From assembly GCA_038215615.1 (NCBI GenBank), contig JBBQQR010000002.1, positions 1 to 64,000 on the forward strand: a stretch of DNA of 64,000 bases. The letters are read 5' to 3'. Of this stretch, positions 1 to 64,000 are shown in pieces. Made by a program: the position numbers and the translations under genes. How positions within the stretch are numbered: the first letter of the stretch is position 1; each line of letters begins with the position of its first letter. The notes beneath the pieces are model-generated. The model worked only from the letters and a program-made list of their open reading frames with translations, did not search any database and had not been told where the DNA came from. Source of the stretch: Vulcanimicrobiales bacterium. Its GTDB lineage: Bacteria; Vulcanimicrobiota; Vulcanimicrobiia; Vulcanimicrobiales; Vulcanimicrobiaceae.

Positions 1-86
1 CCTGTGCGCCTCCACGAAGGGACTACGCCGTTAGACTTTTGTCGACGGTGGAGTTCCAAACTAGACGACGACGGGACGGATACAGG

Positions 87-1457
87 ATGGCGCTTGCGGC
101 TGGAAACACCGATATTTCCAATGAACTGTGGCAAACCGCACTCACAGCGCTAGAACGAAAGTTCTCCAAACCGATCTACGAAATGTGGATCAAGCCGTTG
201 CGGCTGGTTTCCCTCAATGGGAACGAGCTGCTACTGGCGGTCCAGAACACGTTCGCTCGCGAGTGGGTCGAGAACCGGCTCAAGGTGCAGATCGTCGAAG
301 CGCTCTCCGAAACATTTGGAACGGTGTTCGATTTGCAGTTCGTTATCGTCGAGCCGCTCGGTGAAGCGACCGCGACCGAAGGCGCCCCTGCGCCCGCGAC
401 CGGCGCTGCCCGTTTCCAAACTGAGTTTCGGCCGGGCAATCTGAACTCGCGTTATAAGTTTGAAGAATTCGTCATCGGCAATTCCAACCGGTTCGCGCAC
501 GCCGCGGCGCAAGCGGTCGCAGCGGCGCCTGCTCGCGCGTACAATCCATTGTTTCTGTACGGCGGGGTCGGACTGGGCAAGACGCACCTCATGCACGCCA
601 TCGGACACCGCGTGCTGCAAGACATTCCCGATGCCAACGTCGTCTACGTCTCGAGCGAAAAATTCACCAACGAGTTCATCATCGCGGTGCAAAATAATAA
701 GACGCTTGAGTTTCGCAACAAGTATCGCTTGGTCGACGTCTTGCTGATCGACGACATCCAATTCTTGGAAGGCAAGGAAGGCACGCAAGAAGAGTTCTTC
801 CACACATTCAACGCGCTGCACGAATCGGGACGCCAACTCGTCATCTCGAGCGATCGTCCGCCCAAAGAGATTCAAACGCTGGAAAACCGTCTGCGCTCGC
901 GATTCGAATGGGGACTGCTCACCGACATTCAGCCGCCCGACTTGGAAACGCGCGAAGCGATTCTGCGCAAGAAGGCGGAGTCGGAAAAGATCCCCGTGCC
1001 CGACGAGGTGACGTCGTATATCGCGAAGGTCATTCCGTCGAACATCCGCGAGCTGGAGGGTGCGCTGATTCGCGTGGTCGCGTTCTCGTCGCTGACCAAG
1101 TCGTCCATCACGGTCGACCTGGCCGCCGAGGTCTTAAAGAACGCCGTGGCGCAGATGCCGCTGCGCCGCGTGACCATCGACACCATCAAAGACAAGATTG
1201 CCAAGGCGCACGGGCTGACCATCAAGGAAATGGATAATCACCGGCGCGACCAGCGGGTCGCCGGACCCCGTCAGATCGCGATGTTCGTCTGCACGGAACT
1301 GACGGATTGTTCGCTGCCCCACATCGCGCGTGAGTTCAACAAGAAGGACCATACAACGGTGATGTACGCGCGCGACAAGGTGAAAGACCAGATGCAGCGC
1401 GACGAAGCCTACCGCAACAAGATCCGCTCGCTCCTGGCGCTCTGCCAGACCGACTAG
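87..1457 (+). CDS. dnaA: Chromosomal replication initiator DnaA
   Basis: Motifs YNPLFLYGGVGLGKTHL (Walker A), LLIDDIQF, RLRSRFEWGL and DHTTV (domain IV). ATG at 87 preferred over the TTG at 39. Confidence 0.98.
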   Translation: MALAAGNTDISNELWQTALTALERKFSKPIYEMWIKPLRLVSLNGNELLLAVQNTFAREWVENRLKVQIVEALSETFGTVFDLQFVIVEPLGEATATEGAPAPATGAARFQTEFRPGNLNSRYKFEEFVIGNSNRFAHAAAQAVAAAPARAYNPLFLYGGVGLGKTHLMHAIGHRVLQDIPDANVVYVSSEKFTNEFIIAVQNNKTLEFRNKYRLVDVLLIDDIQFLEGKEGTQEEFFHTFNALHESGRQLVISSDRPPKEIQTLENRLRSRFEWGLLTDIQPPDLETREAILRKKAESEKIPVPDEVTSYIAKVIPSNIRELEGALIRVVAFSSLTKSSITVDLAAEVLKNAVAQMPLRRVTIDTIKDKIAKAHGLTIKEMDNHRRDQRVAGPRQIAMFVCTELTDCSLPHIAREFNKKDHTTVMYARDKVKDQMQRDEAYRNKIRSLLALCQTD

Positions 1458-1700
1458 CGTTCCTACATCTAATACACGACATGATGCACAGGGCGGCTTC
1501 GAACGCGTGGATAACTGCTCCGAGGCGGCCGGCGGTGTAAATGTGTAGGAACTCCCCAAGGTCTTGCACAGGTTATGCCGGGCACAAACCCGCATCGTAG
1601 CAAGCAAATCGGGGCTTCTTCGCAGAATGCACCGCCTTACTATTACTATTATTAGATCTTTTTATAATAAAGAGCCAACAACGACAACAATGAGTGTGGA
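1458..1700. promoter_or_regulatory. oriC: Replication origin oriC (dnaA-dnaN intergenic) with degenerate DnaA boxes, DnaA-trios and an AT-rich unwinding element
   Basis: Box-like 9-mers TGATGCACA (1482-1490), CGTGGATAA (1506-1514) and TCTTGCACA (1562-1570). GCC is followed by TTACTATTACTATTATTA (1637-1654) and an AT-rich tract to 1670. Confidence 0.85.
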
Positions 1701-2816
1701 ATGAAGTTCACCTGTAACACAAAAGATATCTCCGGCGCAGTCGGCGCCGCTAGCAAGGTCGTCAACGCGCATACGACCGTTCCAATCTTGTCCAACGTGC
1801 TGCTCAGCGCGGACGAAGGCAAGATCTCGGTGCGCGCGACCGATCTCGAAGTGACGCTCGAACATGCCTTCAAGGCCGAGGTCAGTGAATCGGGCAGCGT
1901 AACCGTTCCGGCAAAATTGTTCAGCAGCTATTTGGGCAATCTGCAGGCCGGGCTCATGGAACTGACCGGAACGCCGACCCGCGCCAGCGTGAAGTACGAA
2001 CGCAGCAGTTACGATTTCCACGCGCTGCCGGCCGAAGAGTATCCGCCGCTTCCCACCGCCCAAAAGGGCCAGAACTTCCGGATCTCCGCCAAGAGATTTC
2101 GCGACGGGGTGAACGCGGCGATCTTTGCCGCCTCGAGCGAGGAAGCGCGCGGCGCGGTCCTGATGGGCACATTACTCGAACTCGAAGGTGACTCGCTGAC
2201 GATGGTCGCGACCGACGGCTACCGTCTGGCAAAATACCAGACCACGCTCGAGAGCGGCGTCTCGGGGAGTGAAAAATATATCGTGCCGTCACGCGCGCTC
2301 ATCGAAGCGGCGCGGAATTTAGGCGGCGCGGAATTCGTCGACGTTACCGCGCTCGGCACGCAGAGCAACCAACTCATGTTTTCCGCGGGCGATGCGTCGA
2401 TCACCGTCCGTCTGGTGGACGGACAATATCCGAATTACGGCCAGGTCATCCCGGCGAAATTCGATCGCTCGATGACCGTCAGCACACCGAGTTTGATCGC
2501 GGCGCTTCGCCGAGCCGAGCTCGTAGCGGGCGATCGGGCGAGCATGGTAAAACTTGCGGTTGCGAATCAAACACTGATCGTTACGGCGAGTTCCGATGTG
2601 TCGGGCAACGCCTACGAAGAGCTCGAGGTTGAGCAGCAAGGCGAAGATCTCACCATCGCATTCAATGCGCGCTATCTGGTGGAGATTCTGAACCACATCG
2701 AGAGCGCCCAGACCGTCATGGAATTTCTTGGCCCGCTTTCGCCGGCGGCGATCAAACCGGTCGAGCCGACGGAGGGTGCGCAGCAACTGTACGTGTTGAT
2801 GCCGCTGCGGCAATAG
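1701..2816 (+). CDS. dnaN: DNA polymerase III beta sliding clamp
   Basis: Motifs PILSNVLL, ATDLE, ATDGYRL, YPNY, FNARYL and C-terminal LMPLR; position after dnaA. Confidence 0.98.
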   Translation: MKFTCNTKDISGAVGAASKVVNAHTTVPILSNVLLSADEGKISVRATDLEVTLEHAFKAEVSESGSVTVPAKLFSSYLGNLQAGLMELTGTPTRASVKYERSSYDFHALPAEEYPPLPTAQKGQNFRISAKRFRDGVNAAIFAASSEEARGAVLMGTLLELEGDSLTMVATDGYRLAKYQTTLESGVSGSEKYIVPSRALIEAARNLGGAEFVDVTALGTQSNQLMFSAGDASITVRLVDGQYPNYGQVIPAKFDRSMTVSTPSLIAALRRAELVAGDRASMVKLAVANQTLIVTASSDVSGNAYEELEVEQQGEDLTIAFNARYLVEILNHIESAQTVMEFLGPLSPAAIKPVEPTEGAQQLYVLMPLRQ

Positions 2817-2821
2817 CCGGC

Positions 2822-4255
2822 ATGATGCGCCATTGTCTTGCGCTTGCAACGGCCTTGGCTGTAACGGCACTTGCGGGTTGCAACGGCGGCGGCACGAGCA
2901 TCCCGGCGCCCGTCATCCCGACAACCGTGCCGGGGCCGGCCATCCAACACGTGGTGGTTGTCATGCAAGAGAACCGCACGTTCGACGGCGTTTTCCAAGG
3001 CTATCCCGGTGCGAATACACAGAGCTTCGGATTCGATTCGCACGGCGTTAAACAAACGCTGCAGCCGATAAGTTTGGCCTATCCGACCGACATCAACCAC
3101 CTGCGCATTCAGTTCTTGGCTAACTATGACGGCGGCAAGATGGACGCGTTCGACAAAGAGATTTTTAGTTTCAAGTCCTGCGCGTCGGGCGATCTGCTCA
3201 ACGATCCGTCCTGCTGGGTGTACGGAACGCATTTCCCGCCGGGATCGGCGACTCCGTTAGCCTACGCGTATGTGCCGCGAACGGAAGTCCAGCCGTTGTG
3301 GGATATGGCCGCGCAGTATGCGATCGGCGATGATTTTTTTCCGTCGAACAACGGGCCGAGTTACGTCTCGCATCAATACATGATCGCCGGTGAATCCGGC
3401 CACGTGGCTGAAATCCCCAGCGATTTCAATCAAACGTGGGGATGTGATGCGCCCGCGCCGACGACAACCGCGGTCTTGCAGCTGGTGAATCCGCCGCCGG
3501 CGTATTATCCTTTCCCGACGCAGTTTGGCCAGGAGCTGCCCGGTCCGTTCCCGTGTTTTTCTTACAGCACGATTGCGACGCAGCTCGACAACAAGGGCAT
3601 ATCGTGGGGATTCTACTCGCCCACGATCGGCTTGAATCTCGGCGACATCTGGTCCGCGTTCGACGTCATCTATCCCGTGCGGTTCGGTGCGGATTGGGTG
3701 CGCAACGTCAAATCGCCGGAGAGCTCGTTCTTCACCGATATCGCGAACGGCAATCTGCCGCAAGTCTCGTGGGTGATGCCGTCGTTCTTGAACTCCGATC
3801 ACGCGGGCTCGCTGAGTACCACCGGTCCACAGTGGGTTGCAAATATCGTCAATGCCGTCGGCAAGAGTAAGTACTGGAATAATACGGCGATCATCATCAT
3901 GTACGACGATTGGGGCGGCTGGTACGATCACGTTGTGCCGCCTCAAATCGCCGACCCGCGCACCGGCGCCTTCGAAGGCCTCGGGATTCGCACTCCGCTG
4001 ATCGTTGTCTCGCCGTACTCGAAGCACAACTACGTCTCGCACGCGCAGCACGAAGTCGCCAGCAGCCTTCACTTCATCGAAAAAATCTTTGGACTGACGT
4101 CGATTGCGTCGTATACGGCAGACGCGCGTGCCGACTCGCTCGACGACATGTTCGACTTCACGCAATCACCGTCGGTCTTCAAGCCGATCCCGACGACGCT
4201 GACGGTGACCAGCATCATGCAGCAGAAGCCCGCGACGAAACCCGCCGACTATTAG
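2822..4255 (+). CDS. Phosphoesterase (phospholipase C/acid phosphatase AcpA family) lipoprotein
   Basis: Lipobox LAGC; motifs IQHVVVVMQENRTFD, YDDWGGWYDHV and GIRTPLIVVSPY. Confidence 0.88.
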   Translation: MMRHCLALATALAVTALAGCNGGGTSIPAPVIPTTVPGPAIQHVVVVMQENRTFDGVFQGYPGANTQSFGFDSHGVKQTLQPISLAYPTDINHLRIQFLANYDGGKMDAFDKEIFSFKSCASGDLLNDPSCWVYGTHFPPGSATPLAYAYVPRTEVQPLWDMAAQYAIGDDFFPSNNGPSYVSHQYMIAGESGHVAEIPSDFNQTWGCDAPAPTTTAVLQLVNPPPAYYPFPTQFGQELPGPFPCFSYSTIATQLDNKGISWGFYSPTIGLNLGDIWSAFDVIYPVRFGADWVRNVKSPESSFFTDIANGNLPQVSWVMPSFLNSDHAGSLSTTGPQWVANIVNAVGKSKYWNNTAIIIMYDDWGGWYDHVVPPQIADPRTGAFEGLGIRTPLIVVSPYSKHNYVSHAQHEVASSLHFIEKIFGLTSIASYTADARADSLDDMFDFTQSPSVFKPIPTTLTVTSIMQQKPATKPADY

Positions 4256-5356
4256 GCTGGATTCGCTCACGCTCTCGAACGTGCGCAACTATGCGCACCT
4301 CGAGCTGCAGCCGGCGCCCGGACTGAACGTCTTCGTCGGAGCGAACGCGCAAGGCAAGAGCAACTTGCTCGAGGCGATCTCGCTGCTTGGAACCGGCAAA
4401 TCTTTCCGCACCAGCCGCGAGCGCGATCTCATTCGCGACGGCTTCGAGCTGGCAACGATTTCGGGGGAAGCGCACGTGCGGGCCGGCACGATCCGGCTCG
4501 GGTGCACGCTCACCGCTACACCGCGGGGCTCGCGCAAACTCTACACCGTGAACGCCCGCAGCGTGCGGTACGCAACCTTCCTCGGAAGTTTGCGCGTGGT
4601 GAGCTTCGTGCCGGCCGATCTGCATCTGGTCGACGGACCGCCGTCGATGCGGCGCTCGTTCCTCAACAGCGCGCTCGCCCAGGAACAAAAAGCGTACTAT
4701 CGCGATTTGGCGCGTTATCAGAAAGCGGTGACGCAGAAGACCGCCCTGTTGCGCTCCGAGGGTCCGGCTGACCCGGAGCTGCTGAAGATCTACGACGAGA
4801 CGCTGGTGACGGCCGGCACCGCGCTGATGCTCGCGCGCAATCACTTCGTGCGCGCGCTTGGAACAGCCGCGTCAAAAGTGCACGCGCGCTGGAGTAACGG
4901 CCGCGAGCGCTTGGAATTGACCTATCGTCCGAACGTGGCTTTCGAAGTCGAAACGCAAGACTCGATCGCAGGCAGCTTTCAGGAACGTTTGCGCGCCGGC
5001 GCGGAACAAGAGCGGTTGCGCCGGGTTGCGCTGGTCGGCCCGCACCGCGACGATCTCGCGCTCGATTTGGACGGCCGCTCGCTCGCGGCGTTCGGCTCGC
5101 AAGGCCAGCAGCGGACGGCGGTACTTGCCGTCAAGGTTGGCGAATATGCCGTCATGCACGAACGCTCGAGCGAAGCCCCGCTCTTACTGCTCGACGACGT
5201 TCTTTCCGAACTCGATCCGCAGCGCGCCCGCGCATTTTTAGACGGCGTCGGCGAATTCGAACAGGCGTTCATAACGGCCACGCAGCTTCCCGGCGCGCTC
5301 TCAGGCGGTTCGGTCTACGAAATCCGCGACGCCCGCGTGGAATCGGGCGCGAACTG

Positions 5357-5357
<1 letters not shown>
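4251..5357 (+). CDS. recF: DNA replication/repair protein RecF (probable ATT start at 4251; first canonical start is GTG 4281)
   Basis: Motifs GANAQGKSNLLEAI, GPHRDDL, SQGQQR and LLLDDVLSELD. The in-frame extension RLDSLTLSNVRNY matches the RecF N-terminus. Confidence 0.95.
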
Positions 5358-8070
<2,713 letters not shown>

Positions 8071-8071
<1 letters not shown>

Positions 8072-8107
8072 CCCTTCGACCCGCCCTTCGACGAGACTTA
8101 GGGTGAC
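8071..8107 (+). repeat. Short palindromic REP-like element (with a partial duplicate)
   Basis: GCCCTTCGAC followed by CCGCCCTTCGACGAGACTTAGGGTGAC; 20/27 identical to the reverse complement of 54514-54540. Confidence 0.65.
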
Positions 8108-8165
8108 GAGCGTGACTGCGGGGCTTCCGCCGACGTTAGGGGTATAACTGGCCGCGGAGGGACCT

Positions 8166-11100
8166 TTGCGCAAAGGGATCTGGACTGCAGCCGCGGCGCT
8201 GGTGCTCGCGGCGATTGCGGTAGTCGTCATTTTCCACAACAGCGTGACGCGCGTCACGGTGAGCGCCCTTTCGGGCGTCGCCACCGGCTATTCGATCCAG
8301 ATGAAGGACCTGCGCTACGGCAGCGGACATGCTGCGTTTGTCGGCGTGCATATTTCGCGTCACGGGCAGCCGGTGCTCGACGCCGACCGCATCGATGTTT
8401 TTTACAGCTTGCGCGATCTGCTGCCCGGCAGCAAGCACCGCTTCGGTCTGCTTGCCGTAACGATCGACCGTCCGTACATTACGCTGATCCACAATCAGAA
8501 CGGTACCTACAACGTCGCGCTGCCTCCGAGCGCGGCGGCCGGGCCGGCTCACCGCCAGCACGCCAACGCGGTTCCTATGCAGATGACCCTGCGCATTCGC
8601 GACGGCCGCGCATCGCTGATCGATCAATACCGCTATTATAAGGAAAGCAGGCTGCAGCGCGTCGACCACATCAACGTCGACCTGAGCCTCAATACCGTTA
8701 AAGTTACGCATTATGTGGCGACCGGCGATCTCGAAGACGCGGGCACGCAGCCCTTCCGCGCGGTCGGAACGATCGATTACATCAAAGGCTACGCCATCCA
8801 CCACGTCCACGTGCGTGCGATTCCCATTCAAACGATCGGCAACTACTTCATCGATTCGCCGGCCGCGCGTTTATTGGGAGGCGTCGTGCGCGGCATGGAC
8901 GTGCGTATGTACGCCTTCGACGTCAAGCCGAATGAAACGACCGCGTACCATATCATCGGCGCCGGATACATGGCGAAGGGATCGATGGAAGTGCGCGGGC
9001 TCGACTCGCCCATCCACAATCTCGACGGCCCGATCAACATTTTCGACGGCGGGTTCGCCGCACAACACTTGACCGCGACCGTCGGCCACATTCCGATCAT
9101 AATCGCCGGCGGCATCTTCGATTTTCGCCGCCCACAATTCCGGTTAGGGTTCGAAGGACGCGGTGACTTGCGGTACCTCAAAGAGATCGCGAGCTTCGCA
9201 AAAGGCCTGCCGGTGTACGGCGGCCTGCAGATTCACGCGCTCGTTGAAGGGAATATCGACAACCCGCTACTTTGGATCGGCTTTAACGGAAAACGCTTCA
9301 ACTATCAGTCCGTTCCAATCGAAAACCCGCGCGGCATGGTGGCTTTATACGGAAGCGATTTGGTCATCTTGCCGTTCCACGGCGAGTACAGCGGCATGAG
9401 CTTGCACGTCCAGGGCACGATGCTGCTTGGGAATCACGTCACGTCGAATTTAATCCTCCACGCGTTCGGCCCGTCGAACAGACTGCCTTACATCGGTGCG
9501 CTCGTAGCCGATCAAACGATCAACACTGAAGCGATGCTCAGCGGAACCGACCTCAAGATCAACGGCCGCGGGTATCTCGTCTCGTTAAGTCATCCCGACG
9601 ACGTCAATGGATTTTACAACATCGATGAAAACGGGACGGGGACGTTCGGTCCGTTCTCGGTGCGAACTGCAGCGGGCGGGACGCTCGTCGCCGCGTTCGC
9701 CTTGGACCGCCCGCACGGAAACAGCGCCTTCTGGGCTTCGGTCGATAACGTGCGGCTGCTGCAGCCCTCGCCGGTAACGCTGCCCGGCGTTGCGATTCCG
9801 GAACTGCCGCCGATAGACGCGCACATCGTACGAGCGAATCTCGCCGGAACGGGATCGGCCGCGAACACGGTCATCGGCGGATCGCTCGATATGGCGCCTG
9901 CGCTTATCGCCGGCGTACCATTTAACACGATTCACGCGCAATTTGCCGGCCCGTTCGCAGCGGCGGAACTGAGCGACGTGCGCGCATCCGGCCCGTGGGG
10001 GACTTTTGCGGGCCGCGGATCGTTCGCGCCATCGGCTATTATCGCGCGCGGCAATTACTCCGGCACGCTGCAGGGCCTACGGCAATTCATCGGCGGCTTC
10101 CCGGCGCAAGGATCGATCGACGGCCCGATCGGCATCGCGGTCGCGCAAGGCAAGATCTACGTGCAGGCGGAGAACGCGCAGTTGCGCGGTGCGACGATCC
10201 GCGGCGTTCCCGTGCAAAGCATTTCCGGCACGATGGCTTACGACCAGGGCGTATTGACGATCTATTCGGCGCAAGCGCGCGCCGCCGGAGGCGATATCGT
10301 CGCGGCGGGTTCGTTCAATACAACGTCGTCGTCCGCGCCGTCGCGGATGGCGATCGCCACGACGCAGCTCGACGCCGGCATGCTCAAAAGTTTCGGCGTA
10401 CCGGTGAACGGCGGATCGCTGGTTGCGTTCGGCGCGATCATGCCGGGTGCGGGTATTCCGGGCATCGACGCCGGCGTGGTGCTGCAAAACAGTACGGCGG
10501 CGGGTTACGGTCCTTTTTCGGCTAGCGCGGAGATCGGCATCGCAAACGATACGCTGCACGTCCGCAACGGACTGGCCGGACTTGGTACGACGTTCGCCGA
10601 CGTGAACGGCGCCATCGGCGGCTTGAGCTCGGGCGCGCCGCAGTACGATCTGCGCGCGCAAGTTCCGGTCGGGAATATTTCCGAAGTCGCGCGCATCGCG
10701 CACGTGCCGACCTACCGCGCCGATGGCAGTTTTGTCGCCGACGTGAACGTTTCGGGCACCGGCAGCAATCCGTCGATCACGGGTGCGGTCGGAGTGCCGG
10801 TCGGCGAGATAAACGGCTTGGGATTTTCCGACGCCGCCGGACAGATTTCCGCGGGCCGCAGCGGCGTAGCCGTGCGCAATGGCACGGTGCAAGTCGTGAC
10901 GACGAAGGCCGCGTTCTCTGCAACCGTTGCGAAAGGCGAGACGGCGTTTTCGCTGCAATCGCGCAAAGCCGATCTCTCCGATTTCAACGACTACTTTGAC
11001 ACGGGCGATACGCTCGCCGGCCACGGCAACTTGAATTTGGCTTTCGCGCAGTATGACGGTTTGGTCTTCACCTCCGGCGATATCGGCGTAGCAGGTTTGC

Positions 11101-13421
11101 GGTATAGGCGTTTTCCGATTGGCGACACGTACGCGCGCTGGACGAGCTTGCGCGATATCCTGCAACTCAACGTTGCTGTCGGCGGCAGTCACGGGCGCCT
11201 GCGAGCTGCCGGCACGATTGCGTTCGCGCACACCTCCGACGTCAGTTCGCTGATTACACGGTCGCGTTACCATATCTCGGGCACGCTGAGCGACATCGAT
11301 CTCGGCACGTGGCTGCCGGCCTTCGGGTTCCCGCAAGCGCCGATTACCGGACGCGTCAACGGCAGAGTCGCGGTGAGCGGGGCATATCCACACTTAGGCG
11401 TGACGGGAGACGCCTCGATCTTGCAGGGCACGCTCGGACCGCTTCCGATCGAACGAGGCGAGGTCGCGGTGCGGTCGTCAGGCGACCGTATCGACGTGAC
11501 GCGCCTGACGCTCGCGCTGCCGGCGCTCGATGCGAGCGGATCGGGCAGTTTCGGCTTCGCGCCCAAGTCGCCGATTGATCTGACCGTGCACGCGGTGACC
11601 AACGATCTGCCCAGGCTCGTCGCGCAAGCGACCAAGAAACATATCGACGTCACGGGACGTCTCGAAACCACGCTGCACCTCAACGGGACGTTCGACAGTC
11701 CTTCGATATCGGCGGCGGTCGCCGGCACCGGCGTCAACGCTTACGGCATCGTCATGCCGTCGCTGGTCGGACAGGTCGCGCTGCGCGGCAACGACTTGGT
11801 TGTTCGCAACGCGGAGTTCAGCTTTGTGAAGGGCAGCGCGGCGATCGCGGGCTCGCTGCCGATCGAGTTGTCGCCGTTTACGTTCGGCCCGCCCTCCGCG
11901 GCTGTTTCGATGGACTTTCTTGCCAACCACGTCGACCTTTCATCGTTCAGTGCGTTTCTCGGAAACGATACGAAGCTCGGCGGGACGTTAACCGGGCACA
12001 TGGGCGTCTCGGGAACTGTCGGCGATCCACGGATATTAGGACAGCTGGCCGTGGCCGGCGGATCGTACCGCAGCGCGATCGAGACGACGCCGGTTACGAA
12101 CACCGTCGCGCAGATGACGTTCCTAGGAACGCACGCGACGCTCGACCGGCTGCAAGCCAATCCCGGAAGCGGCACGCTTACCGGTTCGGGCAAACTGGAT
12201 TTCGGCGGCGGGCTTCACGGCGGACCGCTCGGCTATTCGATCGCCGTGAAAACGACGCGCGCGCAAGTGAATCTGCCGCAGTACGGCACCTACACGCTGA
12301 CGTCGACGGCAACGCTGGCGCGCGTGCCGGGACGACTGGCGACGGTGACCGGCACCGCGAACATCACCGACTCCACGGTGCCGTTCGCCGCGTTCCTAAA
12401 GTTCGGGGGTGGATCGAGTACGTTGGGAGCGGCGGATATCGCGCAAGGGCCGCCGTTCAACCTCGGTTTCAACCTGGCAATCACCGCGGGCAAAAATGTG
12501 CGGGTGCGCGGCGGGGGCGCCGGTATCTTCGGGCTGGATATCGCGGGCCAAGGATCCGTTTTGCTGGCGGGAACGCTTTTGCAGCCGACGCTTTCAGGCG
12601 AGTTCAATTCAGCGGGCGGCACGCTCACGTATATCGATCACGCATTTAAAGTCCGCACGGGAACGGTTACGTTCAATCCGGCCAACGGCGTGATTCCCGA
12701 CATCTATGCGATCGGCACGACTCACGTGACCAATACCGATCCCAACACTCAGCGCAATCCCACCGGCTCCGCTGACATCACCGTGACCGTCAACGGTCCG
12801 GTGACGAGCCCGCACATCGCGTTCCAGTCCGATCCGGCCGGCTATAACGAGCAGCAGATCATCGCGCTGCTCCTGCCCTTCGGCAACCTGATCGGACCGA
12901 TCCAGTTTAGCGAAACCGGCGTGCCGGTGCCGCCCGGCCAACTGGCCGGTGCGCCGCCGCCCGGCGCCCCGACCGGCTTGCTGCCGCCCAACCTGTACGT
13001 TCGTCGAGAGAACGGCGTGCTCACGATCGGACAGGAAGCCTTCAATATCTTCAACGCCCAATTCGTGAGCGGTCTGCTGGCGCCAATCGAAGACGCGCTC
13101 GGCACGAACCTGGGGCTGACCGACGTCAATCTTACGTTGGATTACACGGGCAATTTCGGCGTCAATTTCCGTCGGCTGCTGGCCAAAAATTTCTACGCGC
13201 TCTATGGCACGACGCTCGGCGTCCCCATCCGGCAGTCGTTCGGCTTCGTCTACCAGCCCAACACGTTCACATCGGCCCAGTTCACCATGTTCATGCAGCA
13301 GGGGCCGACGCCGCTCTTTCAGGCAGGCACCCCTGTCCTCCAGACCAACCAGCGCGCGGCTACCGGGCAAGCGCTGCAGGGGACCAACGGCTTCACGTTC
13401 CTTTATCAGAGGCTGTTTTAG
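8166..13421 (+). CDS. tamB: TamB/AsmA-like translocation and assembly module protein (1751 aa)
   Basis: N-terminal TM anchor, long Gly-rich repetitive beta-strand body, DUF490-like C-terminus (AFQSDPAGYNEQQIIALL); directly upstream of bamA; SD GGAGGG. Confidence 0.85.
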   Translation: MRKGIWTAAAALVLAAIAVVVIFHNSVTRVTVSALSGVATGYSIQMKDLRYGSGHAAFVGVHISRHGQPVLDADRIDVFYSLRDLLPGSKHRFGLLAVTIDRPYITLIHNQNGTYNVALPPSAAAGPAHRQHANAVPMQMTLRIRDGRASLIDQYRYYKESRLQRVDHINVDLSLNTVKVTHYVATGDLEDAGTQPFRAVGTIDYIKGYAIHHVHVRAIPIQTIGNYFIDSPAARLLGGVVRGMDVRMYAFDVKPNETTAYHIIGAGYMAKGSMEVRGLDSPIHNLDGPINIFDGGFAAQHLTATVGHIPIIIAGGIFDFRRPQFRLGFEGRGDLRYLKEIASFAKGLPVYGGLQIHALVEGNIDNPLLWIGFNGKRFNYQSVPIENPRGMVALYGSDLVILPFHGEYSGMSLHVQGTMLLGNHVTSNLILHAFGPSNRLPYIGALVADQTINTEAMLSGTDLKINGRGYLVSLSHPDDVNGFYNIDENGTGTFGPFSVRTAAGGTLVAAFALDRPHGNSAFWASVDNVRLLQPSPVTLPGVAIPELPPIDAHIVRANLAGTGSAANTVIGGSLDMAPALIAGVPFNTIHAQFAGPFAAAELSDVRASGPWGTFAGRGSFAPSAIIARGNYSGTLQGLRQFIGGFPAQGSIDGPIGIAVAQGKIYVQAENAQLRGATIRGVPVQSISGTMAYDQGVLTIYSAQARAAGGDIVAAGSFNTTSSSAPSRMAIATTQLDAGMLKSFGVPVNGGSLVAFGAIMPGAGIPGIDAGVVLQNSTAAGYGPFSASAEIGIANDTLHVRNGLAGLGTTFADVNGAIGGLSSGAPQYDLRAQVPVGNISEVARIAHVPTYRADGSFVADVNVSGTGSNPSITGAVGVPVGEINGLGFSDAAGQISAGRSGVAVRNGTVQVVTTKAAFSATVAKGETAFSLQSRKADLSDFNDYFDTGDTLAGHGNLNLAFAQYDGLVFTSGDIGVAGLRYRRFPIGDTYARWTSLRDILQLNVAVGGSHGRLRAAGTIAFAHTSDVSSLITRSRYHISGTLSDIDLGTWLPAFGFPQAPITGRVNGRVAVSGAYPHLGVTGDASILQGTLGPLPIERGEVAVRSSGDRIDVTRLTLALPALDASGSGSFGFAPKSPIDLTVHAVTNDLPRLVAQATKKHIDVTGRLETTLHLNGTFDSPSISAAVAGTGVNAYGIVMPSLVGQVALRGNDLVVRNAEFSFVKGSAAIAGSLPIELSPFTFGPPSAAVSMDFLANHVDLSSFSAFLGNDTKLGGTLTGHMGVSGTVGDPRILGQLAVAGGSYRSAIETTPVTNTVAQMTFLGTHATLDRLQANPGSGTLTGSGKLDFGGGLHGGPLGYSIAVKTTRAQVNLPQYGTYTLTSTATLARVPGRLATVTGTANITDSTVPFAAFLKFGGGSSTLGAADIAQGPPFNLGFNLAITAGKNVRVRGGGAGIFGLDIAGQGSVLLAGTLLQPTLSGEFNSAGGTLTYIDHAFKVRTGTVTFNPANGVIPDIYAIGTTHVTNTDPNTQRNPTGSADITVTVNGPVTSPHIAFQSDPAGYNEQQIIALLLPFGNLIGPIQFSETGVPVPPGQLAGAPPPGAPTGLLPPNLYVRRENGVLTIGQEAFNIFNAQFVSGLLAPIEDALGTNLGLTDVNLTLDYTGNFGVNFRRLLAKNFYALYGTTLGVPIRQSFGFVYQPNTFTSAQFTMFMQQGPTPLFQAGTPVLQTNQRAATGQALQGTNGFTFLYQRLF

Positions 13422-13430
13422 CCGTGCCCG

Positions 13431-13458
13431 GCAAGGATGGCAGGGGGTGTTCTCGAAC
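13431..13458 (+). promoter_or_regulatory. Putative sigma-H-like promoter of bamA (AGG-N18-GAAC)
   Basis: GCAAGG, 18 nt, GAAC; same geometry as the site upstream of minC. Confidence 0.3.
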
Positions 13459-13554
13459 AGGCGGGGCGGGCCGAAACGGCGCGGGCGGCGGACGCGTTAC
13501 GGAGCTGACGCCACGAGCGTTAGACCACTCGTACTCTCAAGGAAGATATTGTTG

Positions 13555-15825
13555 ATGACCTCGAGCCTCCGGGGTGCGCGCGGCGTGCTCCAACGGTGTG
13601 CCGGCATCGTCCTCACACTGGCAACGATCGTTTCGCTGATGACGCCTACCCCTGCGATCTCCGCGACCGCGCCGCCGATCGTTTCGGTCGACGTCTCCGG
13701 AAACGTTCACGTGCCCACCGCGACGATCATGAACGTCATCGCGGCCAAGCCCGGCCAGGCCTACGATCCGAAGGTCGTGCAAGCCGACCTGCAGCGCATC
13801 TTCGCGCTGGGTTATTTTGCCGATCAGGCCGCGCCGCTGATCCGCCAGCGTCCCAACGGCATCGCGATCACCTACCGCGTGATCGAAAATCCGGTCATTA
13901 CGAAAATCAACTTTCAAGGAAACACGCACGTGCCGGCAGACACGCTGCTGGCGCTGATGGATACGTCGGTCGGCCAGGTGCTCAACACCAATACGATGCG
14001 GCAAGACTTCCTGAAGATCAACTCCTACTACGATCGCATCGGTTACGCCGGACAGCTGCCGTCGCACGTCACGAACCTCGACATCAGCAGTCAAACTGGG
14101 GCGGTCACCCTCGACATCAAGGAAGGCCTGACGATCACGGCCGTCAAGATCGGCGGCGACCCGGTGCTTCCGCCTAACTTGATTCTGCCGGTGCTCAACG
14201 TCAAGCCCGGCGTCGAGTATTCCGACGCGCTGCGCGATAAAGATTATCAGGCGCTGCAGACGCTCTACCAAGACAAGTTCAACTTGATCCTCGGCGGTTT
14301 TGAGGGTGGCATTGATGCCACCACCGTCGATCCGAAAGCCGGAACCGCCGCGGTGACCTACGATATCTATGTCGCGCGGGTCGGTTTGGTTCAAGTCACA
14401 GGCAACACGAAGACGAAGGACCAGGTCGTCCGGCGTCAGCTCGCGCTTCAGCCGGGAATGATCGTGACGAAGGCCGGCGTGCAGCGCGATTTGGAACGCT
14501 TGAACAACACGCAGTTCTTTTCGAAAGTCGACGTCAATCCCAAACCGTGTCCCGACGAAATGCAGAAAAAAGATCCGGGTTGCGTCGTTCTCGACTGGGT
14601 GGTCGTCGAGCAGAAGACCGCGCAGGCTTCGATCGGCGCGGGCTATTCGGGCGGCATCACGGGTCAAGGCCTGTACGGGACGGTCGGGTACAGCGACAAC
14701 AATCTGCACGGCACGGGCAACGGAGCGAGCTTCCAGTTTGAGCGCGGATCGCGCAGCTATGTCACGCAAGCGTCGATCACGATTCCCTACGTCGGCAACT
14801 CTGCCAAATCTCAGCGTTATAGTTTCGGCGCGACCATCTTTGCCAACGGCAACACGTATTTCTATCCAGTCTATACAACGGCCGTCGGCAACGCCGCGAC
14901 CGATCCGACGCAGCCCATTCCGGTAACGCTGCTGCCTTCCAACAATGCGGCGCTGCTCAGCGGCGTGGTTGCGACGAGCACCGCGAAGACCGCGGGCGTC
15001 TCGGTGAACGTGGGACGGCGCTTATCCGAGACGCTGCTGGCGCAGATCGGCATCAATGCGGAAAACGTGACGAACAGCACCACAGTGCCGTCGCCGTTTT
15101 TCTTCCAGTCGAGTCAGCCGAACATCATCGTCGGGCCGACGCCCGGACCGCTCAGCAACTTGACTGCGAACACGGGGAGCTTCGGCATTCAAGCGTCTTC
15201 GATCGCGAACATCAACACCGGACAGCCGTACCGCCTGAACTCGCTCTCGTTCTCGCTGGGATCGATCCCGGCCGCGACGCTCGACGACATCTTCAATCCG
15301 CGCCGCGGTGGAACGGTCTCGTTCAGCGAGACGGTCTCGACGCCGGCGATCGGGTCGAACTTCTCGTTCACCCAAAGCACGGTGGATGCGACCAGGTTCT
15401 TCCCGATTCTCAAGGACTCGACATTCGGTCTGCACGGTCAAGTGCGCGCCTCGACGGGTGCGATTCCGCCGAGCGCACTGTTCACGTTCTCCGATCAAAA
15501 CTTGCGCGGATACGACAGCGTCTACTACGGCACGGATACGGTGCTCGGACAGATCGAACTGCGCAAGCCGGTCACGGCCGACCGGAAATTCTCGGTCGCA
15601 GTCTTTGCGGATGAAGGCGGCTGGCGCGTGCGCGGTGCGGCTCCGCTGCTCGATCCCTACACGAACAGAATCATCGGATTCCCCGGTAACTGGTCGTACC
15701 TTGGTGATGTCGGCTTCGGATTGCGTTTCGACGTACCGCAGCTCGGCCTGCATACGATTCGTATCGACTTCGCGAAAGGTTCTAACGGCAATCACACCAG
15801 CTTCGGCATAGGCCAAAGCTTCTAG
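13555..15825 (+). CDS. bamA: Omp85/BamA outer-membrane protein assembly factor (about 3 POTRA domains plus barrel)
   Basis: Signal peptide; POTRA motifs (SGNVHV...DLQRIFALGYF, TGNTKTKDQVVRR); LRGY lid-lock motif; C-terminal FGIGQSF. Confidence 0.93.
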   Translation: MTSSLRGARGVLQRCAGIVLTLATIVSLMTPTPAISATAPPIVSVDVSGNVHVPTATIMNVIAAKPGQAYDPKVVQADLQRIFALGYFADQAAPLIRQRPNGIAITYRVIENPVITKINFQGNTHVPADTLLALMDTSVGQVLNTNTMRQDFLKINSYYDRIGYAGQLPSHVTNLDISSQTGAVTLDIKEGLTITAVKIGGDPVLPPNLILPVLNVKPGVEYSDALRDKDYQALQTLYQDKFNLILGGFEGGIDATTVDPKAGTAAVTYDIYVARVGLVQVTGNTKTKDQVVRRQLALQPGMIVTKAGVQRDLERLNNTQFFSKVDVNPKPCPDEMQKKDPGCVVLDWVVVEQKTAQASIGAGYSGGITGQGLYGTVGYSDNNLHGTGNGASFQFERGSRSYVTQASITIPYVGNSAKSQRYSFGATIFANGNTYFYPVYTTAVGNAATDPTQPIPVTLLPSNNAALLSGVVATSTAKTAGVSVNVGRRLSETLLAQIGINAENVTNSTTVPSPFFFQSSQPNIIVGPTPGPLSNLTANTGSFGIQASSIANINTGQPYRLNSLSFSLGSIPAATLDDIFNPRRGGTVSFSETVSTPAIGSNFSFTQSTVDATRFFPILKDSTFGLHGQVRASTGAIPPSALFTFSDQNLRGYDSVYYGTDTVLGQIELRKPVTADRKFSVAVFADEGGWRVRGAAPLLDPYTNRIIGFPGNWSYLGDVGFGLRFDVPQLGLHTIRIDFAKGSNGNHTSFGIGQSF

Positions 15826-15830
15826 GAGCT

Positions 15831-16634
15831 ATGAAGAGTACATCAGCAATAGTATTAGCGGCAGCCGCGCTCGTGGCGCTGCTCGCCGCCCCGGCCGCCA
15901 TCGCGGCGGATCTCACCGACGTCGGCTATTTAGATCAAGCCGCGGTCGGCGCACTTCCGCAGTTCCAGCGTGCGAACGCGGAAGTGAATCAGTATAAGGC
16001 CCAACTCGATCCGCAATTTGCCGCCGCGATGAAGAGGGCGCGCAACGACGCCGACCGCCAGCGTATTCAGGGAGATTTTCAACAGAAGTTCCTCGATAAG
16101 CAGCGCCAGGTACTCGGACCGCTTTTCGCGCGCGCGCAGACGGCGATCGCGCAGATCGCGTCCAACCAGCGCCTGTCGGTCGTGGTCGACAAACGCATTG
16201 TCGTATTCGGCGGCCAGAACATCACCAAGAGCGTGGTCGATCTCGTCAATGGCCCGGGGCCCGTCGTTCCGCCGGCGAGTACGCCGCCGCCCGCCGTGAT
16301 CGGCTTCGTCGATCAGTCGCAGATCGATCAGCTGCCGAAGATCAAAGCGGCCAACGATAACTTCTTGAAATTTGCCGGCGACGCTCGTCAAGGCGCCATG
16401 CAAAAAATGCAGGCCGCCAAGAACAATCAGCAGCAGCAACAGCAAATCTTCCAGCAATATCAAAAATCGCTCACCGACGAGCAGAACCGCACGCTCAAGC
16501 CGCTGGTCGATCAGACGCGCAGCGCCATGGCGACCGTCGCAAACCAAAAGCATTTGATCCTCGTGATTGACCGGGCGGACATTATCTACGGCGGCGCGGA
16601 CATCACAGCCGATGTCCAAAATGCGCTCAAGTAG
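15831..16634 (+). CDS. OmpH/Skp-like chaperone with two tandem OmpH domains
   Basis: Signal peptide; two repeats (VGYLDQ...VVFGGQNIT and IGFVDQ...IIYGGADIT) joined by a Pro linker. Confidence 0.85.
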   Translation: MKSTSAIVLAAAALVALLAAPAAIAADLTDVGYLDQAAVGALPQFQRANAEVNQYKAQLDPQFAAAMKRARNDADRQRIQGDFQQKFLDKQRQVLGPLFARAQTAIAQIASNQRLSVVVDKRIVVFGGQNITKSVVDLVNGPGPVVPPASTPPPAVIGFVDQSQIDQLPKIKAANDNFLKFAGDARQGAMQKMQAAKNNQQQQQQIFQQYQKSLTDEQNRTLKPLVDQTRSAMATVANQKHLILVIDRADIIYGGADITADVQNALK

Positions 16635-17922
16635 GACTCTCTTCGCAGGGTTAGCGGCAGCGATCGTCATGCTTGCGGGATGCGCGCAGCAGCGCGCTGA
16701 CGATCCGAACGTACGCGGCATCGGATACGTGCGCATGGAAGAAGTGCTCAAGAAACACCCGCTCTATCCGCAGCTGGCGCAGATCGACGACTCGATCGAC
16801 GCCCTGGGCCTGCATTCGCTCGGTGCCGGCGCCGTGCCCCACACGGGCAAGCAGATCGCCGTGCAGACCAAAGAACTCAACGCCGAGCTGAAAGCCGCGC
16901 AAGATCGCGCTAACGTCATTTTGCGGCAGAAGCAGCTGGATTACGCGCAGCGCGAGCAAGCCGCGATCTCAGCCGCGTTGGCCGCCGCCGGCGCCGGAAC
17001 GAACGGCGCGCAGAGCGCGCAGGCGATGCAGAGCATTTCGGCGTCGCAAGCACAGCAAGTGACGGCGCAAGCCAACAACGATTTCACGCAGTACCAGCAG
17101 AGCGTTATCGCGCAGTCCAATGCAGCGCTGCAATCGATTGGGGCGCAGCTGAGCGCGCGAGCGGATCGCGCCTTCGGCCAGCGTGCGACGCAGCTGCAAG
17201 AGCGCGAATCGCAGCTCTCCCTCGAACTTTCGCAGGCCGATGCCAACAAGCGGCTGCAGCTGCGCATGAAGCTCAACGGCTTGGCTCTGCCCGACGCGAC
17301 GCGCAAAGAATACCGCGATGAACTCGCCGCGCTCGACCGGCGCGAAGCTCTGGCGGTAAACGCTCAGCGCGCCCGCGATCAGCAGACGCTGGCGGCTTAC
17401 CGCACGCAGCTCAACGGCCAGGTGCGCGGTGAAATGGCTGCTCAGTCGGCGAAGATTCACTCCGATACGCAAGCCAAACTGCAGACACGGCGCAACGAAG
17501 TTTCTCAAACGGTGTCCTCGCAGCTGCAAGGCCTGCGGCCGGCGGCGGTGCCTTCCAACCTGCCGGCCGCGACGCGCGACCGCCTCGCGCAAATAGACAA
17601 GACGTTCAAGGCGCAGTTTCAGGCCGACGCGCAAAAGACGATCGCGCAATACCAGGCGACCAAGGCCGAGCTCGATGCCAAGTACGCCGAGCTGCAGGGT
17701 GCGGACTCGGCGGCAACGGGCGCCGCGAATAGCCAATTGGGGCAGCTGCAGCGCGAACGGGATGATCTCTATAATAAAATGGTGGAACAGATACGGCGTG
17801 ACGCCGGAACAGTGGCGGCGAAACGCGGATTGCAGGTCGTGCTCGTCAATATCGAAGCCGCGCCGGGCGGCATCGATCTGACCAACGACGTTGAAAAGGA
17901 CATCGAGAGTTTACACGAGTGA
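16621..17922 (+). CDS. OmpH-like lipoprotein with long coiled-coil insertion
   Basis: Lipobox LAGC; IGYVRMEEVLKKHP start; Gln/Ala coiled coil; AAKRGLQVVL...GIDLT end. Confidence 0.7.
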   Translation: MRSSRTLFAGLAAAIVMLAGCAQQRADDPNVRGIGYVRMEEVLKKHPLYPQLAQIDDSIDALGLHSLGAGAVPHTGKQIAVQTKELNAELKAAQDRANVILRQKQLDYAQREQAAISAALAAAGAGTNGAQSAQAMQSISASQAQQVTAQANNDFTQYQQSVIAQSNAALQSIGAQLSARADRAFGQRATQLQERESQLSLELSQADANKRLQLRMKLNGLALPDATRKEYRDELAALDRREALAVNAQRARDQQTLAAYRTQLNGQVRGEMAAQSAKIHSDTQAKLQTRRNEVSQTVSSQLQGLRPAAVPSNLPAATRDRLAQIDKTFKAQFQADAQKTIAQYQATKAELDAKYAELQGADSAATGAANSQLGQLQRERDDLYNKMVEQIRRDAGTVAAKRGLQVVLVNIEAAPGGIDLTNDVEKDIESLHE

Positions 17923-18323
17923 AAAAACAGATTGTCTTCGTCGCCGCTCTGGGAGCGGCCACCCTCGCCGGCTGTGCCGGATCCACAAGCCCGATCGGCT
18001 TGGTCGACGTGCAACGGCTGACCGCGAATTGGCCGGTCTACACGAACGCGCAGAATCAGCTCGTGGCCGACCAGCGCGCCATCGCCGCAAGCAAGGGTTC
18101 CAACGCCGACAAACAGCGTCAGGTCGTGGCGTTGCAGCAGCGCTATTCGCAAATCTCCAACCAACTCGTTTCGCAGGTTCGCGCGGCAACGGCAAAAGTG
18201 GCCGGGCAAAAGCAGTTGAAGCTGGTCGTGACGCGCGAGTTCGTCGGATACGGTGGTACCGATATCACCGGCGACGTTGAAAAGCTGCTCGGCATCACCG
18301 AAAAACCGACGCCTTCGCCATAG
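17919..18323 (+). CDS. Short OmpH-like lipoprotein
   Basis: Lipobox LAGC; IGLVDVQRL...VGYGGTDIT. Confidence 0.75.
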   Translation: MKKQIVFVAALGAATLAGCAGSTSPIGLVDVQRLTANWPVYTNAQNQLVADQRAIAASKGSNADKQRQVVALQQRYSQISNQLVSQVRAATAKVAGQKQLKLVVTREFVGYGGTDITGDVEKLLGITEKPTPSP

Positions 18324-19345
18324 TGCTTGGAACGCTCGGCCAGCTGGCGCAGCGGCTCGGCGGCCGTGCGATTGGCGACGACACGTTCCACGTTTCGCGC
18401 ATTGCGGCGATCGACGACGCGGACTCCGAGACGCTCACGTTTGCTACGACGCCGTCCTATTTAGAAGAGGCGCTGAAATCGCGCGCCGGCGCCGTCCTCG
18501 TCGAGGAATCGTTGCTGGCACCTGAGTTGACGGAACGTCCCCGCAAACCGCTGGTCGCGGTACCTAACGCGCGCGCCGCGCTCGCGGCACTGCTCCAAAC
18601 CTTCGAACGTCCGCGTAAGACGGGCCCGTTCCGCCATCCGTCGGCATCGGTGGAGGCCGACGCGGTCGTGGGATCCGATGTATACATCGGCGCGCACGCC
18701 GTCGTCAGCTCGGGAGCGCGCATCGGCGCCCGCACCGTGCTCGAGGCCGGAGCCTACGTCGGCGCGCAGGCCACCATCGGTGACGGCGCCCTTCTGCATC
18801 CGCATTCGACGGTGCTCGACGGATGCACCATCGGCGATCGCGTGATTCTGCACAGCGGATCCGTGATCGGTTCGGATGGCTTCGGCTACGTTTTCATCGA
18901 CGGAAAATTTGAGAAGATCCCGCAAGTCGGTAATGTGGTGATCGGCAGCGATGTCGAGATCGGCGCGAATACGTGCGTCGACCGCGCGCAAACGGGCAGC
19001 ACGCACATCGGCGACGGAACGAAGATCGACAATCTGTGCCAGATCGGTCACAACTGCCGCATAGGCAAACACTGCGGCATCGCCGCGGAAGCGGGTCTGG
19101 CGGGCAGCACGATTCTGGGAGATTACGTTCTGGTCGGCGGCAAGGCCGGATTCTCCGGGCATCTCACGGTCGGATCGCGCGCGAGAATCGGCGGCGGCAG
19201 CCAGGTTTGGAAAGACGTACCCGAAGGCGCTTTTTACAGCGGCGTTCCGGCTCGTCCGCACGACCAGCAAATGCGTCGAGAGGTCATGATTCGCAACCTG
19301 GCTAAGCTCGTCGCCCGTGTCGACGCGCTCGAAAAACGTCAGTGA
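18323..19345 (+). CDS. lpxD: UDP-3-O-acyl-glucosamine N-acyltransferase
   Basis: Hexapeptide repeats; GSDGFGY, KIPQVG, KIDNLCQIGHN. Confidence 0.97.
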   Translation: MLGTLGQLAQRLGGRAIGDDTFHVSRIAAIDDADSETLTFATTPSYLEEALKSRAGAVLVEESLLAPELTERPRKPLVAVPNARAALAALLQTFERPRKTGPFRHPSASVEADAVVGSDVYIGAHAVVSSGARIGARTVLEAGAYVGAQATIGDGALLHPHSTVLDGCTIGDRVILHSGSVIGSDGFGYVFIDGKFEKIPQVGNVVIGSDVEIGANTCVDRAQTGSTHIGDGTKIDNLCQIGHNCRIGKHCGIAAEAGLAGSTILGDYVLVGGKAGFSGHLTVGSRARIGGGSQVWKDVPEGAFYSGVPARPHDQQMRREVMIRNLAKLVARVDALEKRQ

Positions 19346-20184
19346 CGCACTACCAAACCACGCTGCGTGAACCCCTCGCCTTTGAAGGCGTAGGTTTGCA
19401 TTCGGGCGCTCCCTGCCGAGTCGAAATTCGGCCCGCGGCTCCCGGCACGGGATTCCGCTTTGTGAGCTCGGGTGTCGAGATACCGGCGCTCGCAGAATAC
19501 GTCGTGGAAACCGCGCGCGCGACGGTTATCGGTAAAGACGGCGTCACCATTTCGACGGTCGAGCACCTGCTGGCCGCACTCTTCGGAATGGGTGTTTCAA
19601 ACGCGGAGCTGGCGGTGGACGGTCCGGAGATTCCGGTTGCCGACGGCAGCGCAAAAGTTTTCGCCGAAGCGATCGCCGCTGCCGGCATTGCAACCCAGCG
19701 CGAAGCGCGCGAAACTTTTGTTCCGGCGTCCCCCGCGTTCGCGCGTGACGGCGATCGCGTGGTGACGGTTCTGCCGGCCGGCGCGCTGCGCGTGAAGTTC
19801 GTCGGGGATTACGCGCCGCCGATCGGAACGCAATATTTCGACGGCGAGATCGATCCCGAAATGTTCCTCAAAGAGATCGCCGGCGCACGCACGTTCGGCT
19901 ACGTTCACGAAGTCGAAGCGTTGCTCAAGCGCGGCCTCGCCAAAGGCGGAACGCTGGAGAACGCGCTCGTCTTTGCGCCCAACGGTCCACTGCAGCCGCT
20001 GCGTTGGGAAAACGAGCCGGTTCGCCACAAGGTACTGGACTTGCTCGGAGACTTCGCGCTGCTCGGCGCCTGGCCGCAGTGCGAGGTCGTTGCGATCAAG
20101 AGCGGTCACAAACTGCACTGCATCATGACGCAACAGCTGCGCAGGCAAATCGGCGGCAGGCTTTCCGCGAAAGCGAGCTCGTAG
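19342..20184 (+). CDS. lpxC: UDP-3-O-acyl-GlcNAc deacetylase
   Basis: Motifs GVGLHSG, TVEHLLAAL, ARTFG, HKVLDLLGD and KSGH. Confidence 0.97.
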   Translation: MTHYQTTLREPLAFEGVGLHSGAPCRVEIRPAAPGTGFRFVSSGVEIPALAEYVVETARATVIGKDGVTISTVEHLLAALFGMGVSNAELAVDGPEIPVADGSAKVFAEAIAAAGIATQREARETFVPASPAFARDGDRVVTVLPAGALRVKFVGDYAPPIGTQYFDGEIDPEMFLKEIAGARTFGYVHEVEALLKRGLAKGGTLENALVFAPNGPLQPLRWENEPVRHKVLDLLGDFALLGAWPQCEVVAIKSGHKLHCIMTQQLRRQIGGRLSAKASS

Positions 20185-20657
20185 TGGCCGAACTCGACAT
20201 CCGGCAGATCATGGAGATACTGCCGCACCGCTATCCGCTGCTGCTCGTCGATCGCATCCTGGAATTGGAAGCCGGCGTGCGCGCGCGCGGCTATAAGAAC
20301 ATCACAAATAACGAACCGGTCTTCACCGGTCACTTTCCGGGGAACCCGGTGCTGCCCGGCGTTTACATGATCGAAGCGCTGGCGCAACTCGGCGGGTGCG
20401 TCGTCCTCGAACCCGGCGAGTTTTCGCGCAAGATACCGTACTTGGCCGGGATCGATCGCGCAAAGTTTCGTCGTCCGGTGATTCCCGGAGACTGCTTCAT
20501 GATGGAAGCGACCCTAATCAAGCACAAGCGCAACATCGGTTGGGTGCAGGCGGAAGGGCGCGTCGGCGACGAGTTCGCCGTATCGGCCGTGCTAACGTTT
20601 TCGATCTCTTCGGATCCCCGGCTGCGCGGTTATGATGCAGCCGTCTTGCACGTCTAA
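20184..20657 (+). CDS. fabZ: 3-hydroxyacyl-ACP dehydratase
   Basis: LPHRYPLLLVDRI and GHFPGNPVLPGVYMIEALAQ; the GTG overlaps the lpxC stop. Confidence 0.97.
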   Translation: MAELDIRQIMEILPHRYPLLLVDRILELEAGVRARGYKNITNNEPVFTGHFPGNPVLPGVYMIEALAQLGGCVVLEPGEFSRKIPYLAGIDRAKFRRPVIPGDCFMMEATLIKHKRNIGWVQAEGRVGDEFAVSAVLTFSISSDPRLRGYDAAVLHV

Positions 20658-20666
20658 GGCCGGCGC

Positions 20667-21437
20667 TTGATCCACCCAACCGCGATCGTTCACCCGAACG
20701 CGAACGTTGACCGCGGCGTTGAGATCGGACCGTTTTGCATCGTGGGTGAAAACGTTTCTCTTGGGCGCGGATCGGTGCTGCAGTCGCACGTCGTTGTCAA
20801 CGGATGGACGACGATCGGCGAAGACTGTAAGATCTTCCCGTTTGCGACGATTGGCGCGCCGTCGCAGGACAAGAAATATCAGGGCGAGCGCGCCTACACG
20901 CGGATCGGCAGCCGGACGACGGTGCGCGAATACGTCAGTATCCAGCGCGCCACGGGCGAAGATCAGGTAACGTCGGTTGGCGACGACTGCTTGTTCCTGG
21001 CCTACGTGCACATCGCGCACAACTGCGTCGTCGGCAACAGCGTGACGATGAGCAACCTCGCGCAACTGGCCGGGCATTGCATCATCGAAGACAACGCGCT
21101 GATCGGCGGCATGACGGCGCTGCATCAGTTTACGCGCGTCGGATCCTATGCCATGGTCGGCGGCGCGAGCCGCCTTACGCGCGACGTACCGCCGTTTTTT
21201 TTGGTGGCGGGAAATCCGGCCGAACCGTACGGTCTCAACAGCGTCGGATTGCGGCGCGCCGAGTTCTCGGCCGACGACCGCGCCGAGATCAAGAAATTCT
21301 ACAAGATCCTGTACGGGTCGAAATTGAATCTTTCACAGGCAATCGAGACGATGAAGGCCGAGGCTGCGACCGAGTCGGGCAAACACATCATCGCGTTCTT
21401 GGAAGCCGACTCTCAGCAAGGCATTCTCCTGAAGTGA
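20667..21437 (+). CDS. lpxA: UDP-GlcNAc O-acyltransferase
   Basis: IHPTAIV, QDKKY, HIAHNC, LAGH, HQF, GLNSVGLRR. Confidence 0.97.
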   Translation: MIHPTAIVHPNANVDRGVEIGPFCIVGENVSLGRGSVLQSHVVVNGWTTIGEDCKIFPFATIGAPSQDKKYQGERAYTRIGSRTTVREYVSIQRATGEDQVTSVGDDCLFLAYVHIAHNCVVGNSVTMSNLAQLAGHCIIEDNALIGGMTALHQFTRVGSYAMVGGASRLTRDVPPFFLVAGNPAEPYGLNSVGLRRAEFSADDRAEIKKFYKILYGSKLNLSQAIETMKAEAATESGKHIIAFLEADSQQGILLK

Positions 21438-21458
21438 GGAGCCGGCCGGGCTCCTAAT

Positions 21459-22574
21459 ATGCGCTATTTTTTCTCGACCGGCGAAGCCTCGGGAGAACTG
21501 ACGGCCGTCGCGCTGGCCGAAGCGATCGCGCGGCTCGATCCGGACGCGCGATTCGAGGGAATCGGATCGGACCGCATGCGCGCGTCGGGCTTTACGGTCC
21601 GGCAAGATAACGGCGGATGGGCGAGCATGGGGCCGCTGGCGGCGATTCCGCGTATTCCCAAACTGCTGGCGATCGGTTTGCGCATTGCGATGCAACTCGT
21701 GCTCTCGCCGCCCGATCTCGTGGTGCTGGTCGACTTCGGCGCATTTAACGTTCGGCTTGCTAAAGTTTTACGCGCGCTCGGATTTCGTAAGCCCATTATC
21801 GATCTCTATCCGCCCGGAACGTGGCTCGACGATCCCAAACGTGCTAAAGACGTCGCGCGAGTCGCCACTCCTCTAACCGCGTTCGCGCACCAGCGTGATT
21901 TTTTTGCGGCGCTCGGATTGCCGATCGCCTACTTCGGACATCCCTTGGCTTCGCGTTACGCGATGCGCCCGCTGCGCTCGGCGCCTCCCTCCGACGGCGG
22001 CACGGTTGCGATTTTACCGGGCAGCCGTCCGGGCGAACTGACATTTCACGTTCCGCTCCTGCTGCGCGCGTTTGCGCTCTTGAAAGCCAAGCGTCCGCGC
22101 CTGCGCGCCGTTGCCGGCCCGGCGGATGAACGCGGCAAACAGTACATAAAGGATGCCGCGGCTCGCGAAGGCATTGCGGATCTTTCCTTCGCACCCGGAA
22201 CGGGCACCGCGATCGGAGACGCCGACGCGGCGTGGGTGTCGTCCGGGACCGCGGTGCTCGAGTGCGCGCTCTCGGGCGTACCGGTCGTGGCGCTCTACGT
22301 CGTGTCGCGGCGTTTGGAAGGCTACGCGCAGCGTCTGCGCGCCGGCCGCTTCGTGACGCTTCCGAATCTGGTCATGCGCAGGGAGATCGTGCCCGAACTG
22401 CTGCAAGAGCTGGCGACGCCCGAAGGTTTGGCTCGGGAAATGGACGCGCTGCTGCGCGATCCGTCAGAGCAGTATGCTGAGTTTTCCGCGCTGCGCGAAG
22501 CGCTCGGCCCGCCCGACGCCATCGAGCGCTGCGCGGCCTTTGCCTTCGAGCTGGCGAAGAGCGGAACGGGCTGA
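21459..22574 (+). CDS. lpxB: Lipid-A-disaccharide synthase
   Basis: GEASGE, VDFGAFN, GHPL, LPGSR, SGTAVLE, LPNL, PELLQ. Confidence 0.92.
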   Translation: MRYFFSTGEASGELTAVALAEAIARLDPDARFEGIGSDRMRASGFTVRQDNGGWASMGPLAAIPRIPKLLAIGLRIAMQLVLSPPDLVVLVDFGAFNVRLAKVLRALGFRKPIIDLYPPGTWLDDPKRAKDVARVATPLTAFAHQRDFFAALGLPIAYFGHPLASRYAMRPLRSAPPSDGGTVAILPGSRPGELTFHVPLLLRAFALLKAKRPRLRAVAGPADERGKQYIKDAAAREGIADLSFAPGTGTAIGDADAAWVSSGTAVLECALSGVPVVALYVVSRRLEGYAQRLRAGRFVTLPNLVMRREIVPELLQELATPEGLAREMDALLRDPSEQYAEFSALREALGPPDAIERCAAFAFELAKSGTG

Positions 22575-23314
22575 TGCGCATCTATCACACGTCCGATTTG
22601 CACGATCACCGCGGCATTGCGCCGCGGCTGCGTTCGCTGCGGCAGGACTCGCCGGGCTTGCTGTTCGATTGTGGCGACTCGCTGCGAGGCAGCCAAACCG
22701 TCTATCATCGCCAAGAGCCGGTCATCGCCGAGATCGATAGCGCCGGATACGACGCGCAGGCAATCGGCAACCGCGAATTTCATTACCTGTTCGGGTGTTT
22801 ACGCGCGCGCGCCGCGCAGATGCAGCATCCGCTGATTTGCAGCAACTTGGTCGATCTCAAGGGACGCGAACTTCCGTTCTCGCGCTTTCACACGATCGAG
22901 TATGCCCCGCCGGGAGAGCGGCCCGTTCGCGTTCACCTCGCGGCAATGCTCGTCACGCAATATCCGGCCGGGAGTCCGTGGGAACGAATCTTCGGGTGGC
23001 GTTTTTTGGATCCGCAGACCGTGCTGCGCGAATACATCGAGAGCGTTCCGGCGGGCGACGCACTGATCGTGCTCTCGCATTTGGGCTTGCACCGCGACCG
23101 CGAACTCGCCGTGGGTAATCCGCGCATCGACCTGCTGCTCGGCGGACACAGTCACGACACGCTCTTCGAGCCCGAAGTGCACGGTGGCGTGCCGGTCGTG
23201 CACGCCGGTCCGTACGGAGAGTACGTTTCGCAGACCGACCTCGATTACGACGTAACGCGCGCTCGCTGGTCGCTTGCGTCGTTCGCGCTGGTTCCGCTGC
23301 TGGCGGCGGCATGA
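22574..23314 (+). CDS. Cytoplasmic calcineurin-like metallophosphoesterase (UshA/5'-nucleotidase N-domain-like); candidate UDP-2,3-diacylglucosamine hydrolase
   Basis: Motifs TSDLH, DCGD, GNRE, LSHLG and GGHSH; no signal peptide; overlaps lpxB and the next gene. Confidence 0.8.
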   Translation: MRIYHTSDLHDHRGIAPRLRSLRQDSPGLLFDCGDSLRGSQTVYHRQEPVIAEIDSAGYDAQAIGNREFHYLFGCLRARAAQMQHPLICSNLVDLKGRELPFSRFHTIEYAPPGERPVRVHLAAMLVTQYPAGSPWERIFGWRFLDPQTVLREYIESVPAGDALIVLSHLGLHRDRELAVGNPRIDLLLGGHSHDTLFEPEVHGGVPVVHAGPYGEYVSQTDLDYDVTRARWSLASFALVPLLAAA

Positions 23315-24474
23315 AATCCGTGCTGTTCGTTTCGAACGGGCACGGAGAAGCGGCGATCGCGGCGCGCATAGCGCGCGAAATAGAGAAGCTGTCGGATCTG
23401 GCGTGCGACCACTTGGCGCTCGTCGGCCCTTCGACGAGCTCGGGACAGGCTCAAGAAGCGATCTCGAACCCTTGGGCCCCGCTGCGCGACGTCGGTCCGC
23501 GCAGAAAAATGCCGAGCGGCGGAATCGTCGCGATGGGAAATTTCCGCAATCTCGCGCGAGACGTCGCGGCCGGCCTGGGTTCACTGACGATCGCGCAGTG
23601 GCGCTTTCTCGCGCGCAGCGGGCGCGATTATGCCGCCACTGTTGCGGTCGGCGATGCGTTCGCGCTCTTCATGGCGTTGCGCGCGGGCGCGCCGGTTGTT
23701 TTTGTGGGAACGGCGAAGAGCGTGTACGTCGCGCCGTACGGCCGTCTCGAAGAAGGCCTCATCCGGCGGGCATCCGCTGCATTCGTGCGCGATGCTGCGA
23801 CGGTACAGGCCCTCGCAGCTCATGGCGTTCGCGCACGCGACGCGAACGTGATGGCGGATCTCGGCGTCGCCGAGCAGGCGCAGCGCCCAACTGTGGCAGG
23901 CGACCCGCTCGTCGCTATTTTCCCGGGCAGCCGCGACGACGCATACGAGCAGGCAGCGTTCTTGCTGCGCGTGCTCGCCGGCGCACAAACGCTGCGGGCG
24001 GGAATCAGAGGTGTGCTTTCGGTCGCGCCCGGGTTGAAAGCGCAGCGATTTGCCGCCGCTTTGGAAAATGCGGGACTGAGGGTCGTTACCCGCGCCGATT
24101 CGCTCGAACCGTTTTCTGTGTATGCCGGGGGCATCGAGATCGCGCGCGCCTGGACGGGAGAGATCGGCGCGGCGATCGAGCTCGCGCAGTTAGTGCTCGG
24201 GCAAGCCGGAACGGCGAACGAGGCCGCGGCCGCCGCGGGCGCTCCTGTGATTGCATTTGAAGGCGGCGGATGGTACCGGCGCCGCCAAGTCGCGCTGCTG
24301 GGTGGGGCGCTGCGCGTACTTCCGCGCAACGAACAATCGGGCGCGCGTGAAGTGGCCGCACTCTTGCAAGACGAGCCCGAACGCGAACGAATGGCGCGCA
24401 CCGGCCGCGAGCGCTTGGGAGCGCCGGGCGCGGCGGCCCGCATCGCCGAAGAGATCGTACGGCGTTGCGCCTGA
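23311..24474 (+). CDS. Lipid-A-disaccharide synthase-related GT-B glycosyltransferase (SNGHGE family)
   Basis: Motifs SNGHGE, MPSGG, VGD, GTAKS, FPGSR and AGTANE, typical of the cyanobacterial LpxB-related family. Confidence 0.8.
   Translation: MKSVLFVSNGHGEAAIAARIAREIEKLSDLACDHLALVGPSTSSGQAQEAISNPWAPLRDVGPRRKMPSGGIVAMGNFRNLARDVAAGLGSLTIAQWRFLARSGRDYAATVAVGDAFALFMALRAGAPVVFVGTAKSVYVAPYGRLEEGLIRRASAAFVRDAATVQALAAHGVRARDANVMADLGVAEQAQRPTVAGDPLVAIFPGSRDDAYEQAAFLLRVLAGAQTLRAGIRGVLSVAPGLKAQRFAAALENAGLRVVTRADSLEPFSVYAGGIEIARAWTGEIGAAIELAQLVLGQAGTANEAAAAAGAPVIAFEGGGWYRRRQVALLGGALRVLPRNEQSGAREVAALLQDEPERERMARTGRERLGAPGAAARIAEEIVRRCA
23427..23450 (+). repeat. REP-like palindromic element inserted in-frame (encodes PSTSSGQA)
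   Basis: CCCTTCGACGAGCTCGGGACAGGC shares CCCTTCGACGAG with the intergenic copy at 8084-8095. Confidence 0.6.
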
Positions 24475-25676
24475 CGCGAGGATTACCGCTCGCGTTTGCG
24501 CTGACGAATTTCGCTATCCCGTTTTTTCCCGCGTTCATCACGCTGACGGCGGTGACCGTACCCGGCGTTTCGCTCGTGCCGCGCTGGTTCGCCGTAACGC
24601 TGCTCGTCGTGATGGCGGTCGTGGCGATCTACGCAACAATGACGCTGCTCGTTCCGCCGCTCCAAACGCCGGCAACGTTTTGGCCGCTGCTCGCCTGGAT
24701 CGGTGCGGCGCTGCTTTCCGCGGCACTGGGTTTCGATCCGCGCGGCGGCCTGCTCTTCATCGGCATCTTCGGACTCGCGCTGGTTTGGCATCTGGCGATC
24801 CTGCGCTATTACCGGGCTCCCGGCGTGAGCCGCGCGATTTTTACCAGTTACCTGCTCTCGGGCGGATTAGCTTCGCTGGCCGCGATCGTCATGGTCATCA
24901 CGCGTGTTCCGGTCTCAGAATATGCGATCGGACACGGACGCGCGATCGGGACGTTCATTCTGCCGGGCGAACTGGCGGGTTATCTCATTATTTTCTTGCC
25001 GATCTCGTACGCGGTCGCGCGCGTTTCGCAGGACGCGCGTTTACGCGTGCTGGCGTGGGCCGCGCTCGCAGCGGGCGCTGCAGCATTTTTGATGACGTTC
25101 TCGCGCGCCGGATGGATGGGACTGGCGGCGGCGATCGCGTTCTACATCTTTTTCGGCGGCGGCATCCGCCGCCGTTACGCTCCGCTCATTCTGCTGGGCG
25201 GGCTTGCTGCGGTGCTCGTGGTTTTTAACGCGCATCACAATCCGTCGGAGAACTATACGCGTCTTTCCATCTGGCAGGCCGGCATCGAAATCGTACGGCG
25301 CTTTCCGCTGACGGGCGTTGGGCCGTTTAATTTCGCCCGCATCTACCCGCTCGTGCGCTTGCCCGACGGCGATGCGGCCGCATTTCACGCGCATAGCTTT
25401 CTCCTGACGATCTTTGCCGAATTGGGCCTCGTGGGACTGCTGGCGGTACTCTTCGCCTGGTGGCGCTTTGCGCTCGAACTGCTGCGCCGGCTGCGCGGCG
25501 CGTCGCCGGCGAACTCGACCATCGCGCTCGCGGTTGCGGCGGGACTCGTCGGCACGTGGGTGCAAGGGCTCATCGATACCGTGAGCGTCGTCATCTTCGG
25601 ACTGTGGCTGCCCTCAATGGCGCTCGCATTGGTCACGGCCACGGACGGACTCGGGGAGCAACCGCGATCGTCATGA
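24465..25676 (+). CDS. O-antigen ligase (WaaL/Wzy_C) family membrane protein
   Basis: Many TM helices; TFSRAGW, RLSIW, PLTGVGPFNF, HAHS...AELGLVG. Confidence 0.88.
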   Translation: MRLTRGLPLAFALTNFAIPFFPAFITLTAVTVPGVSLVPRWFAVTLLVVMAVVAIYATMTLLVPPLQTPATFWPLLAWIGAALLSAALGFDPRGGLLFIGIFGLALVWHLAILRYYRAPGVSRAIFTSYLLSGGLASLAAIVMVITRVPVSEYAIGHGRAIGTFILPGELAGYLIIFLPISYAVARVSQDARLRVLAWAALAAGAAAFLMTFSRAGWMGLAAAIAFYIFFGGGIRRRYAPLILLGGLAAVLVVFNAHHNPSENYTRLSIWQAGIEIVRRFPLTGVGPFNFARIYPLVRLPDGDAAAFHAHSFLLTIFAELGLVGLLAVLFAWWRFALELLRRLRGASPANSTIALAVAAGLVGTWVQGLIDTVSVVIFGLWLPSMALALVTATDGLGEQPRSS

Positions 25677-26215
25677 AAAGTATTGGCCCGCTTCTGCTTG
25701 CGGCTGCGGCGCTGGGCGCGTGCAATCCTCAGCCGCTGCGCAATTCCGCGCCGGCGCCGGCGCCGACGGCGCAGGGCGTGCCGCCGCTCAAGATTACCGG
25801 TCACGGCAGCGCGGCATCGCCCGTCCGGACGTTCGAGCAGTCGGGTAACCGGAAAGTTTACGAGCTGCTGGCGCGTTCTTACGTCAGCCGCTCCGCGCAC
25901 AACGTCGCCCAAGCGACGTTTCACGAAGCAACCGTGACGTTCTATGATAGGGACGGCTCGTCGCTGACCGCGCAAGCTCCGCAAGCTGCGGTTGACGAAC
26001 GCACCAAACAAGTCACCCTTTCCGGCGGCGTTCAGGCGCACACGAGCACGGGTGCGGCGCTCACGTGCGACCGCTTGACCTACGATCGCGAGACGGGCAT
26101 GCTGGCGGGCAGCGGCAACGTGCGCATGACGGCCGACCAGAACGGATCGCACGAGGTGCTGACCGGCAACACGTTCACGTCCGATATCAAATTGACTCGA
26201 ATGGTGATCAAGTGA
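25673..26215 (+). CDS. lptC: LptC/LptA-like beta-jellyroll LPS transport lipoprotein
   Basis: Lipobox [13 protein letters not shown]...LTCDRLTYD...GSGNV repeats; directly before lptB. Confidence 0.75.
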
Positions 26216-26967
26216 CGGCGCAGCAAAACCCGGCTCGACAGATAAACATACGCGACCTGCGTAAGCGTTACGGCGAGCGCACCGTCGTCGACGGCGTCAG
26301 CGCCGAAGTACGCACGGGAGAGATCGTCGGACTGCTCGGTCCCAACGGTGCGGGCAAGACGACCACGTTTTATATGGTCGTCGGGTTGGTCAAAGCCGAC
26401 GGCGGTTCGGTTCTGCTCGAGACGGATGGCGGCGAGATCGATCTGACGTCTGCGCCAATGTATCAGCGGTCGCGCCGCGGCATCGGCTACTTGGCCCAGG
26501 AAAACTCGATCTTCCGCAAGCTCTCCGTCGGTGACAACATCCGCCTGATTTGGGAAATGCATGGCGTGCCGCGCGAAGAGCAAGAAGCCCGCATTGGGCC
26601 GCTGCTCGAAGAATTCGGACTGCTGCACCTGATAGAAGCGCGCGGCGACAGCCTTTCGGGCGGCGAGCGCCGGCGCGTCGAGATCGCGCGTTCGCTGGCC
26701 ACCGAGCCGGCGTTCCTACTGCTTGACGAACCATTCACCGGAATCGATCCGATCGCGGTGGCCGATATCCAAGCGATGATCCGGCAGCTGCGCGACCGCG
26801 GCCTCGGCATCTTGATTACGGATCATCAGGTGCGCGAGACGCTGGCGATCGTGGACCGCGCGTACATTCTCAATAACGGACGGATTGAAGTATCCGGATC
26901 GGCGCAAGAAGTGCTCGACAGTCCGGTCGCGCGCAAGTTTTATCTGGGCGAAGGATTCCGGCTTTGA
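26212..26967 (+). CDS. lptB: LPS export ABC transporter ATP-binding protein
   Basis: [53 protein letters not shown]. Confidence 0.96.
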
Positions 26968-28100
26968 TTCAAGCCGCCGCCCGGCCCGCGCCGTTCAGGT
27001 TCACGATTCTCGACCGCTACATGCTCAACGAACTGCTGGGACCGTTTCTTTTCGGGCTCTCGGCGTTCACGCTGATCTTCGCAGCCGCGCAGATCATCGC
27101 GATTGGCCGCGCGGTTTCGGAAGCGCACGCACCGCTTTGGGCCGCCATCGAAGCGTTTCTTTGGCAGCTGCCTTCAATGGTCGTGCTGACGATCCCGATG
27201 GCTCTGCTACTGGGAACGCTGCTGGCGATTCAGCGGCTCTCCAGCGAGAGTGAAATCACGGCGATGAACGCCGGTGGTATTACGTTCATACGCATAATAG
27301 TGCCGCTGCTCGTCGCCGGATTCGTGATGTCGATCGTCAACCTCATCTTGCAAGAGGCGATCGTTCCCTACGCGCAGACGCAGTTCACGATCATCGAAAA
27401 CACGGTGATTAATCACACGAGCGCCTTTGCCAGCGATACGACGGTGAATGCTCCGCTGCCGGGAGGCGGGCACCAGATTACGTTCTTCAACGCGTACGAC
27501 CCCAACACGCATGGACTGATGCAGGTCACGCTCGTGCAATACGACCGGGCGGGCAGTCCGACACAGATCATCTTCGCCGACCGCGCGGACTTCGCCGCCG
27601 AGAAATGGACGCTCGATAACGCGCGCATTTACCGCTTCAGCGGCCCCGGCGGACAAAGTATCGTCGGATCGCAGACTCCGACACTGCAAGTCGAACTCGG
27701 CCAATCCCCGGCGGAGATCGCCAAACGGGCGGCGGGAAACAATCCCCTGAACATGAGCCGGAAAGAGCTTGGCGAAATCATCCGGACGGGGCAGCTCACA
27801 CCTTCCGAGCTGCGCAAATATTGGATGGCCTATCAAGAAAAGCTCGCGCAGCCGTTTGCCTGTTTCGTCTTCACGCTCATCGCGGTGCCTTTTGGGATCC
27901 GCTCGGTGCGCGGCGGCGGTAGTGCGAGTCTGGGATTTGGGTTAGCGGTGCTCATCGCGTTTATTTACTACGTCGTTCAGACGGTTTTCACGGGAATAGG
28001 CGAAGCCGCACCGTTCATCGCGGCACTTGCGGCGTGGATGCCGAACCTGATCTTCACCGCCATCGGAGCGTACCGGCTGCGCCGGGCGGCGCTTATTTAA
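26964..28100 (+). CDS. LptF/LptG family permease
   Basis: [14 protein letters not shown], periplasmic jellyroll, AWMPNLIF. Confidence 0.93.
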
Positions 28101-29075
28101 ATGAATTTTGTCGATCTGCTCCGCGGCGCCGGCACCATTCTCTTCATCGTCGCGCTGGCCGGTCTCATCGCTTACGCGGGCGACCGCATCGGCCACCAAG
28201 TCGGAAGAAAGCGCTTGACGTTGCTCAACATCAGGCCGCGGTATACGTCGACGATCATCGCGGTTGCGACGGGAATGATCATCGCATTGATCGTCACCCT
28301 CGCCGCAATTTTCGCTTCGAATCAGGTGAAGACGGCGTTCTTCCGCCTCAATCAGATCAACGCCGAGATCGCTCAGGCGCAAGCGCGTGCGACCGAAGCC
28401 GAGAGCAAAGTCAACAATGGGCGGCTCGTCGTCGGCGTCGGCACGCCGATGGGCTACAATCCGGTACTGATTCCGCAAGACGCTTCGCCACAAGTTCGGC
28501 GGCGGCTCGTGAAGCAGCTCTACGATCAAACCGTTTCCTATGTAAACCAAGTCTATCCGCCGCTCGGATTGCGTTCGTTCAAGCCTCCGGCGAACGTACA
28601 GCAGGTGCTTGACAGCTACGCTGATAGTCCTGAGATGCGAGCTGCACTGGCTGAAGGTGACGTGCTCGTTCTGGCGGCAGCGGATCAGAATCTCTACGCG
28701 GCGGGCCGCCCCGGGGCGGTGGGCGACGAAGTGCATTTCGGAATCACGCCGCCGATCCCCGATCGCCTGATGTACAAGCGCGGCGATCTGATCGCTTATG
28801 AAAGCGTGCCCAGCGGAAAGAACGTGAACGCGCAGCTGGCGCTCTACGAATTGCTGGCGAACTTCGTTCCGCAAAAAGCGACCAGCGACGGCTTCCCGCC
28901 GTATTTCGTGAGCAACGTGAAGCCCGTGCAGTCGTTGCCACCGTCGACCGCACAAATGCAGACGATGCTCGCTAACGGTACGGGAAACTATGTCCTGTCG
29001 GCATTTGCCGCCACCGACATCTATCCGCACACGCTGCAGCTGCCGGTCGTCGTCGTACTTCAGAAGGTTCCGTGA
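28101..29075 (+). CDS. DUF3084 domain membrane protein
   Basis: N-terminal GLIAYAGDRIGHQVGRKRLTLLNIRPRYT signature. Confidence 0.8.
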   Translation: MNFVDLLRGAGTILFIVALAGLIAYAGDRIGHQVGRKRLTLLNIRPRYTSTIIAVATGMIIALIVTLAAIFASNQVKTAFFRLNQINAEIAQAQARATEAESKVNNGRLVVGVGTPMGYNPVLIPQDASPQVRRRLVKQLYDQTVSYVNQVYPPLGLRSFKPPANVQQVLDSYADSPEMRAALAEGDVLVLAAADQNLYAAGRPGAVGDEVHFGITPPIPDRLMYKRGDLIAYESVPSGKNVNAQLALYELLANFVPQKATSDGFPPYFVSNVKPVQSLPPSTAQMQTMLANGTGNYVLSAFAATDIYPHTLQLPVVVVLQKVP

Positions 29076-29488
29076 ACCAAGCTGTTCTCGGCATCGATCC
29101 GGGGACGCGCAAGATCGGTTTTGCGCTGATAGAAGACGCGGTCTCGCCCCCGCTGGCGCTGGGCATCGAAACCGTGGACGGATTGCTCGGAACGCTCAGC
29201 CCGCTCGTGGACGCTCACCCGCTTCAGGCCGTCGCGCTAGGCGGCGGAACGAATGCGGCGGCGGTCCGGGCGCTGCTCGAACGCTTAGGGGCACCGGTTC
29301 ACCTGATCGATGAGACCGACACCAGCTACCGCGCCAGGGCCCTGTATTTTGCCGACCACCCTCCGGTGGGGTGGCGCCGCCTCATCCCCCTGGGACTCCA
29401 GCTCCCGCCGCGTCCCATCGACGATTACGCGGCCCTGCTGATAGCCCGGAGGTACGCCCAACGGGGTTTTGGGCCGCCCCTGCCGTAG
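29072..29488 (+). CDS. YqgF/RuvX-like RNase H-fold nuclease
   Basis: LGIDPG, ALGGGT, IDETDTS, PIDDYAA. Confidence 0.82.
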   Translation: MNQAVLGIDPGTRKIGFALIEDAVSPPLALGIETVDGLLGTLSPLVDAHPLQAVALGGGTNAAAVRALLERLGAPVHLIDETDTSYRARALYFADHPPVGWRRLIPLGLQLPPRPIDDYAALLIARRYAQRGFGPPLP

Positions 29489-29553
29489 ATGAAACGTCCC
29501 CCGCTTTGTGCCGATAGTAAAGGTGCGCCCGTTTGCGGGTATGTGGAGAAGGT

Positions 29554-30702
29554 ATGACTGGGTTTTCTCGCTCGGCCGTCTTGATAGCGCTGGCAGCAGC
29601 GCTATCCTTGAGCGTGCCCGCGGCTGCGCGAGCAGCGGCCGGAGCGACTCTGGACCCCTCGCGGACCTTCGACCGTAACGCCGAGAGTTTTTTCTCGCTC
29701 GCCCCTGCCCGGCGCGTTGCTTCGACCTTTGGCGCGGCACTCTTTAACGTTGCGGTGACCGATTCGCTGACGCTTCCGGCTCCGGTTGCGACGCAGAGCG
29801 TGCCAGTGGCACGCGTGAATCTCACGCTGCCGGCGCAAGCCGCGCAGTCCGCGCAGGGCGTTTCAGCGCAAGCTTTCGCAACGTCCGCGCCATTGTACGC
29901 CGACGACGCGCCACTGGCGGCGCCGCTCACCGATCAGCAAGATGCGATCAGTTTGCCGGCGATAGCGCGCAGTTTTGCACAGACTCCGTCGGTCCGATTC
30001 GGCGCCTACCAGCCGTACCTGCCGACGCTGCAATCCGTCACCGCCGAACTCACGGTTCCGGTACGCATCGGCGCGCTGCATTTTTCAGGACAGCTCTCCG
30101 GCGCCGGCATGCAGTCGCTGCATCCCGATGCGTTTCATATTCTGCAGGTCTGCGGGACGACCGATCAGGCCGCGCCTTGCCCGTACGTGAGCGATGCGCA
30201 TGCACAAAGTTTGACTGCGGCGACGAACTTCACGCTGCGCACCGGAAACGAACGCCTCGGCCTTCAGCTCTCGGGCGGCGTCGAACGTATCGGCTTTCAG
30301 CAAGACGCAGCCTTTCCGTACGTCCCCGCCAATCCGGACCCGGTCTTTGGCGGCCAGGGTACCGGCAGTTTCGATCCGCAAGCTCCGATGCTGTACTATC
30401 CCGGGCTGACGAATCTGACCAAACAGAGCGTCGGGGCTAAACTGGCGGTACCGGTGACTCCGCGCGTCACCGTCGGACTGCAATACGAACAGCAGCATTA
30501 TCAGGGGCAGTACGGTGCGCTGCTTTTCCCCGGACTCGACGCGCGCAAGGATACGTATCTCGGGAACGTGACCTATCAGTTGCCCTCGGGCTCGAGCGCG
30601 ATCACCCTTTCCGCGCGCCAATATCATTATCAAGATTCTTACGCGCCCGATTATAATTTGAAGCAGACGCGCGCCGACTTGAACTTCACGGTCAAATTCT
30701 GA
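29554..30702 (+). CDS. Hypothetical exported protein, probable outer-membrane beta-barrel
   Basis: Signal peptide, Ala/Pro-rich N-terminal part, alternating amphipathic strands, C-terminal beta-signal ADLNFTVKF. Confidence 0.55.
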   Translation: MTGFSRSAVLIALAAALSLSVPAAARAAAGATLDPSRTFDRNAESFFSLAPARRVASTFGAALFNVAVTDSLTLPAPVATQSVPVARVNLTLPAQAAQSAQGVSAQAFATSAPLYADDAPLAAPLTDQQDAISLPAIARSFAQTPSVRFGAYQPYLPTLQSVTAELTVPVRIGALHFSGQLSGAGMQSLHPDAFHILQVCGTTDQAAPCPYVSDAHAQSLTAATNFTLRTGNERLGLQLSGGVERIGFQQDAAFPYVPANPDPVFGGQGTGSFDPQAPMLYYPGLTNLTKQSVGAKLAVPVTPRVTVGLQYEQQHYQGQYGALLFPGLDARKDTYLGNVTYQLPSGSSAITLSARQYHYQDSYAPDYNLKQTRADLNFTVKF

Positions 30703-31565
30703 CTGAGGCGGCACGCCGCTGCGCAGTTTACGCCATCCTCGTCATCGTCCTCGCGGTCCTCGCTGCTAGCTTAGGTTTTGTTCAGGCAGCTTCCGATGCG
30801 ATTTTTTCGCGCGCTGCCGCGCCGGTTTCGTTGCCCGCGCAGATTCCGGCCACATGGGGCGCGCAGGCGTACGCGGCAATCGAAAATATCGCCCCCGCGC
30901 CCTACGTTGCGGCCATGCTGACAACGGCCGCTCTCGACCGCAACGACTTGGCGATCGCTCAAAGCTACGCTCAGCGTTTGCCGGAGTCGGCGGCGCGAGC
31001 GGAACTCTTGGGCAGGATCGCACGCTCGCGCGGTAACGATGCGCAAGCCTACCGCTATTTCGTCGACGCCAACGACGTCTTCGCGATTCGCGGTGAGGTC
31101 GATCGTTTGGCGGTGCACGATCTACCCGGCGCGTACGAATTGGAGTTGCGTCTGAAAGACCGGCTGGAAAGAACCGCGACGCACCCCGACGCGCTAGCCG
31201 ACGCCTATTGGGGGCTCGGCCGCCTGGCGACGCAGCGCGGATATATGGACCCCACGCACCGGCGCGCGTGGTTTGAGGAAGGCATGCGCGATTACGACGC
31301 AGCCGTGAAGCTCGCGCCGCTGGCCGAAAGATATCTCGTCGCTGCCGGAAGCCAGGAACTCAATCTCGGCGAACCCGCGCGCGCGCACGCATTTTTCAAA
31401 CGCGCGGCCGACGGCAACCCGGCCAGCGCTGACGCCTATGCTGGTTTGGGCGTCGCTGCTTTCCGGCTCGGGGATCTCGCGTCCGCGCGTCAATACGAAC
31501 GGCTAAGCCGCTCGTACGATCCCCGCTCGCACTTCCTGCACACGCTGCAAGCGCTCTTGAAATGA
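30699..31565 (+). CDS. Membrane-anchored TPR protein (probable CTG start at 30699; first canonical start is TTG 30831)
   Basis: TPR-like helices (ADAYWGLG, ADAYAGLG); in-frame hydrophobic segment VYAILVIVLAVLAASLGFV lies upstream of the TTG. Confidence 0.7.
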   Translation: MTEAARRCAVYAILVIVLAVLAASLGFVQAASDAIFSRAAAPVSLPAQIPATWGAQAYAAIENIAPAPYVAAMLTTAALDRNDLAIAQSYAQRLPESAARAELLGRIARSRGNDAQAYRYFVDANDVFAIRGEVDRLAVHDLPGAYELELRLKDRLERTATHPDALADAYWGLGRLATQRGYMDPTHRRAWFEEGMRDYDAAVKLAPLAERYLVAAGSQELNLGEPARAHAFFKRAADGNPASADAYAGLGVAAFRLGDLASARQYERLSRSYDPRSHFLHTLQALLK

Positions 31566-32590
31566 TCGTTGCGCTCGACGCGCAGCTGTCGCTCGGAACT
31601 GCGACTGGCATCGGCGAGTACGTGACCGGATTGGCTGACGCGTTGCGTGCAGCCCGCACCGGCGTGATCGAATTGCGCGAGCCCAGACTCGATCCGTGGC
31701 GTTTCGATCGGCGCTTGCTCTGGGATCAAGTGCTGCTGCCGGCGCGAGCCCGCGCGTCGGGCGCGCAAGTGCTGCACTGCGCCTCCGGCACGATGCCGCT
31801 ATCGACCTCGCTTCCTACCGTAGTCACCGTGCACGACGTCGCGTGGCTCAAGGTGCAACGCCACGCGCCCGCTTACGCGCGCTATTATTTTGGACGCTTC
31901 GCGCTAAGGCGCTACGCGACCGCCAAAGCCATCGCGGTCGACTCGCAGTTTTCGCGGCTCGAGCTCCTCGACGTCATGGATGTCGCGCCCGAGAACATCC
32001 ACGTCGTCTACAACGGCGTTGCAGCCGACTATTGCAATGTAGAGCGGCAGCTTCCGAGCGACATCATCTTGGTTCCGGGCACTGTCGAACGGCGCAAGAA
32101 CTTAGAGGTGCTGATTCGCGCGCTTCCGCTGATTGGGGCGCGCATGCGCGTCGTCTCGGCGGGACCGTTCACACCGTATCGCGACGAATGTTTGCGGCTA
32201 GCGGAATCGCTGGGCGTGCGCGACCGCGTCGAATTCCGCGGATACATCCGGCGCGCAGCGCTGATCGATTTGTATGCGAAATGCGCGCTCGTTGCCGTTC
32301 CGTCACGATACGAAGGCTTCGGCTATGCCGCCGCGCAGGCGCTCTGCGCGGGCGTCCCGGTCGCCGTCTCGGATCAGTCCTCGCTGCCCGAAATCGCGGG
32401 CGGCGACGCGCCCGTCATACCCGTCGACGATCCTCAGGCGTGGGCGAGCGCGATTGCGTCTATCGTTGCCGATCCCCAATCAGCGCAAGCGCATAGCGAT
32501 GCCGTGCGCGTCCGTTCGATCGAGCGCTTTTCGTGGCAACGCGCGGCCGCGCAAATGGTATCCGTCTATGAGCAGGCGCTAACGAGCTGA
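31562..32590 (+). CDS. Glycosyltransferase family 4
   Basis: TGIGEY, VVTVHD, RKNL, PSRYEGFG, SSLPEI, FSW. Confidence 0.92.
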   Translation: MIVALDAQLSLGTATGIGEYVTGLADALRAARTGVIELREPRLDPWRFDRRLLWDQVLLPARARASGAQVLHCASGTMPLSTSLPTVVTVHDVAWLKVQRHAPAYARYYFGRFALRRYATAKAIAVDSQFSRLELLDVMDVAPENIHVVYNGVAADYCNVERQLPSDIILVPGTVERRKNLEVLIRALPLIGARMRVVSAGPFTPYRDECLRLAESLGVRDRVEFRGYIRRAALIDLYAKCALVAVPSRYEGFGYAAAQALCAGVPVAVSDQSSLPEIAGGDAPVIPVDDPQAWASAIASIVADPQSAQAHSDAVRVRSIERFSWQRAAAQMVSVYEQALTS

Positions 32591-32681
32591 GCGTTATGCC
32601 GGTTCACACGGAGTGCAGCCCGGCACAGGACGTGCCCGGCAAGCGCCCGTGGGAACGGGCATAACGCTCAGCTCTCGTTAG
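32579..32681. repeat. Long inverted repeat between convergent genes (bidirectional terminator or MITE-like element)
   Basis: 32584-32611 and 32647-32674 are 28-bp inverted repeats with 2 mismatches, extendable through CTAACGAG/CTCGTTAG. Confidence 0.8.
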
Positions 32682-34285
32682 TAAACCGGCGAACCCGGTG
32701 CGCCGGGCGCCACACTGCCGTCGTCGGGTGCGAAGATCAAGCGCAGCGGATAGCTCGAGCCGCTTTCGGGAATTGTGACGATCGTGACGCGCAAGAAGCC
32801 GCGCGCCGGGACGACGTACTGCCGGATCTTGTAGCGCGAAAACGCGGGAACGCCATGCGATTGGATCAGCACGCCGTCTATGACGTATGTGCCGGTAGCG
32901 CGCCCGCCGCGCGGATTCTCGTAGATCGCGATCGCTTGCGGCCTATTCGTTGGGTTCGTCACTTTAACGACGAAGCTTTGCTTTACGCCATAGTCGCCGG
33001 AGAGCGCTTCGCCTTGCATGACGTTGGGAAGCGGAATGTCGCCGATCGGCAGTTCCAGGTAATCCGCGTCGCTGCTCCACGTTCGCGAATAGTGGAACTC
33101 CGGAATACTGTAGAGTCCGCGCGCGTGGCGCTGGCCGCCTTGCAGCAAGTCGGTTCCAGTGAGCGGTTCGTCGGACGAGCTGGTTGCGTTCTGCACGAAG
33201 AGCGTTAAGTGCACGGTGCTGCCGTTGAGCACGCGCAGCTGGAGAAGCCCGCACACGACCGCGTTGGGCGGAAGATCTTGCTGCGCGAGCAGCAGGGTTC
33301 CACTGCCGGGTATGGTGATGATGCGGCCCTCGTTTTGGACTTGGCGCTCGAGGAAGCGTTTGGTGGCAGCGTGGCCGACCTCCATTTCGTTGGGAGCGGG
33401 GCCGGCAAGCCCTGAAATGAACTGCAGCTGCGCCGGCTGGGTCGATCGGTTTTCAGCGCGCAAAACGATCCGCCGCGCGGGTTCGCCCGGTGGATTAAAA
33501 TGAAAGTACAGAAAGCGTGAAGGTTGCGCGCGTTCGAGGTCGGCGGCGAAGAGAACGCCGTTGGCCGCGAGCCGTTCGGGGTAGTCGCTGACCATAAGCG
33601 AGTCGGGCAGAATCGCGGGCGCCGCGACGTTTTCCACACGAACGTGGGTGGTGCCGGAGACCGAGAAGTATTGCTCGCCCTGCAGCAGCACCGGAACGTC
33701 GACGACGGCGATGTCGTCTTGCTGCAGAGGCTGATTGTAATTCACCAGATCGGTCGTGACGATTGCCTGCGCGCCGGGACGCACTTGCAGCAGCGCTGCC
33801 GCGGTCGCCGCGGCCTCTTGCTTGACGAACTCGGCGCTGGCGGGATCGCCCGTAATGCGGATCGATGCGGCGTCAGCGATGCTGCCGGCGTTATACGCGA
33901 CGCGAACTTGGAGCTGTGCGCTGATGGCGCGCTGATCCGTGATCGTGACGATAGCGGAGCCCGGAGATTTTCCAGTGAGCGTGAGCGTCTGCGTCGCTTG
34001 ATCGATCGTTCCGTCGGCTACCGCCGGATTCGAAATCACAAGCGTCAGCTGGCCCAGCGCGGACATGATGTGGACCGTGGTCTGGGCGCCGACCGACACC
34101 TGCGCCGAGGCCGGCAATACGACGATGGGCGGTTGGGTCGGTGCGGGACTCGGGGTTCCGGCAGCCGGCGAAGCGCTGGGCGAGGGCGCGGGAACTTGTC
34201 CGCGCGCGAGGAGCGCGGTCGAGCCGGCGGCGCAAACAAAAACAGAAGCGGCCGCGACTATCGCGGCGAGTGGGGTTCGCTCCAT
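32678..34285 (-). CDS. Hypothetical secreted protein with Ig/pilus-N-like N-terminal beta domain
   Basis: Signal peptide, Pro-rich linker, beta-rich domains; 535-aa ORF co-oriented downstream of recQ. Confidence 0.7.
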   Translation of the reverse strand: MERTPLAAIVAAASVFVCAAGSTALLARGQVPAPSPSASPAAGTPSPAPTQPPIVVLPASAQVSVGAQTTVHIMSALGQLTLVISNPAVADGTIDQATQTLTLTGKSPGSAIVTITDQRAISAQLQVRVAYNAGSIADAASIRITGDPASAEFVKQEAAATAAALLQVRPGAQAIVTTDLVNYNQPLQQDDIAVVDVPVLLQGEQYFSVSGTTHVRVENVAAPAILPDSLMVSDYPERLAANGVLFAADLERAQPSRFLYFHFNPPGEPARRIVLRAENRSTQPAQLQFISGLAGPAPNEMEVGHAATKRFLERQVQNEGRIITIPGSGTLLLAQQDLPPNAVVCGLLQLRVLNGSTVHLTLFVQNATSSSDEPLTGTDLLQGGQRHARGLYSIPEFHYSRTWSSDADYLELPIGDIPLPNVMQGEALSGDYGVKQSFVVKVTNPTNRPQAIAIYENPRGGRATGTYVIDGVLIQSHGVPAFSRYKIRQYVVPARGFLRVTIVTIPESGSSYPLRLIFAPDDGSVAPGAPGSPVY

Positions 34286-34292
34286 CTTTCGC

Positions 34293-35936
34293 TTACGCGA
34301 TTTTGGCTACTTCGCGGCTTACCGCTGAGGCAAGCAGCGTTTTATAGCCCACACTTGGGAAGAGCACGGTTACCAAGTCTTTTTCGGCGCGCTCGACCGT
34401 GCCCTGTCCGAATTTGGGATGATAAACAATATCGGCGATGCGGAAGCCGGATTCGTCCGGCGCGGGCCTGCCGTTGTGCAGGGCGATGCGGGGGCGGCGG
34501 CAGTTGTCGCACGCGCCGCAATTGGTGCGGTCGAACCCTTCACCGAAGTAATTCAGAATGAACCGGCGGCGGCACGAGGTCGTCTCGGCGTACTGCAGCA
34601 TCATCGCCAGTTTGCTCTGATCGTACGACTTCTTGGTTTCGTAGTTGGCCAGGTTCAATAGCATCGCTTCGTTGTTGCGCGCAGCGTCGGTCAGTGCATA
34701 CTTCAAACGGCTCGGCGTTTCGATGAAGCCGCCTTTTTTCAGGATCGCCAGAATCACTTTGAGCTTGGTCAGCGGCAGCTGCAGAATCTTGCGCAGGTCG
34801 GTCATTGAGACTCCGCCCGACTGAGCGGCGAATATCTGTAGCGTACCAAAAACTTTCTGCACTTCTTCGATATCCGGATACTTGCCGGTCAGGAAGTAAT
34901 TTTGCACGCGCGTATCGCTCATACGGTAGATCAGGATGCAGCGCGAAGGCAGTCCGTCGCGTCCTGCACGGCCGGCTTCCTGCGTGTAGGCCTCCACCGA
35001 GCCCGGCAGATCGTAATGCACGACGAAACGGATGTTGGGTTTGTCGATTCCCAAACCGAACGCATTGGTCGCGACCACCGCGCGTATGTGCTCGTTCATG
35101 AACAGCTCGTGCACCGAGGTGCGGTCCTGTTTCTGCAATTTCGAGTGATAGACTGCGGCGGGAATGTCGAGCTCGTCTTGCAGATACTGCTGCACTTCCA
35201 TCGCGTTTTTGATGGTCGCCGTATAGATGATGCCGGTGCCTTCCAACTCGTCGCCCAAGAAAAGCCGGCGAAGAATCTTCAACTTGTCGGGTTCTTTTTC
35301 GGCGCGCCGCACATCGTAAATGAGATTGGGGCGGTCGAATCCGCGTACGATCGGTTTGACGTTCGGAATGCCGAGCTGGTGCAAGATGTCTTCGCGCACC
35401 GCGGGCGTGGCGGTTGCGGTAAGCGCCAGTACGGTCGGATGGCCGAGTCGCGCAATGACACTGCCCAGCGCCAGATAGGCCGGCCGGAAATCATGGCCCC
35501 ACTGACTGATGCAATGTGCCTCGTCCACCACGAAGAGCGGCACGGAGATTTCGCCGAGCAACCGCAGAAAACGCTCGTCCTCGAGCTTTTCGGGTGTGAC
35601 GAAGACGATCTTTAGGTTCTTGCTGCGCACGCGGTCGATCGCGGCGGCTTCCTGGTCTTCGGAGAGCGTCGAATTGAGCGCGACCACTTCGTTGACGCCC
35701 AGATCGCGCAGCATGTCGAGCTGATCTTTCATGAGCGCGATGAGCGGGTTGACCACGACGGTGGTGCCTTCGAGCAGCAAAGCAGGCAGCTGATAGGTGA
35801 GGCTCTTGCCGGCGCCCGTAGCGAGGATCGCCAGCGTGTCTTCGCCGGACATGATCCGGGTGACGACCTCTTCCTGGCCCGATTGGAACTCTTCGAAGCC
35901 GAACTTCTCACGAAGCGCGGCCCGCAGGTCGATCAT
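34293..35936 (-). CDS. recQ: RecQ-family helicase with C-terminal Tudor/PcrA-CTD-like domain
   Basis: [48 protein letters not shown]...CGACDNC. Confidence 0.92.
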
Positions 35937-36060
35937 TCTCTCTCCGCTGCACGCCCGTCCGGACGCGCGATTCCGCCTCTTTGTTAAAGAAAAGAAGCGC
36001 TAAGCGTGGCAAGTATACCCCGCGGCAGGCGGGCCGAAACGCCGAAAAGTACTATCGGGT

Positions 36061-37626
36061 GTGTCCCTGTATCGCGATTGGCGGCCCAAGAGTTTCGCGG
36101 ACTTGGTCGGCCAAGAAGCCGTCGTCCGCACGCTGACCAGCGCGATCTCCGGCGGCAAGCTGGCCCACGCGTACCTCTTCTCAGGCCCCCGCGGTTCGGG
36201 GAAAACCTCGGCTGCCAAAATCTTGGCGCGCTGCATCGACTGCGTCAACGGTCCGACTCCCACGCCCGATAACACCTGCGAAAACTGCCGCGCGATCCTC
36301 TCCGGTACCGCGCTCGACGTGCTCGAGATCGATGCGGCCAGCAATCGCGGTATCGACGAAATTCGCGCGCTGCGCGACGCGGTGAAATTTGCGCCCGCGG
36401 CGATGCGCATGAAAGTGTATATCATCGACGAGGCGCACATGCTCACCAAAGAAGGCGCCAACGCGTTTTTGAAAACGCTGGAAGAGCCTCCGCCGCATGC
36501 GGTGTTCATTCTGGCGACGACCGAGCCGGAAAAACTTCCGCTGACGATCCTTTCGCGCTGTCAGCGCTATGCGTTCAGACGCATCGCCATCCCGGTCATG
36601 ATCGAACGCATGCGCGAGATCGCCGCCGCCGAAAAAATTCCGATCGACGACTCGGCGCTTTCCGCCATCGCGTACCGCGCCGACGGCGGACTGCGCGACG
36701 CGCTGACGATGCTCGAACAAGCCGCCGCGTTTGCCGACGGCAAGATCGATGCGGCCACCGTCGAGCTGGCGTTCGGGGCCAGCGGACGGACGTACGCGCG
36801 TACGCTGGTCGACCGCGCCAGCGCGCGAGATGCCGCCGGCGTGCTGAAGACCATCGACGAAGCGAGCGACGCCGGCACCGATATGCAAGTGCTGATCCGC
36901 GGCATGATCGCCGAGTTTCGCAACCTCTTGGTCGCGCGAATCGATCCGGCGCTGCTCGCGCGCGATCTCGCGCCCGCCGACGCAGATGCAGCCGTCGCGC
37001 GAGGCAAGGAACTCAACCAAGCGCAGATCGTGCGCGCGCTGCGTCTTTTAGCGGAGGCGCTTTCAACGGTTCGCTCGAGCGGCAATCCGCGTCTCGAGTT
37101 GGAAACCGCGCTTCTTCGTTTTACGTTGGCAGCTGAGGATCCGACACTGGACGCCATCGCGTCGCGCGTCAGCGTTCTCGAATCCGGCACGCCTCAACCG
37201 GTCGCGCCGCAAGCAGACACACCAAAATCCGCCGCAAAACCGGCCGCACCAAAACCTGACGAACCGCCGCCGGCGGTCGCGCAGGCGAGCTCGAACGGCC
37301 CGCTCACAATTCAAAAAGTCCGCTCGGCGTGGCAGTCGATTCGCACCCGCGTCGAAGGCGAGCGTCAATCACTGCGGACGCAGCTCTCGCGCGCGCAACC
37401 CGAAGCGATCGAAGGCAATGCGCTGGTGATCAAGCTGCCCAACGCAATATTTGCCGAAACGCTCAAAGAGAACGCGAAGATGATCGAAGATGCGATTGCG
37501 GAAGTGCTGGGCACGCCGTTGCGCGTTCGTTTTCGAGTTGAAGTCGCATCCAAAAACGCGTCTCCTGCGCCGCCGCCCGACGATCCCGACGAACTCCTTT
37601 CTTACATCAACGAACGGATGATCTAA
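36061..37626 (+). CDS. dnaX: DNA polymerase III subunit gamma/tau
   Basis: LYRDWRP, GPRGSGKTS, EIDAASN, IIDEAHML, LKTLEEPP, SRCQ. Confidence 0.97.
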   Translation: MSLYRDWRPKSFADLVGQEAVVRTLTSAISGGKLAHAYLFSGPRGSGKTSAAKILARCIDCVNGPTPTPDNTCENCRAILSGTALDVLEIDAASNRGIDEIRALRDAVKFAPAAMRMKVYIIDEAHMLTKEGANAFLKTLEEPPPHAVFILATTEPEKLPLTILSRCQRYAFRRIAIPVMIERMREIAAAEKIPIDDSALSAIAYRADGGLRDALTMLEQAAAFADGKIDAATVELAFGASGRTYARTLVDRASARDAAGVLKTIDEASDAGTDMQVLIRGMIAEFRNLLVARIDPALLARDLAPADADAAVARGKELNQAQIVRALRLLAEALSTVRSSGNPRLELETALLRFTLAAEDPTLDAIASRVSVLESGTPQPVAPQADTPKSAAKPAAPKPDEPPPAVAQASSNGPLTIQKVRSAWQSIRTRVEGERQSLRTQLSRAQPEAIEGNALVIKLPNAIFAETLKENAKMIEDAIAEVLGTPLRVRFRVEVASKNASPAPPPDDPDELLSYINERMI

Positions 37627-37935
37627 ATGAACCAGGCCAACATGATGGCGCAGATGCGCAAGATGCAGCAAGAGATGACCAAAGCGCAGGAAGAGCTTGC
37701 GGAAACCGTCGTAACGGGCAACGCGGGCGGCGAGGCCGTGCGCGTAGAGATGACGTGCGATCATCGCGTGAAGGCCGTGAAAATCGCCGCCGAAGTAATC
37801 GATCCGGATGACGCCGAGACGCTCGAAGATCTGATCGTCGTGGCTTGCAACGATGCGCTCAGAAAAGCCGACGAGGCTACTCAATCGCGCATGGGCCAAG
37901 TTACGGGCGGCTTGCGCATACCCGGCTTGTCGTAA
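37627..37935 (+). CDS. ybaB: YbaB/EbfC nucleoid-associated protein
   Basis: DPDDAETLEDLI motif; dnaX-ybaB-recR synteny. Confidence 0.93.
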   Translation: MNQANMMAQMRKMQQEMTKAQEELAETVVTGNAGGEAVRVEMTCDHRVKAVKIAAEVIDPDDAETLEDLIVVACNDALRKADEATQSRMGQVTGGLRIPGLS

Positions 37936-38544
37936 GTGCCCAGCTCCGGCACCATCGCGGGCCCGGTTCAAGCACTCATTAACGAACTCAGCAAGCTGCC
38001 GACCATCGGTCCAAAAACGGCGGCGCGGCTTGTGTTTTACTTGCTGAACCGTCCGCGCAACGAAGCGCAGTCCCTCGCCGAGGCGATCCTTGCGGTGAAA
38101 GATCGCGTGCGCTTGTGTTCCAATTGCTTTTCGATCACGGAAGAGGATCCGTGTCTGATCTGCACCGACGAGCGCCGCGACGCCACGACGATCTGCGTGG
38201 TTGCGGAAGCCAAAGATATTTTCGCGCTCGAACGCACCGGCGCGTACAAGGGCCGCTATCACGTGCTCGGCGGGTTGATCTCGCCGATGGACGGCATCGG
38301 TCCCGCGCAATTACGCCTCAAAGAACTGGTCGATCGCGTCGGTAAGGAAAACCCGCACGAAATTATTTTAGCGACCAATCCGAACGCGGAGGGTGAAGCC
38401 ACCGCGGTCTATCTTTCGCGTCTGCTGACGCCGCTCGTTTCGGCCGTGACGAGACTTGCGTACGGATTGCCCATCGGCGGCGATTTGGATTATGCCGATG
38501 AGGTGACGCTGGCGAAAGCCATCGAAGGCCGCCGCACGCTCTAG
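37936..38544 (+). CDS. recR: Recombination mediator RecR
   Basis: LPTIGPKTAARL, C4 zinc finger, YHVLGG, EGEATA, DYAD. Confidence 0.97.
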   Translation: MPSSGTIAGPVQALINELSKLPTIGPKTAARLVFYLLNRPRNEAQSLAEAILAVKDRVRLCSNCFSITEEDPCLICTDERRDATTICVVAEAKDIFALERTGAYKGRYHVLGGLISPMDGIGPAQLRLKELVDRVGKENPHEIILATNPNAEGEATAVYLSRLLTPLVSAVTRLAYGLPIGGDLDYADEVTLAKAIEGRRTL

Positions 38545-38559
38545 CCGGAAAGTTCTCCT

Positions 38560-41244
38560 ATGCACCCGCTGCCTCAGACCGGTGTGCTGACTTTTGTTTT
38601 CACGGATATAGAAGGCAGCACGACTCGCTGGGATCGCGCGCCCGACGCCATGGCGCAGGCGCTCGCGTTGCACGACGCGATCGTTTCCGAAACTTTACAA
38701 GCGCACGGCGGCAACGTCTTCAAGCGTTTGGGTGATGGATTTTGCTGCGTCTTCCCCGTGCCGGCTCGCGCGGCCGAAGCTGCCGTGGAAATCCAACGGA
38801 AGCTTGCAAGCCAAGCGTGGGATCGAGCGGTCGGCGAAGTGCGTATTCGCATCGGACTCCACACGGGCAACGCGCTGTCGGCCGACGACGACTATTTTGG
38901 CCCGGCACTCAACCGCGCGGCGCGCCTGATGGCATGCGGTTACGGCGGCCAAATATTGCTGTCGTCGGCAACCGCCGCACTCGTAAACGGCGAGCTGCCG
39001 CCCGGAATCGATTGCGTAAGTTTGGGCACTCACCGTTTGCGCGATCTGGCTGAACCCGAAACGATCTTTCAACTCTGTGCTCCGGAATTGCGGCGGGACT
39101 TTCCGCCGCCGCGAACGCTCGACTTTCGTCCGAACAACTTGCCGCTGGAACTCTCCAGCTTCGTCGGCCGGGACGGCGAGCTGGCGGAACTGCACGATCT
39201 GATCCTGCGCGCGCGCTTGGTGACGATCGCGGGCCCCGGCGGAATCGGCAAGACGCGGCTCGCTTTGCACGCGGCCAGCGATCTGCTCGACGATTTTCAC
39301 GACGGCGTGTGGTTTGTGCGGCTCGCGCCGACGTCGGACGCGAATTTGATTCCGCAGGTAATCGCTGCGGCGCTCGGGGTCGGCGAGGCGGCGGCGGAGC
39401 CGATCGAGGCAACGCTCGTGCGCGAGATCGCACACAAACGCATGCTGCTCGTCTTAGATAATGCCGAACATCTGCTTCCAGCGTTGTCGGAACGGGTGCG
39501 CATCATGATGGAGGCGGCCAAAGATCTCCATATCTTGGTGACCAGCCGCCAGCCGCTGCACCGGAGCGGCGAGCAAGTCTACCGGCTTGGACCGATCGAC
39601 CAAATTGCGGCGAACCGTCTCTTTATCGAACGCGCGCAAGCGGCGGTCCACGATTTCAAACCGGGAAGCGTCGATGCGGACGACCTGGCGGCGATTGCCC
39701 AAACGCTGCAGGGCATTCCGCTTGCGATCGAATTGTCGGCGGGACGTCTCACGACACTTTCGCTCCATCAAATTCGCGAGCGGCTTGGCGCACAGCTTGC
39801 GTTTCTTCAATCGTCTTCGGCCGAGGACAACCGCCACCGCACTCTTCGAGAAACGACGGCTTGGAGCTACGACCTGTTAGGACCTGATGAGCGCACCCTC
39901 TTGGAACGGTTTGCAGTTTTCGTCGACGGGTTTACGCTTGAGGCCGGCGAGCATATCGCGGCCGATGCGGCCGTTCTCGATCTGCTCGAAGCACTCGTGG
40001 ACAAATCGTTCCTGGTCGTCGATCGGTCCACTGCGCGATACCGGATGCTTGAAGTTATTCGCGAGTTCGCCTGCGAGCGAGCCGATGCGGACCTGCTGGA
40101 ATCCGCGCGCCGGGCGCACTTTTCGTTCTTTGCAGCATTCGCGCAACAGGGAAAACGGTCGCTGCCTCACGGCGAGCTGGGCGATTGGCTCAATCACACG
40201 GATGCCGACGTAGCGAATATTCGCGCGGCCCTCGAGCACGGATTCACCAACGCGCGGCCCGAGCTGGGAGAAATGCTCACCGGCCTATTCAGATTCTGGT
40301 ACATACGTCGCACCGTGAAAGAAGCGCGCACCTGGCTTCAGCGGTACATCGAAACTGTCGCCGGCACATCGCCGCAGCTGCCGGGCGTTCTGCGGCGCGC
40401 GTCGGCATTTGCCAGTATCGAGGGCGACTATACGGGAGCGGACGCTCTGGCCAAACACGCGCTTACGCTCTATCATGCATCCGGCGACGAGGCGGGGATC
40501 CTGGAAGCGCTGCATGCGCTGGCAGTCAACGAAACACGGCGAGGAAATTATGCAGGAGCGGAACGGCTCTATGGAGACATTGCTTCGCGCTGCAACGACT
40601 CCGGGCAGGAACGCGCAGCCGTTACCTCTGACGCAAATCGCGCTTCGATCCGGTTAAAAGCAGGCGATATCGAAGGCGCAGAGCGACTGCTCGCGGAGTG
40701 CTCGAGGCGAGCCGAAAAGTTGGGCGATGACGATGTATTCGCTACGGTCGTGGCACTGCAGGGAACGTTAGCATTCAAATGCGGAAAATTTGATACCGCC
40801 GGCGATCTCTTTCGCCGCGCGCTCGCGACCAAGAAAGAACTGAAGAACGAGTTCGGCATCGCCGAGGTGAGCGCGGCCCTCGCTGCGGCGTGCGCGCGTC
40901 TTGACCGGCAAGCAGAAGCTAGTACGTTTGCATGCGATAGCTTGACGATTGCGCTAGACCTTGCCGAAGCCCGGCTCGTCGTCAGCGCGCTCGAAACATG
41001 CGCGCTCGTGGCTATGCAGTGTGACGCGTATGAAACTGCGCGCGATGCGTTCAGCTTGGCTAACACCCAGCGGCGCATGCATTCGGTGCACGAACAAGCG
41101 ACGCTGGGAGCCGAGGATCTCGAGCCGGAGCTGAAACGCCGGTTCGGGAGTTCGTTTGAGATACCGCAGCCGTCCGATTGGAAGTCCGCCGCGCTTGCGA
41201 TCGGAAGCCGCATGCGCGGCGGATCCGCAGTTACCCTTTCTTAG
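38560..41244 (+). CDS. Class III nucleotide cyclase + STAND-type ATPase + TPR signalling protein
   Basis: FTDIEGST, KRLGDG, RIGLHTG, DYFGPALNRAARL; SFVGR, GPGGIGKTRL, LDNAEHL, GIPLAIEL; helical-repeat C-terminus. Confidence 0.9.
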   Translation: MHPLPQTGVLTFVFTDIEGSTTRWDRAPDAMAQALALHDAIVSETLQAHGGNVFKRLGDGFCCVFPVPARAAEAAVEIQRKLASQAWDRAVGEVRIRIGLHTGNALSADDDYFGPALNRAARLMACGYGGQILLSSATAALVNGELPPGIDCVSLGTHRLRDLAEPETIFQLCAPELRRDFPPPRTLDFRPNNLPLELSSFVGRDGELAELHDLILRARLVTIAGPGGIGKTRLALHAASDLLDDFHDGVWFVRLAPTSDANLIPQVIAAALGVGEAAAEPIEATLVREIAHKRMLLVLDNAEHLLPALSERVRIMMEAAKDLHILVTSRQPLHRSGEQVYRLGPIDQIAANRLFIERAQAAVHDFKPGSVDADDLAAIAQTLQGIPLAIELSAGRLTTLSLHQIRERLGAQLAFLQSSSAEDNRHRTLRETTAWSYDLLGPDERTLLERFAVFVDGFTLEAGEHIAADAAVLDLLEALVDKSFLVVDRSTARYRMLEVIREFACERADADLLESARRAHFSFFAAFAQQGKRSLPHGELGDWLNHTDADVANIRAALEHGFTNARPELGEMLTGLFRFWYIRRTVKEARTWLQRYIETVAGTSPQLPGVLRRASAFASIEGDYTGADALAKHALTLYHASGDEAGILEALHALAVNETRRGNYAGAERLYGDIASRCNDSGQERAAVTSDANRASIRLKAGDIEGAERLLAECSRRAEKLGDDDVFATVVALQGTLAFKCGKFDTAGDLFRRALATKKELKNEFGIAEVSAALAAACARLDRQAEASTFACDSLTIALDLAEARLVVSALETCALVAMQCDAYETARDAFSLANTQRRMHSVHEQATLGAEDLEPELKRRFGSSFEIPQPSDWKSAALAIGSRMRGGSAVTLS

Positions 41245-41623
41245 TGTAGACCCAAATACCGTAGTGAAGTCTTTTCGGCACGCCTTTGCGGCCGTCGGTT
41301 CCGTGCGGTCTTCCCTCTTCGTCGGTTCCGTACGCACTGGCATCCGATATGAAGAAGAGGGGTGACCAGCCGGCCAGCTTCGGAGGGGACGATTCGCCGG
41401 GCAGCGGCGTCCGCAAGCGAATTCCATAGCTCCCGCGCCGTGACCGGTACTGTTCTGCCTGCGCGACGTCGGACGCGTACTCCAACCCGCTGCTGAAGTA
41501 GCGCAAATCGATGGGCTCGCAACACGCTTGCGCCTTCGCTTCCGTCATTTTTGCCAGCATCAACGCCAGCGCTGCAGTACCGCCGCCCTTCAGGAGCGTT
41601 GCGCGATCGAGTTTGCGATTCAT
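41231..41623 (-). CDS. Small hypothetical exported protein with Tat-like leader (130 aa)
   Basis: Begins MNRKLDRATLLKGGGTAALALMLAKMTEAKA-QACC; the ATG overlaps the stop of the upstream small ORF. Confidence 0.55.
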   Translation of the reverse strand: MNRKLDRATLLKGGGTAALALMLAKMTEAKAQACCEPIDLRYFSSGLEYASDVAQAEQYRSRRGSYGIRLRTPLPGESSPPKLAGWSPLFFISDASAYGTDEEGRPHGTDGRKGVPKRLHYGIWVYTKKG

Positions 41624-41733
41624 TGGATCTTTCGCGGCCGAGGCGAAGTTCCCATCAGGATGGATCCCAAGGCTGCTAATCCGCCGCCTTTCAGCATAGT
41701 CGCGCGGTCGATTCTTTGAGGGATGTTTTTCAC
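41620..41733 (-). CDS. 37-aa leader-like ORF (or frameshifted 5' part of the downstream gene)
   Basis: SD AAGGAG, then GTG; translates MKNIPQRIDRATMLKGGGLAALGSILMGTSPRPRKIQ*; absent from the ORF track (<60 aa). Confidence 0.55.
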   Translation of the reverse strand: MKNIPQRIDRATMLKGGGLAALGSILMGTSPRPRKIQ

Positions 41734-41844
41734 ACGTAGCTCCTTGTGAGAAGAGAGCAAGGAAGACGAGCAGGCCTTTGGCGGCCCTAGCCGCCACGCC
41801 TGCGACAGTTGAGCTGGGAACGACTCTGTGATACAAAGTAAGAG

Positions 41845-42453
41845 ATGACCGATTTAGAACGAGCCCTGGCCGATATCGCCGAGGTCCGGGAGCGGTTGAG
41901 CGGCGTCCAGCGTTTTCAGGGCTACTCCGGCTTGGCAGCGCTGGTTTCCGCCGGATTTGCGCTGACCGCCGGAGTGGTGCAGTGGCTTATCGTTCCGGCG
42001 GTCGCGTCCGCGCACGACGGGCGGCTGTATTTTGCGATCTGGTTTGCGTGTTGCGCAGCCTCCATGGCTGTCAACTACAGCGCCATCGCGCATTGGTACG
42101 TGAACGATGCAACCGCGCGCGAGCGCTGGCAAACTGCGACGGTCGGCTTTGCGATTTTACCGGCGCTGGTGCTTGGAGCCGCGCTTTCATTCGCGCTCTT
42201 GCGCGCGAACCTGTTCGCGTTTCTTCCCGGTGTATGGTTCGGCTGTTACGGCGTCGGCTTGATCGCTTCGCGGACGATGCTGCCGCGCGCGGTCGTTCCG
42301 GTCTGCGTCGCGTTTCTGGGGGCGGGCACTGCGCTGCTCTTCGCGCCGCCCGCCATCGCGCTGGCGCCGTGGGTTTTGGCGATCGGCTTCGGCGCCGGTC
42401 AAGCGGTCATCGGCACCATCGTCGTACGCGATCGTGAAAGGATAACGGCATGA
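41845..42453 (+). CDS. Hypothetical integral membrane protein (about 6 TM)
   Basis: Hydrophobic helices; coupled (ATGA) to the wHTH regulator. Confidence 0.8.
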   Translation: MTDLERALADIAEVRERLSGVQRFQGYSGLAALVSAGFALTAGVVQWLIVPAVASAHDGRLYFAIWFACCAASMAVNYSAIAHWYVNDATARERWQTATVGFAILPALVLGAALSFALLRANLFAFLPGVWFGCYGVGLIASRTMLPRAVVPVCVAFLGAGTALLFAPPAIALAPWVLAIGFGAGQAVIGTIVVRDRERITA

Positions 42454-42815
42454 CGCAATTCGCATTGAGCGCGCTCGATCGCGTCTTTCACGAACGCGGA
42501 CGCCTGGCTATTTGCAGCGCTCTAATCGCGCATCCTGAAGGCATCTCGTTTACGCAACTGCAGGAGACGTGCGAACTCACCGACGGAAATCTGAACCGTC
42601 ATTTGCACGCGCTTTCGGAAATGGACACCGTTGAAACCCGCCGCATCACCGGCAAGGGACGGCCGCAGACCGTCGTGCGCATCACCCGCGCCGGGCGCGA
42701 TCGTTTTCTCGACTACATCGACGCGCTCGAGTCGGTCGTGCGCGACGTTCAGCGCGCGCGCAAACGCAAACCGTCGCCCGTGCGCACGGCGCCCGCCAGC
42801 TCCACGTCGCAATAA
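42450..42815 (+). CDS. Winged-helix transcriptional regulator (ArsR/MarR-like)
   Basis: LDRVFHERGRLAI...LTDGNLNRHL...ITRAGRDRF. Confidence 0.88.
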   Translation: MTQFALSALDRVFHERGRLAICSALIAHPEGISFTQLQETCELTDGNLNRHLHALSEMDTVETRRITGKGRPQTVVRITRAGRDRFLDYIDALESVVRDVQRARKRKPSPVRTAPASSTSQ

Positions 42816-43384
42816 ACGCCCAGCAGATTGCCACGCTGCTGCGCGACGTAACGCAGCACTTCGGGATCCGGCTCGCCGGTCACCGGATCGTAGGTCGTCG
42901 CCACACAGCGTTCGATCGGATAGCGGACGCGTAAGGTCGCAGTTCCCACTTCGATCGTGTTTCCGGTGAGGTCGCTTTCCGCAAACGTAAAGTCCTTGGC
43001 CGCGTGCGCGTACAGAGTGGGTCGCCACCGCCGGAAATCCATCGGTCGCCCCAAACCGGCGGAAATTTCCTCCACCCAGCGGTCGAAGATCAACGAAACC
43101 GGCGCGTCGTCAAAGTAGCGGTTGCCGCTTCGCAGCTCCACGTCAACGTTTTTTTCGCGCGCCAGTTTCTGCGCACGCTGTGGGTCGCTCGTCAAGTGGA
43201 GCAGATTGTGCTCTTTTCCGCGATAGGGCTTCCCTGTGCGTTCGTGCCCGGCCGTGACGAATAAGGCTGTTTCGCGGTCGCCGGGGATGCCGTTTTGTGA
43301 TAGCTGGGCTGATTGCAGTTCTTCACCCGCCAGGCTTTTTATGGGATAGCGAGTGATTGCGGCGATTTGCCCCAGCAGTTTCAT
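42749..43384 (-). CDS. MOSC domain protein
   Basis: RYPIKSLAGE, GIPGDR, RRWRP, ERCVATT, GVY...GAVRTGD. Confidence 0.88.
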   Translation of the reverse strand: MKLLGQIAAITRYPIKSLAGEELQSAQLSQNGIPGDRETALFVTAGHERTGKPYRGKEHNLLHLTSDPQRAQKLAREKNVDVELRSGNRYFDDAPVSLIFDRWVEEISAGLGRPMDFRRWRPTLYAHAAKDFTFAESDLTGNTIEVGTATLRVRYPIERCVATTYDPVTGEPDPEVLRYVAQQRGNLLGVYCDVELAGAVRTGDGLRLRAR

Positions 43385-43434
43385 CCGCGTAGATTACCAT
43401 AGGACCCCGTTCAAATCCTCAAGAAGGGCGGCGC

Positions 43435-44370
43435 ATGAGCATTGCGGGTGACGCGTTGCCGCTCCGGCCGTTGAGCATCGGGGAAATTTTCGACCGTACG
43501 GTCACGCTCTACGTCCGCTACTTCGGACTCTTCACGCTCATCATGATGGTGGTCATCCTCCCGCTCACGGTCGCCTCGTATTTTTCCACGTACGGCAACG
43601 GCGGATACGAGCAGGTTCTCCAGCAGGCCACGCATCCGTCCAGCACGCATTCGCCGGTCGTTCTCTCTCGATTGCTGCAGTTTGAAGGCATTCTTATGCT
43701 CGTGCTGCTGCTGCAGCTGCTCTTGCTGCCGTTTGCGAACACGGCTGCGGCATCGGCCGTCGCCGCACTCTACCGCGCCGAGCGTCCGACCTGGCGGCAG
43801 AGTTACTCTGCGGCGTTGCGGCGATGGCCGGCAATTCTGGGCGCCGAACTGATGACGATTCTCATCGTCGGCGCGGCGGTGCTTGTGGGCGCATTTGCAT
43901 TCGGTGCGATGTTTGCGGCCGGAATATTTTTGGTGCGCGGCTCGGCCGCCACCATCGTCGTGTTCGGTTTCCTGATCGCCATCTTCATGATCGCTTGGCT
44001 GTTGTCGCTGGCGCTGTGCACCTTCGCAATGGGGTTCGCCTTTATATCGATCGTCGTCGAAAACTCCCCGGTCTTCCAGGCCGTCACTTCGGGGTTCGCG
44101 CGCATTTTCAACCGGCGCGAGCTCGGCCGCGCGGTGCTCGTCTTCCTCGCGCTGATCGCGATTTCCATCGGATTGTACATCGTGCTCGGGATCGCCGCCG
44201 CGCTCGCCCAAGGGATTACCCACTCGCTCGTCCTCTATGGAATCGTTACCGCCCCCATCTCTTTGATCAGCAGTACGTTTACGGCTTTGCTCTTCGCGGT
44301 CTACTATTTTGACGTTCGGGTCCGGCGCGAGGGGCTGGACATACAGACGCAGCTCGACCGGCTGGAATGA
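43435..44370 (+). CDS. Integral membrane protein of the MoxR/DUF58 cluster
   Basis: PLRPLSIGEIFD start and YFDVRVRREGLD end; multiple TM helices. Confidence 0.8.
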   Translation: MSIAGDALPLRPLSIGEIFDRTVTLYVRYFGLFTLIMMVVILPLTVASYFSTYGNGGYEQVLQQATHPSSTHSPVVLSRLLQFEGILMLVLLLQLLLLPFANTAAASAVAALYRAERPTWRQSYSAALRRWPAILGAELMTILIVGAAVLVGAFAFGAMFAAGIFLVRGSAATIVVFGFLIAIFMIAWLLSLALCTFAMGFAFISIVVENSPVFQAVTSGFARIFNRRELGRAVLVFLALIAISIGLYIVLGIAAALAQGITHSLVLYGIVTAPISLISSTFTALLFAVYYFDVRVRREGLDIQTQLDRLE

Positions 44371-45002
44371 CCGGGAGCCGGCCGCCGCTCGGTGCGCGCG
44401 ATCTCGCGCGCGAGATTCTCTTACAGAAACGTTTTCGGGTGGCCGTACCCTCAACGCACCGCACGTTGTGGGAAATGTTTTGGGATTGGCTGCGCGGATT
44501 GTGGTCCCGCGTGTGGGACGCGCTGTTTTCGCACGTACACATCGGGAGCCGCGCGGGCCAGATCATCGGCGACGCGCTGGCTTTCGCGCTGATTGCCGTC
44601 GTCGTGGTCGTACTCGTACGTCTGGCCCTTGGATCCATTCGCGATGCGCGCCGGCCCGATGCCGCTCACACGCTGCTCGATTCGCCCGCTCCGGGTGCGC
44701 TCTACGAGCTGAGCCGTGAGGCCGCCTTTCGCGGCGACTATCGTATGGCAGTGGCCTTGCTCTTCGCCGCGTCGATCCGGCGTCTGGAGCGGCTGGGAAT
44801 TGCGCGCGAAAATCCGAGCCGCACCGTCAACGAGTGGCGGCGCAAGCTGCGCGCCGCTCAGCCCTCGGTTTTGCCGGCGTTCGATGCCATCGCTAGGCCG
44901 TTCGTCGCGGCGTTTTATGCCGAAATGCCCATCGCGCGCGGAGAGTGGATGGAAGCGCACGACGCGTATGTCGCGCTTCCGGTCGAGCCGGCGCATGCGT
45001 AA
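44367..45002 (+). CDS. DUF4129 domain protein
   Basis: One TM; AAFRGDYRMAV...SRTVNEW...F...FY pattern; cluster context. Confidence 0.75.
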   Translation: MTGSRPPLGARDLAREILLQKRFRVAVPSTHRTLWEMFWDWLRGLWSRVWDALFSHVHIGSRAGQIIGDALAFALIAVVVVVLVRLALGSIRDARRPDAAHTLLDSPAPGALYELSREAAFRGDYRMAVALLFAASIRRLERLGIARENPSRTVNEWRRKLRAAQPSVLPAFDAIARPFVAAFYAEMPIARGEWMEAHDAYVALPVEPAHA

Positions 45003-46059
45003 CCGTACGGAGATTGTCATCCTGGTCGTGGCCTTGCTGCTCTTCACCGTTTTTTCGGCGCTGCGTACCGCGACGCCACGCGCGCGTTCGTCGGTTCCAT
45101 CAACCTACGATACCGGAGCCAACGGTTACGCGGCGCTCTACGAGTTCTTGCAGCGCGAGGGAGTGAGCGCGCAGCGCTACGAGCTGCCGCTGGGAGAGTT
45201 GCCCGCGCGCGCGACGGTCGTTTTCGCAGGCGACTACGCGATCGACTCGTCGATTCTTTCAGCCAAAGGGTCGGCGGCGCTGGATAAATGGGTGCGTCGC
45301 GGTGGGAAGCTGATCGTGCTCGGAAGCATGTTTCCGTCCACGCGCGACGCGCTCGGACTTCCTAAGACACGCGCAGCCGTAAGTAAGGACGCGACGACGG
45401 GGTGCGGTTTTCGCGGAGCGCTCCGCGTGATCGGCGGAGATTTTACCTCGGTTTTACGCACGGCGTGCGATGGCAAACATTCGGTGCTGCTGAGGGGTCG
45501 CGGCGGAGCGCTTGCCGTTTCTATCAAGCGCGGCCGCGGAACGATCGTGGAGTTCGTAACGCCGACACTTTTCGACAACGCGCAACTGGCCGCGCACGAC
45601 AACGCCGCGTTCGCTTACGATCTGTTCGCCGGCGCGGGAGCTCCGTTGTTCGATGAGCGCGTTTATGGCTACGCCGCCGGACGCACGTTCTGGCAAGTGA
45701 TGCCGCGACCGGTGATCGCCGCCGTGGCCGTGGCTCTGCTCGCGCTGCTGCTGGCTATTATCGCTGCAAGCGTACGGTTGGCGCCCGCTCGAGCTCTCGA
45801 ACGCGATGACGAGCGCAATTCCTTGGCCTACATTGAATCGCTGGCGCGGATGCTCCAGCGAGGCGGCGCGTCGCACGACGTCATCGCCCGCCTGGCGCGA
45901 GCCGCGAGCGCATTTCGCTCACCGCCGCTTGGTGACGACCGAGGGCGCGCGGCGCTCGATGAGCTGCGCCGGCTTGGGGAACGCAGGGATGCCGGACCGC
46001 GCGAGGTCTTGCTGGCCGGAACGATCTTCGCGCAGTTGCGAAAGGAATACGAATGGTAA
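44995..46059 (+). CDS. DUF4350 domain protein
   Basis: STYDTGANGYAALYEFL, WVRRGGKL, FDE; TM at both ends. Confidence 0.75.
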   Translation: MRNRTEIVILVVALLLFTVFSALRTATPRARSSVPSTYDTGANGYAALYEFLQREGVSAQRYELPLGELPARATVVFAGDYAIDSSILSAKGSAALDKWVRRGGKLIVLGSMFPSTRDALGLPKTRAAVSKDATTGCGFRGALRVIGGDFTSVLRTACDGKHSVLLRGRGGALAVSIKRGRGTIVEFVTPTLFDNAQLAAHDNAAFAYDLFAGAGAPLFDERVYGYAAGRTFWQVMPRPVIAAVAVALLALLLAIIAASVRLAPARALERDDERNSLAYIESLARMLQRGGASHDVIARLARAASAFRSPPLGDDRGRAALDELRRLGERRDAGPREVLLAGTIFAQLRKEYEW

Positions 46060-47018
46060 CCACGGCTCGGGGTTTAGCTGAACGCGTCGGCGTGGGAATG
46101 CGCGAGATCATCGTCGGCGGCGACGAATTGACGTTCGCGCTTCTCGTCGCGCTGCTGGCGCGGGGGCACGCGCTGATCCAAGGCGTCCCGGGCACGGGCA
46201 AGACGCTCGCCGTCCGAGCCTTGGCGGCGCTTTTGGGCGCGCAGTACCGCCGCATTCAATTTACGCCGGACTTGATGCCGGCCGACGTCGTCGGGACGAC
46301 CGTCTTCAATCCGCAGACCGCCGAGTTCAGCATGCGCCCCGGGCCGATCGTCACGAATTTTTTGCTGGCGGACGAGATCAACCGCACGCCTCCCAAAACG
46401 CAGTCCGCGCTGCTCGAAGCGATGGAGGAAGCCCGCGTCACGATCGACGGCGTGTCGCTGGAGCTTCCGTGCCCGTTCTTTGTGTGCGCTACGCAGAATC
46501 CGATCGAATATGAAGGCACCTATCCGCTGCCCGAAGCGCAGTTGGACCGATTTTTAGTGATGGCGATTGCGGAATATCCGCCCGCGGCGTCGGAGCTCGA
46601 GTTGCTTTCGCGCGTCGCCGCGGGCTTTGATGCGCGCACGATCGAGCCGAAGTCGCTCAAGCCCATCGCCGATCCCGGCGAAATCATGACCGCGCAAAGC
46701 GAAGTGCGCGGCGTGCGGGTTGCGGCTCCGGTGCAGCAGTATATTTACGACCTGATCGCAGCAACGCGATCGCACCGCGGCCTGAGTCTGGGAGCGAGCC
46801 CGCGCGCAGGCGTTTCCCTGCTGGGCGCGGCTCAAGCATCGGCAGCGATCGACGGACGCGACTATGCCACGCCGGACGACGTCAAAGACGTTGCGGCGTT
46901 CGTACTGCCGCACCGGCTGATCGTCGCGCCGCAAGCCGAGATCGACGGCGTGACGTCAGTCAAAGTCGTGCGTGAAGTCTTGGAGTCAGTCGCGATTCCG
47001 CGTGAAGACGCAACCTAA
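46053..47018 (+). CDS. moxR: MoxR-family AAA+ ATPase
   Basis: GVPGTGKT, RIQFTPDLMPAD, DEINRTPPKTQSALLEAM, ATQNP, LPEAQLDRF. Confidence 0.96.
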   Translation: MVTTARGLAERVGVGMREIIVGGDELTFALLVALLARGHALIQGVPGTGKTLAVRALAALLGAQYRRIQFTPDLMPADVVGTTVFNPQTAEFSMRPGPIVTNFLLADEINRTPPKTQSALLEAMEEARVTIDGVSLELPCPFFVCATQNPIEYEGTYPLPEAQLDRFLVMAIAEYPPAASELELLSRVAAGFDARTIEPKSLKPIADPGEIMTAQSEVRGVRVAAPVQQYIYDLIAATRSHRGLSLGASPRAGVSLLGAAQASAAIDGRDYATPDDVKDVAAFVLPHRLIVAPQAEIDGVTSVKVVREVLESVAIPREDAT

Positions 47019-48342
47019 GCTGCGTTTGGGCGGCATGTGGCCGGCGCCGCGCGCTTATTGGGCGCTGGTCATACTTGCGATGCTGCTGGCCGTCGCCGGC
47101 GCGCTTCCGGCATTCCTGATTCTGGCGGCCCTCGCCGCGGCCGCGCTCGTTGCAGGGAGCCTTGCGGACGCATTGACCGGCGTGGCGAGTGCGAAGCTCG
47201 AAATCGAGCGTGAGGCGCCCGAACCGTTCGCGTTGCGCGCGCCCGGGGTACTGCGTTACCGTTTCGGGAACCGCTCCGACGCCGCACTGCGGTTGAACGT
47301 GATCGAAAGCGATTGCCGCGTCCTGCGCTACGCGCAAGACGAGATTACCGCATCGGTGCCGCCACACAGTGAAGTGCTTGCCCAACGGGACGTCATTCCG
47401 GTCGCGCGCGGCGGCGATGCGCTGGGCACGATCTACGTCACGGCGCAAAACCAATTCGGATTTCTCACCCGGCGTCTGCGCTTTGACGCTCCGCAGCCGA
47501 TCCGCGTCTATCCCGATCTCTCCGCAGTGGAACGGTATGGAGCACTGCACGTTCGCAACCGTCTCATCGAGGCCGGCCTGCGGCGCATGCGTTTGCGCGG
47601 CGCCGGAACGGAGTTGGAAAATCTGCGCGACTGGGCGCCCGGCGATCAATTCCGTTCGATCGAGTGGAAGGCGACGGCCAGGCGCGGGCATTTGATGGTG
47701 GCCGAGTACGAAGTGGAGCGCAGTCAGAATGTCATGATCGTATTGGATGCGGGCCGCTTGATGACGCCGCGCGTCGACGATCAGCGCAAATTCGATTATG
47801 CGATAACCGCCGCGCTTTCGGTCGCTTCGATCGCGGCGCTGGCCAATGACAAGGTCGGACTGGTCGCATTCGCGGGCGAGATACTGCGCGCGCAAGCTCC
47901 GCGCAGCGGACGGTCCATCGCTTCAATCGGCGCGCAGGTTCACGATTTGGAGCCGCGGTTCGAGGAGTCGGACTATGCGCGAGCGTTCGCTTACGTTCGG
48001 AGCAACGTGCGCAAACGCAGCCTGATCGTTTTTTTTACCGACATGGTCGACCCCGTCGCGCAGAGCTCGGTACTCGCGCAGATCGGTATTCTGGCCAAAC
48101 GGCACGTGGTGATCTGCGTTTTCATGAACGATCGAGCGATCGACCGCGCTCTGGAGACTTTGCCGAAGAGCAGCTCGGACGTCTACGCCGCCGCGGTTGC
48201 GCTGGAGCTGCGCGACGAACGGCGTTCGGCCGCGGCGATCCTGCAGCGGCTGGGCGTGCAAGTTATCGACGTTCCGGCACGCGAGCTCACCACCGCGCTC
48301 ATCGACCGGTACTTGCTGGTTAAACAGCGCGGTCTGTTGTAG
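47002..48342 (+). CDS. DUF58 (vWA-like) protein
   Basis: GTELENLRDWAPGD...IEWKATAR, VLDAGRLM, FFTD. Confidence 0.9.
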   Translation: MKTQPKLRLGGMWPAPRAYWALVILAMLLAVAGALPAFLILAALAAAALVAGSLADALTGVASAKLEIEREAPEPFALRAPGVLRYRFGNRSDAALRLNVIESDCRVLRYAQDEITASVPPHSEVLAQRDVIPVARGGDALGTIYVTAQNQFGFLTRRLRFDAPQPIRVYPDLSAVERYGALHVRNRLIEAGLRRMRLRGAGTELENLRDWAPGDQFRSIEWKATARRGHLMVAEYEVERSQNVMIVLDAGRLMTPRVDDQRKFDYAITAALSVASIAALANDKVGLVAFAGEILRAQAPRSGRSIASIGAQVHDLEPRFEESDYARAFAYVRSNVRKRSLIVFFTDMVDPVAQSSVLAQIGILAKRHVVICVFMNDRAIDRALETLPKSSSDVYAAAVALELRDERRSAAAILQRLGVQVIDVPARELTTALIDRYLLVKQRGLL

Positions 48343-48348
48343 CTCGCG

Positions 48349-49611
48349 CTACGCTCGGAGCGTGGCGCGCTGCAGCGTGCGCTCCAAACCGACAAGGCGC
48401 GTTGCTGAAGCGCGATCGTGCAGCTCGAGTCGCCAAAAGCCGGGCCAGAGGAGGCTCAAGATGAAGAGCGGCGTCGCGATCAGATAGCGCCAAATCACCC
48501 GCAAAAGGCCGGGCCGGCCGAATTGCGTGTTGGTCACGCGCACCGACACGATCATCATGCCGAACGTTTGTCCGGCAAGCGCGACCAGGATGATGTTGTA
48601 GACCAGGAATTCGGCGAGCGGACCGGGATCGAAGTTCACGCTCCAGTGGATTCCGGGCCGATGGACGCCCGCGCTCGTAACGACCAGATTGCCGATTGCG
48701 GCGACGAGCGCGTAGTCGATGGCAATAGCGGCCAGACGCCGCCCAAAGCTCGCGCAATCGCTTTTGGTGACTTCTCCGGAACGGTGTTCGACCGGCTCAA
48801 GCGAGACCGGTCGCGTGACCAAGCGCTCTTCCCAATACTCGTAAAGCGCGGCGTGATGGAAAACGCGCAGACTTTCCATGCGATTGGTCGCGTAGGGATT
48901 GGGGGCCAGCCATTCGCCCAGACGCAGCACCGAATCGTGTGCGATCTCGACGCGCTGCTGCGCAAAAGCGGCCAGGTCGACTTTACGCGCAAACAAATGG
49001 AACTCGCAGAGTGCGATCGCGCGGTACGCGGCGTCGGTGCTTCCGCAGCAGAGCAGCCCGGCGCGGTCGGCAGTGAATTCCGTGCGCCGCAGCCACGCCC
49101 CGAAGATCATCGAGATGATGGCGTTCTCGTGACCGTTGACGCTCAAGATTGAGGTCAGCCGGGTATGTCCGGCGGCGATGTGTCCGAGCTCGCGCCCAAC
49201 CACGAATGTCAGCTCGTCCTCTTTGAAATGATCGATCCAGTGCGTGGAAATGATCAGCGAGTACGGATCGCCGAAGCCGACTGCAACAACCGGAACGCGG
49301 ATGTCGTCGCGCAGGAATACCATCGGCATCGGCAGTTCCAGCATCGACGCGCACCGCTCGACCACCGAAAAAAGCTCGGGAAACTGCGTACGCGTGATCA
49401 TGACGCAGCTCCCTAACAGCGCTCCGCGCGCGATCGTCACGTAGACCATTGCCACGACGATCAAAACGCCGACCGACGAGACGCCGATGACCTCGTGCCA
49501 GACGCGTCCGATCAAGAACGCTATCGCCGGCGCGAACGCCAGCGTGATCGCCAAACTCAGCCATTCATACCGCTGGCGGATGGAACATTTTCCACGAAAA
49601 AGGTCGCGCAT
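48349..49611 (-). CDS. M48-like peptidase domain (degenerate RELGH motif) fused to an RDD domain
   Basis: EDELTFVVGRELGHI, RRTEFTADRAG; then FGRRLAAIAID, GQTFGM, LHDRASAT. Confidence 0.78.
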   Translation of the reverse strand: MRDLFRGKCSIRQRYEWLSLAITLAFAPAIAFLIGRVWHEVIGVSSVGVLIVVAMVYVTIARGALLGSCVMITRTQFPELFSVVERCASMLELPMPMVFLRDDIRVPVVAVGFGDPYSLIISTHWIDHFKEDELTFVVGRELGHIAAGHTRLTSILSVNGHENAIISMIFGAWLRRTEFTADRAGLLCCGSTDAAYRAIALCEFHLFARKVDLAAFAQQRVEIAHDSVLRLGEWLAPNPYATNRMESLRVFHHAALYEYWEERLVTRPVSLEPVEHRSGEVTKSDCASFGRRLAAIAIDYALVAAIGNLVVTSAGVHRPGIHWSVNFDPGPLAEFLVYNIILVALAGQTFGMMIVSVRVTNTQFGRPGLLRVIWRYLIATPLFILSLLWPGFWRLELHDRASATRLVGLERTLQRATLRA

Positions 49612-49612
49612 A

Positions 49613-50578
49613 TCAGCGCTCGCGCCCGGCGAAACCAAAGTAAGCGATAAGAGCGAGAGCGGTGAAGACGCCGACGCTGTCGCGAACCGGGATCCCAAAA
49701 CGAAGGTTTGTAAAAAAACCTTCGATCATTCCGGCGACGCAGAGCATCGCGACAACGCCGCCGACGAGGATGCCGGCACGACGGCCGTTTTGCGCAATCG
49801 CGTCGCGCCGGCTCAGCCTGCCGGGATTCAACACGCCTGCAGCGAGCAGCAATCCGCCAGCCGCAGCGATTTGGATCGCGGTCAATTCGATGACGCCGTG
49901 CGGGACGATGGTGGCCCAATAGTCGTTTCCGAAACCCGCCTGTCCGTAAAGCGCGCCGAGGCCGCCGACCATCAGGCCGGTGAGCGTCAGTTCGTAGATC
50001 GTGAAGAGGCCGAGCGTGACGATGCCGCCGGCGAAAGCAAGAATTGCGACCTTGATGTTGTTCGTAATGATGAATGCCGACATGGCAGCCGAGAATTCCG
50101 AGGTGAACGCAAAATTCGAATCGTGCAGGCTCTTCGTAATGTGCGACGGGACGATCGACTCCGGCAGCAGCGCGTAGACATCGGCCGGATGCGAATTGAC
50201 GATTGCAAACGCGACTATCGCCCAAACGATCGTCAAGGCCGCGCACGCGCCGACGTACCGCCAAGACCGGCGAAACTCCCGCGGAAAAGTCTGCGCGAAA
50301 AAGCGGGCAATGCGCGTGCGCCCAGGCTCGACTGCAGCGCCGTACACCAGCGCGTGCGATCGCGCGACCAGGCGGTTGAGATAATGTTGGAGCTCGCCGC
50401 CGTAGCCGCGACCTTGCGCGTAGGCGAGATCCGAGGTGACCCAGCGGTAGAGCCGGCCGGCTTCAAAGAGCTCCGCCGCATCCAAGGCGCGTAAACCGCG
50501 CCGCCCGGTGCGGGCGAGCAGGAGCTCCAAACGCTCCCATGCCCGGCCGCGGCGCCGGACGAACGAACGCTGATCCAC
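49613..50578 (-). CDS. Stage II sporulation protein M (SpoIIM/DUF95) family membrane protein
   Basis: LYRWVTSDLAYA, IITNNIKVA, PHGVIEL, AGMIEGF. Confidence 0.87.
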   Translation of the reverse strand: MDQRSFVRRRGRAWERLELLLARTGRRGLRALDAAELFEAGRLYRWVTSDLAYAQGRGYGGELQHYLNRLVARSHALVYGAAVEPGRTRIARFFAQTFPREFRRSWRYVGACAALTIVWAIVAFAIVNSHPADVYALLPESIVPSHITKSLHDSNFAFTSEFSAAMSAFIITNNIKVAILAFAGGIVTLGLFTIYELTLTGLMVGGLGALYGQAGFGNDYWATIVPHGVIELTAIQIAAAGGLLLAAGVLNPGRLSRRDAIAQNGRRAGILVGGVVAMLCVAGMIEGFFTNLRFGIPVRDSVGVFTALALIAYFGFAGRER

Positions 50579-50656
50579 TCCGCAGTATTGCGGCGCGCGC
50601 CGCCAACTGCCCCCCGGAGGGGGCCTGCGGCATGTCGCGGGGCGAAACGCCCTGCA

Positions 50657-51394
50657 ATGGATCGTACGCTGGAAGTCCGCACGCCGGAAAGTATCGCGTT
50701 CTCCTACGAACTTGCGGGCCTGGGCAGCCGTTTTCTGGCCGTGTCCGTTGACATTGCGATTCAAACGCTGGTCATGATCGGCATCATTTGGGGATTGATC
50801 TATGCCGGATCGCACATGAGCGCCGCGGTGCGCGATGCTTCGGCGCCCACGAAAATCGAAGCGTCGCTTGCGATCGCATTCATCGCCGCGATAATTTTCG
50901 TGGTCTATTTCGGATATTTCATTCTCTTCGAGGCGTTTTGGAACGGGCAGACGCCCGGAAAAAAAATGATGGGCCTGCGCGTCGTTCGCGACGGCGGCTA
51001 TCCGGCAGACTTTGCGAGCATCGCCATTCGCAACCTGATCCGCGTCGGCGAGTTCGTCGCCGGACTCTACGCGGTTAGCGCGGTGGCGGCGCTGCTTTCA
51101 CCCGAAAATAAGCGGCTGGGCGACATGGCGGCGGGGACGATCGTCGTTCGCGACGCGCGCGCAGCCAAGCTGGCGGACGTGTTGGAGGAGCAGCGGGAAA
51201 GCGCGCATCCGCTCATGCTCAGCTCTCAAGAGCGCGAGCTCATCGACCAGTTCGTCGCGCGCCGCGAAGGAATGGCGCCGCATAGCCGCGCGCTCATGGC
51301 ATCGAAAATCTCCGAGCGCGTTCGCGCGCGCGTTTCGCGCGATCTGCAGCAGTTAAACGACGAAGAGTTGCTGACGCGCCTTAGCGCTTTGTAA
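50657..51394 (+). CDS. RDD family protein
   Basis: TPE...LAGLGSRFLA, GQTPGK, RNL, KRLGDMAAGTIVV. Confidence 0.9.
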   Translation: MDRTLEVRTPESIAFSYELAGLGSRFLAVSVDIAIQTLVMIGIIWGLIYAGSHMSAAVRDASAPTKIEASLAIAFIAAIIFVVYFGYFILFEAFWNGQTPGKKMMGLRVVRDGGYPADFASIAIRNLIRVGEFVAGLYAVSAVAALLSPENKRLGDMAAGTIVVRDARAAKLADVLEEQRESAHPLMLSSQERELIDQFVARREGMAPHSRALMASKISERVRARVSRDLQQLNDEELLTRLSAL

Positions 51395-52364
51395 AACGGC
51401 TCATCAGGTCGCGCGCAAAGCCGAGCGCGTCCTTTTTCGTATTCTCGTAGATCGAACTGGCCTGTCCGGCGCTCATGTGCCGGCCGTGCTCGTAGTAAAA
51501 CGCAACGCCCTCGCCTACGACAATCGTGCCCGCGTAGGCGATCGCGCCCTTGATAGCGATGCCTGCGACCGGAATGAATCCGGAAAGTTCGCGCGCCAGC
51601 ATGCGCCAGCCGAAGCCCCCGCCGACGACCGGAAGCAGTTGCCACAAACGTTGCACGTCCGGATCGCGTCCGTACGTTGCCTCGACGTGCAGCAGCAGCA
51701 TCATCTGGATGCCCGTGATCGCCACCATGTCGCCGGCCGAAGCGAACGCGCCCAAAACCAAACCGAAGACCGGGATGTGATCGACGACGGCGCTCGCAAG
51801 CGCGACTTTCAGCGCGTTGTTGGCGGCATCGCGCGTCAGTTTCGCAGCCACGGTTTCTCGCAGGACGGGAAGTCTGCGGCCTACCGCAATCTCAACGCCT
51901 TTGCAGCGTTCTACCAAGTGCGGAAAGACGCGTCCGCGCAATGCTTCCTTGGATACCGCGGTAACAACGTATTCGGCGGAAGCGCCGGCGATGGGTGCGG
52001 TTGCGGGACCGCTGGGCTGCGCATCCTCATCGACGGTGATGGCGAAGATCGGCAAATCGAGTGCGCGCAGGCCGGCGAAATCGGCACCTCGCGCGTCGCC
52101 GCGCCGTCCCAGGAAAAGAATCGCGCGACCTTCGCGAGTCATCGTGAGCGGCGCCATTCCCGGAACGATCGTTTCTAGGCAAGCTGCCGCATCGGGCGGC
52201 ACGGAGTCGTCGTGTCCGGAAAGCAACAGCGAACGCATCGACGCTACCAGCGCCGGGTCGCCGCACAAATAGAGCCTGAAGGGCTTGCGGGTATGCGCGG
52301 TGACCGCGCGGACATCGATGCCCTTACGGACGAGGCGAAAGATCTCTCCGGTTGCGGTGGCCAT
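51381..52364 (-). CDS. Hypothetical protein with DUF697-like C-terminal helical domain
   Basis: DMVAITGIQMMLL...YG, ARELSGFIPVAG...IAYAGT; downstream of the M48 gene. Confidence 0.6.
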   Translation of the reverse strand: MATATGEIFRLVRKGIDVRAVTAHTRKPFRLYLCGDPALVASMRSLLLSGHDDSVPPDAAACLETIVPGMAPLTMTREGRAILFLGRRGDARGADFAGLRALDLPIFAITVDEDAQPSGPATAPIAGASAEYVVTAVSKEALRGRVFPHLVERCKGVEIAVGRRLPVLRETVAAKLTRDAANNALKVALASAVVDHIPVFGLVLGAFASAGDMVAITGIQMMLLLHVEATYGRDPDVQRLWQLLPVVGGGFGWRMLARELSGFIPVAGIAIKGAIAYAGTIVVGEGVAFYYEHGRHMSAGQASSIYENTKKDALGFARDLMSRFTKR

Positions 52365-52373
52365 TATCGGCTA

Positions 52374-54431
52374 CTACACGCCGGTGTTCTGATTTGTTAC
52401 GGTTCCGTTCGGATGGGCTTCCTTAGCCGGGTCGTCCGTGTAGTCCAGATAGAGCAGGCCCATGAAAATCTCGAGCGCCAGCGCGTGCATTCCGCGGGCA
52501 TTCGCGACGTCGATGACGCTGCGGTGCGTTTCGTGGGCTTCACGGATGATGGTTTGCGGCGAAGTCTTGTAGTCGGCGGCGATGATGGAAGCGGCCGCCA
52601 GCTCGCCCGGCGTGACGTTGTCGTGCAGCATGCCGATGTAGTCGATGTCGTCGACGTTCCAGCGCAGGTTGATGGCTTTTTGCAGCGTGTCGTAACGCTG
52701 CGGCGAGGTTCCTACGCCCAGCAGCGTGATGCGCGTCGAAAGCTGCCGCGCCCTAGCCAGATCGTAGAGTTGGTTCGCCTGCGACGCAGAAATCGCCGCG
52801 GCGCCGAGCGATGCGGTCGCTTTCTGCATATACGGCAGCAGCGACGTGTAATCGAATTGGTCGATGTCGCCGAACGCGTTCAGGCGGATCTGCTGGAGCC
52901 GCTTGAAGAACGCGTCGAGATCGGCCAGGCCGCTGTCGAGCTGCATCGCAGCCGCGCGGCCGGCGTCTACCGAACGCACCATGTCGGCGTCGGCCGTCGA
53001 GATTTCACCGATCATGTGCGGGTACGACGGAAAGATCGCGATCGAATCCGACGGAATCGGATTCACGTTGAGCGGCGCCTGCATCTCGTCCAAGATCTGC
53101 GCGTTCTCGCGCAGCAGGCCGTCGGGCTTGTTCGTTTTTCCATCGATAGAGCCGACGTTGTCGATGGCCGAGGTAGCGTCTTGGAAGGCGCTGTTGACCG
53201 AACGGCTCATCCCGTTGACAGTTTTTACGACGGCTTCGAGGCGCGAACCGTGTTTGATGTTGATCGAGCTGAAATCGGGAATCTCATACTGGATCGCTTG
53301 CAGGCGCAGCTGCAGCGACTTCAGCTGACTGTGACCCTGATCGTGACGCGCGGCGATTTGGGCTTGCGCTTGCGCCTGCACCTGCACGGCCTGCTGCACT
53401 TGCGCGCGCAGGCCCACGAGGTCGGGGCGCGTGAGATCGACGCGGCGTGCCTGCATCGAACGCAGCGCGGCCATGCGCTGGAGTGCAGCGGCTTTGACTT
53501 GCGGCGACGTGCTTTGCGCCAGTGTGCCTAAGGTCTGCTCGCTCTTGCTGGTGAGTCCGAGCGCGAGCTGGCTTTGCCCGAGCCCTAGCAACGCCTCCTG
53601 GTTCGAAGGGTCGGTTTTGAGGATGTCGGTTAAATCGATGCCCGCGATGTTGTAGCGATCTTCATCGAGATCGTGCTGCGCACGCACGAGTTTTTGCCCA
53701 GCGGTGACCTTCGTCGGATCGAGCTCCGGATAGCCGAGCAGATGCGAAATGCGCGCGCTCGAACCCGGGTGGCTTTCGAAATATTTGGTGACGAGGTCGT
53801 TATGCTCGCCTGCGAGCGCTCCCAGATGCTGCTGCATCGTGATCATCGCTTCGGGGTCGAAGCCGGCTCGCGACATGAGCAGCAGTCCGTACTGGTCGGC
53901 TTGCAGCTCGTCGACGCGCTGCAGCTTCGCCATGGCGCCGGCTTGGAGCAGATTGCCGAAGTTGTAGATGAAGGGCGAGAAAATCGATGCGACGCCGAGC
54001 AGGATGCTCAAAATTTGCGATTGGGATTGCATCGTGACGGTATGGCGCCGCTCGATGTGGCCCGTTTCGTGGCCGATGACGGCCGCGAGTTCGTCGTCGG
54101 ATTGGACGAAGTCCAGCAGCCCGCTGTTGACATAAACATAACCGCCCAGCGTTGAGAACGCGTTGATGCTCGTGTCGCCGACGATCTTGATGTTATAAGG
54201 AACGTCCTTGCGCGCGGTTTGCGCCCAGAGTTTGGACGAGACGCTCTGCACCCAGGCGTTGAGCAGCGGGTCCGTTTCGATAACGCTGGTTTCAACGATC
54301 TGCTGATCGTAGCCGCGCCCGATGGCGACCTCATTTGCGGTAGAAAGCGCGAGCGCGGGTGCCGGGCATATGGCACTCAGCAATGCCAAAATGAGCGCCG
54401 ATGGGACGATTTTGCGAAACAGCATGGCCAT
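52374..54431 (-). CDS. Exported M48 metallopeptidase (BepA/YfgC-like) with TPR and long helical C-terminus
   Basis: Signal peptide; INAF...GG, ELAAVIGHETGH, ELQAD, SHP. Confidence 0.88.
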   Translation of the reverse strand: MAMLFRKIVPSALILALLSAICPAPALALSTANEVAIGRGYDQQIVETSVIETDPLLNAWVQSVSSKLWAQTARKDVPYNIKIVGDTSINAFSTLGGYVYVNSGLLDFVQSDDELAAVIGHETGHIERRHTVTMQSQSQILSILLGVASIFSPFIYNFGNLLQAGAMAKLQRVDELQADQYGLLLMSRAGFDPEAMITMQQHLGALAGEHNDLVTKYFESHPGSSARISHLLGYPELDPTKVTAGQKLVRAQHDLDEDRYNIAGIDLTDILKTDPSNQEALLGLGQSQLALGLTSKSEQTLGTLAQSTSPQVKAAALQRMAALRSMQARRVDLTRPDLVGLRAQVQQAVQVQAQAQAQIAARHDQGHSQLKSLQLRLQAIQYEIPDFSSINIKHGSRLEAVVKTVNGMSRSVNSAFQDATSAIDNVGSIDGKTNKPDGLLRENAQILDEMQAPLNVNPIPSDSIAIFPSYPHMIGEISTADADMVRSVDAGRAAAMQLDSGLADLDAFFKRLQQIRLNAFGDIDQFDYTSLLPYMQKATASLGAAAISASQANQLYDLARARQLSTRITLLGVGTSPQRYDTLQKAINLRWNVDDIDYIGMLHDNVTPGELAAASIIAADYKTSPQTIIREAHETHRSVIDVANARGMHALALEIFMGLLYLDYTDDPAKEAHPNGTVTNQNTGV

Positions 54432-54513
54432 ATTTACCTATAACCCGCGGGAGCGGGCCCGAGTTCAGTACTGCGCACTCCCAGAACGCAGGTCTAGGTT
54501 CCTTTGTTACCGT

Positions 54514-54540
54514 GTCATCCTGAGCGGAGTCAAAGGGCGG
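54514..54540 (-). repeat. REP-like palindromic element
   Basis: GTCATCCTGAGCGGAGTCAAAGGGCGG, related to 8081-8107 in the opposite orientation. Confidence 0.65.
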
Positions 54541-54541
54541 C

Positions 54542-54620
54542 TGTGGAGGAGCTGTGCATAAGCGGAACTTATTGTGGGGGTTCTGTGGAGGCCGCAGGGC
54601 GGGCGCTTGCGCGTTCGAAC
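54542..54620 (+). promoter_or_regulatory. DnaA-box-like cluster and sigma-H-like promoter upstream of minC
   Basis: TGTGCATAA 54553-54561 (reverse complement TTATGCACA) plus TGTGGAGGA, TGTGGGGGT and TGTGGAGGC; GCAGG-N18-GAAC at 54594-54620. Confidence 0.45.
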
Positions 54621-54631
54621 CGCCTCCCCTG

Positions 54632-55438
54632 ATGGCGGTGTTGCGCGGCAAGGGCCTGGGCCTTGAAATTGCCTTAGGAGAGCGCGATTTTGAGGAAGCT
54701 CTTGCCGAGTTGCAGAGCAAGCTTGGCGAGCGTCCCGGATTCTATTCGGGAACGCCGGCCACGGCTGCCGTCGGGCGCGAGGGTCTCCCGGAGGAGCAGC
54801 TTGCACGGCTGAAGACACTTCTGATCGAGCACGGGATTACGCTCGAAGGCGTGAGCGCGGCCCAACCCGACGACGGCGAAGAGCTGGCACGGCGGCGGGC
54901 GTTGCGCCCGAAACGGGAGGTGCAGCTTTCGGACGCGGCTCGGTCGCTGGTGCCTGATTTTGAGGGCGCGCGTAAGGACATCGCCGTCCGTCGCAGCCGC
55001 GGGGAAAGCAGCGTCCGGCGTTTGGTGCCCGCGCCTGATCCCGAACCGCAATCCGTCGAAATCCCGCCCGTCGCGCCCGCCACGCTCTATCACGTGGGCA
55101 CGCTTCGCGGCGGGCAGGCGCTGCACAACGTCGGCAACATCGTGGTGATCGGCGACGTGAACCCGGGCGCGGAGCTGATCGCCGGCGGCGACATCGCCGT
55201 CTTCGGATCGCTACGCGGCGTAGCTCACGCCGGAGCGCAAGGCGATGCGGGCGCGCGCGTCTACGCGGTCGATCTCTCGCCGACGCAGCTGCGCATCGCT
55301 ACGTTGATCGCGGCAGAAGCCGGCGCGCGAGGAGCTCGCAAAGAGCCCGAAGCGGCCTGCGTGCAGAATGAACGCATTACGATCGTTCCGCTGGTTTCGG
55401 CGGAGCGTTTTGCTAAGGGCAAGGAGAAGGTGGAGTGA
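54632..55438 (+). CDS. minC: Septum site-determining protein MinC
   Basis: TLRGGQ, GDVNPGAELIAGGDIAVFGSLRGVAHAG, PTQLRIA. Confidence 0.93.
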   Translation: MAVLRGKGLGLEIALGERDFEEALAELQSKLGERPGFYSGTPATAAVGREGLPEEQLARLKTLLIEHGITLEGVSAAQPDDGEELARRRALRPKREVQLSDAARSLVPDFEGARKDIAVRRSRGESSVRRLVPAPDPEPQSVEIPPVAPATLYHVGTLRGGQALHNVGNIVVIGDVNPGAELIAGGDIAVFGSLRGVAHAGAQGDAGARVYAVDLSPTQLRIATLIAAEAGARGARKEPEAACVQNERITIVPLVSAERFAKGKEKVE

Positions 55439-56226
55439 AGGCTCGCAAGATCGTTTTGACGTCCGGCAAAGGCGGCGTCGGCAAAACCACCGCCACCGTC
55501 AACATCGGTGCGGCGCTTGCCAAGCGGGGCCACCGCGTGATCCTCGTTGACACCGACATCGGGCTGCGCAATCTCGATTTGGTGCTCGGCTTGGAAAAAC
55601 GGATCGTCTTCGACTTAGTCGAGGTCATCGAGGGGCGCTGCCAAGTCCGGCAAGCGCTGATCAAAGATAAGCGCTTCGAATCGCTGGCGATTTTGCCCGC
55701 GGCGCAAACGCGCAACAAAGACTCGATCACCGAGGCGCAAATGGCCCGCCTGATCGACGAGCTTGCCGATATGGCCGACTACGTGCTGATCGACTGCCCG
55801 GCCGGCATCGAAGGCGGTTTCCGCAACGCCATCGCCGGCGCCGACGAGGCCATCGTCGTGACGACGCCCGAAGTGAGCGCGATTCGCGACGCCGATCGGG
55901 TCATCGGCAAACTCGCGGAGCGTTCGATTCCGATGCGGCTGATCATCAACCGCATCCGCCCCGACATGGTACGCAGCGGCGACATGCTTTCGATCGACGA
56001 TGTCTGCGAGATTCTCTCGATCGAGCTGCTCGGCATCATTCCCGACGATGAAGAGATCATCGACACGACCAACCGCGGCGAGCCGCTCGTGCTGGGCGAA
56101 GGCTACCGCTTGCGCGGCATCTACGAAAAAATCGTGCGGCGCCTGGAAGGCGACCTCATTCCCTTTACCAATCTCGACGCGCCCGGCTTTTTCGGCCGGC
56201 TCATCGGCGCGCTGAAAGCAGGCTGA
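55435..56226 (+). CDS. minD: Septum site-determining ATPase MinD (copy 1)
   Basis: SGKGGVGKTT, DIGLRNLD, DCPAGIE, SAIRDADR, C-terminal amphipathic GFFGRLIG. Confidence 0.95.
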   Translation: MKARKIVLTSGKGGVGKTTATVNIGAALAKRGHRVILVDTDIGLRNLDLVLGLEKRIVFDLVEVIEGRCQVRQALIKDKRFESLAILPAAQTRNKDSITEAQMARLIDELADMADYVLIDCPAGIEGGFRNAIAGADEAIVVTTPEVSAIRDADRVIGKLAERSIPMRLIINRIRPDMVRSGDMLSIDDVCEILSIELLGIIPDDEEIIDTTNRGEPLVLGEGYRLRGIYEKIVRRLEGDLIPFTNLDAPGFFGRLIGALKAG

Positions 56227-56227
56227 C

Positions 56228-57103
56228 ATGCTTCCTCTCCGGCAACCCTTCGATGTCGCGCACGATGACGCGCAAGCGAACGCGGCGCAAACTTCGGGAG
56301 CGCCCCTAACGTTGGGACGCGCGATTGTCGTGACATCCGGGAAAGGCGGCGTCGGCAAAACCACGACGACGGCAAATCTCGGCGTCGCACTCGCAAAGCG
56401 CGGTGCGAAGGTCGCGCTGGTTGATGCCGACGTCGGCTTGCGCAACTTGGATATCCTGATGGGCTTGGAAAGCCGCGTGCGCCATCACGTGCTTGACGTC
56501 CTCGAAGAAAAAGTTGAACTCAACGAAGCGCTCGTGCGCGACAAAAATTTTCCGAATCTGTTTTTGCTGGCTGCCGCACAATCGCGCGAAAAGGACGAAG
56601 TAGATACTGAGTCTATGCGCGATCTGATCGAAGAACTGCGCGAGCAGTTCGATTACGTGCTGATCGACTGCCCGGCCGGCATCGAAATGGGGTTCACAAA
56701 TGCGGTGGTCGGCGCGCAAGAAGCGATCGTCGTCTGCACGCCGGAAGTTTCGGCGGTACGCGATGTCGACCGCGTCGTCGGACTGCTCGGCAACGCGTTC
56801 TCACCGCAGTTGATCATCAACCGCGTGCGCCCGCACTTGGTACACAAAGGCAAGATGCTCTCGGTGGAAGACGTCAACTCGATTCTGCGCTTACCGCTGC
56901 TGGGCGTGATTGCGGACGAGCCCGATGTCATCGTGTCGACCAACAAGGGCGAGCCGCTTGCGCTGCGCACCGATACGGCAACCGCGAAAGCGTATCATAC
57001 GATCGCAGCGCGCATTGCGGGCGAAGACGTTCCCGCGCCGATGGTCGAGTACAAGGAAACGTTCATGGACAAACTCGGATCGCTGCTGGGAGGCCGCCGA
57101 TGA
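56228..57103 (+). CDS. minD: Septum site-determining ATPase MinD (copy 2)
   Basis: SGKGGVGKTT, DVGLRNLD, DCPAGIE, SAVRDVDR, C-terminal TFMDKLGSLLG. Confidence 0.93.
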   Translation: MLPLRQPFDVAHDDAQANAAQTSGAPLTLGRAIVVTSGKGGVGKTTTTANLGVALAKRGAKVALVDADVGLRNLDILMGLESRVRHHVLDVLEEKVELNEALVRDKNFPNLFLLAAAQSREKDEVDTESMRDLIEELREQFDYVLIDCPAGIEMGFTNAVVGAQEAIVVCTPEVSAVRDVDRVVGLLGNAFSPQLIINRVRPHLVHKGKMLSVEDVNSILRLPLLGVIADEPDVIVSTNKGEPLALRTDTATAKAYHTIAARIAGEDVPAPMVEYKETFMDKLGSLLGGRR

Positions 57104-57480
57104 CCTTCAACGATGTCTTCAATAACCTGAACCGGCTATTCGGCCGCGAAAAATCCGGAGAGACGGCAAAAGAGCGGCTGCGCCTGGTGCTGATGTCCGA
57201 CCATCTCTCGCTCGCACCGGATATGGTCGAGGCGATGAAACGCGATCTGGTCGAAGTCGTCTCGCGTTACGTCGAAGTCGATCGCGACAAGATCGACGTG
57301 CGCTTCGAACATCAAGACAGCGTCTTCGCGATGCTCGCGAACGTGCCGATCATCTCGGTGAACCGCACGCCGTCGCCCCCGGCCGGACCGCCGCGCCGCC
57401 GCCGCCGCAAAAAACGCCTCGCGCAGCAAAACGGTCAAGCGCCGCCGCAGTCGACGATAAATCCGGCGCCGGCAACTTAA
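57100..57480 (+). CDS. minE: Cell division topological specificity factor MinE with basic C-terminal tail
   Basis: SGETAKERLRLVLMSD, VVSRYVE, LANVPI. Confidence 0.93.
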   Translation: MTFNDVFNNLNRLFGREKSGETAKERLRLVLMSDHLSLAPDMVEAMKRDLVEVVSRYVEVDRDKIDVRFEHQDSVFAMLANVPIISVNRTPSPPAGPPRRRRRKKRLAQQNGQAPPQSTINPAPAT

Positions 57481-57947
57481 TCTTCTAGCGCGCGAAGCTC
57501 GTCGAATTGCCGGCTGAGTAATTTCAGCCTGGCTTTCGTGAGGTGTATTCGTTTCGAGAGCCGTGTTTTGATGGCAACCGGTTTCTTGCCGATGGGCACA
57601 TTAAAATAAATCTTGTACGGTGGTACCGAACTAAAAGCCATGAATTCATCCGGCGCATAGCGGTCAAAGTGCCATTTCCGTTCAATCTCGTATGCTATGA
57701 CGAACTCGAAGTGATCGGGATCGCTCGCTGCGGCTGCCCACTCCGTTAGGGTTGCTGCGCCAAAGCAGTGCCCAAAAGCGCGGGTGAACTTCACCTCGAA
57801 ATGCCACGTAACTCCGTTTTTCCTCGCGACAATGTCGGTCGGTGTGGAAGCTACTCTCGCTTCGGAAAACCCCTCTAAAATCAAGGCCTGAATGAATGCG
57901 GATTTTGCCGCGACATCGCTTTTGGGATTCTGATTGGACATGTCCAT
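57477..57947 (-). CDS. PD-(D/E)xK nuclease-like protein (DUF3883-like)
   Basis: PTDIVARKNGVTWHFEVK...TLTEWAAA; visibly more AT-rich than the flanks. Confidence 0.6.
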   Translation of the reverse strand: MDMSNQNPKSDVAAKSAFIQALILEGFSEARVASTPTDIVARKNGVTWHFEVKFTRAFGHCFGAATLTEWAAAASDPDHFEFVIAYEIERKWHFDRYAPDEFMAFSSVPPYKIYFNVPIGKKPVAIKTRLSKRIHLTKARLKLLSRQFDELRALED

Positions 57948-58027
57948 GGCGAACCTCCGGAAGCTAGGCCGGAAGGTTGCCGGACGGCGCCTGTGGGATC
58001 CTGGATCTCGCTTCCGGAGGGATACCG

Positions 58028-58252
58028 ATGAAATACTACGTGCTGGTCATTCAGTTAGGCGTCGAAGCCGAAGTGCGAGGGCCGTTCGCAACACCGGATA
58101 AGCGCGATCGCGAAGCTCGGATGGCCGTCCGTTTGGACGATTTCAACGGCGACTATGACTCGATTTTCCGAATGGATATCGAACACGACCGCCCCGAGAC
58201 GTACTCTTTTGCCGATGGCGAGCTCTATGACGAAGAGCCCGTAACCGTCTAA
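58028..58252 (+). CDS. Small acidic hypothetical protein (74 aa)
   Basis: SD GGAGGG before the ATG; followed by a hairpin. Confidence 0.65.
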   Translation: MKYYVLVIQLGVEAEVRGPFATPDKRDREARMAVRLDDFNGDYDSIFRMDIEHDRPETYSFADGELYDEEPVTV

Positions 58253-58260
58253 GAATGGTT

Positions 58261-58288
58261 GAAGGGCCGCTCGTAAGAGCGGCCCTTC
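58261..58288. terminator. Terminator-like hairpin
   Basis: GAAGGGCCGCTC-GTAA-GAGCGGCCCTTC: perfect 12-bp stem, weak U tract. Confidence 0.7.
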
Positions 58289-58384
58289 GTGACACTGGGC
58301 CTCGGACGCGATGCCAGCGTTTCATTTGCGACCTGCAATTCAAGAAAGTATGATTTAGGGAGATGCGATGAGAAGCGGCTCTTC

Positions 58385-58768
58385 ATGGCCGAAAGCAGCC
58401 AAGTAAGGCTCAAGCGATCCATCCCTATCTTGCGCATGTTCGACGTGCCGAAGGCACGCGAGTTTTATCTCGACTACCTCGGCTTCTCAGTAGATTTCGA
58501 CCACCGGTTCAATGAAAACGCCCCGTTATTTATGGGCATATCGCGCGGAGATGTCGTTCTGTTCTTAAGCGAACATCACGGCGACGGCACACCCGGAACA
58601 CATGTCCTCATCGAGACGGACGGGCTGGACGCTTTGTTTGCGGAGTTGAAAGCCAAGAACTACCGCTACATGAATCCCGGCATTCAGCTGCAGGACTGGG
58701 GCCGGCGCGACCTTGTCGTCGTCGATCCGTTTGACAACCACATCAATTTCAGCGAACGGATCGAATAG
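58385..58768 (+). CDS. VOC/glyoxalase/bleomycin-resistance family protein
   Basis: IPILRMFD...FYLDYLGF, LSEHHGD, WGRR...DPFDN. Confidence 0.9.
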   Translation: MAESSQVRLKRSIPILRMFDVPKAREFYLDYLGFSVDFDHRFNENAPLFMGISRGDVVLFLSEHHGDGTPGTHVLIETDGLDALFAELKAKNYRYMNPGIQLQDWGRRDLVVVDPFDNHINFSERIE

Positions 58769-58773
58769 CGGCG

Positions 58774-59901
58774 GTGGCTACGATGACTTTGGGCGCGCAG
58801 GCGCGCCGGTATGCGGGCCGTGTCAATTGGTATTTGGTCGTGGCCGCGATTCTCGTGACGTCGTTCGGCATCGTGATTATTCAGTCTGCGGGTTTGCACA
58901 CCGATCCGGGGGAGTACCGGAAGCAGATACTGTACGCGCTCCTCGGCGTCGGCGTGATGATTGGTTTCTCGCGTATCGACTACCGCGATCTCTCGAAGTG
59001 GGCGCCGGGATTATATGTCGTCACGCTCTTGCTGCTGGCGTTTATTTTGCGCGGCGGCCACTCGTCGCACGGAGCGCAGAGATGGATCAGCCTTGGTCCG
59101 CTCGGCACGTTCCAGCCGTCGGAGCCCGCCAAGCTGATCCTGGCGATCTCGATTGCGTGGGTGCTCTGCAAGGGTGAGTATGCGAAGCTGACGGAGTTGT
59201 GGAAGCCGCTGCTTATGGTCGCCGTTCCCGCGCTGCTCGTCGCAAGACAGCCCGATCTTGGAACGGCCCTTGTCTTTATGGCGATCATGAGCGCGCAGCT
59301 GTTTTTTGGTTTGCCGAAATGGCAGCATTTCGCCGCGTACGCGCTGGCCGGAGCAGCGGCGATGGCGCTGGCGATCGAAACAAAATACATATTAAAGCCT
59401 TTCCAAAAAGCGCGGCTGCTGATCTTCCTCAATCCCAAAGCCGACCCGCAGGGCGCCGGCTACAATTTGAACCAGTCGAAGATCGCGGTCGGCAGCGGCG
59501 GCTGGTTCGGTCGCGGCTTGCATCACGGCACGCAGACGCAACTAAATTTCGTCCCCGAGCACTCGACCGATTTTATTTTTACCGTCGTCGGTGAAGAGCT
59601 AGGGTTCGTCGGGACCGTCATGCTGCTGGCGTGCTATGGCGTGCTATTATTCGGCGGCGTGATCGCGATGATCAGCGCGCGCGACCGTTTTGGGTTCTTA
59701 CTTGCCAGCGGGATCGTCGCGATGTTCGCATTTCACATCGTCGTCAACATCGGCATGACGATCGGCATCATGCCGATCACCGGCATACCGCTGCCATTCT
59801 TGTCCTATGGCGGTTCCGCGGTGCTGACGGACTTCGCGGCTATCGGCGTCTTGCTCAACATCTACGCTCAAAAAGATCGAGGCGTCTTGGGTAACGCTTA
59901 G
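58774..59901 (+). CDS. rodA: Rod shape-determining protein RodA (SEDS)
   Basis: GAQRWI, FQPSE, QPDLGT, DPQGAGY, PEHSTDFIF, GIPLPFLSYGGS. Confidence 0.95.
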   Translation: MATMTLGAQARRYAGRVNWYLVVAAILVTSFGIVIIQSAGLHTDPGEYRKQILYALLGVGVMIGFSRIDYRDLSKWAPGLYVVTLLLLAFILRGGHSSHGAQRWISLGPLGTFQPSEPAKLILAISIAWVLCKGEYAKLTELWKPLLMVAVPALLVARQPDLGTALVFMAIMSAQLFFGLPKWQHFAAYALAGAAAMALAIETKYILKPFQKARLLIFLNPKADPQGAGYNLNQSKIAVGSGGWFGRGLHHGTQTQLNFVPEHSTDFIFTVVGEELGFVGTVMLLACYGVLLFGGVIAMISARDRFGFLLASGIVAMFAFHIVVNIGMTIGIMPITGIPLPFLSYGGSAVLTDFAAIGVLLNIYAQKDRGVLGNA

Positions 59902-60136
59902 GGCCGTTCGGGGAACAACAGAGATCATGGGCGCAACCAATATCCGGGATTCGACGACATGGTTTGATGTAGACGGCACAGCGCTGCCAAACGGCGGTGA
60001 TGACGCTGGCCCTGGGTGAAGGGGCGCCGCCCACGTATTAAAGGTCCGGTCCCCAGGCGGCGGGAACGGGGGGCCAAGCCGGCAGCCTGCCCTCTAAGCT
60101 ATGGGCTGCGCCGGTAAACAGTAAGATTTTTAGAAA

Positions 60137-60195
60137 CCGCTAGCAGGCGATCGCAGGAGCTGAAAAGCCGGATGCTGGTCGCACTCGCGGAGGAG
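60137..60195 (+). promoter_or_regulatory. Putative structured 5' leader of the RNase E/G gene
   Basis: GCGATC/GGTCGC, GCA/TGC and GCT-GAAA-AGC helices; CCGC/GCGG closes over the start of the SD GGAGGAG. Confidence 0.4.
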
Positions 60196-60200
60196 TAAAT

Positions 60201-62735
60201 TTGTCAACCGAGATCCTCATATCGAGCGATCCCTGGGAAAACCGGGTCGCAATCCTCGAGGACAAGGTCCTCGCTGAACTCTACATCGAGCGTGAAGAAA
60301 AAGTCATCGGCTCGATCTTCAAAGGAAAAGTCCAAAACGTTCTGCCCGGAATGGGCGCGAGTTTTGTCGACATCGGACTGGGACGCAACGCGTTTCTTTA
60401 CGTAGACGACATCAATAAAACGCCGCTGAATATCGGCGACGTTGAAATCACGCAAGGGCGCAGCGGCTGGACGATCGGCGAAAAAGTCAACCGCGGCGAC
60501 GACGTGCTGGTCCAAATCGTCAAGGAACCGCGCGGCCTCAAAGGCGCGCGCATCAGCACCAACATCTCGCTGCCCGGGCGCTACCTGATTCTGATGCCGA
60601 CCGGCAAGTACAGCGGCGTCTCGCGCAAGATCGATACGGCCGAAGAACGCAACCGCCTCAAGGCCGTCATGAAGCGCATCCGCCCCGAGGGTATGGCGAC
60701 CGTGGTGCGGACGGCCGCGGCCGGCGTGAGCGAAGCCGAATTGATCGCCGATCTGGGCGTGCTCATTCGCATGTGGCACGGCATCCTGGAAATGTACAAG
60801 CGCGCTGCCTCCCCCGCTCTGCTGCACAAAGACATGAACCTCGTTTACAAAGCCGCCCGCGATTTCGTGAGCGCCGATGTCGACAAAGTCTTGATCGACA
60901 ACGAGGAAGAGTACCGCAAGGTCTGCAGCTTCTTGCAACTGCTCGGCCCGCAATATCTCGACCGTGTCGCGTATTATCCGGGCGGCTCGTCGCTCTTTGC
61001 CGACTACAAAATCGACGAAGAGATCCAGCGGCTGATGAAGCCGAAGATCAATCTGCCCTCGGGCGGCTCGATCGTGATCGAAACGACCGAGGCGCTCACC
61101 GTGATCGATGTCAACTCGGGAAAATTCACGGGCGGTAAGAATCTGGAAGATACGATCGTCAAGACCAACATTGAGGCCGCGGCGGAGATCGCGCGCCAAG
61201 TGCGTCTGCGCGACATCGGCGGCATCATTGTCTGCGATTTCATCGACATGAGCTCCGAGGCCGCGCGCAACAAAGTCGTCGGCGTTCTCGAAGAAGGACT
61301 GCGCCGCGACCGTACGCGTGCCACCATTCAGTCGTTCAGCAACCTGGGACTCTTAGAATTTACGCGCAAGCGCGTCGGCAAAGATCTCTCGGCGCAGCTG
61401 CGCGGAGCGTGTCCGGATTGCAGCGGCTTGGGAACGGTGCTTTCCTCACAGTCGGTCGCGATCGAAACGCTGCGCAAACTGCGCTCGCAGCCGCTCAACG
61501 GAAAGCTGCTGCTGGTCGAAAGTTCGCCCGGCGTCGCGGCCCAGCTCGAATTCTGGTACGAAGACGAAACCCGCAAACTCGCCGAACAGCTCGAAGCGAC
61601 GATCCACGTCCGGATCGATCCGCTGTTGCACCCGGAAAAAACCCGTATCCGCAGCGTTACCGAAGTTCCGCCGGATGCCGCCGTTCGCGTCGGGGACGAA
61701 CGCGAAGTGGAATTGCTTCCCGGCCGTCTCCCCAATCCGACGTCAGCCGCTGCCGTTATCGGCACGCGTCTCGTCGAAGTGGAAAACGGCGCGAACATGG
61801 CCGGTCAAAGCGCGCGCATTAAAGTTATCGACGTCGAAGATGACAAAGCGCTGGCGGAACTCGCGGTCGCAGCGCCGGGTGAAAAAAAGAAACGGCGCCG
61901 CCGCCGTCCGGGCAAAGCGCTCACGCCTGCCGAGCAAGCCGAGCAGCTGCGCGAGCTGGCCGAAGAAGCCGCCAAACAGTCGTCGGCGCGTCCGCCGATC
62001 GGCATTACGACCGTTACCGAGGAAGAGGAACGCGAAGACAAAGCGATCGTCGCCGAGACGAAAGCCGAGCGCGCTCCCGAAGCAATTCTGATCGGCGAAG
62101 GCGCCGAGGTCCACGAAGGCGGACGCCACCGCCGCCGCGGGCGCCGCCGCCGCGGACGGGGCGGCCACGGTGCCGCCACCGGTAATGGCCAGCCCATCGC
62201 GCCTGCCGCCGGGATTCCACCGCCGAGTGTCGAGATTCAACCCCAGGTTCCGGCCCATCGCCAACCGTCAGGTCCGCCGCCGGTCGACGGCGACCCGCTG
62301 CGCCGCCGCCGTCGCCGCCGCCGTGGCGGCCGGGGACGCGGCGAGGGAGCCGGTCCAGGCGCCGTGCCGATGCAGCCCGGGCAGCCGAGGCCGCCTGCGC
62401 CGCCGCCGCCCGTTCCAGAGCGCCACGTTTTCCGAGTCGCACGCGACGGCCGGGCAGAACCGACCGGAGTAACGGCGCCGCCGCAGCCTATTCGCGCGAT
62501 TGCACCCTGGAACCGCAAGCTTCAGCCGCCTGCGGTGGAAGCTCCGGCGCCCGCTTTACACGTGCCCGAAGAACCGGCGAAGCCGACGAAACCCGCCCGG
62601 CGCCGCCGCGCGCCAAAAGCGGAGCCCGTCGCCGCACTGCCCGCTGCGCCGGACGAAGCAAAACCGAAGAAGACGACGCGTGCGCGTAAGACCACTGCCG
62701 TAAAGAGCACGGCACGCAAAAAGAAATCGACTTAG
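60201..62735 (+). CDS. rne: Ribonuclease E/G family with Arg/Pro-rich disordered C-terminus
   Basis: GSIFKGKV, QIVKEP, ISLPGRY, TEALTVIDVNSG, LRDIGGIIVCDFIDM, CPDC zinc link. Confidence 0.95.
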   Translation: MSTEILISSDPWENRVAILEDKVLAELYIEREEKVIGSIFKGKVQNVLPGMGASFVDIGLGRNAFLYVDDINKTPLNIGDVEITQGRSGWTIGEKVNRGDDVLVQIVKEPRGLKGARISTNISLPGRYLILMPTGKYSGVSRKIDTAEERNRLKAVMKRIRPEGMATVVRTAAAGVSEAELIADLGVLIRMWHGILEMYKRAASPALLHKDMNLVYKAARDFVSADVDKVLIDNEEEYRKVCSFLQLLGPQYLDRVAYYPGGSSLFADYKIDEEIQRLMKPKINLPSGGSIVIETTEALTVIDVNSGKFTGGKNLEDTIVKTNIEAAAEIARQVRLRDIGGIIVCDFIDMSSEAARNKVVGVLEEGLRRDRTRATIQSFSNLGLLEFTRKRVGKDLSAQLRGACPDCSGLGTVLSSQSVAIETLRKLRSQPLNGKLLLVESSPGVAAQLEFWYEDETRKLAEQLEATIHVRIDPLLHPEKTRIRSVTEVPPDAAVRVGDEREVELLPGRLPNPTSAAAVIGTRLVEVENGANMAGQSARIKVIDVEDDKALAELAVAAPGEKKKRRRRRPGKALTPAEQAEQLRELAEEAAKQSSARPPIGITTVTEEEEREDKAIVAETKAERAPEAILIGEGAEVHEGGRHRRRGRRRRGRGGHGAATGNGQPIAPAAGIPPPSVEIQPQVPAHRQPSGPPPVDGDPLRRRRRRRRGGRGRGEGAGPGAVPMQPGQPRPPAPPPPVPERHVFRVARDGRAEPTGVTAPPQPIRAIAPWNRKLQPPAVEAPAPALHVPEEPAKPTKPARRRRAPKAEPVAALPAAPDEAKPKKTTRARKTTAVKSTARKKKST

Positions 62736-63358
62736 CGCACGTCTTCGTCGACTACGACGGAACCGTAACCGACCTCGACACGTTTGACGTGCTCGTGCAG
62801 CATTATGCCGGGCCGGACGAATGGGCGCGTTACGAAGAGCACCTTCAAGCCGGCTCGATGTCTCTGCGGGATACGTTGGCGTCGCAGGCACGCTTTGTGC
62901 GCGGAACGCTGGACGAAGCCGACGAGCTGCTGGCGGCGTCGACGCGCGTCGATCCCACCTTCGCCCACTTTTCACAACGATGCGGCTCCCTGGGCGTCGA
63001 CCTTACGATTGTCAGTTCCGGAATCGTGCCGCTGATCGCGCGCGCGTTAGAGCGCAACGGCCTCGCGCACATTCCCATTTTGGCAAACGAGGTTTCGACC
63101 CACGATAGCGGCTGGAGGCTGCACTTCCGCGACGACTCGCTCAACGGGCACGATAAAGCCGCAGCCGTGCGAACAGCTTCGGCTTTCGGAAAAGTCGCCT
63201 ACGTTGGAGATGGATACTCAGACTATGAAGCCGCGCTCGTGGCGGAAGTGCGCTTCGCAAAGCGCGGCCGCAGTCTCGAGCGTTACCTGCGAGACCGCGG
63301 CGTTGCCTTTACTGCGTTTTCGAACTTCGCCGAGGTAGAAGCGGCGCTATTTGATTAG
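62726..63358 (+). CDS. MtnX-like HAD phosphatase (start probably non-canonical, ATC 62726)
   Basis: HAD motif I FVDYDGT lies upstream of the first canonical start (GTG 62789); IVSSG, K, GDGYSD, FAK. Confidence 0.82.
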   Translation: MDLAHVFVDYDGTVTDLDTFDVLVQHYAGPDEWARYEEHLQAGSMSLRDTLASQARFVRGTLDEADELLAASTRVDPTFAHFSQRCGSLGVDLTIVSSGIVPLIARALERNGLAHIPILANEVSTHDSGWRLHFRDDSLNGHDKAAAVRTASAFGKVAYVGDGYSDYEAALVAEVRFAKRGRSLERYLRDRGVAFTAFSNFAEVEAALFD

Positions 63359-64000
63359 CCGCCGCTCGCACGTGCGATGCGGTCGTTGAGGAACTGGACC
63401 GCCCGGCCGAGTTGTGCATCGCGCGCCGGATCGCCGAACCGGAAGCCGGCTCCCTTGTTTTCGATCACTTGAATGTCGGGCGTGATGCCTACCAGGTTGA
63501 TGTCGCGGTTGTGCGGCGTTAAGTAGCGCGCGTCGGTGATTTTGATAGCCGAGCCGTCCGGAAGCGCGACGATCTCTTGCACGACGCCCTTTCCGAAAGT
63601 TTTCGTGCCGATGATGGTGCCTACGCCGCTGTCTTGAATCGCGGCCGTCGTGATCTCAGATGCCGACGCCGTATGGTCGTTCACCAGAACCGCTAGCGGA
63701 ACGGGCGGGATGGCCGTATCTTCGGCCTCATACGTCGTGACGTTTGACGCGCGCGACTCGACCGACACGATCGGTCCGCTCGCGATGAACTTCGAGCTCA
63801 CCGAAATTGCGGCATCCAGATACCCGCCGCCGTTATCGCGCAGGTCGAGCACCAGCGCGCGCGCACCCTGTTGCTGCAAACGGTCCAATGCCTGCTGCAG
63901 TTCGGCGCCGGTATTTTGTCCGAAGACGGTCAGCTCGACGTATCCGATTTTGCCGGGCAGCATTTTTTCGTAGACGGAAAGCTCTCGAATCGTGGCGCGC
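63355..64000 (-). CDS. ctpA: S41 C-terminal processing protease (5' end outside the window)
   Basis: DLRDNGGG, TASASEI, TFGKGVVQ, GITPD. Confidence 0.92.
   Translation of the reverse strand, partial: RATIRELSVYEKMLPGKIGYVELTVFGQNTGAELQQALDRLQQQGARALVLDLRDNGGGYLDAAISVSSKFIASGPIVSVESRASNVTTYEAEDTAIPPVPLAVLVNDHTASASEITTAAIQDSGVGTIIGTKTFGKGVVQEIVALPDGSAIKITDARYLTPHNRDINLVGITPDIQVIENKGAGFRFGDPARDAQLGRAVQFLNDRIARASGG

Follow-up and report, generated by a model that had tools for sequence, protein, structure and literature searches.

A small metallophosphoesterase (P0001, hereafter MPE) encoded in the lipid A operon of an Eremiobacterota genome (2.21 Mb in 54 contigs, 100% complete) is the best candidate for the missing lipid X-forming enzyme of its lineage. 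On balance, we lean towards reading it as a non-orthologous UDP-2,3-diacylglucosamine pyrophosphatase, a function that we infer from its observed anatomy, conservation, gene context and fold, together with the observed lack of known alternatives. The lipid X-forming step is essential and drug-targeted, and three enzymes, unrelated or only distantly related to each other, are known for it (LpxH, LpxI and LpxG). The features discussed here are collected in Table 1, with positions in the window, i.e., the whole stretch of 64,000 nucleotides that was analyzed. As the original prediction had it, the operon carries lpxD, lpxC, lpxA and lpxB, and MPE is translationally coupled to the last of these, the lpxB stop (TGA) and the MPE start having one base in common (TGATG). 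At its other end, the MPE stop overlaps the start of a gene for a TIGR03492-type glycosyltransferase (ATGA). For fabZ, the true start is probably 3' of the lpxC stop, since the family match begins only at residue 64 of the longest ORF. Among close relatives, GNRE and the gene order were maintained in 80 of 80 genome loci, so that a chance arrangement can be excluded. In all 80, lpxB was found directly 5' of MPE, and the TIGR03492-type gene lies 3' of it in 78, the remaining two contigs stopping short of that position.

Table 1. Genes around MPE and catalytic motifs within it (positions in the window)
Feature	Position	Strand	Evidence or remark
bamA	13204-15825	+	then three OmpH-like ORFs
lpxD	18323..19345	+	NF002060, 370 bits
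lpxC	19342..20184	+	Pfam LpxC, 287 bits; TIGR00325, 231 bits
fabZ (longest ORF)	20004..20657	+	TIGR01750, 169 bits, residues 64-200
lpxA	20667..21437	+	NF003657, 352 bits
lpxB, lipid A disaccharide synthase	21459..22574	+	Pfam LpxB, 171 bits; TIGR00215, 152 bits, under cut-off 190
MPE (P0001), 246 aa, one domain, UshA/5'-nucleotidase type	22574..23314	+	translation, Pfam, PDB profile, AF2, VIA
MPE motif I, D8-L-H10, metal ligands, extreme N-terminus	22595..22603	+	translation
MPE motif II, G34-D35, bridging Asp	22673..22678	+	translation
MPE motif III, G65-N66-R67-E68	22766..22777	+	translation; Arg67 codon CGC at 22772-22774
MPE motif IV, His169 (H169-L-G), metal ligand	23078..23080	+	translation, homologue alignments
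MPE motif V, G190-G-H192-S-H194, metal ligands	23141..23155	+	translation
TIGR03492-type LpxB-related glycosyltransferase	23311..24474	+	TIGR03492, 200 bits, under cut-off 219
Wzy_C / O-antigen-ligase-like (IctB-like) membrane protein	24465..25676	+	Pfam Wzy_C, 72 bits; TIGR00947, 80 bits, under cut-off
lptC, lptB, lptF/G (LPS export)	25460..28100 (ORFs 25460-26215, 26065-26967, 26964-28100)	+	Pfam, NCBIfam

The absence of lpxH and lpxI, which the original prediction had claimed for the operon, extends to the whole genome and to a sample of 151 genomes of its GTDB phylum by profile searches (0/151 for either enzyme). In the whole genome, the best hit to the LpxH profile (TIGR01854, cut-off 190 bits) had an E value of 0.13 and was located on another contig; LpxI_C and Cdh gave none, and LpxI_N reached only 0.089. 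Within MPE itself, the LpxI domains (PF06230 and PF17930) found no match, nor was TIGR01854 among its NCBIfam matches at E <= 0.001. The other four Metallophos genes of the genome (two YfcE-like, one TIGR00282 and one PdeM-like) are all devoid of the GNR motif. LpxG was judged by features and family names, not by a profile of its own; there was no metallophosphoesterase with an N-terminal membrane helix in the genome, and none of its metallophosphoesterases matched the NCBIfam families named LpxG or LpxH. With LpxH, LpxI and LpxG-like genes all missing, the conversion of UDP-2,3-diacylglucosamine to lipid X is left without any other assigned enzyme in the lineage. In the phylum sample, LpxB was detected in 144 of 151 genomes and MPE in 150 of 151 (143/150 and 149/150 when the unpublished genome G127 is excluded). 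Neither LpxK nor WaaA was found in the genome, so the final lipid A must be unusual here; LpxK appeared in a single genome of the 151, as a marginal match. According to excerpts of PMC3087551, the lpx genes of cyanobacteria and Dictyoglomi are limited to lpxA, lpxC, lpxD and lpxB, and the cyanobacterial LPS made with these four genes is without phosphate.

Translation and Pfam bear out the predicted anatomy of MPE: 246 residues with UshA motif spacing, a GNRE motif, and neither signal peptide nor nucleotidase C-domain. The Metallophos match (PF00149) passed its cut-off (23.3 vs 21.5 bits), the Pfam search gave no match to the nucleotide-binding C-domain (5_nucleotid_C, PF02872), and the chain ends at residue 246. 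Its top NCBIfam matches were SoxB, UshA-like and UshA, each far under its cut-off. The chain opens at motif I, so that neither a signal peptide nor a membrane helix could precede it, and the position of this motif, already at residue 8, indicates a cytoplasmic protein. The consensus of the family alignment (A2; 88 sequences, ca. 31% mean identity) likewise opens at motif I. In the AF2 model (pLDDT 97.5), the chain folds into a compact catalytic domain, which VIA aligned to 5'-nucleotidase N-domains with Z values of 26-27 over 229-234 residues; the same family was recovered by the PDB profile match (5'-nucleotidase/UshA, E 1e-34) and by Foldseek (UshA/5'-nucleotidase fold, E 1e-15). Members of the UshA/5'-nucleotidase family hydrolyse UDP-sugars to UMP and sugar-1-phosphate. 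For UshA itself, the NCBIfam annotation (NF007109) is that of a bifunctional UDP-sugar hydrolase/5'-nucleotidase. MPE has the fold, motif spacing and metal ligands of the N-domain of these proteins (E. coli UshA, 1USH; T. thermophilus, 2Z1A; human CD73), but they are ca. 550 residues long, with the signal peptide and the C-terminal nucleotide-binding domain that MPE does not have, and they are linked to nucleotide salvage, whereas MPE is linked to lipid A genes. JGI names its homologues [quoted passage not shown] or "5'-nucleotidase."

The main departure from this family is in motif III. GNREFH of MPE aligns with GNHEFD of CD73, whose His and Asp we take to be the Asp-His catalytic dyad; Arg67 stands for the catalytic His and His70 for the Asp, so that both dyad residues are altered. 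The expectation that GNR would be conserved among homologues held up well, with Arg in 174 of 174 related loci, where all six codons are used (CGC, CGT, CGG, CGA, AGG and AGA); of 80 short homologues, 78 have it as well. All 36 long relatives (450 aa or more) in which motif 3 was matched had GNH[ED], and no more than two switches between Arg and His are required in a tree of 119 sequences. The metal site is also stable, with DxH (motif I) and GGH[ST]H (motif V) in 80/80 orthologues and His169 (motif IV) in 79/80 short homologues. In the A2 alignment, H10, G65, R67, H192 and H194 are invariant and G34-D35 of motif II nearly so; taken together, the metal ligands D8, H10, D35, N66, H169, H192 and H194 show little or no variation among the 88 sequences. 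It should be noted that conservation within one phylum is in part inheritance. The use of His-to-Arg as the signature that separates LpxH is supported by the parts of PMC5016852 available to us, in which this motif III change is found only in LpxH, with Arg80 salt-bridging the lipid X phosphate; LpxG retains GNHD (PMC4807358, consulted as an extract).

LpxH (TIGR01854; PDB 5B49) and MPE have much in common: both are metallophosphoesterases of the same superfamily, cytoplasmic, with an Arg in motif III, of similar size (240 aa in E. coli vs 246) and connected to the lipid A pathway, and the LpxH reaction is the one proposed for MPE. However, they differ in motif III (GNRD vs GNRE), in the lid domain, which is seen only in LpxH, and in location, as MPE sits inside the lpx operon whereas lpxH is found outside such clusters (PMC3087551, in part). 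Membership of MPE in LpxH was considered and rejected, since the TIGR01854 and hhalign tests failed (for hhalign, A2 against E. coli LpxH had a probability of 0.7%) and LpxH came no higher than rank 43 in the wide VIA search (Z 10.2 over 160 residues); LpxH is a distant superfamily relative. In LpxH, a helical insertion domain of ca. 55 residues buries the acyl chains of lipid X (PMC5016852, same parts). A lid of this kind, expected from the original prediction, could not be seen in the confident AF2 model of MPE, which has only short helices (135-140 and 147-155) in that region of the chain, and no acyl-chain site was evident in the model. LpxG from Chlamydia trachomatis (Ct461) offers a parallel, since, according to sections of PMC4807358, it is also a metallophosphoesterase recruited independently of LpxH to this step in a lineage without LpxH and LpxI, as proposed for MPE, but it has GNHD, GDXXDR and an N-terminal membrane helix, while MPE has GNRE and GDSLRG and starts at motif I. 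LpxI (Caulobacter; PF06230, PF17930) fills this gap of the pathway where LpxH is lacking and, like MPE, is located within the lpx operon beside lpxB (PMC3087551, in extract), but its fold and mechanism are unrelated.

The tightest and most conserved partner of MPE is the TIGR03492 LpxB-like glycosyltransferase, not lpxB. A metagenome scan made with a 10-sequence alignment provided 19 distant loci (MPE 33-41% identical), spanning GC contents of 34-71% in the 13 that were measured. The TIGR03492 gene was directly 3' of MPE in 16 of the 17 loci with downstream room, and lpxA and lpxB were located no more than 4 kb upstream of MPE in most. Among the 14 distant genomes of the phylum, TIGR03492 adjoins MPE in 13, and lpxB is found within 4 kb in 12; two of them (L174 and L179) have the MPE-TIGR03492 pair without any lpx gene within 8 kb. 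Thus, the predicted linkage to lpxB is conserved in the close loci and in most of the distant ones, and the MPE-TIGR03492 pair is still adjoining at 32-41% identity. We also found three diverged, fused MPE-TIGR03492 proteins with the motifs of both halves complete (P0170, and P0377 and P0378, which are 56% and 39% identical to it, respectively). Complex prediction for MPE (A2) and a TIGR03492 protein (A4), run without controls, gave a score of 0.00, which we count neither for nor against a complex. Three apparent LpxB-MPE fusions (P0127, P0142 and P0242) were discarded as Arg/Ala-rich frameshift translations of high-GC DNA, not genuine proteins; P0129 and P0150 have the same Pfam pattern. To our knowledge, Deinococcus has no lipid A altogether. 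Among the control genomes, TIGR03492 was above its cut-off in Synechococcus elongatus and Deinococcus radiodurans, and the profile search of the latter genome gave no match to LpxB, so the substrate of the MPE-TIGR03492 pair need not be a lipid A precursor. In addition, with TIGR03492 as the closest partner, the substrate of MPE could be a lipid A intermediate from further along the pathway that bears UDP or phosphate. Beside MPE in distant loci there is a gene of the ICMT family whose top NCBIfam match was LmtA in all six cases tested, with 52-73 bits against a cut-off of 325. LmtA is the lipid A 1-phosphate methyltransferase, and this neighbor is a weak hint that the product retains its 1-phosphate.

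By the mechanism that we favor, MPE would be a cytoplasmic binuclear-metal pyrophosphatase that splits its presumed substrate, UDP-2,3-diacylglucosamine, into UMP and lipid X. It would have arisen from the catalytic N-domain of a UshA/5'-nucleotidase family protein through loss of the signal peptide and the nucleotide-binding C-domain. In place of the Asp-His dyad, the site would work with Arg67 and His70; Arg67 may bind the beta-phosphate, which becomes the phosphate of lipid X, by analogy with Arg80 of LpxH, while a metal-bound hydroxide would attack the alpha-phosphate. The enzyme would act beside, and probably with, membrane-associated LpxB-type glycosyltransferases, above all TIGR03492, to which it may be physically coupled. 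The idea of a non-orthologous UDP-2,3-diacylglucosamine hydrolase, as originally predicted, thus retains the absence of the known enzymes, the conserved Arg and the lpxB linkage on its side, and has against it the lack of a visible lid and a closest partner that is TIGR03492. A tentative extension, which we put forward as possible rather than expected, is that MPE and TIGR03492 are the two parts of a coupled hydrolase-transferase unit, in some cases within one polypeptide, that would be the native route by which Terrabacteria-type diderms make and use lipid X in a "four-enzyme" lipid A pathway free of Kdo and 4'-phosphate. MPE would then add a fourth class to the UDP-diacylglucosamine hydrolases, one that evolved independently and in which the acyl chains are handled via the glycosyltransferase partner and not by a lid of its own.

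The near-constant adjacency to TIGR03492 and the three fusions would also fit a role in hydrolysis after condensation, with MPE, as partner of TIGR03492, acting on a later intermediate, either by removing the 1-phosphate from the tetra-acyl disaccharide or by cleaving a UDP- or pyrophosphate-linked disaccharide produced by an LpxB-type enzyme. The unusual final lipid A indicated by the scarcity of LpxK and the lack of WaaA points the same way, as does the phosphate-free cyanobacterial LPS from the same four-gene set (PMC3087551, as above), for which a phosphatase is needed somewhere. We nevertheless consider this rather unlikely. A pure 1-phosphatase leaves lipid X formation without an enzyme, and, judging from the LpxH mechanism (PMC5016852, in the portions seen), an Arg instead of the general-acid His fits the departure of an anionic phosphate better than that of an alcohol. 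The LmtA-like genes, well under their cut-off, are a weak hint in the same direction.

A general cytoplasmic nucleotide or UDP-sugar pyrophosphatase/phosphodiesterase, with a housekeeping role or controlling the UDP-GlcNAc-derived pool and carried as an operon passenger, seems improbable. Such an activity would agree with the family likeness to UshA, NadN and the 2',3'-cyclic nucleotide phosphodiesterases, with the phosphodiesterase name given to homologues by JGI, and with the lipid-binding lid not being visible in the AF2 model. However, the nucleoside-binding C-domain is missing and both catalytic dyad residues are altered, the order beside LpxB-type transferases is maintained down to 32-41% identity and reinforced by fusions, and MPE is nearly universal in the sampled genomes of a phylum with this one gap in its lipid A pathway. 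A non-catalytic scaffold or regulator of LpxB-type transferases, i.e., a pseudo-enzyme without the catalytic His, is very hard to credit in spite of the substituted His and dyad Asp and the fusions to a glycosyltransferase, given metal ligands that hardly vary in the divergent A2 alignment and the full activity of LpxH, which carries this Arg too (PMC5016852, as consulted).

A fourth lipid X-forming class, or the MPE family, had no mention in the literature searched, a scope that left most subscription journals outside and included excerpts of a 2026 review (PMC13721041) and of PMC13018214. The MPE family is a concrete and cheaply testable candidate for the lipid X gap in at least one whole phylum. 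Were UDP-2,3-diacylglucosamine hydrolysis by MPE true, it would represent a fourth enzyme class for this step and a second independent His-to-Arg switch from metallophosphoesterase to UDP-lipid pyrophosphatase. It would also provide a first way to approach the function of the uncharacterised TIGR03492 LpxB-like transferases, and the public annotations of the homologues (the JGI names) would need correcting. Among the distant MPE homologues in the ESM Atlas, the commonest phylum was Armatimonadota.

The window has a GC content of 62% and starts at the replication-origin region (dnaA, dnaN, recF, and gyrB), after which comes a single long envelope cluster on the forward strand. Within this cluster, the metallophosphoesterase (MPE), our candidate for the lipid X-forming enzyme, overlaps its neighbors on both sides: in TGATG, the stop codon of lpxB and the start codon of MPE have one base in common, and in ATGA the MPE stop overlaps the start of the next gene, coding for the LpxB-related glycosyltransferase TIGR03492. 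The chain opens at motif I (D8-L-H10), followed by GD (34-35), GNRE (65-68), H169, and GGHSH (190-194), with Arg67 encoded by CGC at 22772-22774. Translation and overlaps bear out everything the original prediction had described here, i.e., the ORF, its motifs, GNRE, and the coupling to lpxB.

Coordinates of features in the window and, where a locus is named, in distant metagenome loci carrying MPE
Feature	Position	Strand	Remarks
PF04185 phosphoesterase (acid phosphatase/phospholipase C type), 477 aa	2822-4255		between dnaN and recF
gyrB, first ORF	6138-7583		ATPase and DNA_gyraseB domain
gyrB, second ORF	7580-8071		Toprim and C-terminal domain; 4-base overlap with first ORF
TamB-like ORF, 1751 aa	8166-13421	+	head of envelope cluster; extends ca. 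220 bases into annotated bamA start
bamA		+	head of envelope cluster
Three consecutive OmpH/Skp-like ORFs (267, 451, 134 aa)	15831-18323	+	head of envelope cluster, between bamA and lpxD
lpxD, lpxC, fabZ, lpxA, lpxB		+	envelope cluster, upstream of MPE
MPE, 246 aa	22574-23314	+	between lpxB and TIGR03492 gene
TIGR03492 "lipid-A-disaccharide synthase-related" glycosyltransferase	23311-24474	+	downstream of MPE
Wzy_C/IctB-like membrane protein		+	after TIGR03492 gene
lptC, lptB, lptF/G		+	end of envelope cluster as listed
STAND-type signaling protein, 894 aa	38560-41244		adenylate/guanylate cyclase domain, NB-ARC, TPR repeats
ICMT/PEMT-family membrane protein	L090:4047-4634; L091:4396-5001; L096:872-1441; L085:2459-3034; L084:3013-4983; L088:2902-4305		between lpxB and MPE
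DegT-type aminotransferase and GFO/IDH/MocA oxidoreductase genes	L083:217-1320; L084:20-1144; L090:82-915; L091:1492-2499		adjoining lpxA

The lack of LpxH and LpxI that had been noticed in the operon extends to the whole genome (2.21 Mb, 100% complete) and to the 151 genomes sampled from its phylum. A profile search of the genome gave no LpxH (best E value, 0.13); LpxI_C, Cdh, LpxK, and the WaaA N-domain were not found in it either, and LpxI_N gave nothing better than E 0.089. Of its five Metallophos genes, MPE included, none had a membrane helix of the LpxG type and none gave a match to any family bearing the LpxG name; the other four (two YfcE-like, one TIGR00282, and one PdeM-like) have GNH, GNT, or no such motif at motif III. 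Close MPE homologs belong to Eremiobacterota (Vulcanimicrobiota) MAGs. In an even sample of 151 genomes covering 21 families and 71 genera of the GTDB phylum, LpxH and LpxI_C were absent (0/151 each) and LpxK was matched once, marginally (26.7 bits). LpxB (E ≤ 1e-30) was present in 144/151 and the MPE profile (E ≤ 1e-20) in 150/151, tallies that include one unpublished genome, G127 (143/150 and 149/150 without it); the sole MPE-less genome, G130 (94% complete, 220 contigs), also had no LpxB match. The gene set and order are the same as in the "four-enzyme" set of cyanobacteria and Dictyoglomi (lpxD-lpxC-fabZ-lpxA-lpxB) described in an excerpt of PMC3087551.

Motif III is GNRE in 80/80 genome loci, and the residue aligned with R67 is Arg in 174/174 loci (the 80 genome loci, 80 metagenome loci found with a profile built from distant members, and 14 distant genomes within the phylum). 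Its codons are CGC (121), CGT (18), CGG (18), CGA (7), AGG (7), and AGA (3); since no AGR codon can be reached from a His codon in fewer than two changes, Arg is selected. For the homologs, an exhaustive HMMER search gave 4953 matches (E ≤ 0.001), of which the top 150 cluster representatives were used. Among these best 150 of 4953, the short homologs (80 rows, made up of 77 representatives 225-290 aa in length, two cluster members, and the query itself) had Arg in 78 rows, His in one, and Gly in one, so that the GNR expected of homologs is indeed conserved, and GNH[ED] was found in 36/36 long relatives (≥450 aa) with a motif-3 match. When 119 catalytic domains (70 Arg, 37 His, and 12 unlabelled rows) were placed on a quick maximum-likelihood tree, only two Arg/His changes were needed. 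Alignment to CD73 places GNREFH of MPE on GNHEFD, whose His and final Asp we take to be the Asp-His catalytic dyad of the 5'-nucleotidase family; the partner Asp is thus also replaced, by H70, a position occupied in the same 80 short rows by His (56), Asn (10), or other residues (14).

The AlphaFold2 model of MPE (88-sequence alignment; pLDDT, 97.5; pTM, 0.94) was grouped by Foldseek and VIA-align with 5'-nucleotidases and UshA, at their N-terminal domains (Z of 27.4 to 2Z1A and 26.0 to 1USH, 229-234 residues aligned), and a profile search of PDB sequences gave the same assignment (E 1e-34). In contrast, LpxH (5B49) reached a Z of only 10.2 over 160 residues (rank 43), and hhalign gave E. coli LpxH and the MPE family a probability of 0.7%. 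MPE is thus a UshA-type catalytic domain, cytoplasmic and trimmed down, and not an LpxH ortholog. A helical insertion of the kind that forms the lid of LpxH is missing from the model.

The order lpxD-lpxC-fabZ-lpxA-lpxB-MPE is retained in 80/80 genome loci (59-93% identity), with TIGR03492 next in 78; in the remaining two the contig ends there. In 19 of the 80 metagenome loci, MPE is only 33-41% identical to that of the window (GC range of 34%-71% in the 13 measured). TIGR03492 is directly downstream in 16/17 of these distant loci with downstream room (3.4 kb away in L084), and in most of the 19, lpxA and lpxB are found 0.4-3.8 kb upstream. Between lpxB and MPE there lie a small ORF and genes for a second transferase that is LpxB-like and for a membrane protein of the ICMT/PEMT family, and GnnA/GnnB-like genes are nearby. 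Among the 14 distant phylum genomes, TIGR03492 adjoins MPE in 13 and lpxB is ≤4 kb away in 12 (same strand in 11), so the predicted linkage to lpxB is largely kept. Two distant genome loci, L174 and L179, have the MPE-TIGR03492 pair with no lpx genes within 8 kb, and TIGR03492 was present in 41/41 genomes around genome G062. Three fusion proteins (P0170, P0377, and P0378; 650, 653, and 640 aa) combine a complete GNRE domain and a complete TIGR03492 domain, P0377 being 56% and P0378 39% identical to P0170. The tightest partner of MPE is TIGR03492. Public "LpxB-metallophosphoesterase fusion" proteins (P0127, P0142, and P0242) are gene-calling artifacts in which high-GC Eremiobacterota DNA was translated out of frame into Arg/Ala-rich sequence, and conclusions drawn from fusions could be misled by them. 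The rejection of these proteins, the count of Arg over the family, the tallies over the phylum, and the TIGR03492 coupling with its fusions are newly added here.

UDP-2,3-diacylglucosamine is the sole nucleotide-linked lipid of the early lipid A pathway, its hydrolysis product, lipid X, is required by LpxB, and the parent UshA/5'-nucleotidase family cleaves UDP-sugars at the alpha-phosphate. A cytoplasmic UshA-type domain with the Arg swap, flanked by LpxB-type transferases and universal in a phylum that has neither LpxH nor LpxI, points to a UDP-diacylglucosamine pyrophosphatase, in which the domain, its dyad exchanged for Arg, would hydrolyze UDP-2,3-diacylglucosamine to lipid X. With moderate confidence, we regard MPE as a fourth, convergent enzyme of this kind, the best available reading. 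The convergent hydrolase of the original prediction is partly supported, by LpxH/LpxI absence, Arg, and lpxB linkage; the missing lid, TIGR03492 as the tightest partner, and the occurrence of TIGR03492 in Deinococcus radiodurans, which gave no LpxB match, count against it. In the sections of PMC5016852 consulted, LpxH Arg80 (His-to-Arg) binds the beta-phosphate, the future lipid X phosphate, and the authors know this change only from LpxH; LpxG, by contrast with the GNRE of MPE, retains GNHD (PMC4807358, in excerpt). A full-text literature search, with most subscription journals outside it, named only LpxH, LpxI, and LpxG, as do the parts of PMC13018214 and PMC13721041 listing known enzymes.

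The main rival is a phosphoesterase working with TIGR03492 on a later intermediate, as 1-phosphatase or hydrolase of a UDP-linked disaccharide. We consider this rival rather unlikely. In its favor, LpxK and WaaA are missing from the pathway and cyanobacterial LPS is reported without phosphate (PMC3087551, in excerpt); against it, Arg fits a phosphate leaving group. Also against it, LmtA is the best NCBIfam match of the ICMT-family neighbors of the distant loci in 6/6 (52-73 bits, far below the cutoff of 325). A housekeeping nucleotide hydrolase is improbable, fitting poorly with the conserved context and metal ligands, and for the same reason a pseudo-enzyme is very improbable.

In Leptospira, LmtA methylates the 1-phosphate of lipid A, and, judging from these genes, lipid A methylation may be widespread in the distant relatives, where the ICMT/PEMT-family protein is sometimes fused to the second LpxB-like transferase. 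The aminotransferase-oxidoreductase pair adjoining lpxA is the GnnA/GnnB pattern, a hint that the lipid A backbone of these relatives may be 2,3-diamino-glucose.

TIGR03492 has conserved motifs (SNGHGED, MPSGG, PGSR, and NEQ) in the window and the three fusions. Two control genomes, those of Synechococcus elongatus and Deinococcus radiodurans, have a match above its cutoff, and in the latter the profile search gave no LpxB match. The same kind of literature search, again with most subscription journals outside it, found TIGR03492 in one paper, as a table entry; one table row in PMC4507557 annotates DR2625 of Deinococcus as "lipid A disaccharide synthase-related." For two distant MPE members, Armatimonadota was the commonest phylum of the nearest ESM Atlas clusters, a lead only as to their home. 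For the two-ORF gyrB, the possible causes are a frameshift, an error of assembly, and a gene that is really split. At metagenome locus L084, a 988-aa PF04185-containing protein adjoins MPE.

Follow-up and report, generated by a model that had tools for sequence, protein, structure and literature searches.

A putative short, Kdo-free lipopolysaccharide operon in an Eremiobacterota-like bacterium, with candidate roles for a metallophosphoesterase and a TIGR03492-type glycosyltransferase

In described lipid A pathways, the lipid X-forming step is carried out by LpxH, LpxI or LpxG, and the UDP-sugar hydrolase UshA cleaves UDP-sugars at the same bond. Okada 2016 (PMC5016852) reports a His-to-Arg change unique to LpxH, whose Arg80 contacts the lipid X phosphate, and Bohl 2018 (PMC5785501) describes how the PGSR and GTA residues of Escherichia coli LpxB hold the pyrophosphate and ribose of UDP. 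Cyanobacterial LPS is reportedly phosphate-free according to Opiyo 2010 (PMC3087551).

Here we analyzed a window of 64,000 nucleotides (the whole stretch of DNA studied) from a genome of 2.21 Mb in 54 contigs (completeness 100, contamination 0.8). The host of the operon is an uncultured soil-type bacterium with an Eremiobacterota-like genome. Taken as a whole, the evidence leans modestly towards the central gene block of this window being the center of a short Raetz-pathway LPS operon that works by the mechanism outlined below.

Gene order and missing genes in the host genome

Gene families in the window were assigned with Pfam and NCBIfam profile searches:

8166..13421, plus strand: TamB-like protein, opening the outer-membrane/LPS supercluster (PF04357, 79.9 bits)
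13204..15825, plus strand: BamA/Omp85 with POTRA repeats (PF07244, 130.5 bits; PF01103, 74.7 bits)
15831-16634, 16567-17922 and 17919-18323, plus strand: three OmpH/Skp-like proteins in tandem (PF03938; 58.4, 31.4 and 34.2 bits)
18323..19345, plus strand: lpxD (PF04613 and hexapeptide repeats)
19342..20184, plus strand: lpxC (PF03331, 286.8 bits)
20004..20657, plus strand: fabZ, overlapping lpxC as listed (PF07977, 97.3 bits)
20667..21437, plus strand: lpxA (PF13720 and hexapeptide repeats)
21459..22574, plus strand: lpxB, lipid A disaccharide synthase (PF02684, 171.4 bits)
22574..23314, plus strand: metallophosphoesterase (MPE), 246 aa, cytoplasmic, stand-alone UshA-type (PF00149, 23.3 bits)
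23311..24474, plus strand: TIGR03492-type LpxB-related GT-B, 387 aa, soluble (TIGR03492, 200.3 bits; no Pfam match)
24465..25676, plus strand: Wzy_C/IctB-like polytopic membrane protein (PF04932, 72.1 bits)
25673..26215, plus strand: LptC-like lipoprotein (TIGR04409, 42.9 bits against a cut-off of 38)
26065..26967, plus strand: lptB-like ABC ATPase (PF00005, 109.4 bits)
26964..28100, plus strand: lptF/G permease (PF03739, 277.8 bits)
28101..29075, plus strand: DUF3084 protein (PF11283, 81.3 bits)

The true starts of fabZ and of the lptB-like ORF probably lie downstream of those listed, since the FabA domain begins only at residue 73 and the ATPase domain at residue 76. The LpxB protein contains the PGSR and SGTA..E motifs and scores 152.3 bits against TIGR00215, under the equivalog cut-off of 190.25. 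A DUF3084 gene 3′ of lptFG is a conserved syntenic feature of Eremiobacterota and diderm Bacillota loci.

The genes for LpxB, MPE, the TIGR03492 glycosyltransferase (GT), the Wzy_C protein and LptC are start/stop-coupled, and the block is set between lpxA and lptB. Read directly from the sequence, lpxB and MPE share TGATG with a 1 nt overlap, and both MPE/GT and Wzy_C/LptC share ATGA; GT and Wzy_C overlap by 10 nt, with a TTG start of Wzy_C at 24465. The ATGA shared with the Wzy_C stop revises the LptC start to the ATG at 25673, from which the protein carries a lipoprotein signal ending in LGAC. The original observation of four overlapping genes between lpxA and lptC thus agrees with the sequence in its genes, coordinates and junctions.

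The cluster had also been described as devoid of lpxK, waaA, kds and msbA, and none of these was found by Pfam among its 21 plus-strand ORFs (8166-32590). Across the whole genome (completeness 100), searches found no LpxK, WaaA, LpxH, LpxI or LpxL/M, and of the Kds set, KdsA and KdsB were searched and were likewise absent. Two DAHP_synth_1 matches considered as KdsA are DAHP synthases, and the better CTP_transf_3 match, considered as KdsB, is IspD; the weaker CTP_transf_3 match, on contig C16, scores 20.2 bits, under the cut-off. Among 151 genomes of the phylum (G000 and the unpublished G127 among them), WaaA exceeded the cut-off in one, a genome with 9% contamination, and LpxK in one, marginally; most genomes surveyed were metagenome bins, where absences weigh less than in the complete host genome. 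Both the host genome and its phylum retain lpxA/C/D/B and lpt without LpxK, WaaA or Kdo synthesis, so that the LPS pathway of the host very probably lacks Kdo and the 4′-phosphate. The pathway is not the compact one originally envisaged: core genes, LpxB2 (a third LpxB-like family), MsbA-like exporters (on contigs C11 and C1) and O-antigen genes all lie on contigs other than that of the cluster.

The metallophosphoesterase as a candidate for the lipid X step

The hydrolase was passed over by the earlier reader of this DNA, and probably represents the missing LpxH-type step. Its predicted model (pLDDT 96.7) matches best the N-domains of 5′-nucleotidase/UshA (Z 26-27), with LpxH at Z 10.3. The nearest solved relative is UshA, so identified from depositor names; the family profile matches UshA at E 5e-28, and the GNRE of MPE aligns with the GNHE of UshA. 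This GNRE, as well as D8, H10, D35, N66, R67, H169, H192 and H194, is invariant in 26/26 orthologues. MPE resembles LpxH in its invariant His-to-Arg change, but differs from it in having no TIGR01854 match and no helical lipid-binding insertion.

MPE is somewhat more probably than not a UDP-2,3-diacylglucosamine pyrophosphatase making lipid X. A less probable alternative is that it makes no lipid X and could act as a nucleotide phosphatase clearing the UDP/UMP of the transferases, or as a lipid A phosphatase. This alternative would fit the closest relatives of MPE being 5′-nucleotidases, the missing LpxH helical domain, the fusion or adjacency of MPE to the GT and not always to lpxB, and the many short-pathway genomes without MPE. 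Nevertheless, the arginine that replaces histidine binds a sugar-linked phosphate in LpxH, UshA itself cleaves the same bond in UDP-sugars, no other candidate for the lipid X step occurs in a 100% complete genome, and MPE never stands alongside LpxI.

This last pattern comes from 50 TIGR03492 genomes of other lineages, picked for diversity from the 80 best loci (the remaining 30, mostly Eremiobacterota, were left out). Short MPE, as counted from the search listing, occurred in 11 and LpxI in 17 of them with no co-occurrence, an exclusivity that tracks phylum boundaries and is statistically weak. LpxH was above the cut-off in none of the 50, and 22 had neither short MPE nor LpxI nor LpxH, so that MPE cannot account for the missing lipid X step throughout these genomes.

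The TIGR03492 glycosyltransferase and its possible acceptors

The window GT aligns over residues 5-384 with profile positions 1-394 of 396 of TIGR03492, its score being under the curated cut-off of 219.2 bits, and it is placed within the family tree. Its SNGHGE motif occupies residues 8-13, and Asp14, kept in at least 90% of the family, is replaced by Ala; 16 columns, among them D115, S207, T301 and E304, are invariant in 44 diverse members. In hhalign, TIGR03492 matches LpxB (probability 99.15, E 3.9e-19, 343 columns) with an identical PGSR and an aligned GTA motif. The predicted model (pLDDT 92.9) has a GT-B fold, to which MurG, PimA and WaaA all match at Z 18-21, a GT-B-generic likeness.

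TIGR03492 matches occur in all 151 phylum genomes at E<=0.001, 86 of them above the cut-off. Among the 50 other-lineage genomes, LpxC is present in 48, WaaA in 5, LpxK in 4 and KdsA, as strong matches, in 3; four carry WaaA, LpxK and TIGR03492 together. The family thus tracks genomes in which WaaA is rare (1/151 and 5/50), though it is not in every case exclusive with WaaA. The family occurs in cyanobacteria, as had been stated, with two Planktothrix loci and, above the cut-off, the Synechococcus elongatus control; this control contains TIGR03492, LpxC and KdsA, and no signal of WaaA or LpxK.

Synteny was read from 92 TIGR03492 loci, neighbors being counted where the flank sufficed (84 or 79 loci). 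An lpx or lpt gene is held by 43/92 loci, and the GT lies inside lpx-lpt clusters in several phyla, such as the Halanaerobiales order lpxI-lpxB-LpxB2-GT2-msbA-TIGR03492...lptA/C-lptB-lptFG. Directly 5′ of the GT is MPE in 36/84 and an MsbA-type ABC gene in 12/84, and directly 3′ is Wzy_C in 12/79; the Planktothrix, Brevinematales, Sericytochromatia and Deinococcales loci had no LPS neighbors. Natural fusions include MPE::GT, as well as Wzy_C::GT, GT::GT2 and LpxK::GT (2 clusters each), with further fusions of Wzy_C (three) and GT2 (two) with the GT. In addition to the two database clusters, two metagenome contigs carry an intact LpxK::TIGR03492 ORF of 708 aa, in the order lpxC-fabZ-lpxA-...-lpxI-lpxB-LpxB2-msbA-asnB-[fusion]-CTP_transf_3-...-Wzy_C, and no WaaA occurs in the 22 kb read of one such locus (L123). 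These fusions and the four genomes with WaaA, LpxK and TIGR03492 indicate that the family is not a plain LpxK/WaaA substitute.

The GT quite likely functions in LPS assembly in the host, and we slightly favor the lipid A disaccharide, or the first derivative made from it, as its substrate; that it is exactly the 6′-OH (WaaA-position) transferase is doubtful. LpxB2 is just as good a candidate for carrying out the first core transfer, and it could be, though this is rather unlikely, that LpxB2 adds the first sugar to the disaccharide and TIGR03492 works at a later stage or at another site of the molecule. Roles available to TIGR03492 would then be a second inner-core sugar, a branch or the acceptor sugar for the Wzy_C ligase. 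Such an order would suit the closer relationship of LpxB2 to LpxB (hhalign E 1.3e-34), the LpxB::LpxB2 fusions in four loci (L074, L076, L078 and L087), the adjacency of the two in Halanaerobiales, Xenobia and Bacillota loci, and the association of TIGR03492 with GT2, Wzy_C and MsbA, which belong to later steps. LpxB2 also occurs in 44/50 TIGR03492 genomes, and leads a heptose/GT9/GT2 core cluster of the host (gmhA-hldA-LpxB2-GT2-GT9-GT2-GT9) from which TIGR03492 is absent. Nevertheless, the search at E<=1e-30 gave no LpxB2 in six of the 50, which all keep TIGR03492 and LpxC: three Brevinematales, a Melainabacteria, an Atribacterota and a small Margulisbacteria bin. In addition, the LpxK fusion sets TIGR03492 beside a lipid A-level step.

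Deinococcota carry the family in 51/81 genomes, and LpxC was found in 0/13 one-copy genomes tested, in contrast to 7/7 two-copy genomes; the Deinococcus radiodurans control likewise has TIGR03492 and no LpxC. A family common in genomes without lpx genes, which would count against the original prediction, is thus seen in this one phylum, so that neither the fold nor the family is bound to lipid A in itself. Together with the loci lacking LPS neighbors, this would agree with a general membrane-glycolipid transferase whose acceptor is not lipid A and whose clusters reflect co-regulation of envelope genes. This is improbable given LpxC in nearly all carriers elsewhere, the LpxK and Wzy_C fusions, and the coupling to lpxB-MPE and Wzy_C-lptC in the window. 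Furthermore, every Deinococcota copy falls in a single clade that contains an internal duplication, the extra copy occurring only with LpxC, which points to a lineage-specific paralogue and fits a local change of function. Least probable of all, TIGR03492 might be a UDP-releasing hydrolase or an epimerase-like GT-B acting on UDP-2,3-diacylglucosamine without transfer to a sugar acceptor, yielding a phosphate-free LpxB acceptor and lipid A. UDP-GlcNAc 2-epimerases are among its best fold matches (Z 24.6) and weak sequence matches (E 0.035), 22/50 carriers lack a known lipid X-forming enzyme, and the cyanobacterial report of phosphate-free LPS would agree; yet such a step would be redundant in the 17 LpxI and 11 MPE genomes that keep the family, the GT is fused to LpxK, whose product is phosphorylated, and its fold matches are GT-B-generic.

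Proposed route and comparison with known systems

According to the favored reading, lipid A would be made by LpxA, LpxC, LpxD and LpxB alone, without a 4′-kinase, Kdo or an LpxL-family late acyltransferase. LpxA/C/D would produce UDP-2,3-diacylglucosamine (step 1), part of which the cytoplasmic MPE would split into lipid X and UMP, with Arg67, where His is usual, holding the sugar-side phosphate (step 2), and LpxB would join donor and lipid X into disaccharide-1-phosphate (step 3). TIGR03492, as an LpxB-derived inverting GT-B with PGSR and GTA UDP-binding motifs, would then use a UDP-sugar to glycosylate this disaccharide-1-phosphate or an immediate derivative at the cytoplasmic face, beginning, or helping to begin with LpxB2 and the GT2/GT9 enzymes of contig C5, a Kdo-free inner core (step 4). 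The product would be flipped by an MsbA-like exporter (step 5), joined to polysaccharide by the Wzy_C/IctB-like protein (step 6) and exported via LptC/B/FG (step 7). The Wzy_C protein, with about 10-12 hydrophobic segments and 80.1 bits against TIGR00947 (IctB), under the cut-off, is a reasonably probable candidate for a WaaL-type ligase. Gene content, absences, homology, conserved motifs, synteny, fusions and co-occurrence are direct observations, from which we infer all substrates and the places of steps 2, 4 and 6 in the route.

That the second GT-B replaces LpxK/WaaA on the disaccharide, as first proposed, agrees with its tracking of LpxK/WaaA-poor genomes, its lpx-lpt clusters and its fusions, but the LpxK fusions and the four genomes with WaaA and LpxK argue against a simple replacement, and LpxB2 is a rival candidate. 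MPE and the TIGR03492 GT, two orphan enzymes, probably fill gaps in a poorly understood short pathway. A short Kdo-free pathway is already known in cyanobacteria, and what the present locus adds to it is the predicted assignment of enzymes.

Envelope supercluster and its LpxB-related glycosyltransferase

According to Pfam and NCBIfam profile searches, a single long envelope supercluster occupies 8.1-32.6 kb of the window on the plus strand, with the gene order given below.

Gene order of the envelope supercluster
First part (+): tamB, bamA, three skp/ompH, lpxD, lpxC, fabZ, lpxA, lpxB, metallophosphoesterase (MPE)
Second part (+): glycosyltransferase without Pfam match (GT), Wzy_C, lptC, lptB, lptF/G, DUF3084, RuvX-like
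End (+): unknown gene, TPR protein, GT4

Direct reading and profile searches recovered the four genes that the original prediction had placed at 21459-25676, namely lpxB, the 246-aa MPE (22574-23314), the 387-aa GT-B glycosyltransferase (GT, 23311-24474), and the polytopic Wzy_C protein (24465-25676). The junction sequences contain TGATG common to lpxB and the MPE gene, ATGA common to the MPE and GT genes, and a 10-nt overlap between the GT and Wzy_C genes; ATGA is also common to Wzy_C and lptC, which shifts the lptC start to 25673. Because of these shared or overlapping start-stop junctions, the five genes lpxB-MPE-GT-Wzy_C-lptC are translationally coupled. The probable start of the LptC-like gene (25673-26215) is the ATG that overlaps the stop codon of Wzy_C, and the predicted product is a lipoprotein with signal, unlike E. 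coli LptC, which is membrane-anchored. The bamA-lpxD interval (15831-18323) holds three OmpH/Skp-like genes in a row, the middle one unusually long (451 aa), and DUF3084 (28101-29075) stands behind lptF/G both in Eremiobacterota and in many loci of diderm Bacillota (L024-L084), a conserved synteny. The genome itself (2.21 Mb, 54 contigs, completeness 100, contamination 0.8) is not of cyanobacterial lineage.

The GT carries the motif SNGHGE at residues 8-13 and matched 0 Pfam families at E<=0.001, PF02684 (LpxB) included. Its score on NCBIfam TIGR03492 ('lipid-A-disaccharide synthase-related protein', a hypothetical equivalog) was 200.3 bits, below the curated cut-off of 219.2, and 196.2 bits in a six-frame DNA search, by which 65 of the 151 phylum genomes were also sub-cut-off. 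The alignment is full-length, with residues 5-384 spanning profile positions 1-394 of 396, and in trees the GT nests among Eremiobacterota members of a family clade split from LpxB with 100% SH-aLRT support. The GT keeps each of the 16 columns that are invariant among 44 diverse members (including N9, E13, G88, G114, D115, D161, D183, S207, G297, G300, T301, and E304), and position 14 is Ala where the other members have a nearly invariant Asp.

Profile-profile comparison (hhalign) related the GT to LpxB over 343 columns (probability 99.15, E 3.9e-19). PGSR is identical and aligned between the two, the GT(A) motif is aligned with its Glu offset by one position, and the invariant D115 falls within one or two alignment positions of the proposed LpxB base. 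As described by Bohl (2018, PMC5785501), P198-G199-S200-R201, T277, and E281 of E. coli LpxB bind the UDP pyrophosphate and ribose, and D98 is the proposed base. The AlphaFold model (pLDDT 92.9) has a standard GT-B fold, whose Foldseek and VIA-align matches are generic GT-B proteins (UDP-GlcNAc 2-epimerase, CalG1, MurG, PimA, and WaaA) that say nothing on donor or acceptor; E. coli LpxB is not among the matches listed, which is no evidence of difference. Neither membrane segment nor signal peptide was predicted. Since the UDP-binding motifs of LpxB and the invariant Asp are kept and no membrane segment is present, the GT is read as a predicted cytoplasmic, inverting UDP-sugar-dependent transferase that is catalytically active and works at the membrane surface like LpxB. 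Two genes upstream of it is a bona fide lpxB (171.4 bits), and a true LpxB stood beside the GT in every genome examined, so the GT must have another job. Automatic protein-atlas names for the GT, as for the third LpxB-like family (LpxB2), go only as far as the type 'lipid-A-disaccharide synthase family', and a literature search under TIGR03492 and 'lipid-A-disaccharide synthase-related' found no paper, broader searches listing none on this family either.

Kdo-free lipid A genes and distribution of the family

Whole-genome profile searches found no LpxK, WaaA, LpxH, LpxI, or LpxL/M-type acyltransferase in this genome of completeness 100; the LpxH model TIGR01854 had no match at E<=0.001, and the WaaA domain PF04413 (Glycos_transf_N) matched neither the GT protein nor anything else in the genome. 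For Kdo synthesis the search covered KdsA and KdsB. Two DAHP_synth_1 genes scored 368 and 426 bits as DAHP synthases and 96-105 bits on the Kdo-8-P synthase model (cut-off 314), while the better CTP_transf_3 match is IspD and a second, on contig C16, is sub-threshold. The genome thus has lpxA, lpxC, lpxD, and lpxB and is without lpxH, lpxK, waaA, lpxL/M, and KdsA/KdsB. This four-enzyme lipid A pathway is known from Cyanobacteria and Dictyoglomi, whose LPS is said to be without Kdo, heptose, and phosphate (Opiyo et al. 2010, PMC3087551). The original prediction was right in its general idea, an LPS route independent of Kdo and of the kinase, but as a pattern this was already known.

As predicted, profile searches of the lpx cluster found no MsbA. 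Two MsbA-like exporters lie outside the cluster, one of them on contig C11 (500.6 bits on TIGR02203, cut-off 602) followed directly by a PMT_2/ArnT-like membrane glycosyltransferase gene (L121:5722-8969). In a Saganbacteria locus (L049:525-4712) an LpxL-like gene stands between the MsbA-like exporter and the PMT_2/ArnT-like gene. This pairing hints at periplasmic sugar modification of lipid A. Two further genes recur in lpx clusters of other lineages, as listed below: a PEMT/ICMT-type membrane methyltransferase in bins of Melainabacteria, Xenobia, and Clostridia, the present genome having a homologue on contig C25 near 23421-23990, and a GFO/IDH/MocA oxidoreductase between fabZ and lpxA in several lineages, which is absent from the window cluster. 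The former may resemble Leptospira LmtA, which methylates the 1-phosphate of lipid A, and the latter may be an enzyme of the GnnA type that serves diamino-sugar lipid A.

Accessory genes recurring in lpx clusters
PEMT/ICMT-type methyltransferase: L035:4678-5283, L058:4120-4767, L031:188-778, L074:7241-7894
GFO/IDH/MocA oxidoreductase: L035:1774-2781, L074:11216-12154, L058:16-672

TIGR03492 was found by profile search in all 151 phylum genomes, 86 of them above the cut-off; this sample includes the present genome and the unpublished G127, so the counts rest partly on the latter. WaaA exceeded its cut-off in 1/151 (a bin with 9% contamination), and LpxK likewise in 1/151, with a marginal score. 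The sources of the closest GT homologues are named Candidatus Baltobacteraceae, Vulcanimicrobiaceae, and Candidatus Rubrimentiphilum, and the titles of related loci read Vulcanimicrobiota or Eremiobacteraeota. Scanning one genome per species gave at least 529 stretches encoding TIGR03492. The best 80 of these came from Eremiobacterota, Xenobia, Melainabacteria, Sericytochromatia, Margulis-/Saganbacteria, Armatimonadota, and many Bacillota bins, together with Aerophobetes, Desantisbacteria, Omnitrophota, Atribacterota, Brevinematales, Deinococcales, and Planktothrix. From them 50 genomes were chosen for diversity, and the 30 left out were mostly Eremiobacterota. LpxC is present in 48 of the 50, WaaA in five (four strong, one at 28 bits), and LpxK in the same four that have strong WaaA; three of these four also encode a strong Kdo-8-P synthase. 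The expected anti-correlation of the GT with WaaA is therefore present (WaaA missing in 45/50 and 150/151) and not absolute, in samples that, like the 81 Deinococcota genomes below, are not independent.

The occurrence of the SNGHGE family in cyanobacteria, which the original prediction gave as known, was borne out by two Planktothrix loci and by the Synechococcus elongatus control, in which TIGR03492, LpxC, and KdsA are present and WaaA and LpxK gave no signal. Because its Kdo-8-P synthase is above the cut-off with no WaaA/LpxK signal, S. elongatus may have some Kdo transferase of another kind. A bin titled Halanaerobiales bacterium (G188, locus L084) had no WaaA, LpxK, or KdsA match, whereas full lpxK/waaA/kds sets are described in cultured Negativicutes and Halanaerobiales (Antunes 2016, PMC5007114); lineage differences or bin incompleteness may account for the contrast.

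Neighbours of the GT were compared in 92 loci, of which 84 had enough flank for the upstream and 79 for the downstream gene. The MPE is directly upstream in 36/84, all from Eremiobacterota, Xenobia, Melainabacteria-type, or unclassified bins, and an MsbA-type ABC gene in 12/84, from Bacillota, Sagan/Margulisbacteria, and Omnitrophota; Wzy_C is directly downstream in 12/79, and some lpx or lpt gene occurs in 43/92. A Halanaerobiales bin has the order lpxI-lpxB-LpxB2-GT2-msbA-TIGR03492-...-lptA/C-lptB-lptFG, a Saganbacteria bin has msbA-lpxL-ArnT-like genes just upstream of the GT, and an Aerophobetes bin has TIGR03492-Wzy_C. The Planktothrix, Brevinematales, Sericytochromatia, and Deinococcales loci show the GT without LPS neighbours. 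Natural fusions join the GT to the MPE, to Wzy_C (five clusters), to GT2 (four clusters), and to LpxK (two clusters). With the lpxK model and with that of TIGR03492, the LpxK::GT protein scores above or near the cut-off; two metagenome contigs (L123 and L124, 9998-12124) encode it as an intact ORF of 708 aa. Its locus reads lpxC-fabZ-lpxA-HAD-lptFG-lpxI-lpxB-LpxB2-msbA-asnB-[LpxK::GT]-CTP_transf_3-...-Wzy_C, with the KdsB-like CTP_transf_3 gene directly downstream of the fusion on L123 and no WaaA within the 22 kb read there (on L124 the fusion ORF alone was checked). Several L123 genes (lpxC, lpxB, and the KdsB-like gene) appear frameshifted.

In Deinococcota, TIGR03492 is above the cut-off in 51/81 genomes. 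LpxC was found in 0/13 tested one-copy genomes and in 7/7 tested two-copy genomes, and all seven LpxC-bearing genomes with a copy count have two copies. All Deinococcota copies form one clade in the tree; the LpxC-linked copy (98% support), which has GT2 genes as its neighbours, is sister to the copy of the LpxC-less genomes. A paralogue independent of lipid A therefore exists in this phylum, which weakens any claim of family-wide lipid A specificity, while the perfect tracking of LpxC by the extra copy independently supports an LPS role of the other branch. Commonness in genomes without lpx genes, which the original prediction regarded as contrary to it, thus applies to the one-copy Deinococcota, whereas the extra copy follows LpxC. 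LpxC was seen in ten Deinococcota genomes (G208, G209, G214, G233, G243, G253, G261, and the bins G186, G196, and G198), so some members of this phylum seem to make LPS although its well-known members do not.

Candidate roles of the transferases, the phosphoesterase, and the ligase

Profile-profile comparison links LpxB2 (~410 aa) with LpxB at E 1.3e-34 and with TIGR03492 at E 3.7e-27; LpxB2 has an N-terminal NSPGE of its own, keeps PGSR, and carries PGTNTAE. It occurs in 44 of the 50 chosen TIGR03492 genomes. Loci of Halanaerobiales, Xenobia, and Bacillota have it beside LpxB, and at four loci (L074, L076, L078, and L087) the two are fused. The present genome has one copy of 404 aa, without Pfam or NCBIfam match, in a core cluster on contig C5.

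LpxB2 loci and the core cluster
LpxB2: L084:2038-3270, L058:2952-4190, L074:7896-10343, and 27 more loci
C5 core cluster, L120:8997-16045, minus strand: gmhA, heptose-7-P kinase (rfaE domain I, 358.6 bits), LpxB2, GT2, GT9 heptosyltransferase, GT2, GT9

Because this gmhA/kinase/GT9 cluster lies in a genome without Kdo, the organism very probably builds a heptose-containing core with no Kdo beneath. The route is not the compact one proposed, since its LPS genes extend beyond the window to LpxB2 and the core cluster on C5.

The original prediction had the GT glycosylate the lipid A disaccharide in place of LpxK/WaaA. The GT is indeed present where WaaA and LpxK are missing; against a simple replacement stand the LpxK fusions and the four genomes with both WaaA and LpxK. 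Addition of a sugar at the 4'-OH instead of LpxK was rejected as a general role, since LpxK::GT fusions exist. The CTP_transf_3 gene behind the LpxK fusion, and the KdsA of Synechococcus elongatus, had suggested a CMP-Kdo transferase; for the present genome this role was set aside, given the missing KdsA/KdsB and the kept UDP-type PGSR, and it could still hold in other lineages. A serious rival is that LpxB2, rather than TIGR03492, has the role that was assigned to the latter. The exact mechanism assigned to the GT is plausible and under-determined by sequence, which alone cannot tell whether TIGR03492 or LpxB2 makes the first linkage, nor with which sugar. Very probably TIGR03492 itself belongs to the LPS enzymes and works near lipid A.

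The MPE, a candidate lipid X-forming enzyme, has all metallophosphoesterase metal ligands, and its GNRE, where the superfamily has GNH(D/E), is invariant in 26/26 orthologues. Okada et al. (2016, PMC5016852) describe this His-to-Arg change as confined to LpxH, whose Arg80 clamps the lipid X phosphate. The MPE model (pLDDT 96.7) matches the N-domains of 5'-nucleotidase/UshA at Z 26-27 (rmsd 2.3-2.9 over about 230 residues) versus Z 10.3 with only 160 residues aligned for LpxH 5B49, and lacks the four-helix, lipid-binding insertion of LpxH. In a search with the family profile, E. coli UshA scored E 5e-28 and its GNHE lined up with GNRE; the match covers residues about 30-320 of 500-565-residue targets, the UshA C-terminal substrate-binding domain being missing. 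Because of the UshA-type fold and the lack of a TIGR01854 match, the MPE is not an LpxH. A short MPE, judged from ORF sizes and positions, occurs in 11 of the 50 chosen genomes and LpxI in 17, with no overlap, and LpxH above cut-off in 0/50; 22/50 lack all three, which makes the MPE a solution for certain lineages at most.

The Wzy_C protein scored 72.1 bits on PF04932 (gathering score 31.7) and 80.1 bits on IctB TIGR00947 (cut-off 366.4), still its best NCBIfam match, and has about 10-12 hydrophobic segments. Two further Wzy_C proteins occur in the genome, one within an O-antigen-like sugar cluster and the other beside a GT2 gene. Among these three, ligase and polymerase are not separable by sequence alone; the copy in the O-antigen-like cluster is more likely the polymerase, and for the ligase the window copy is the leading candidate, given its place between the GT and lptC and the GT fusions elsewhere. 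The same operon position and fusions suggest that the IctB family could work in LPS ligation, and its role in carbon uptake has been doubted (PMC9477826).

Put together, these assignments raise the possibility, in our view an unlikely one as a whole, that Terrabacteria-type diderms finish lipid A by a shared alternative in which two LpxB-derived UDP-sugar transferases stand in for LpxK/WaaA, together with a UshA-derived MPE and an IctB ligase. This would cover Eremiobacterota, Cyanobacteria and their non-photosynthetic kin, Margulis/Saganbacteria, Armatimonadota, many diderm Bacillota, and LPS-bearing Deinococcota. TIGR03492 would add the first core sugar at the disaccharide 6'-OH and LpxB2 a second lipid A-proximal sugar; the MPE of Eremiobacterota, Xenobia, and Melainabacteria would be a fourth, independent lipid X-forming pyrophosphatase, converged on the LpxH Arg; and the IctB family would be the LPS ligase of this pathway, not a carbon transporter. 

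The operon sets candidates for lipid X formation and for joining core to lipid A side by side, and fusions, synteny, presence/absence, and the LpxC-tracking paralogue narrow the problem to three small soluble proteins. If the enzyme assignments are right, the minimal LPS pathway would have to be redrawn for much of bacterial diversity, the debate on the ancestral outer membrane would gain new input, such LPS would have its low endotoxicity explained, and IctB, which is used in crop engineering without known function, would gain a likely role. Should the assignments fail, what is left is an lpx-lpt operon, well conserved and of the short type already known.

Comparison with known systems

LpxB (GT19; PF02684, TIGR00215; E. 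coli structure 5W8X) and the GT have in common full-length homology, the GT-B fold, PGSR and GTA..E, an Asp near the position of the proposed base, and a place in the same operon; the GT differs in its N-terminal motif (SNGxGED versus GE-SGD) and in forming a separate clade. WaaA/KdtA (GT30; PF04413) shares the inverting GT-B fold (Z 18.5) and a similar place in the gene order, and waaA often adjoins lpxK and kdsB in other bacteria. However, no relation is detectable by Pfam, and its donor is CMP-Kdo, whereas the GT has a UDP-type pyrophosphate motif.

The MPE resembles LpxH (TIGR01854; PDB 5B49) in the metallophosphoesterase fold, the His-to-Arg change in GNH(D/E), a length of ~240 aa, cytoplasmic location, and membership of a lipid A operon, and it occurs in genomes without LpxH and LpxI. 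UshA/5'-nucleotidase (1USH, 1HP1) is its best match in both sequence and structure; UshA, named a UDP-sugar hydrolase, cuts the same bond as LpxH. Unlike UshA, the MPE comprises the N-terminal domain only, is cytoplasmic since it has no signal peptide, and has GNRE for GNHE. Chlamydia LpxG differs from the MPE in keeping GNHD and in having a membrane helix (Young 2016, PMC4807358).

With WaaL ligase and cyanobacterial IctB the window protein shares a polytopic build, a Wzy_C domain in a large loop, and a place between the last cytoplasmic GT and lptC, although it falls far below the IctB equivalog cut-off. Like the cyanobacterial four-enzyme pathway, the present Eremiobacterota genome is without Kdo genes; it differs in including the MPE, which Cyanobacteria do not have, and in encoding heptose synthesis and GT9 genes, in contrast to the heptose-free LPS described for Cyanobacteria.
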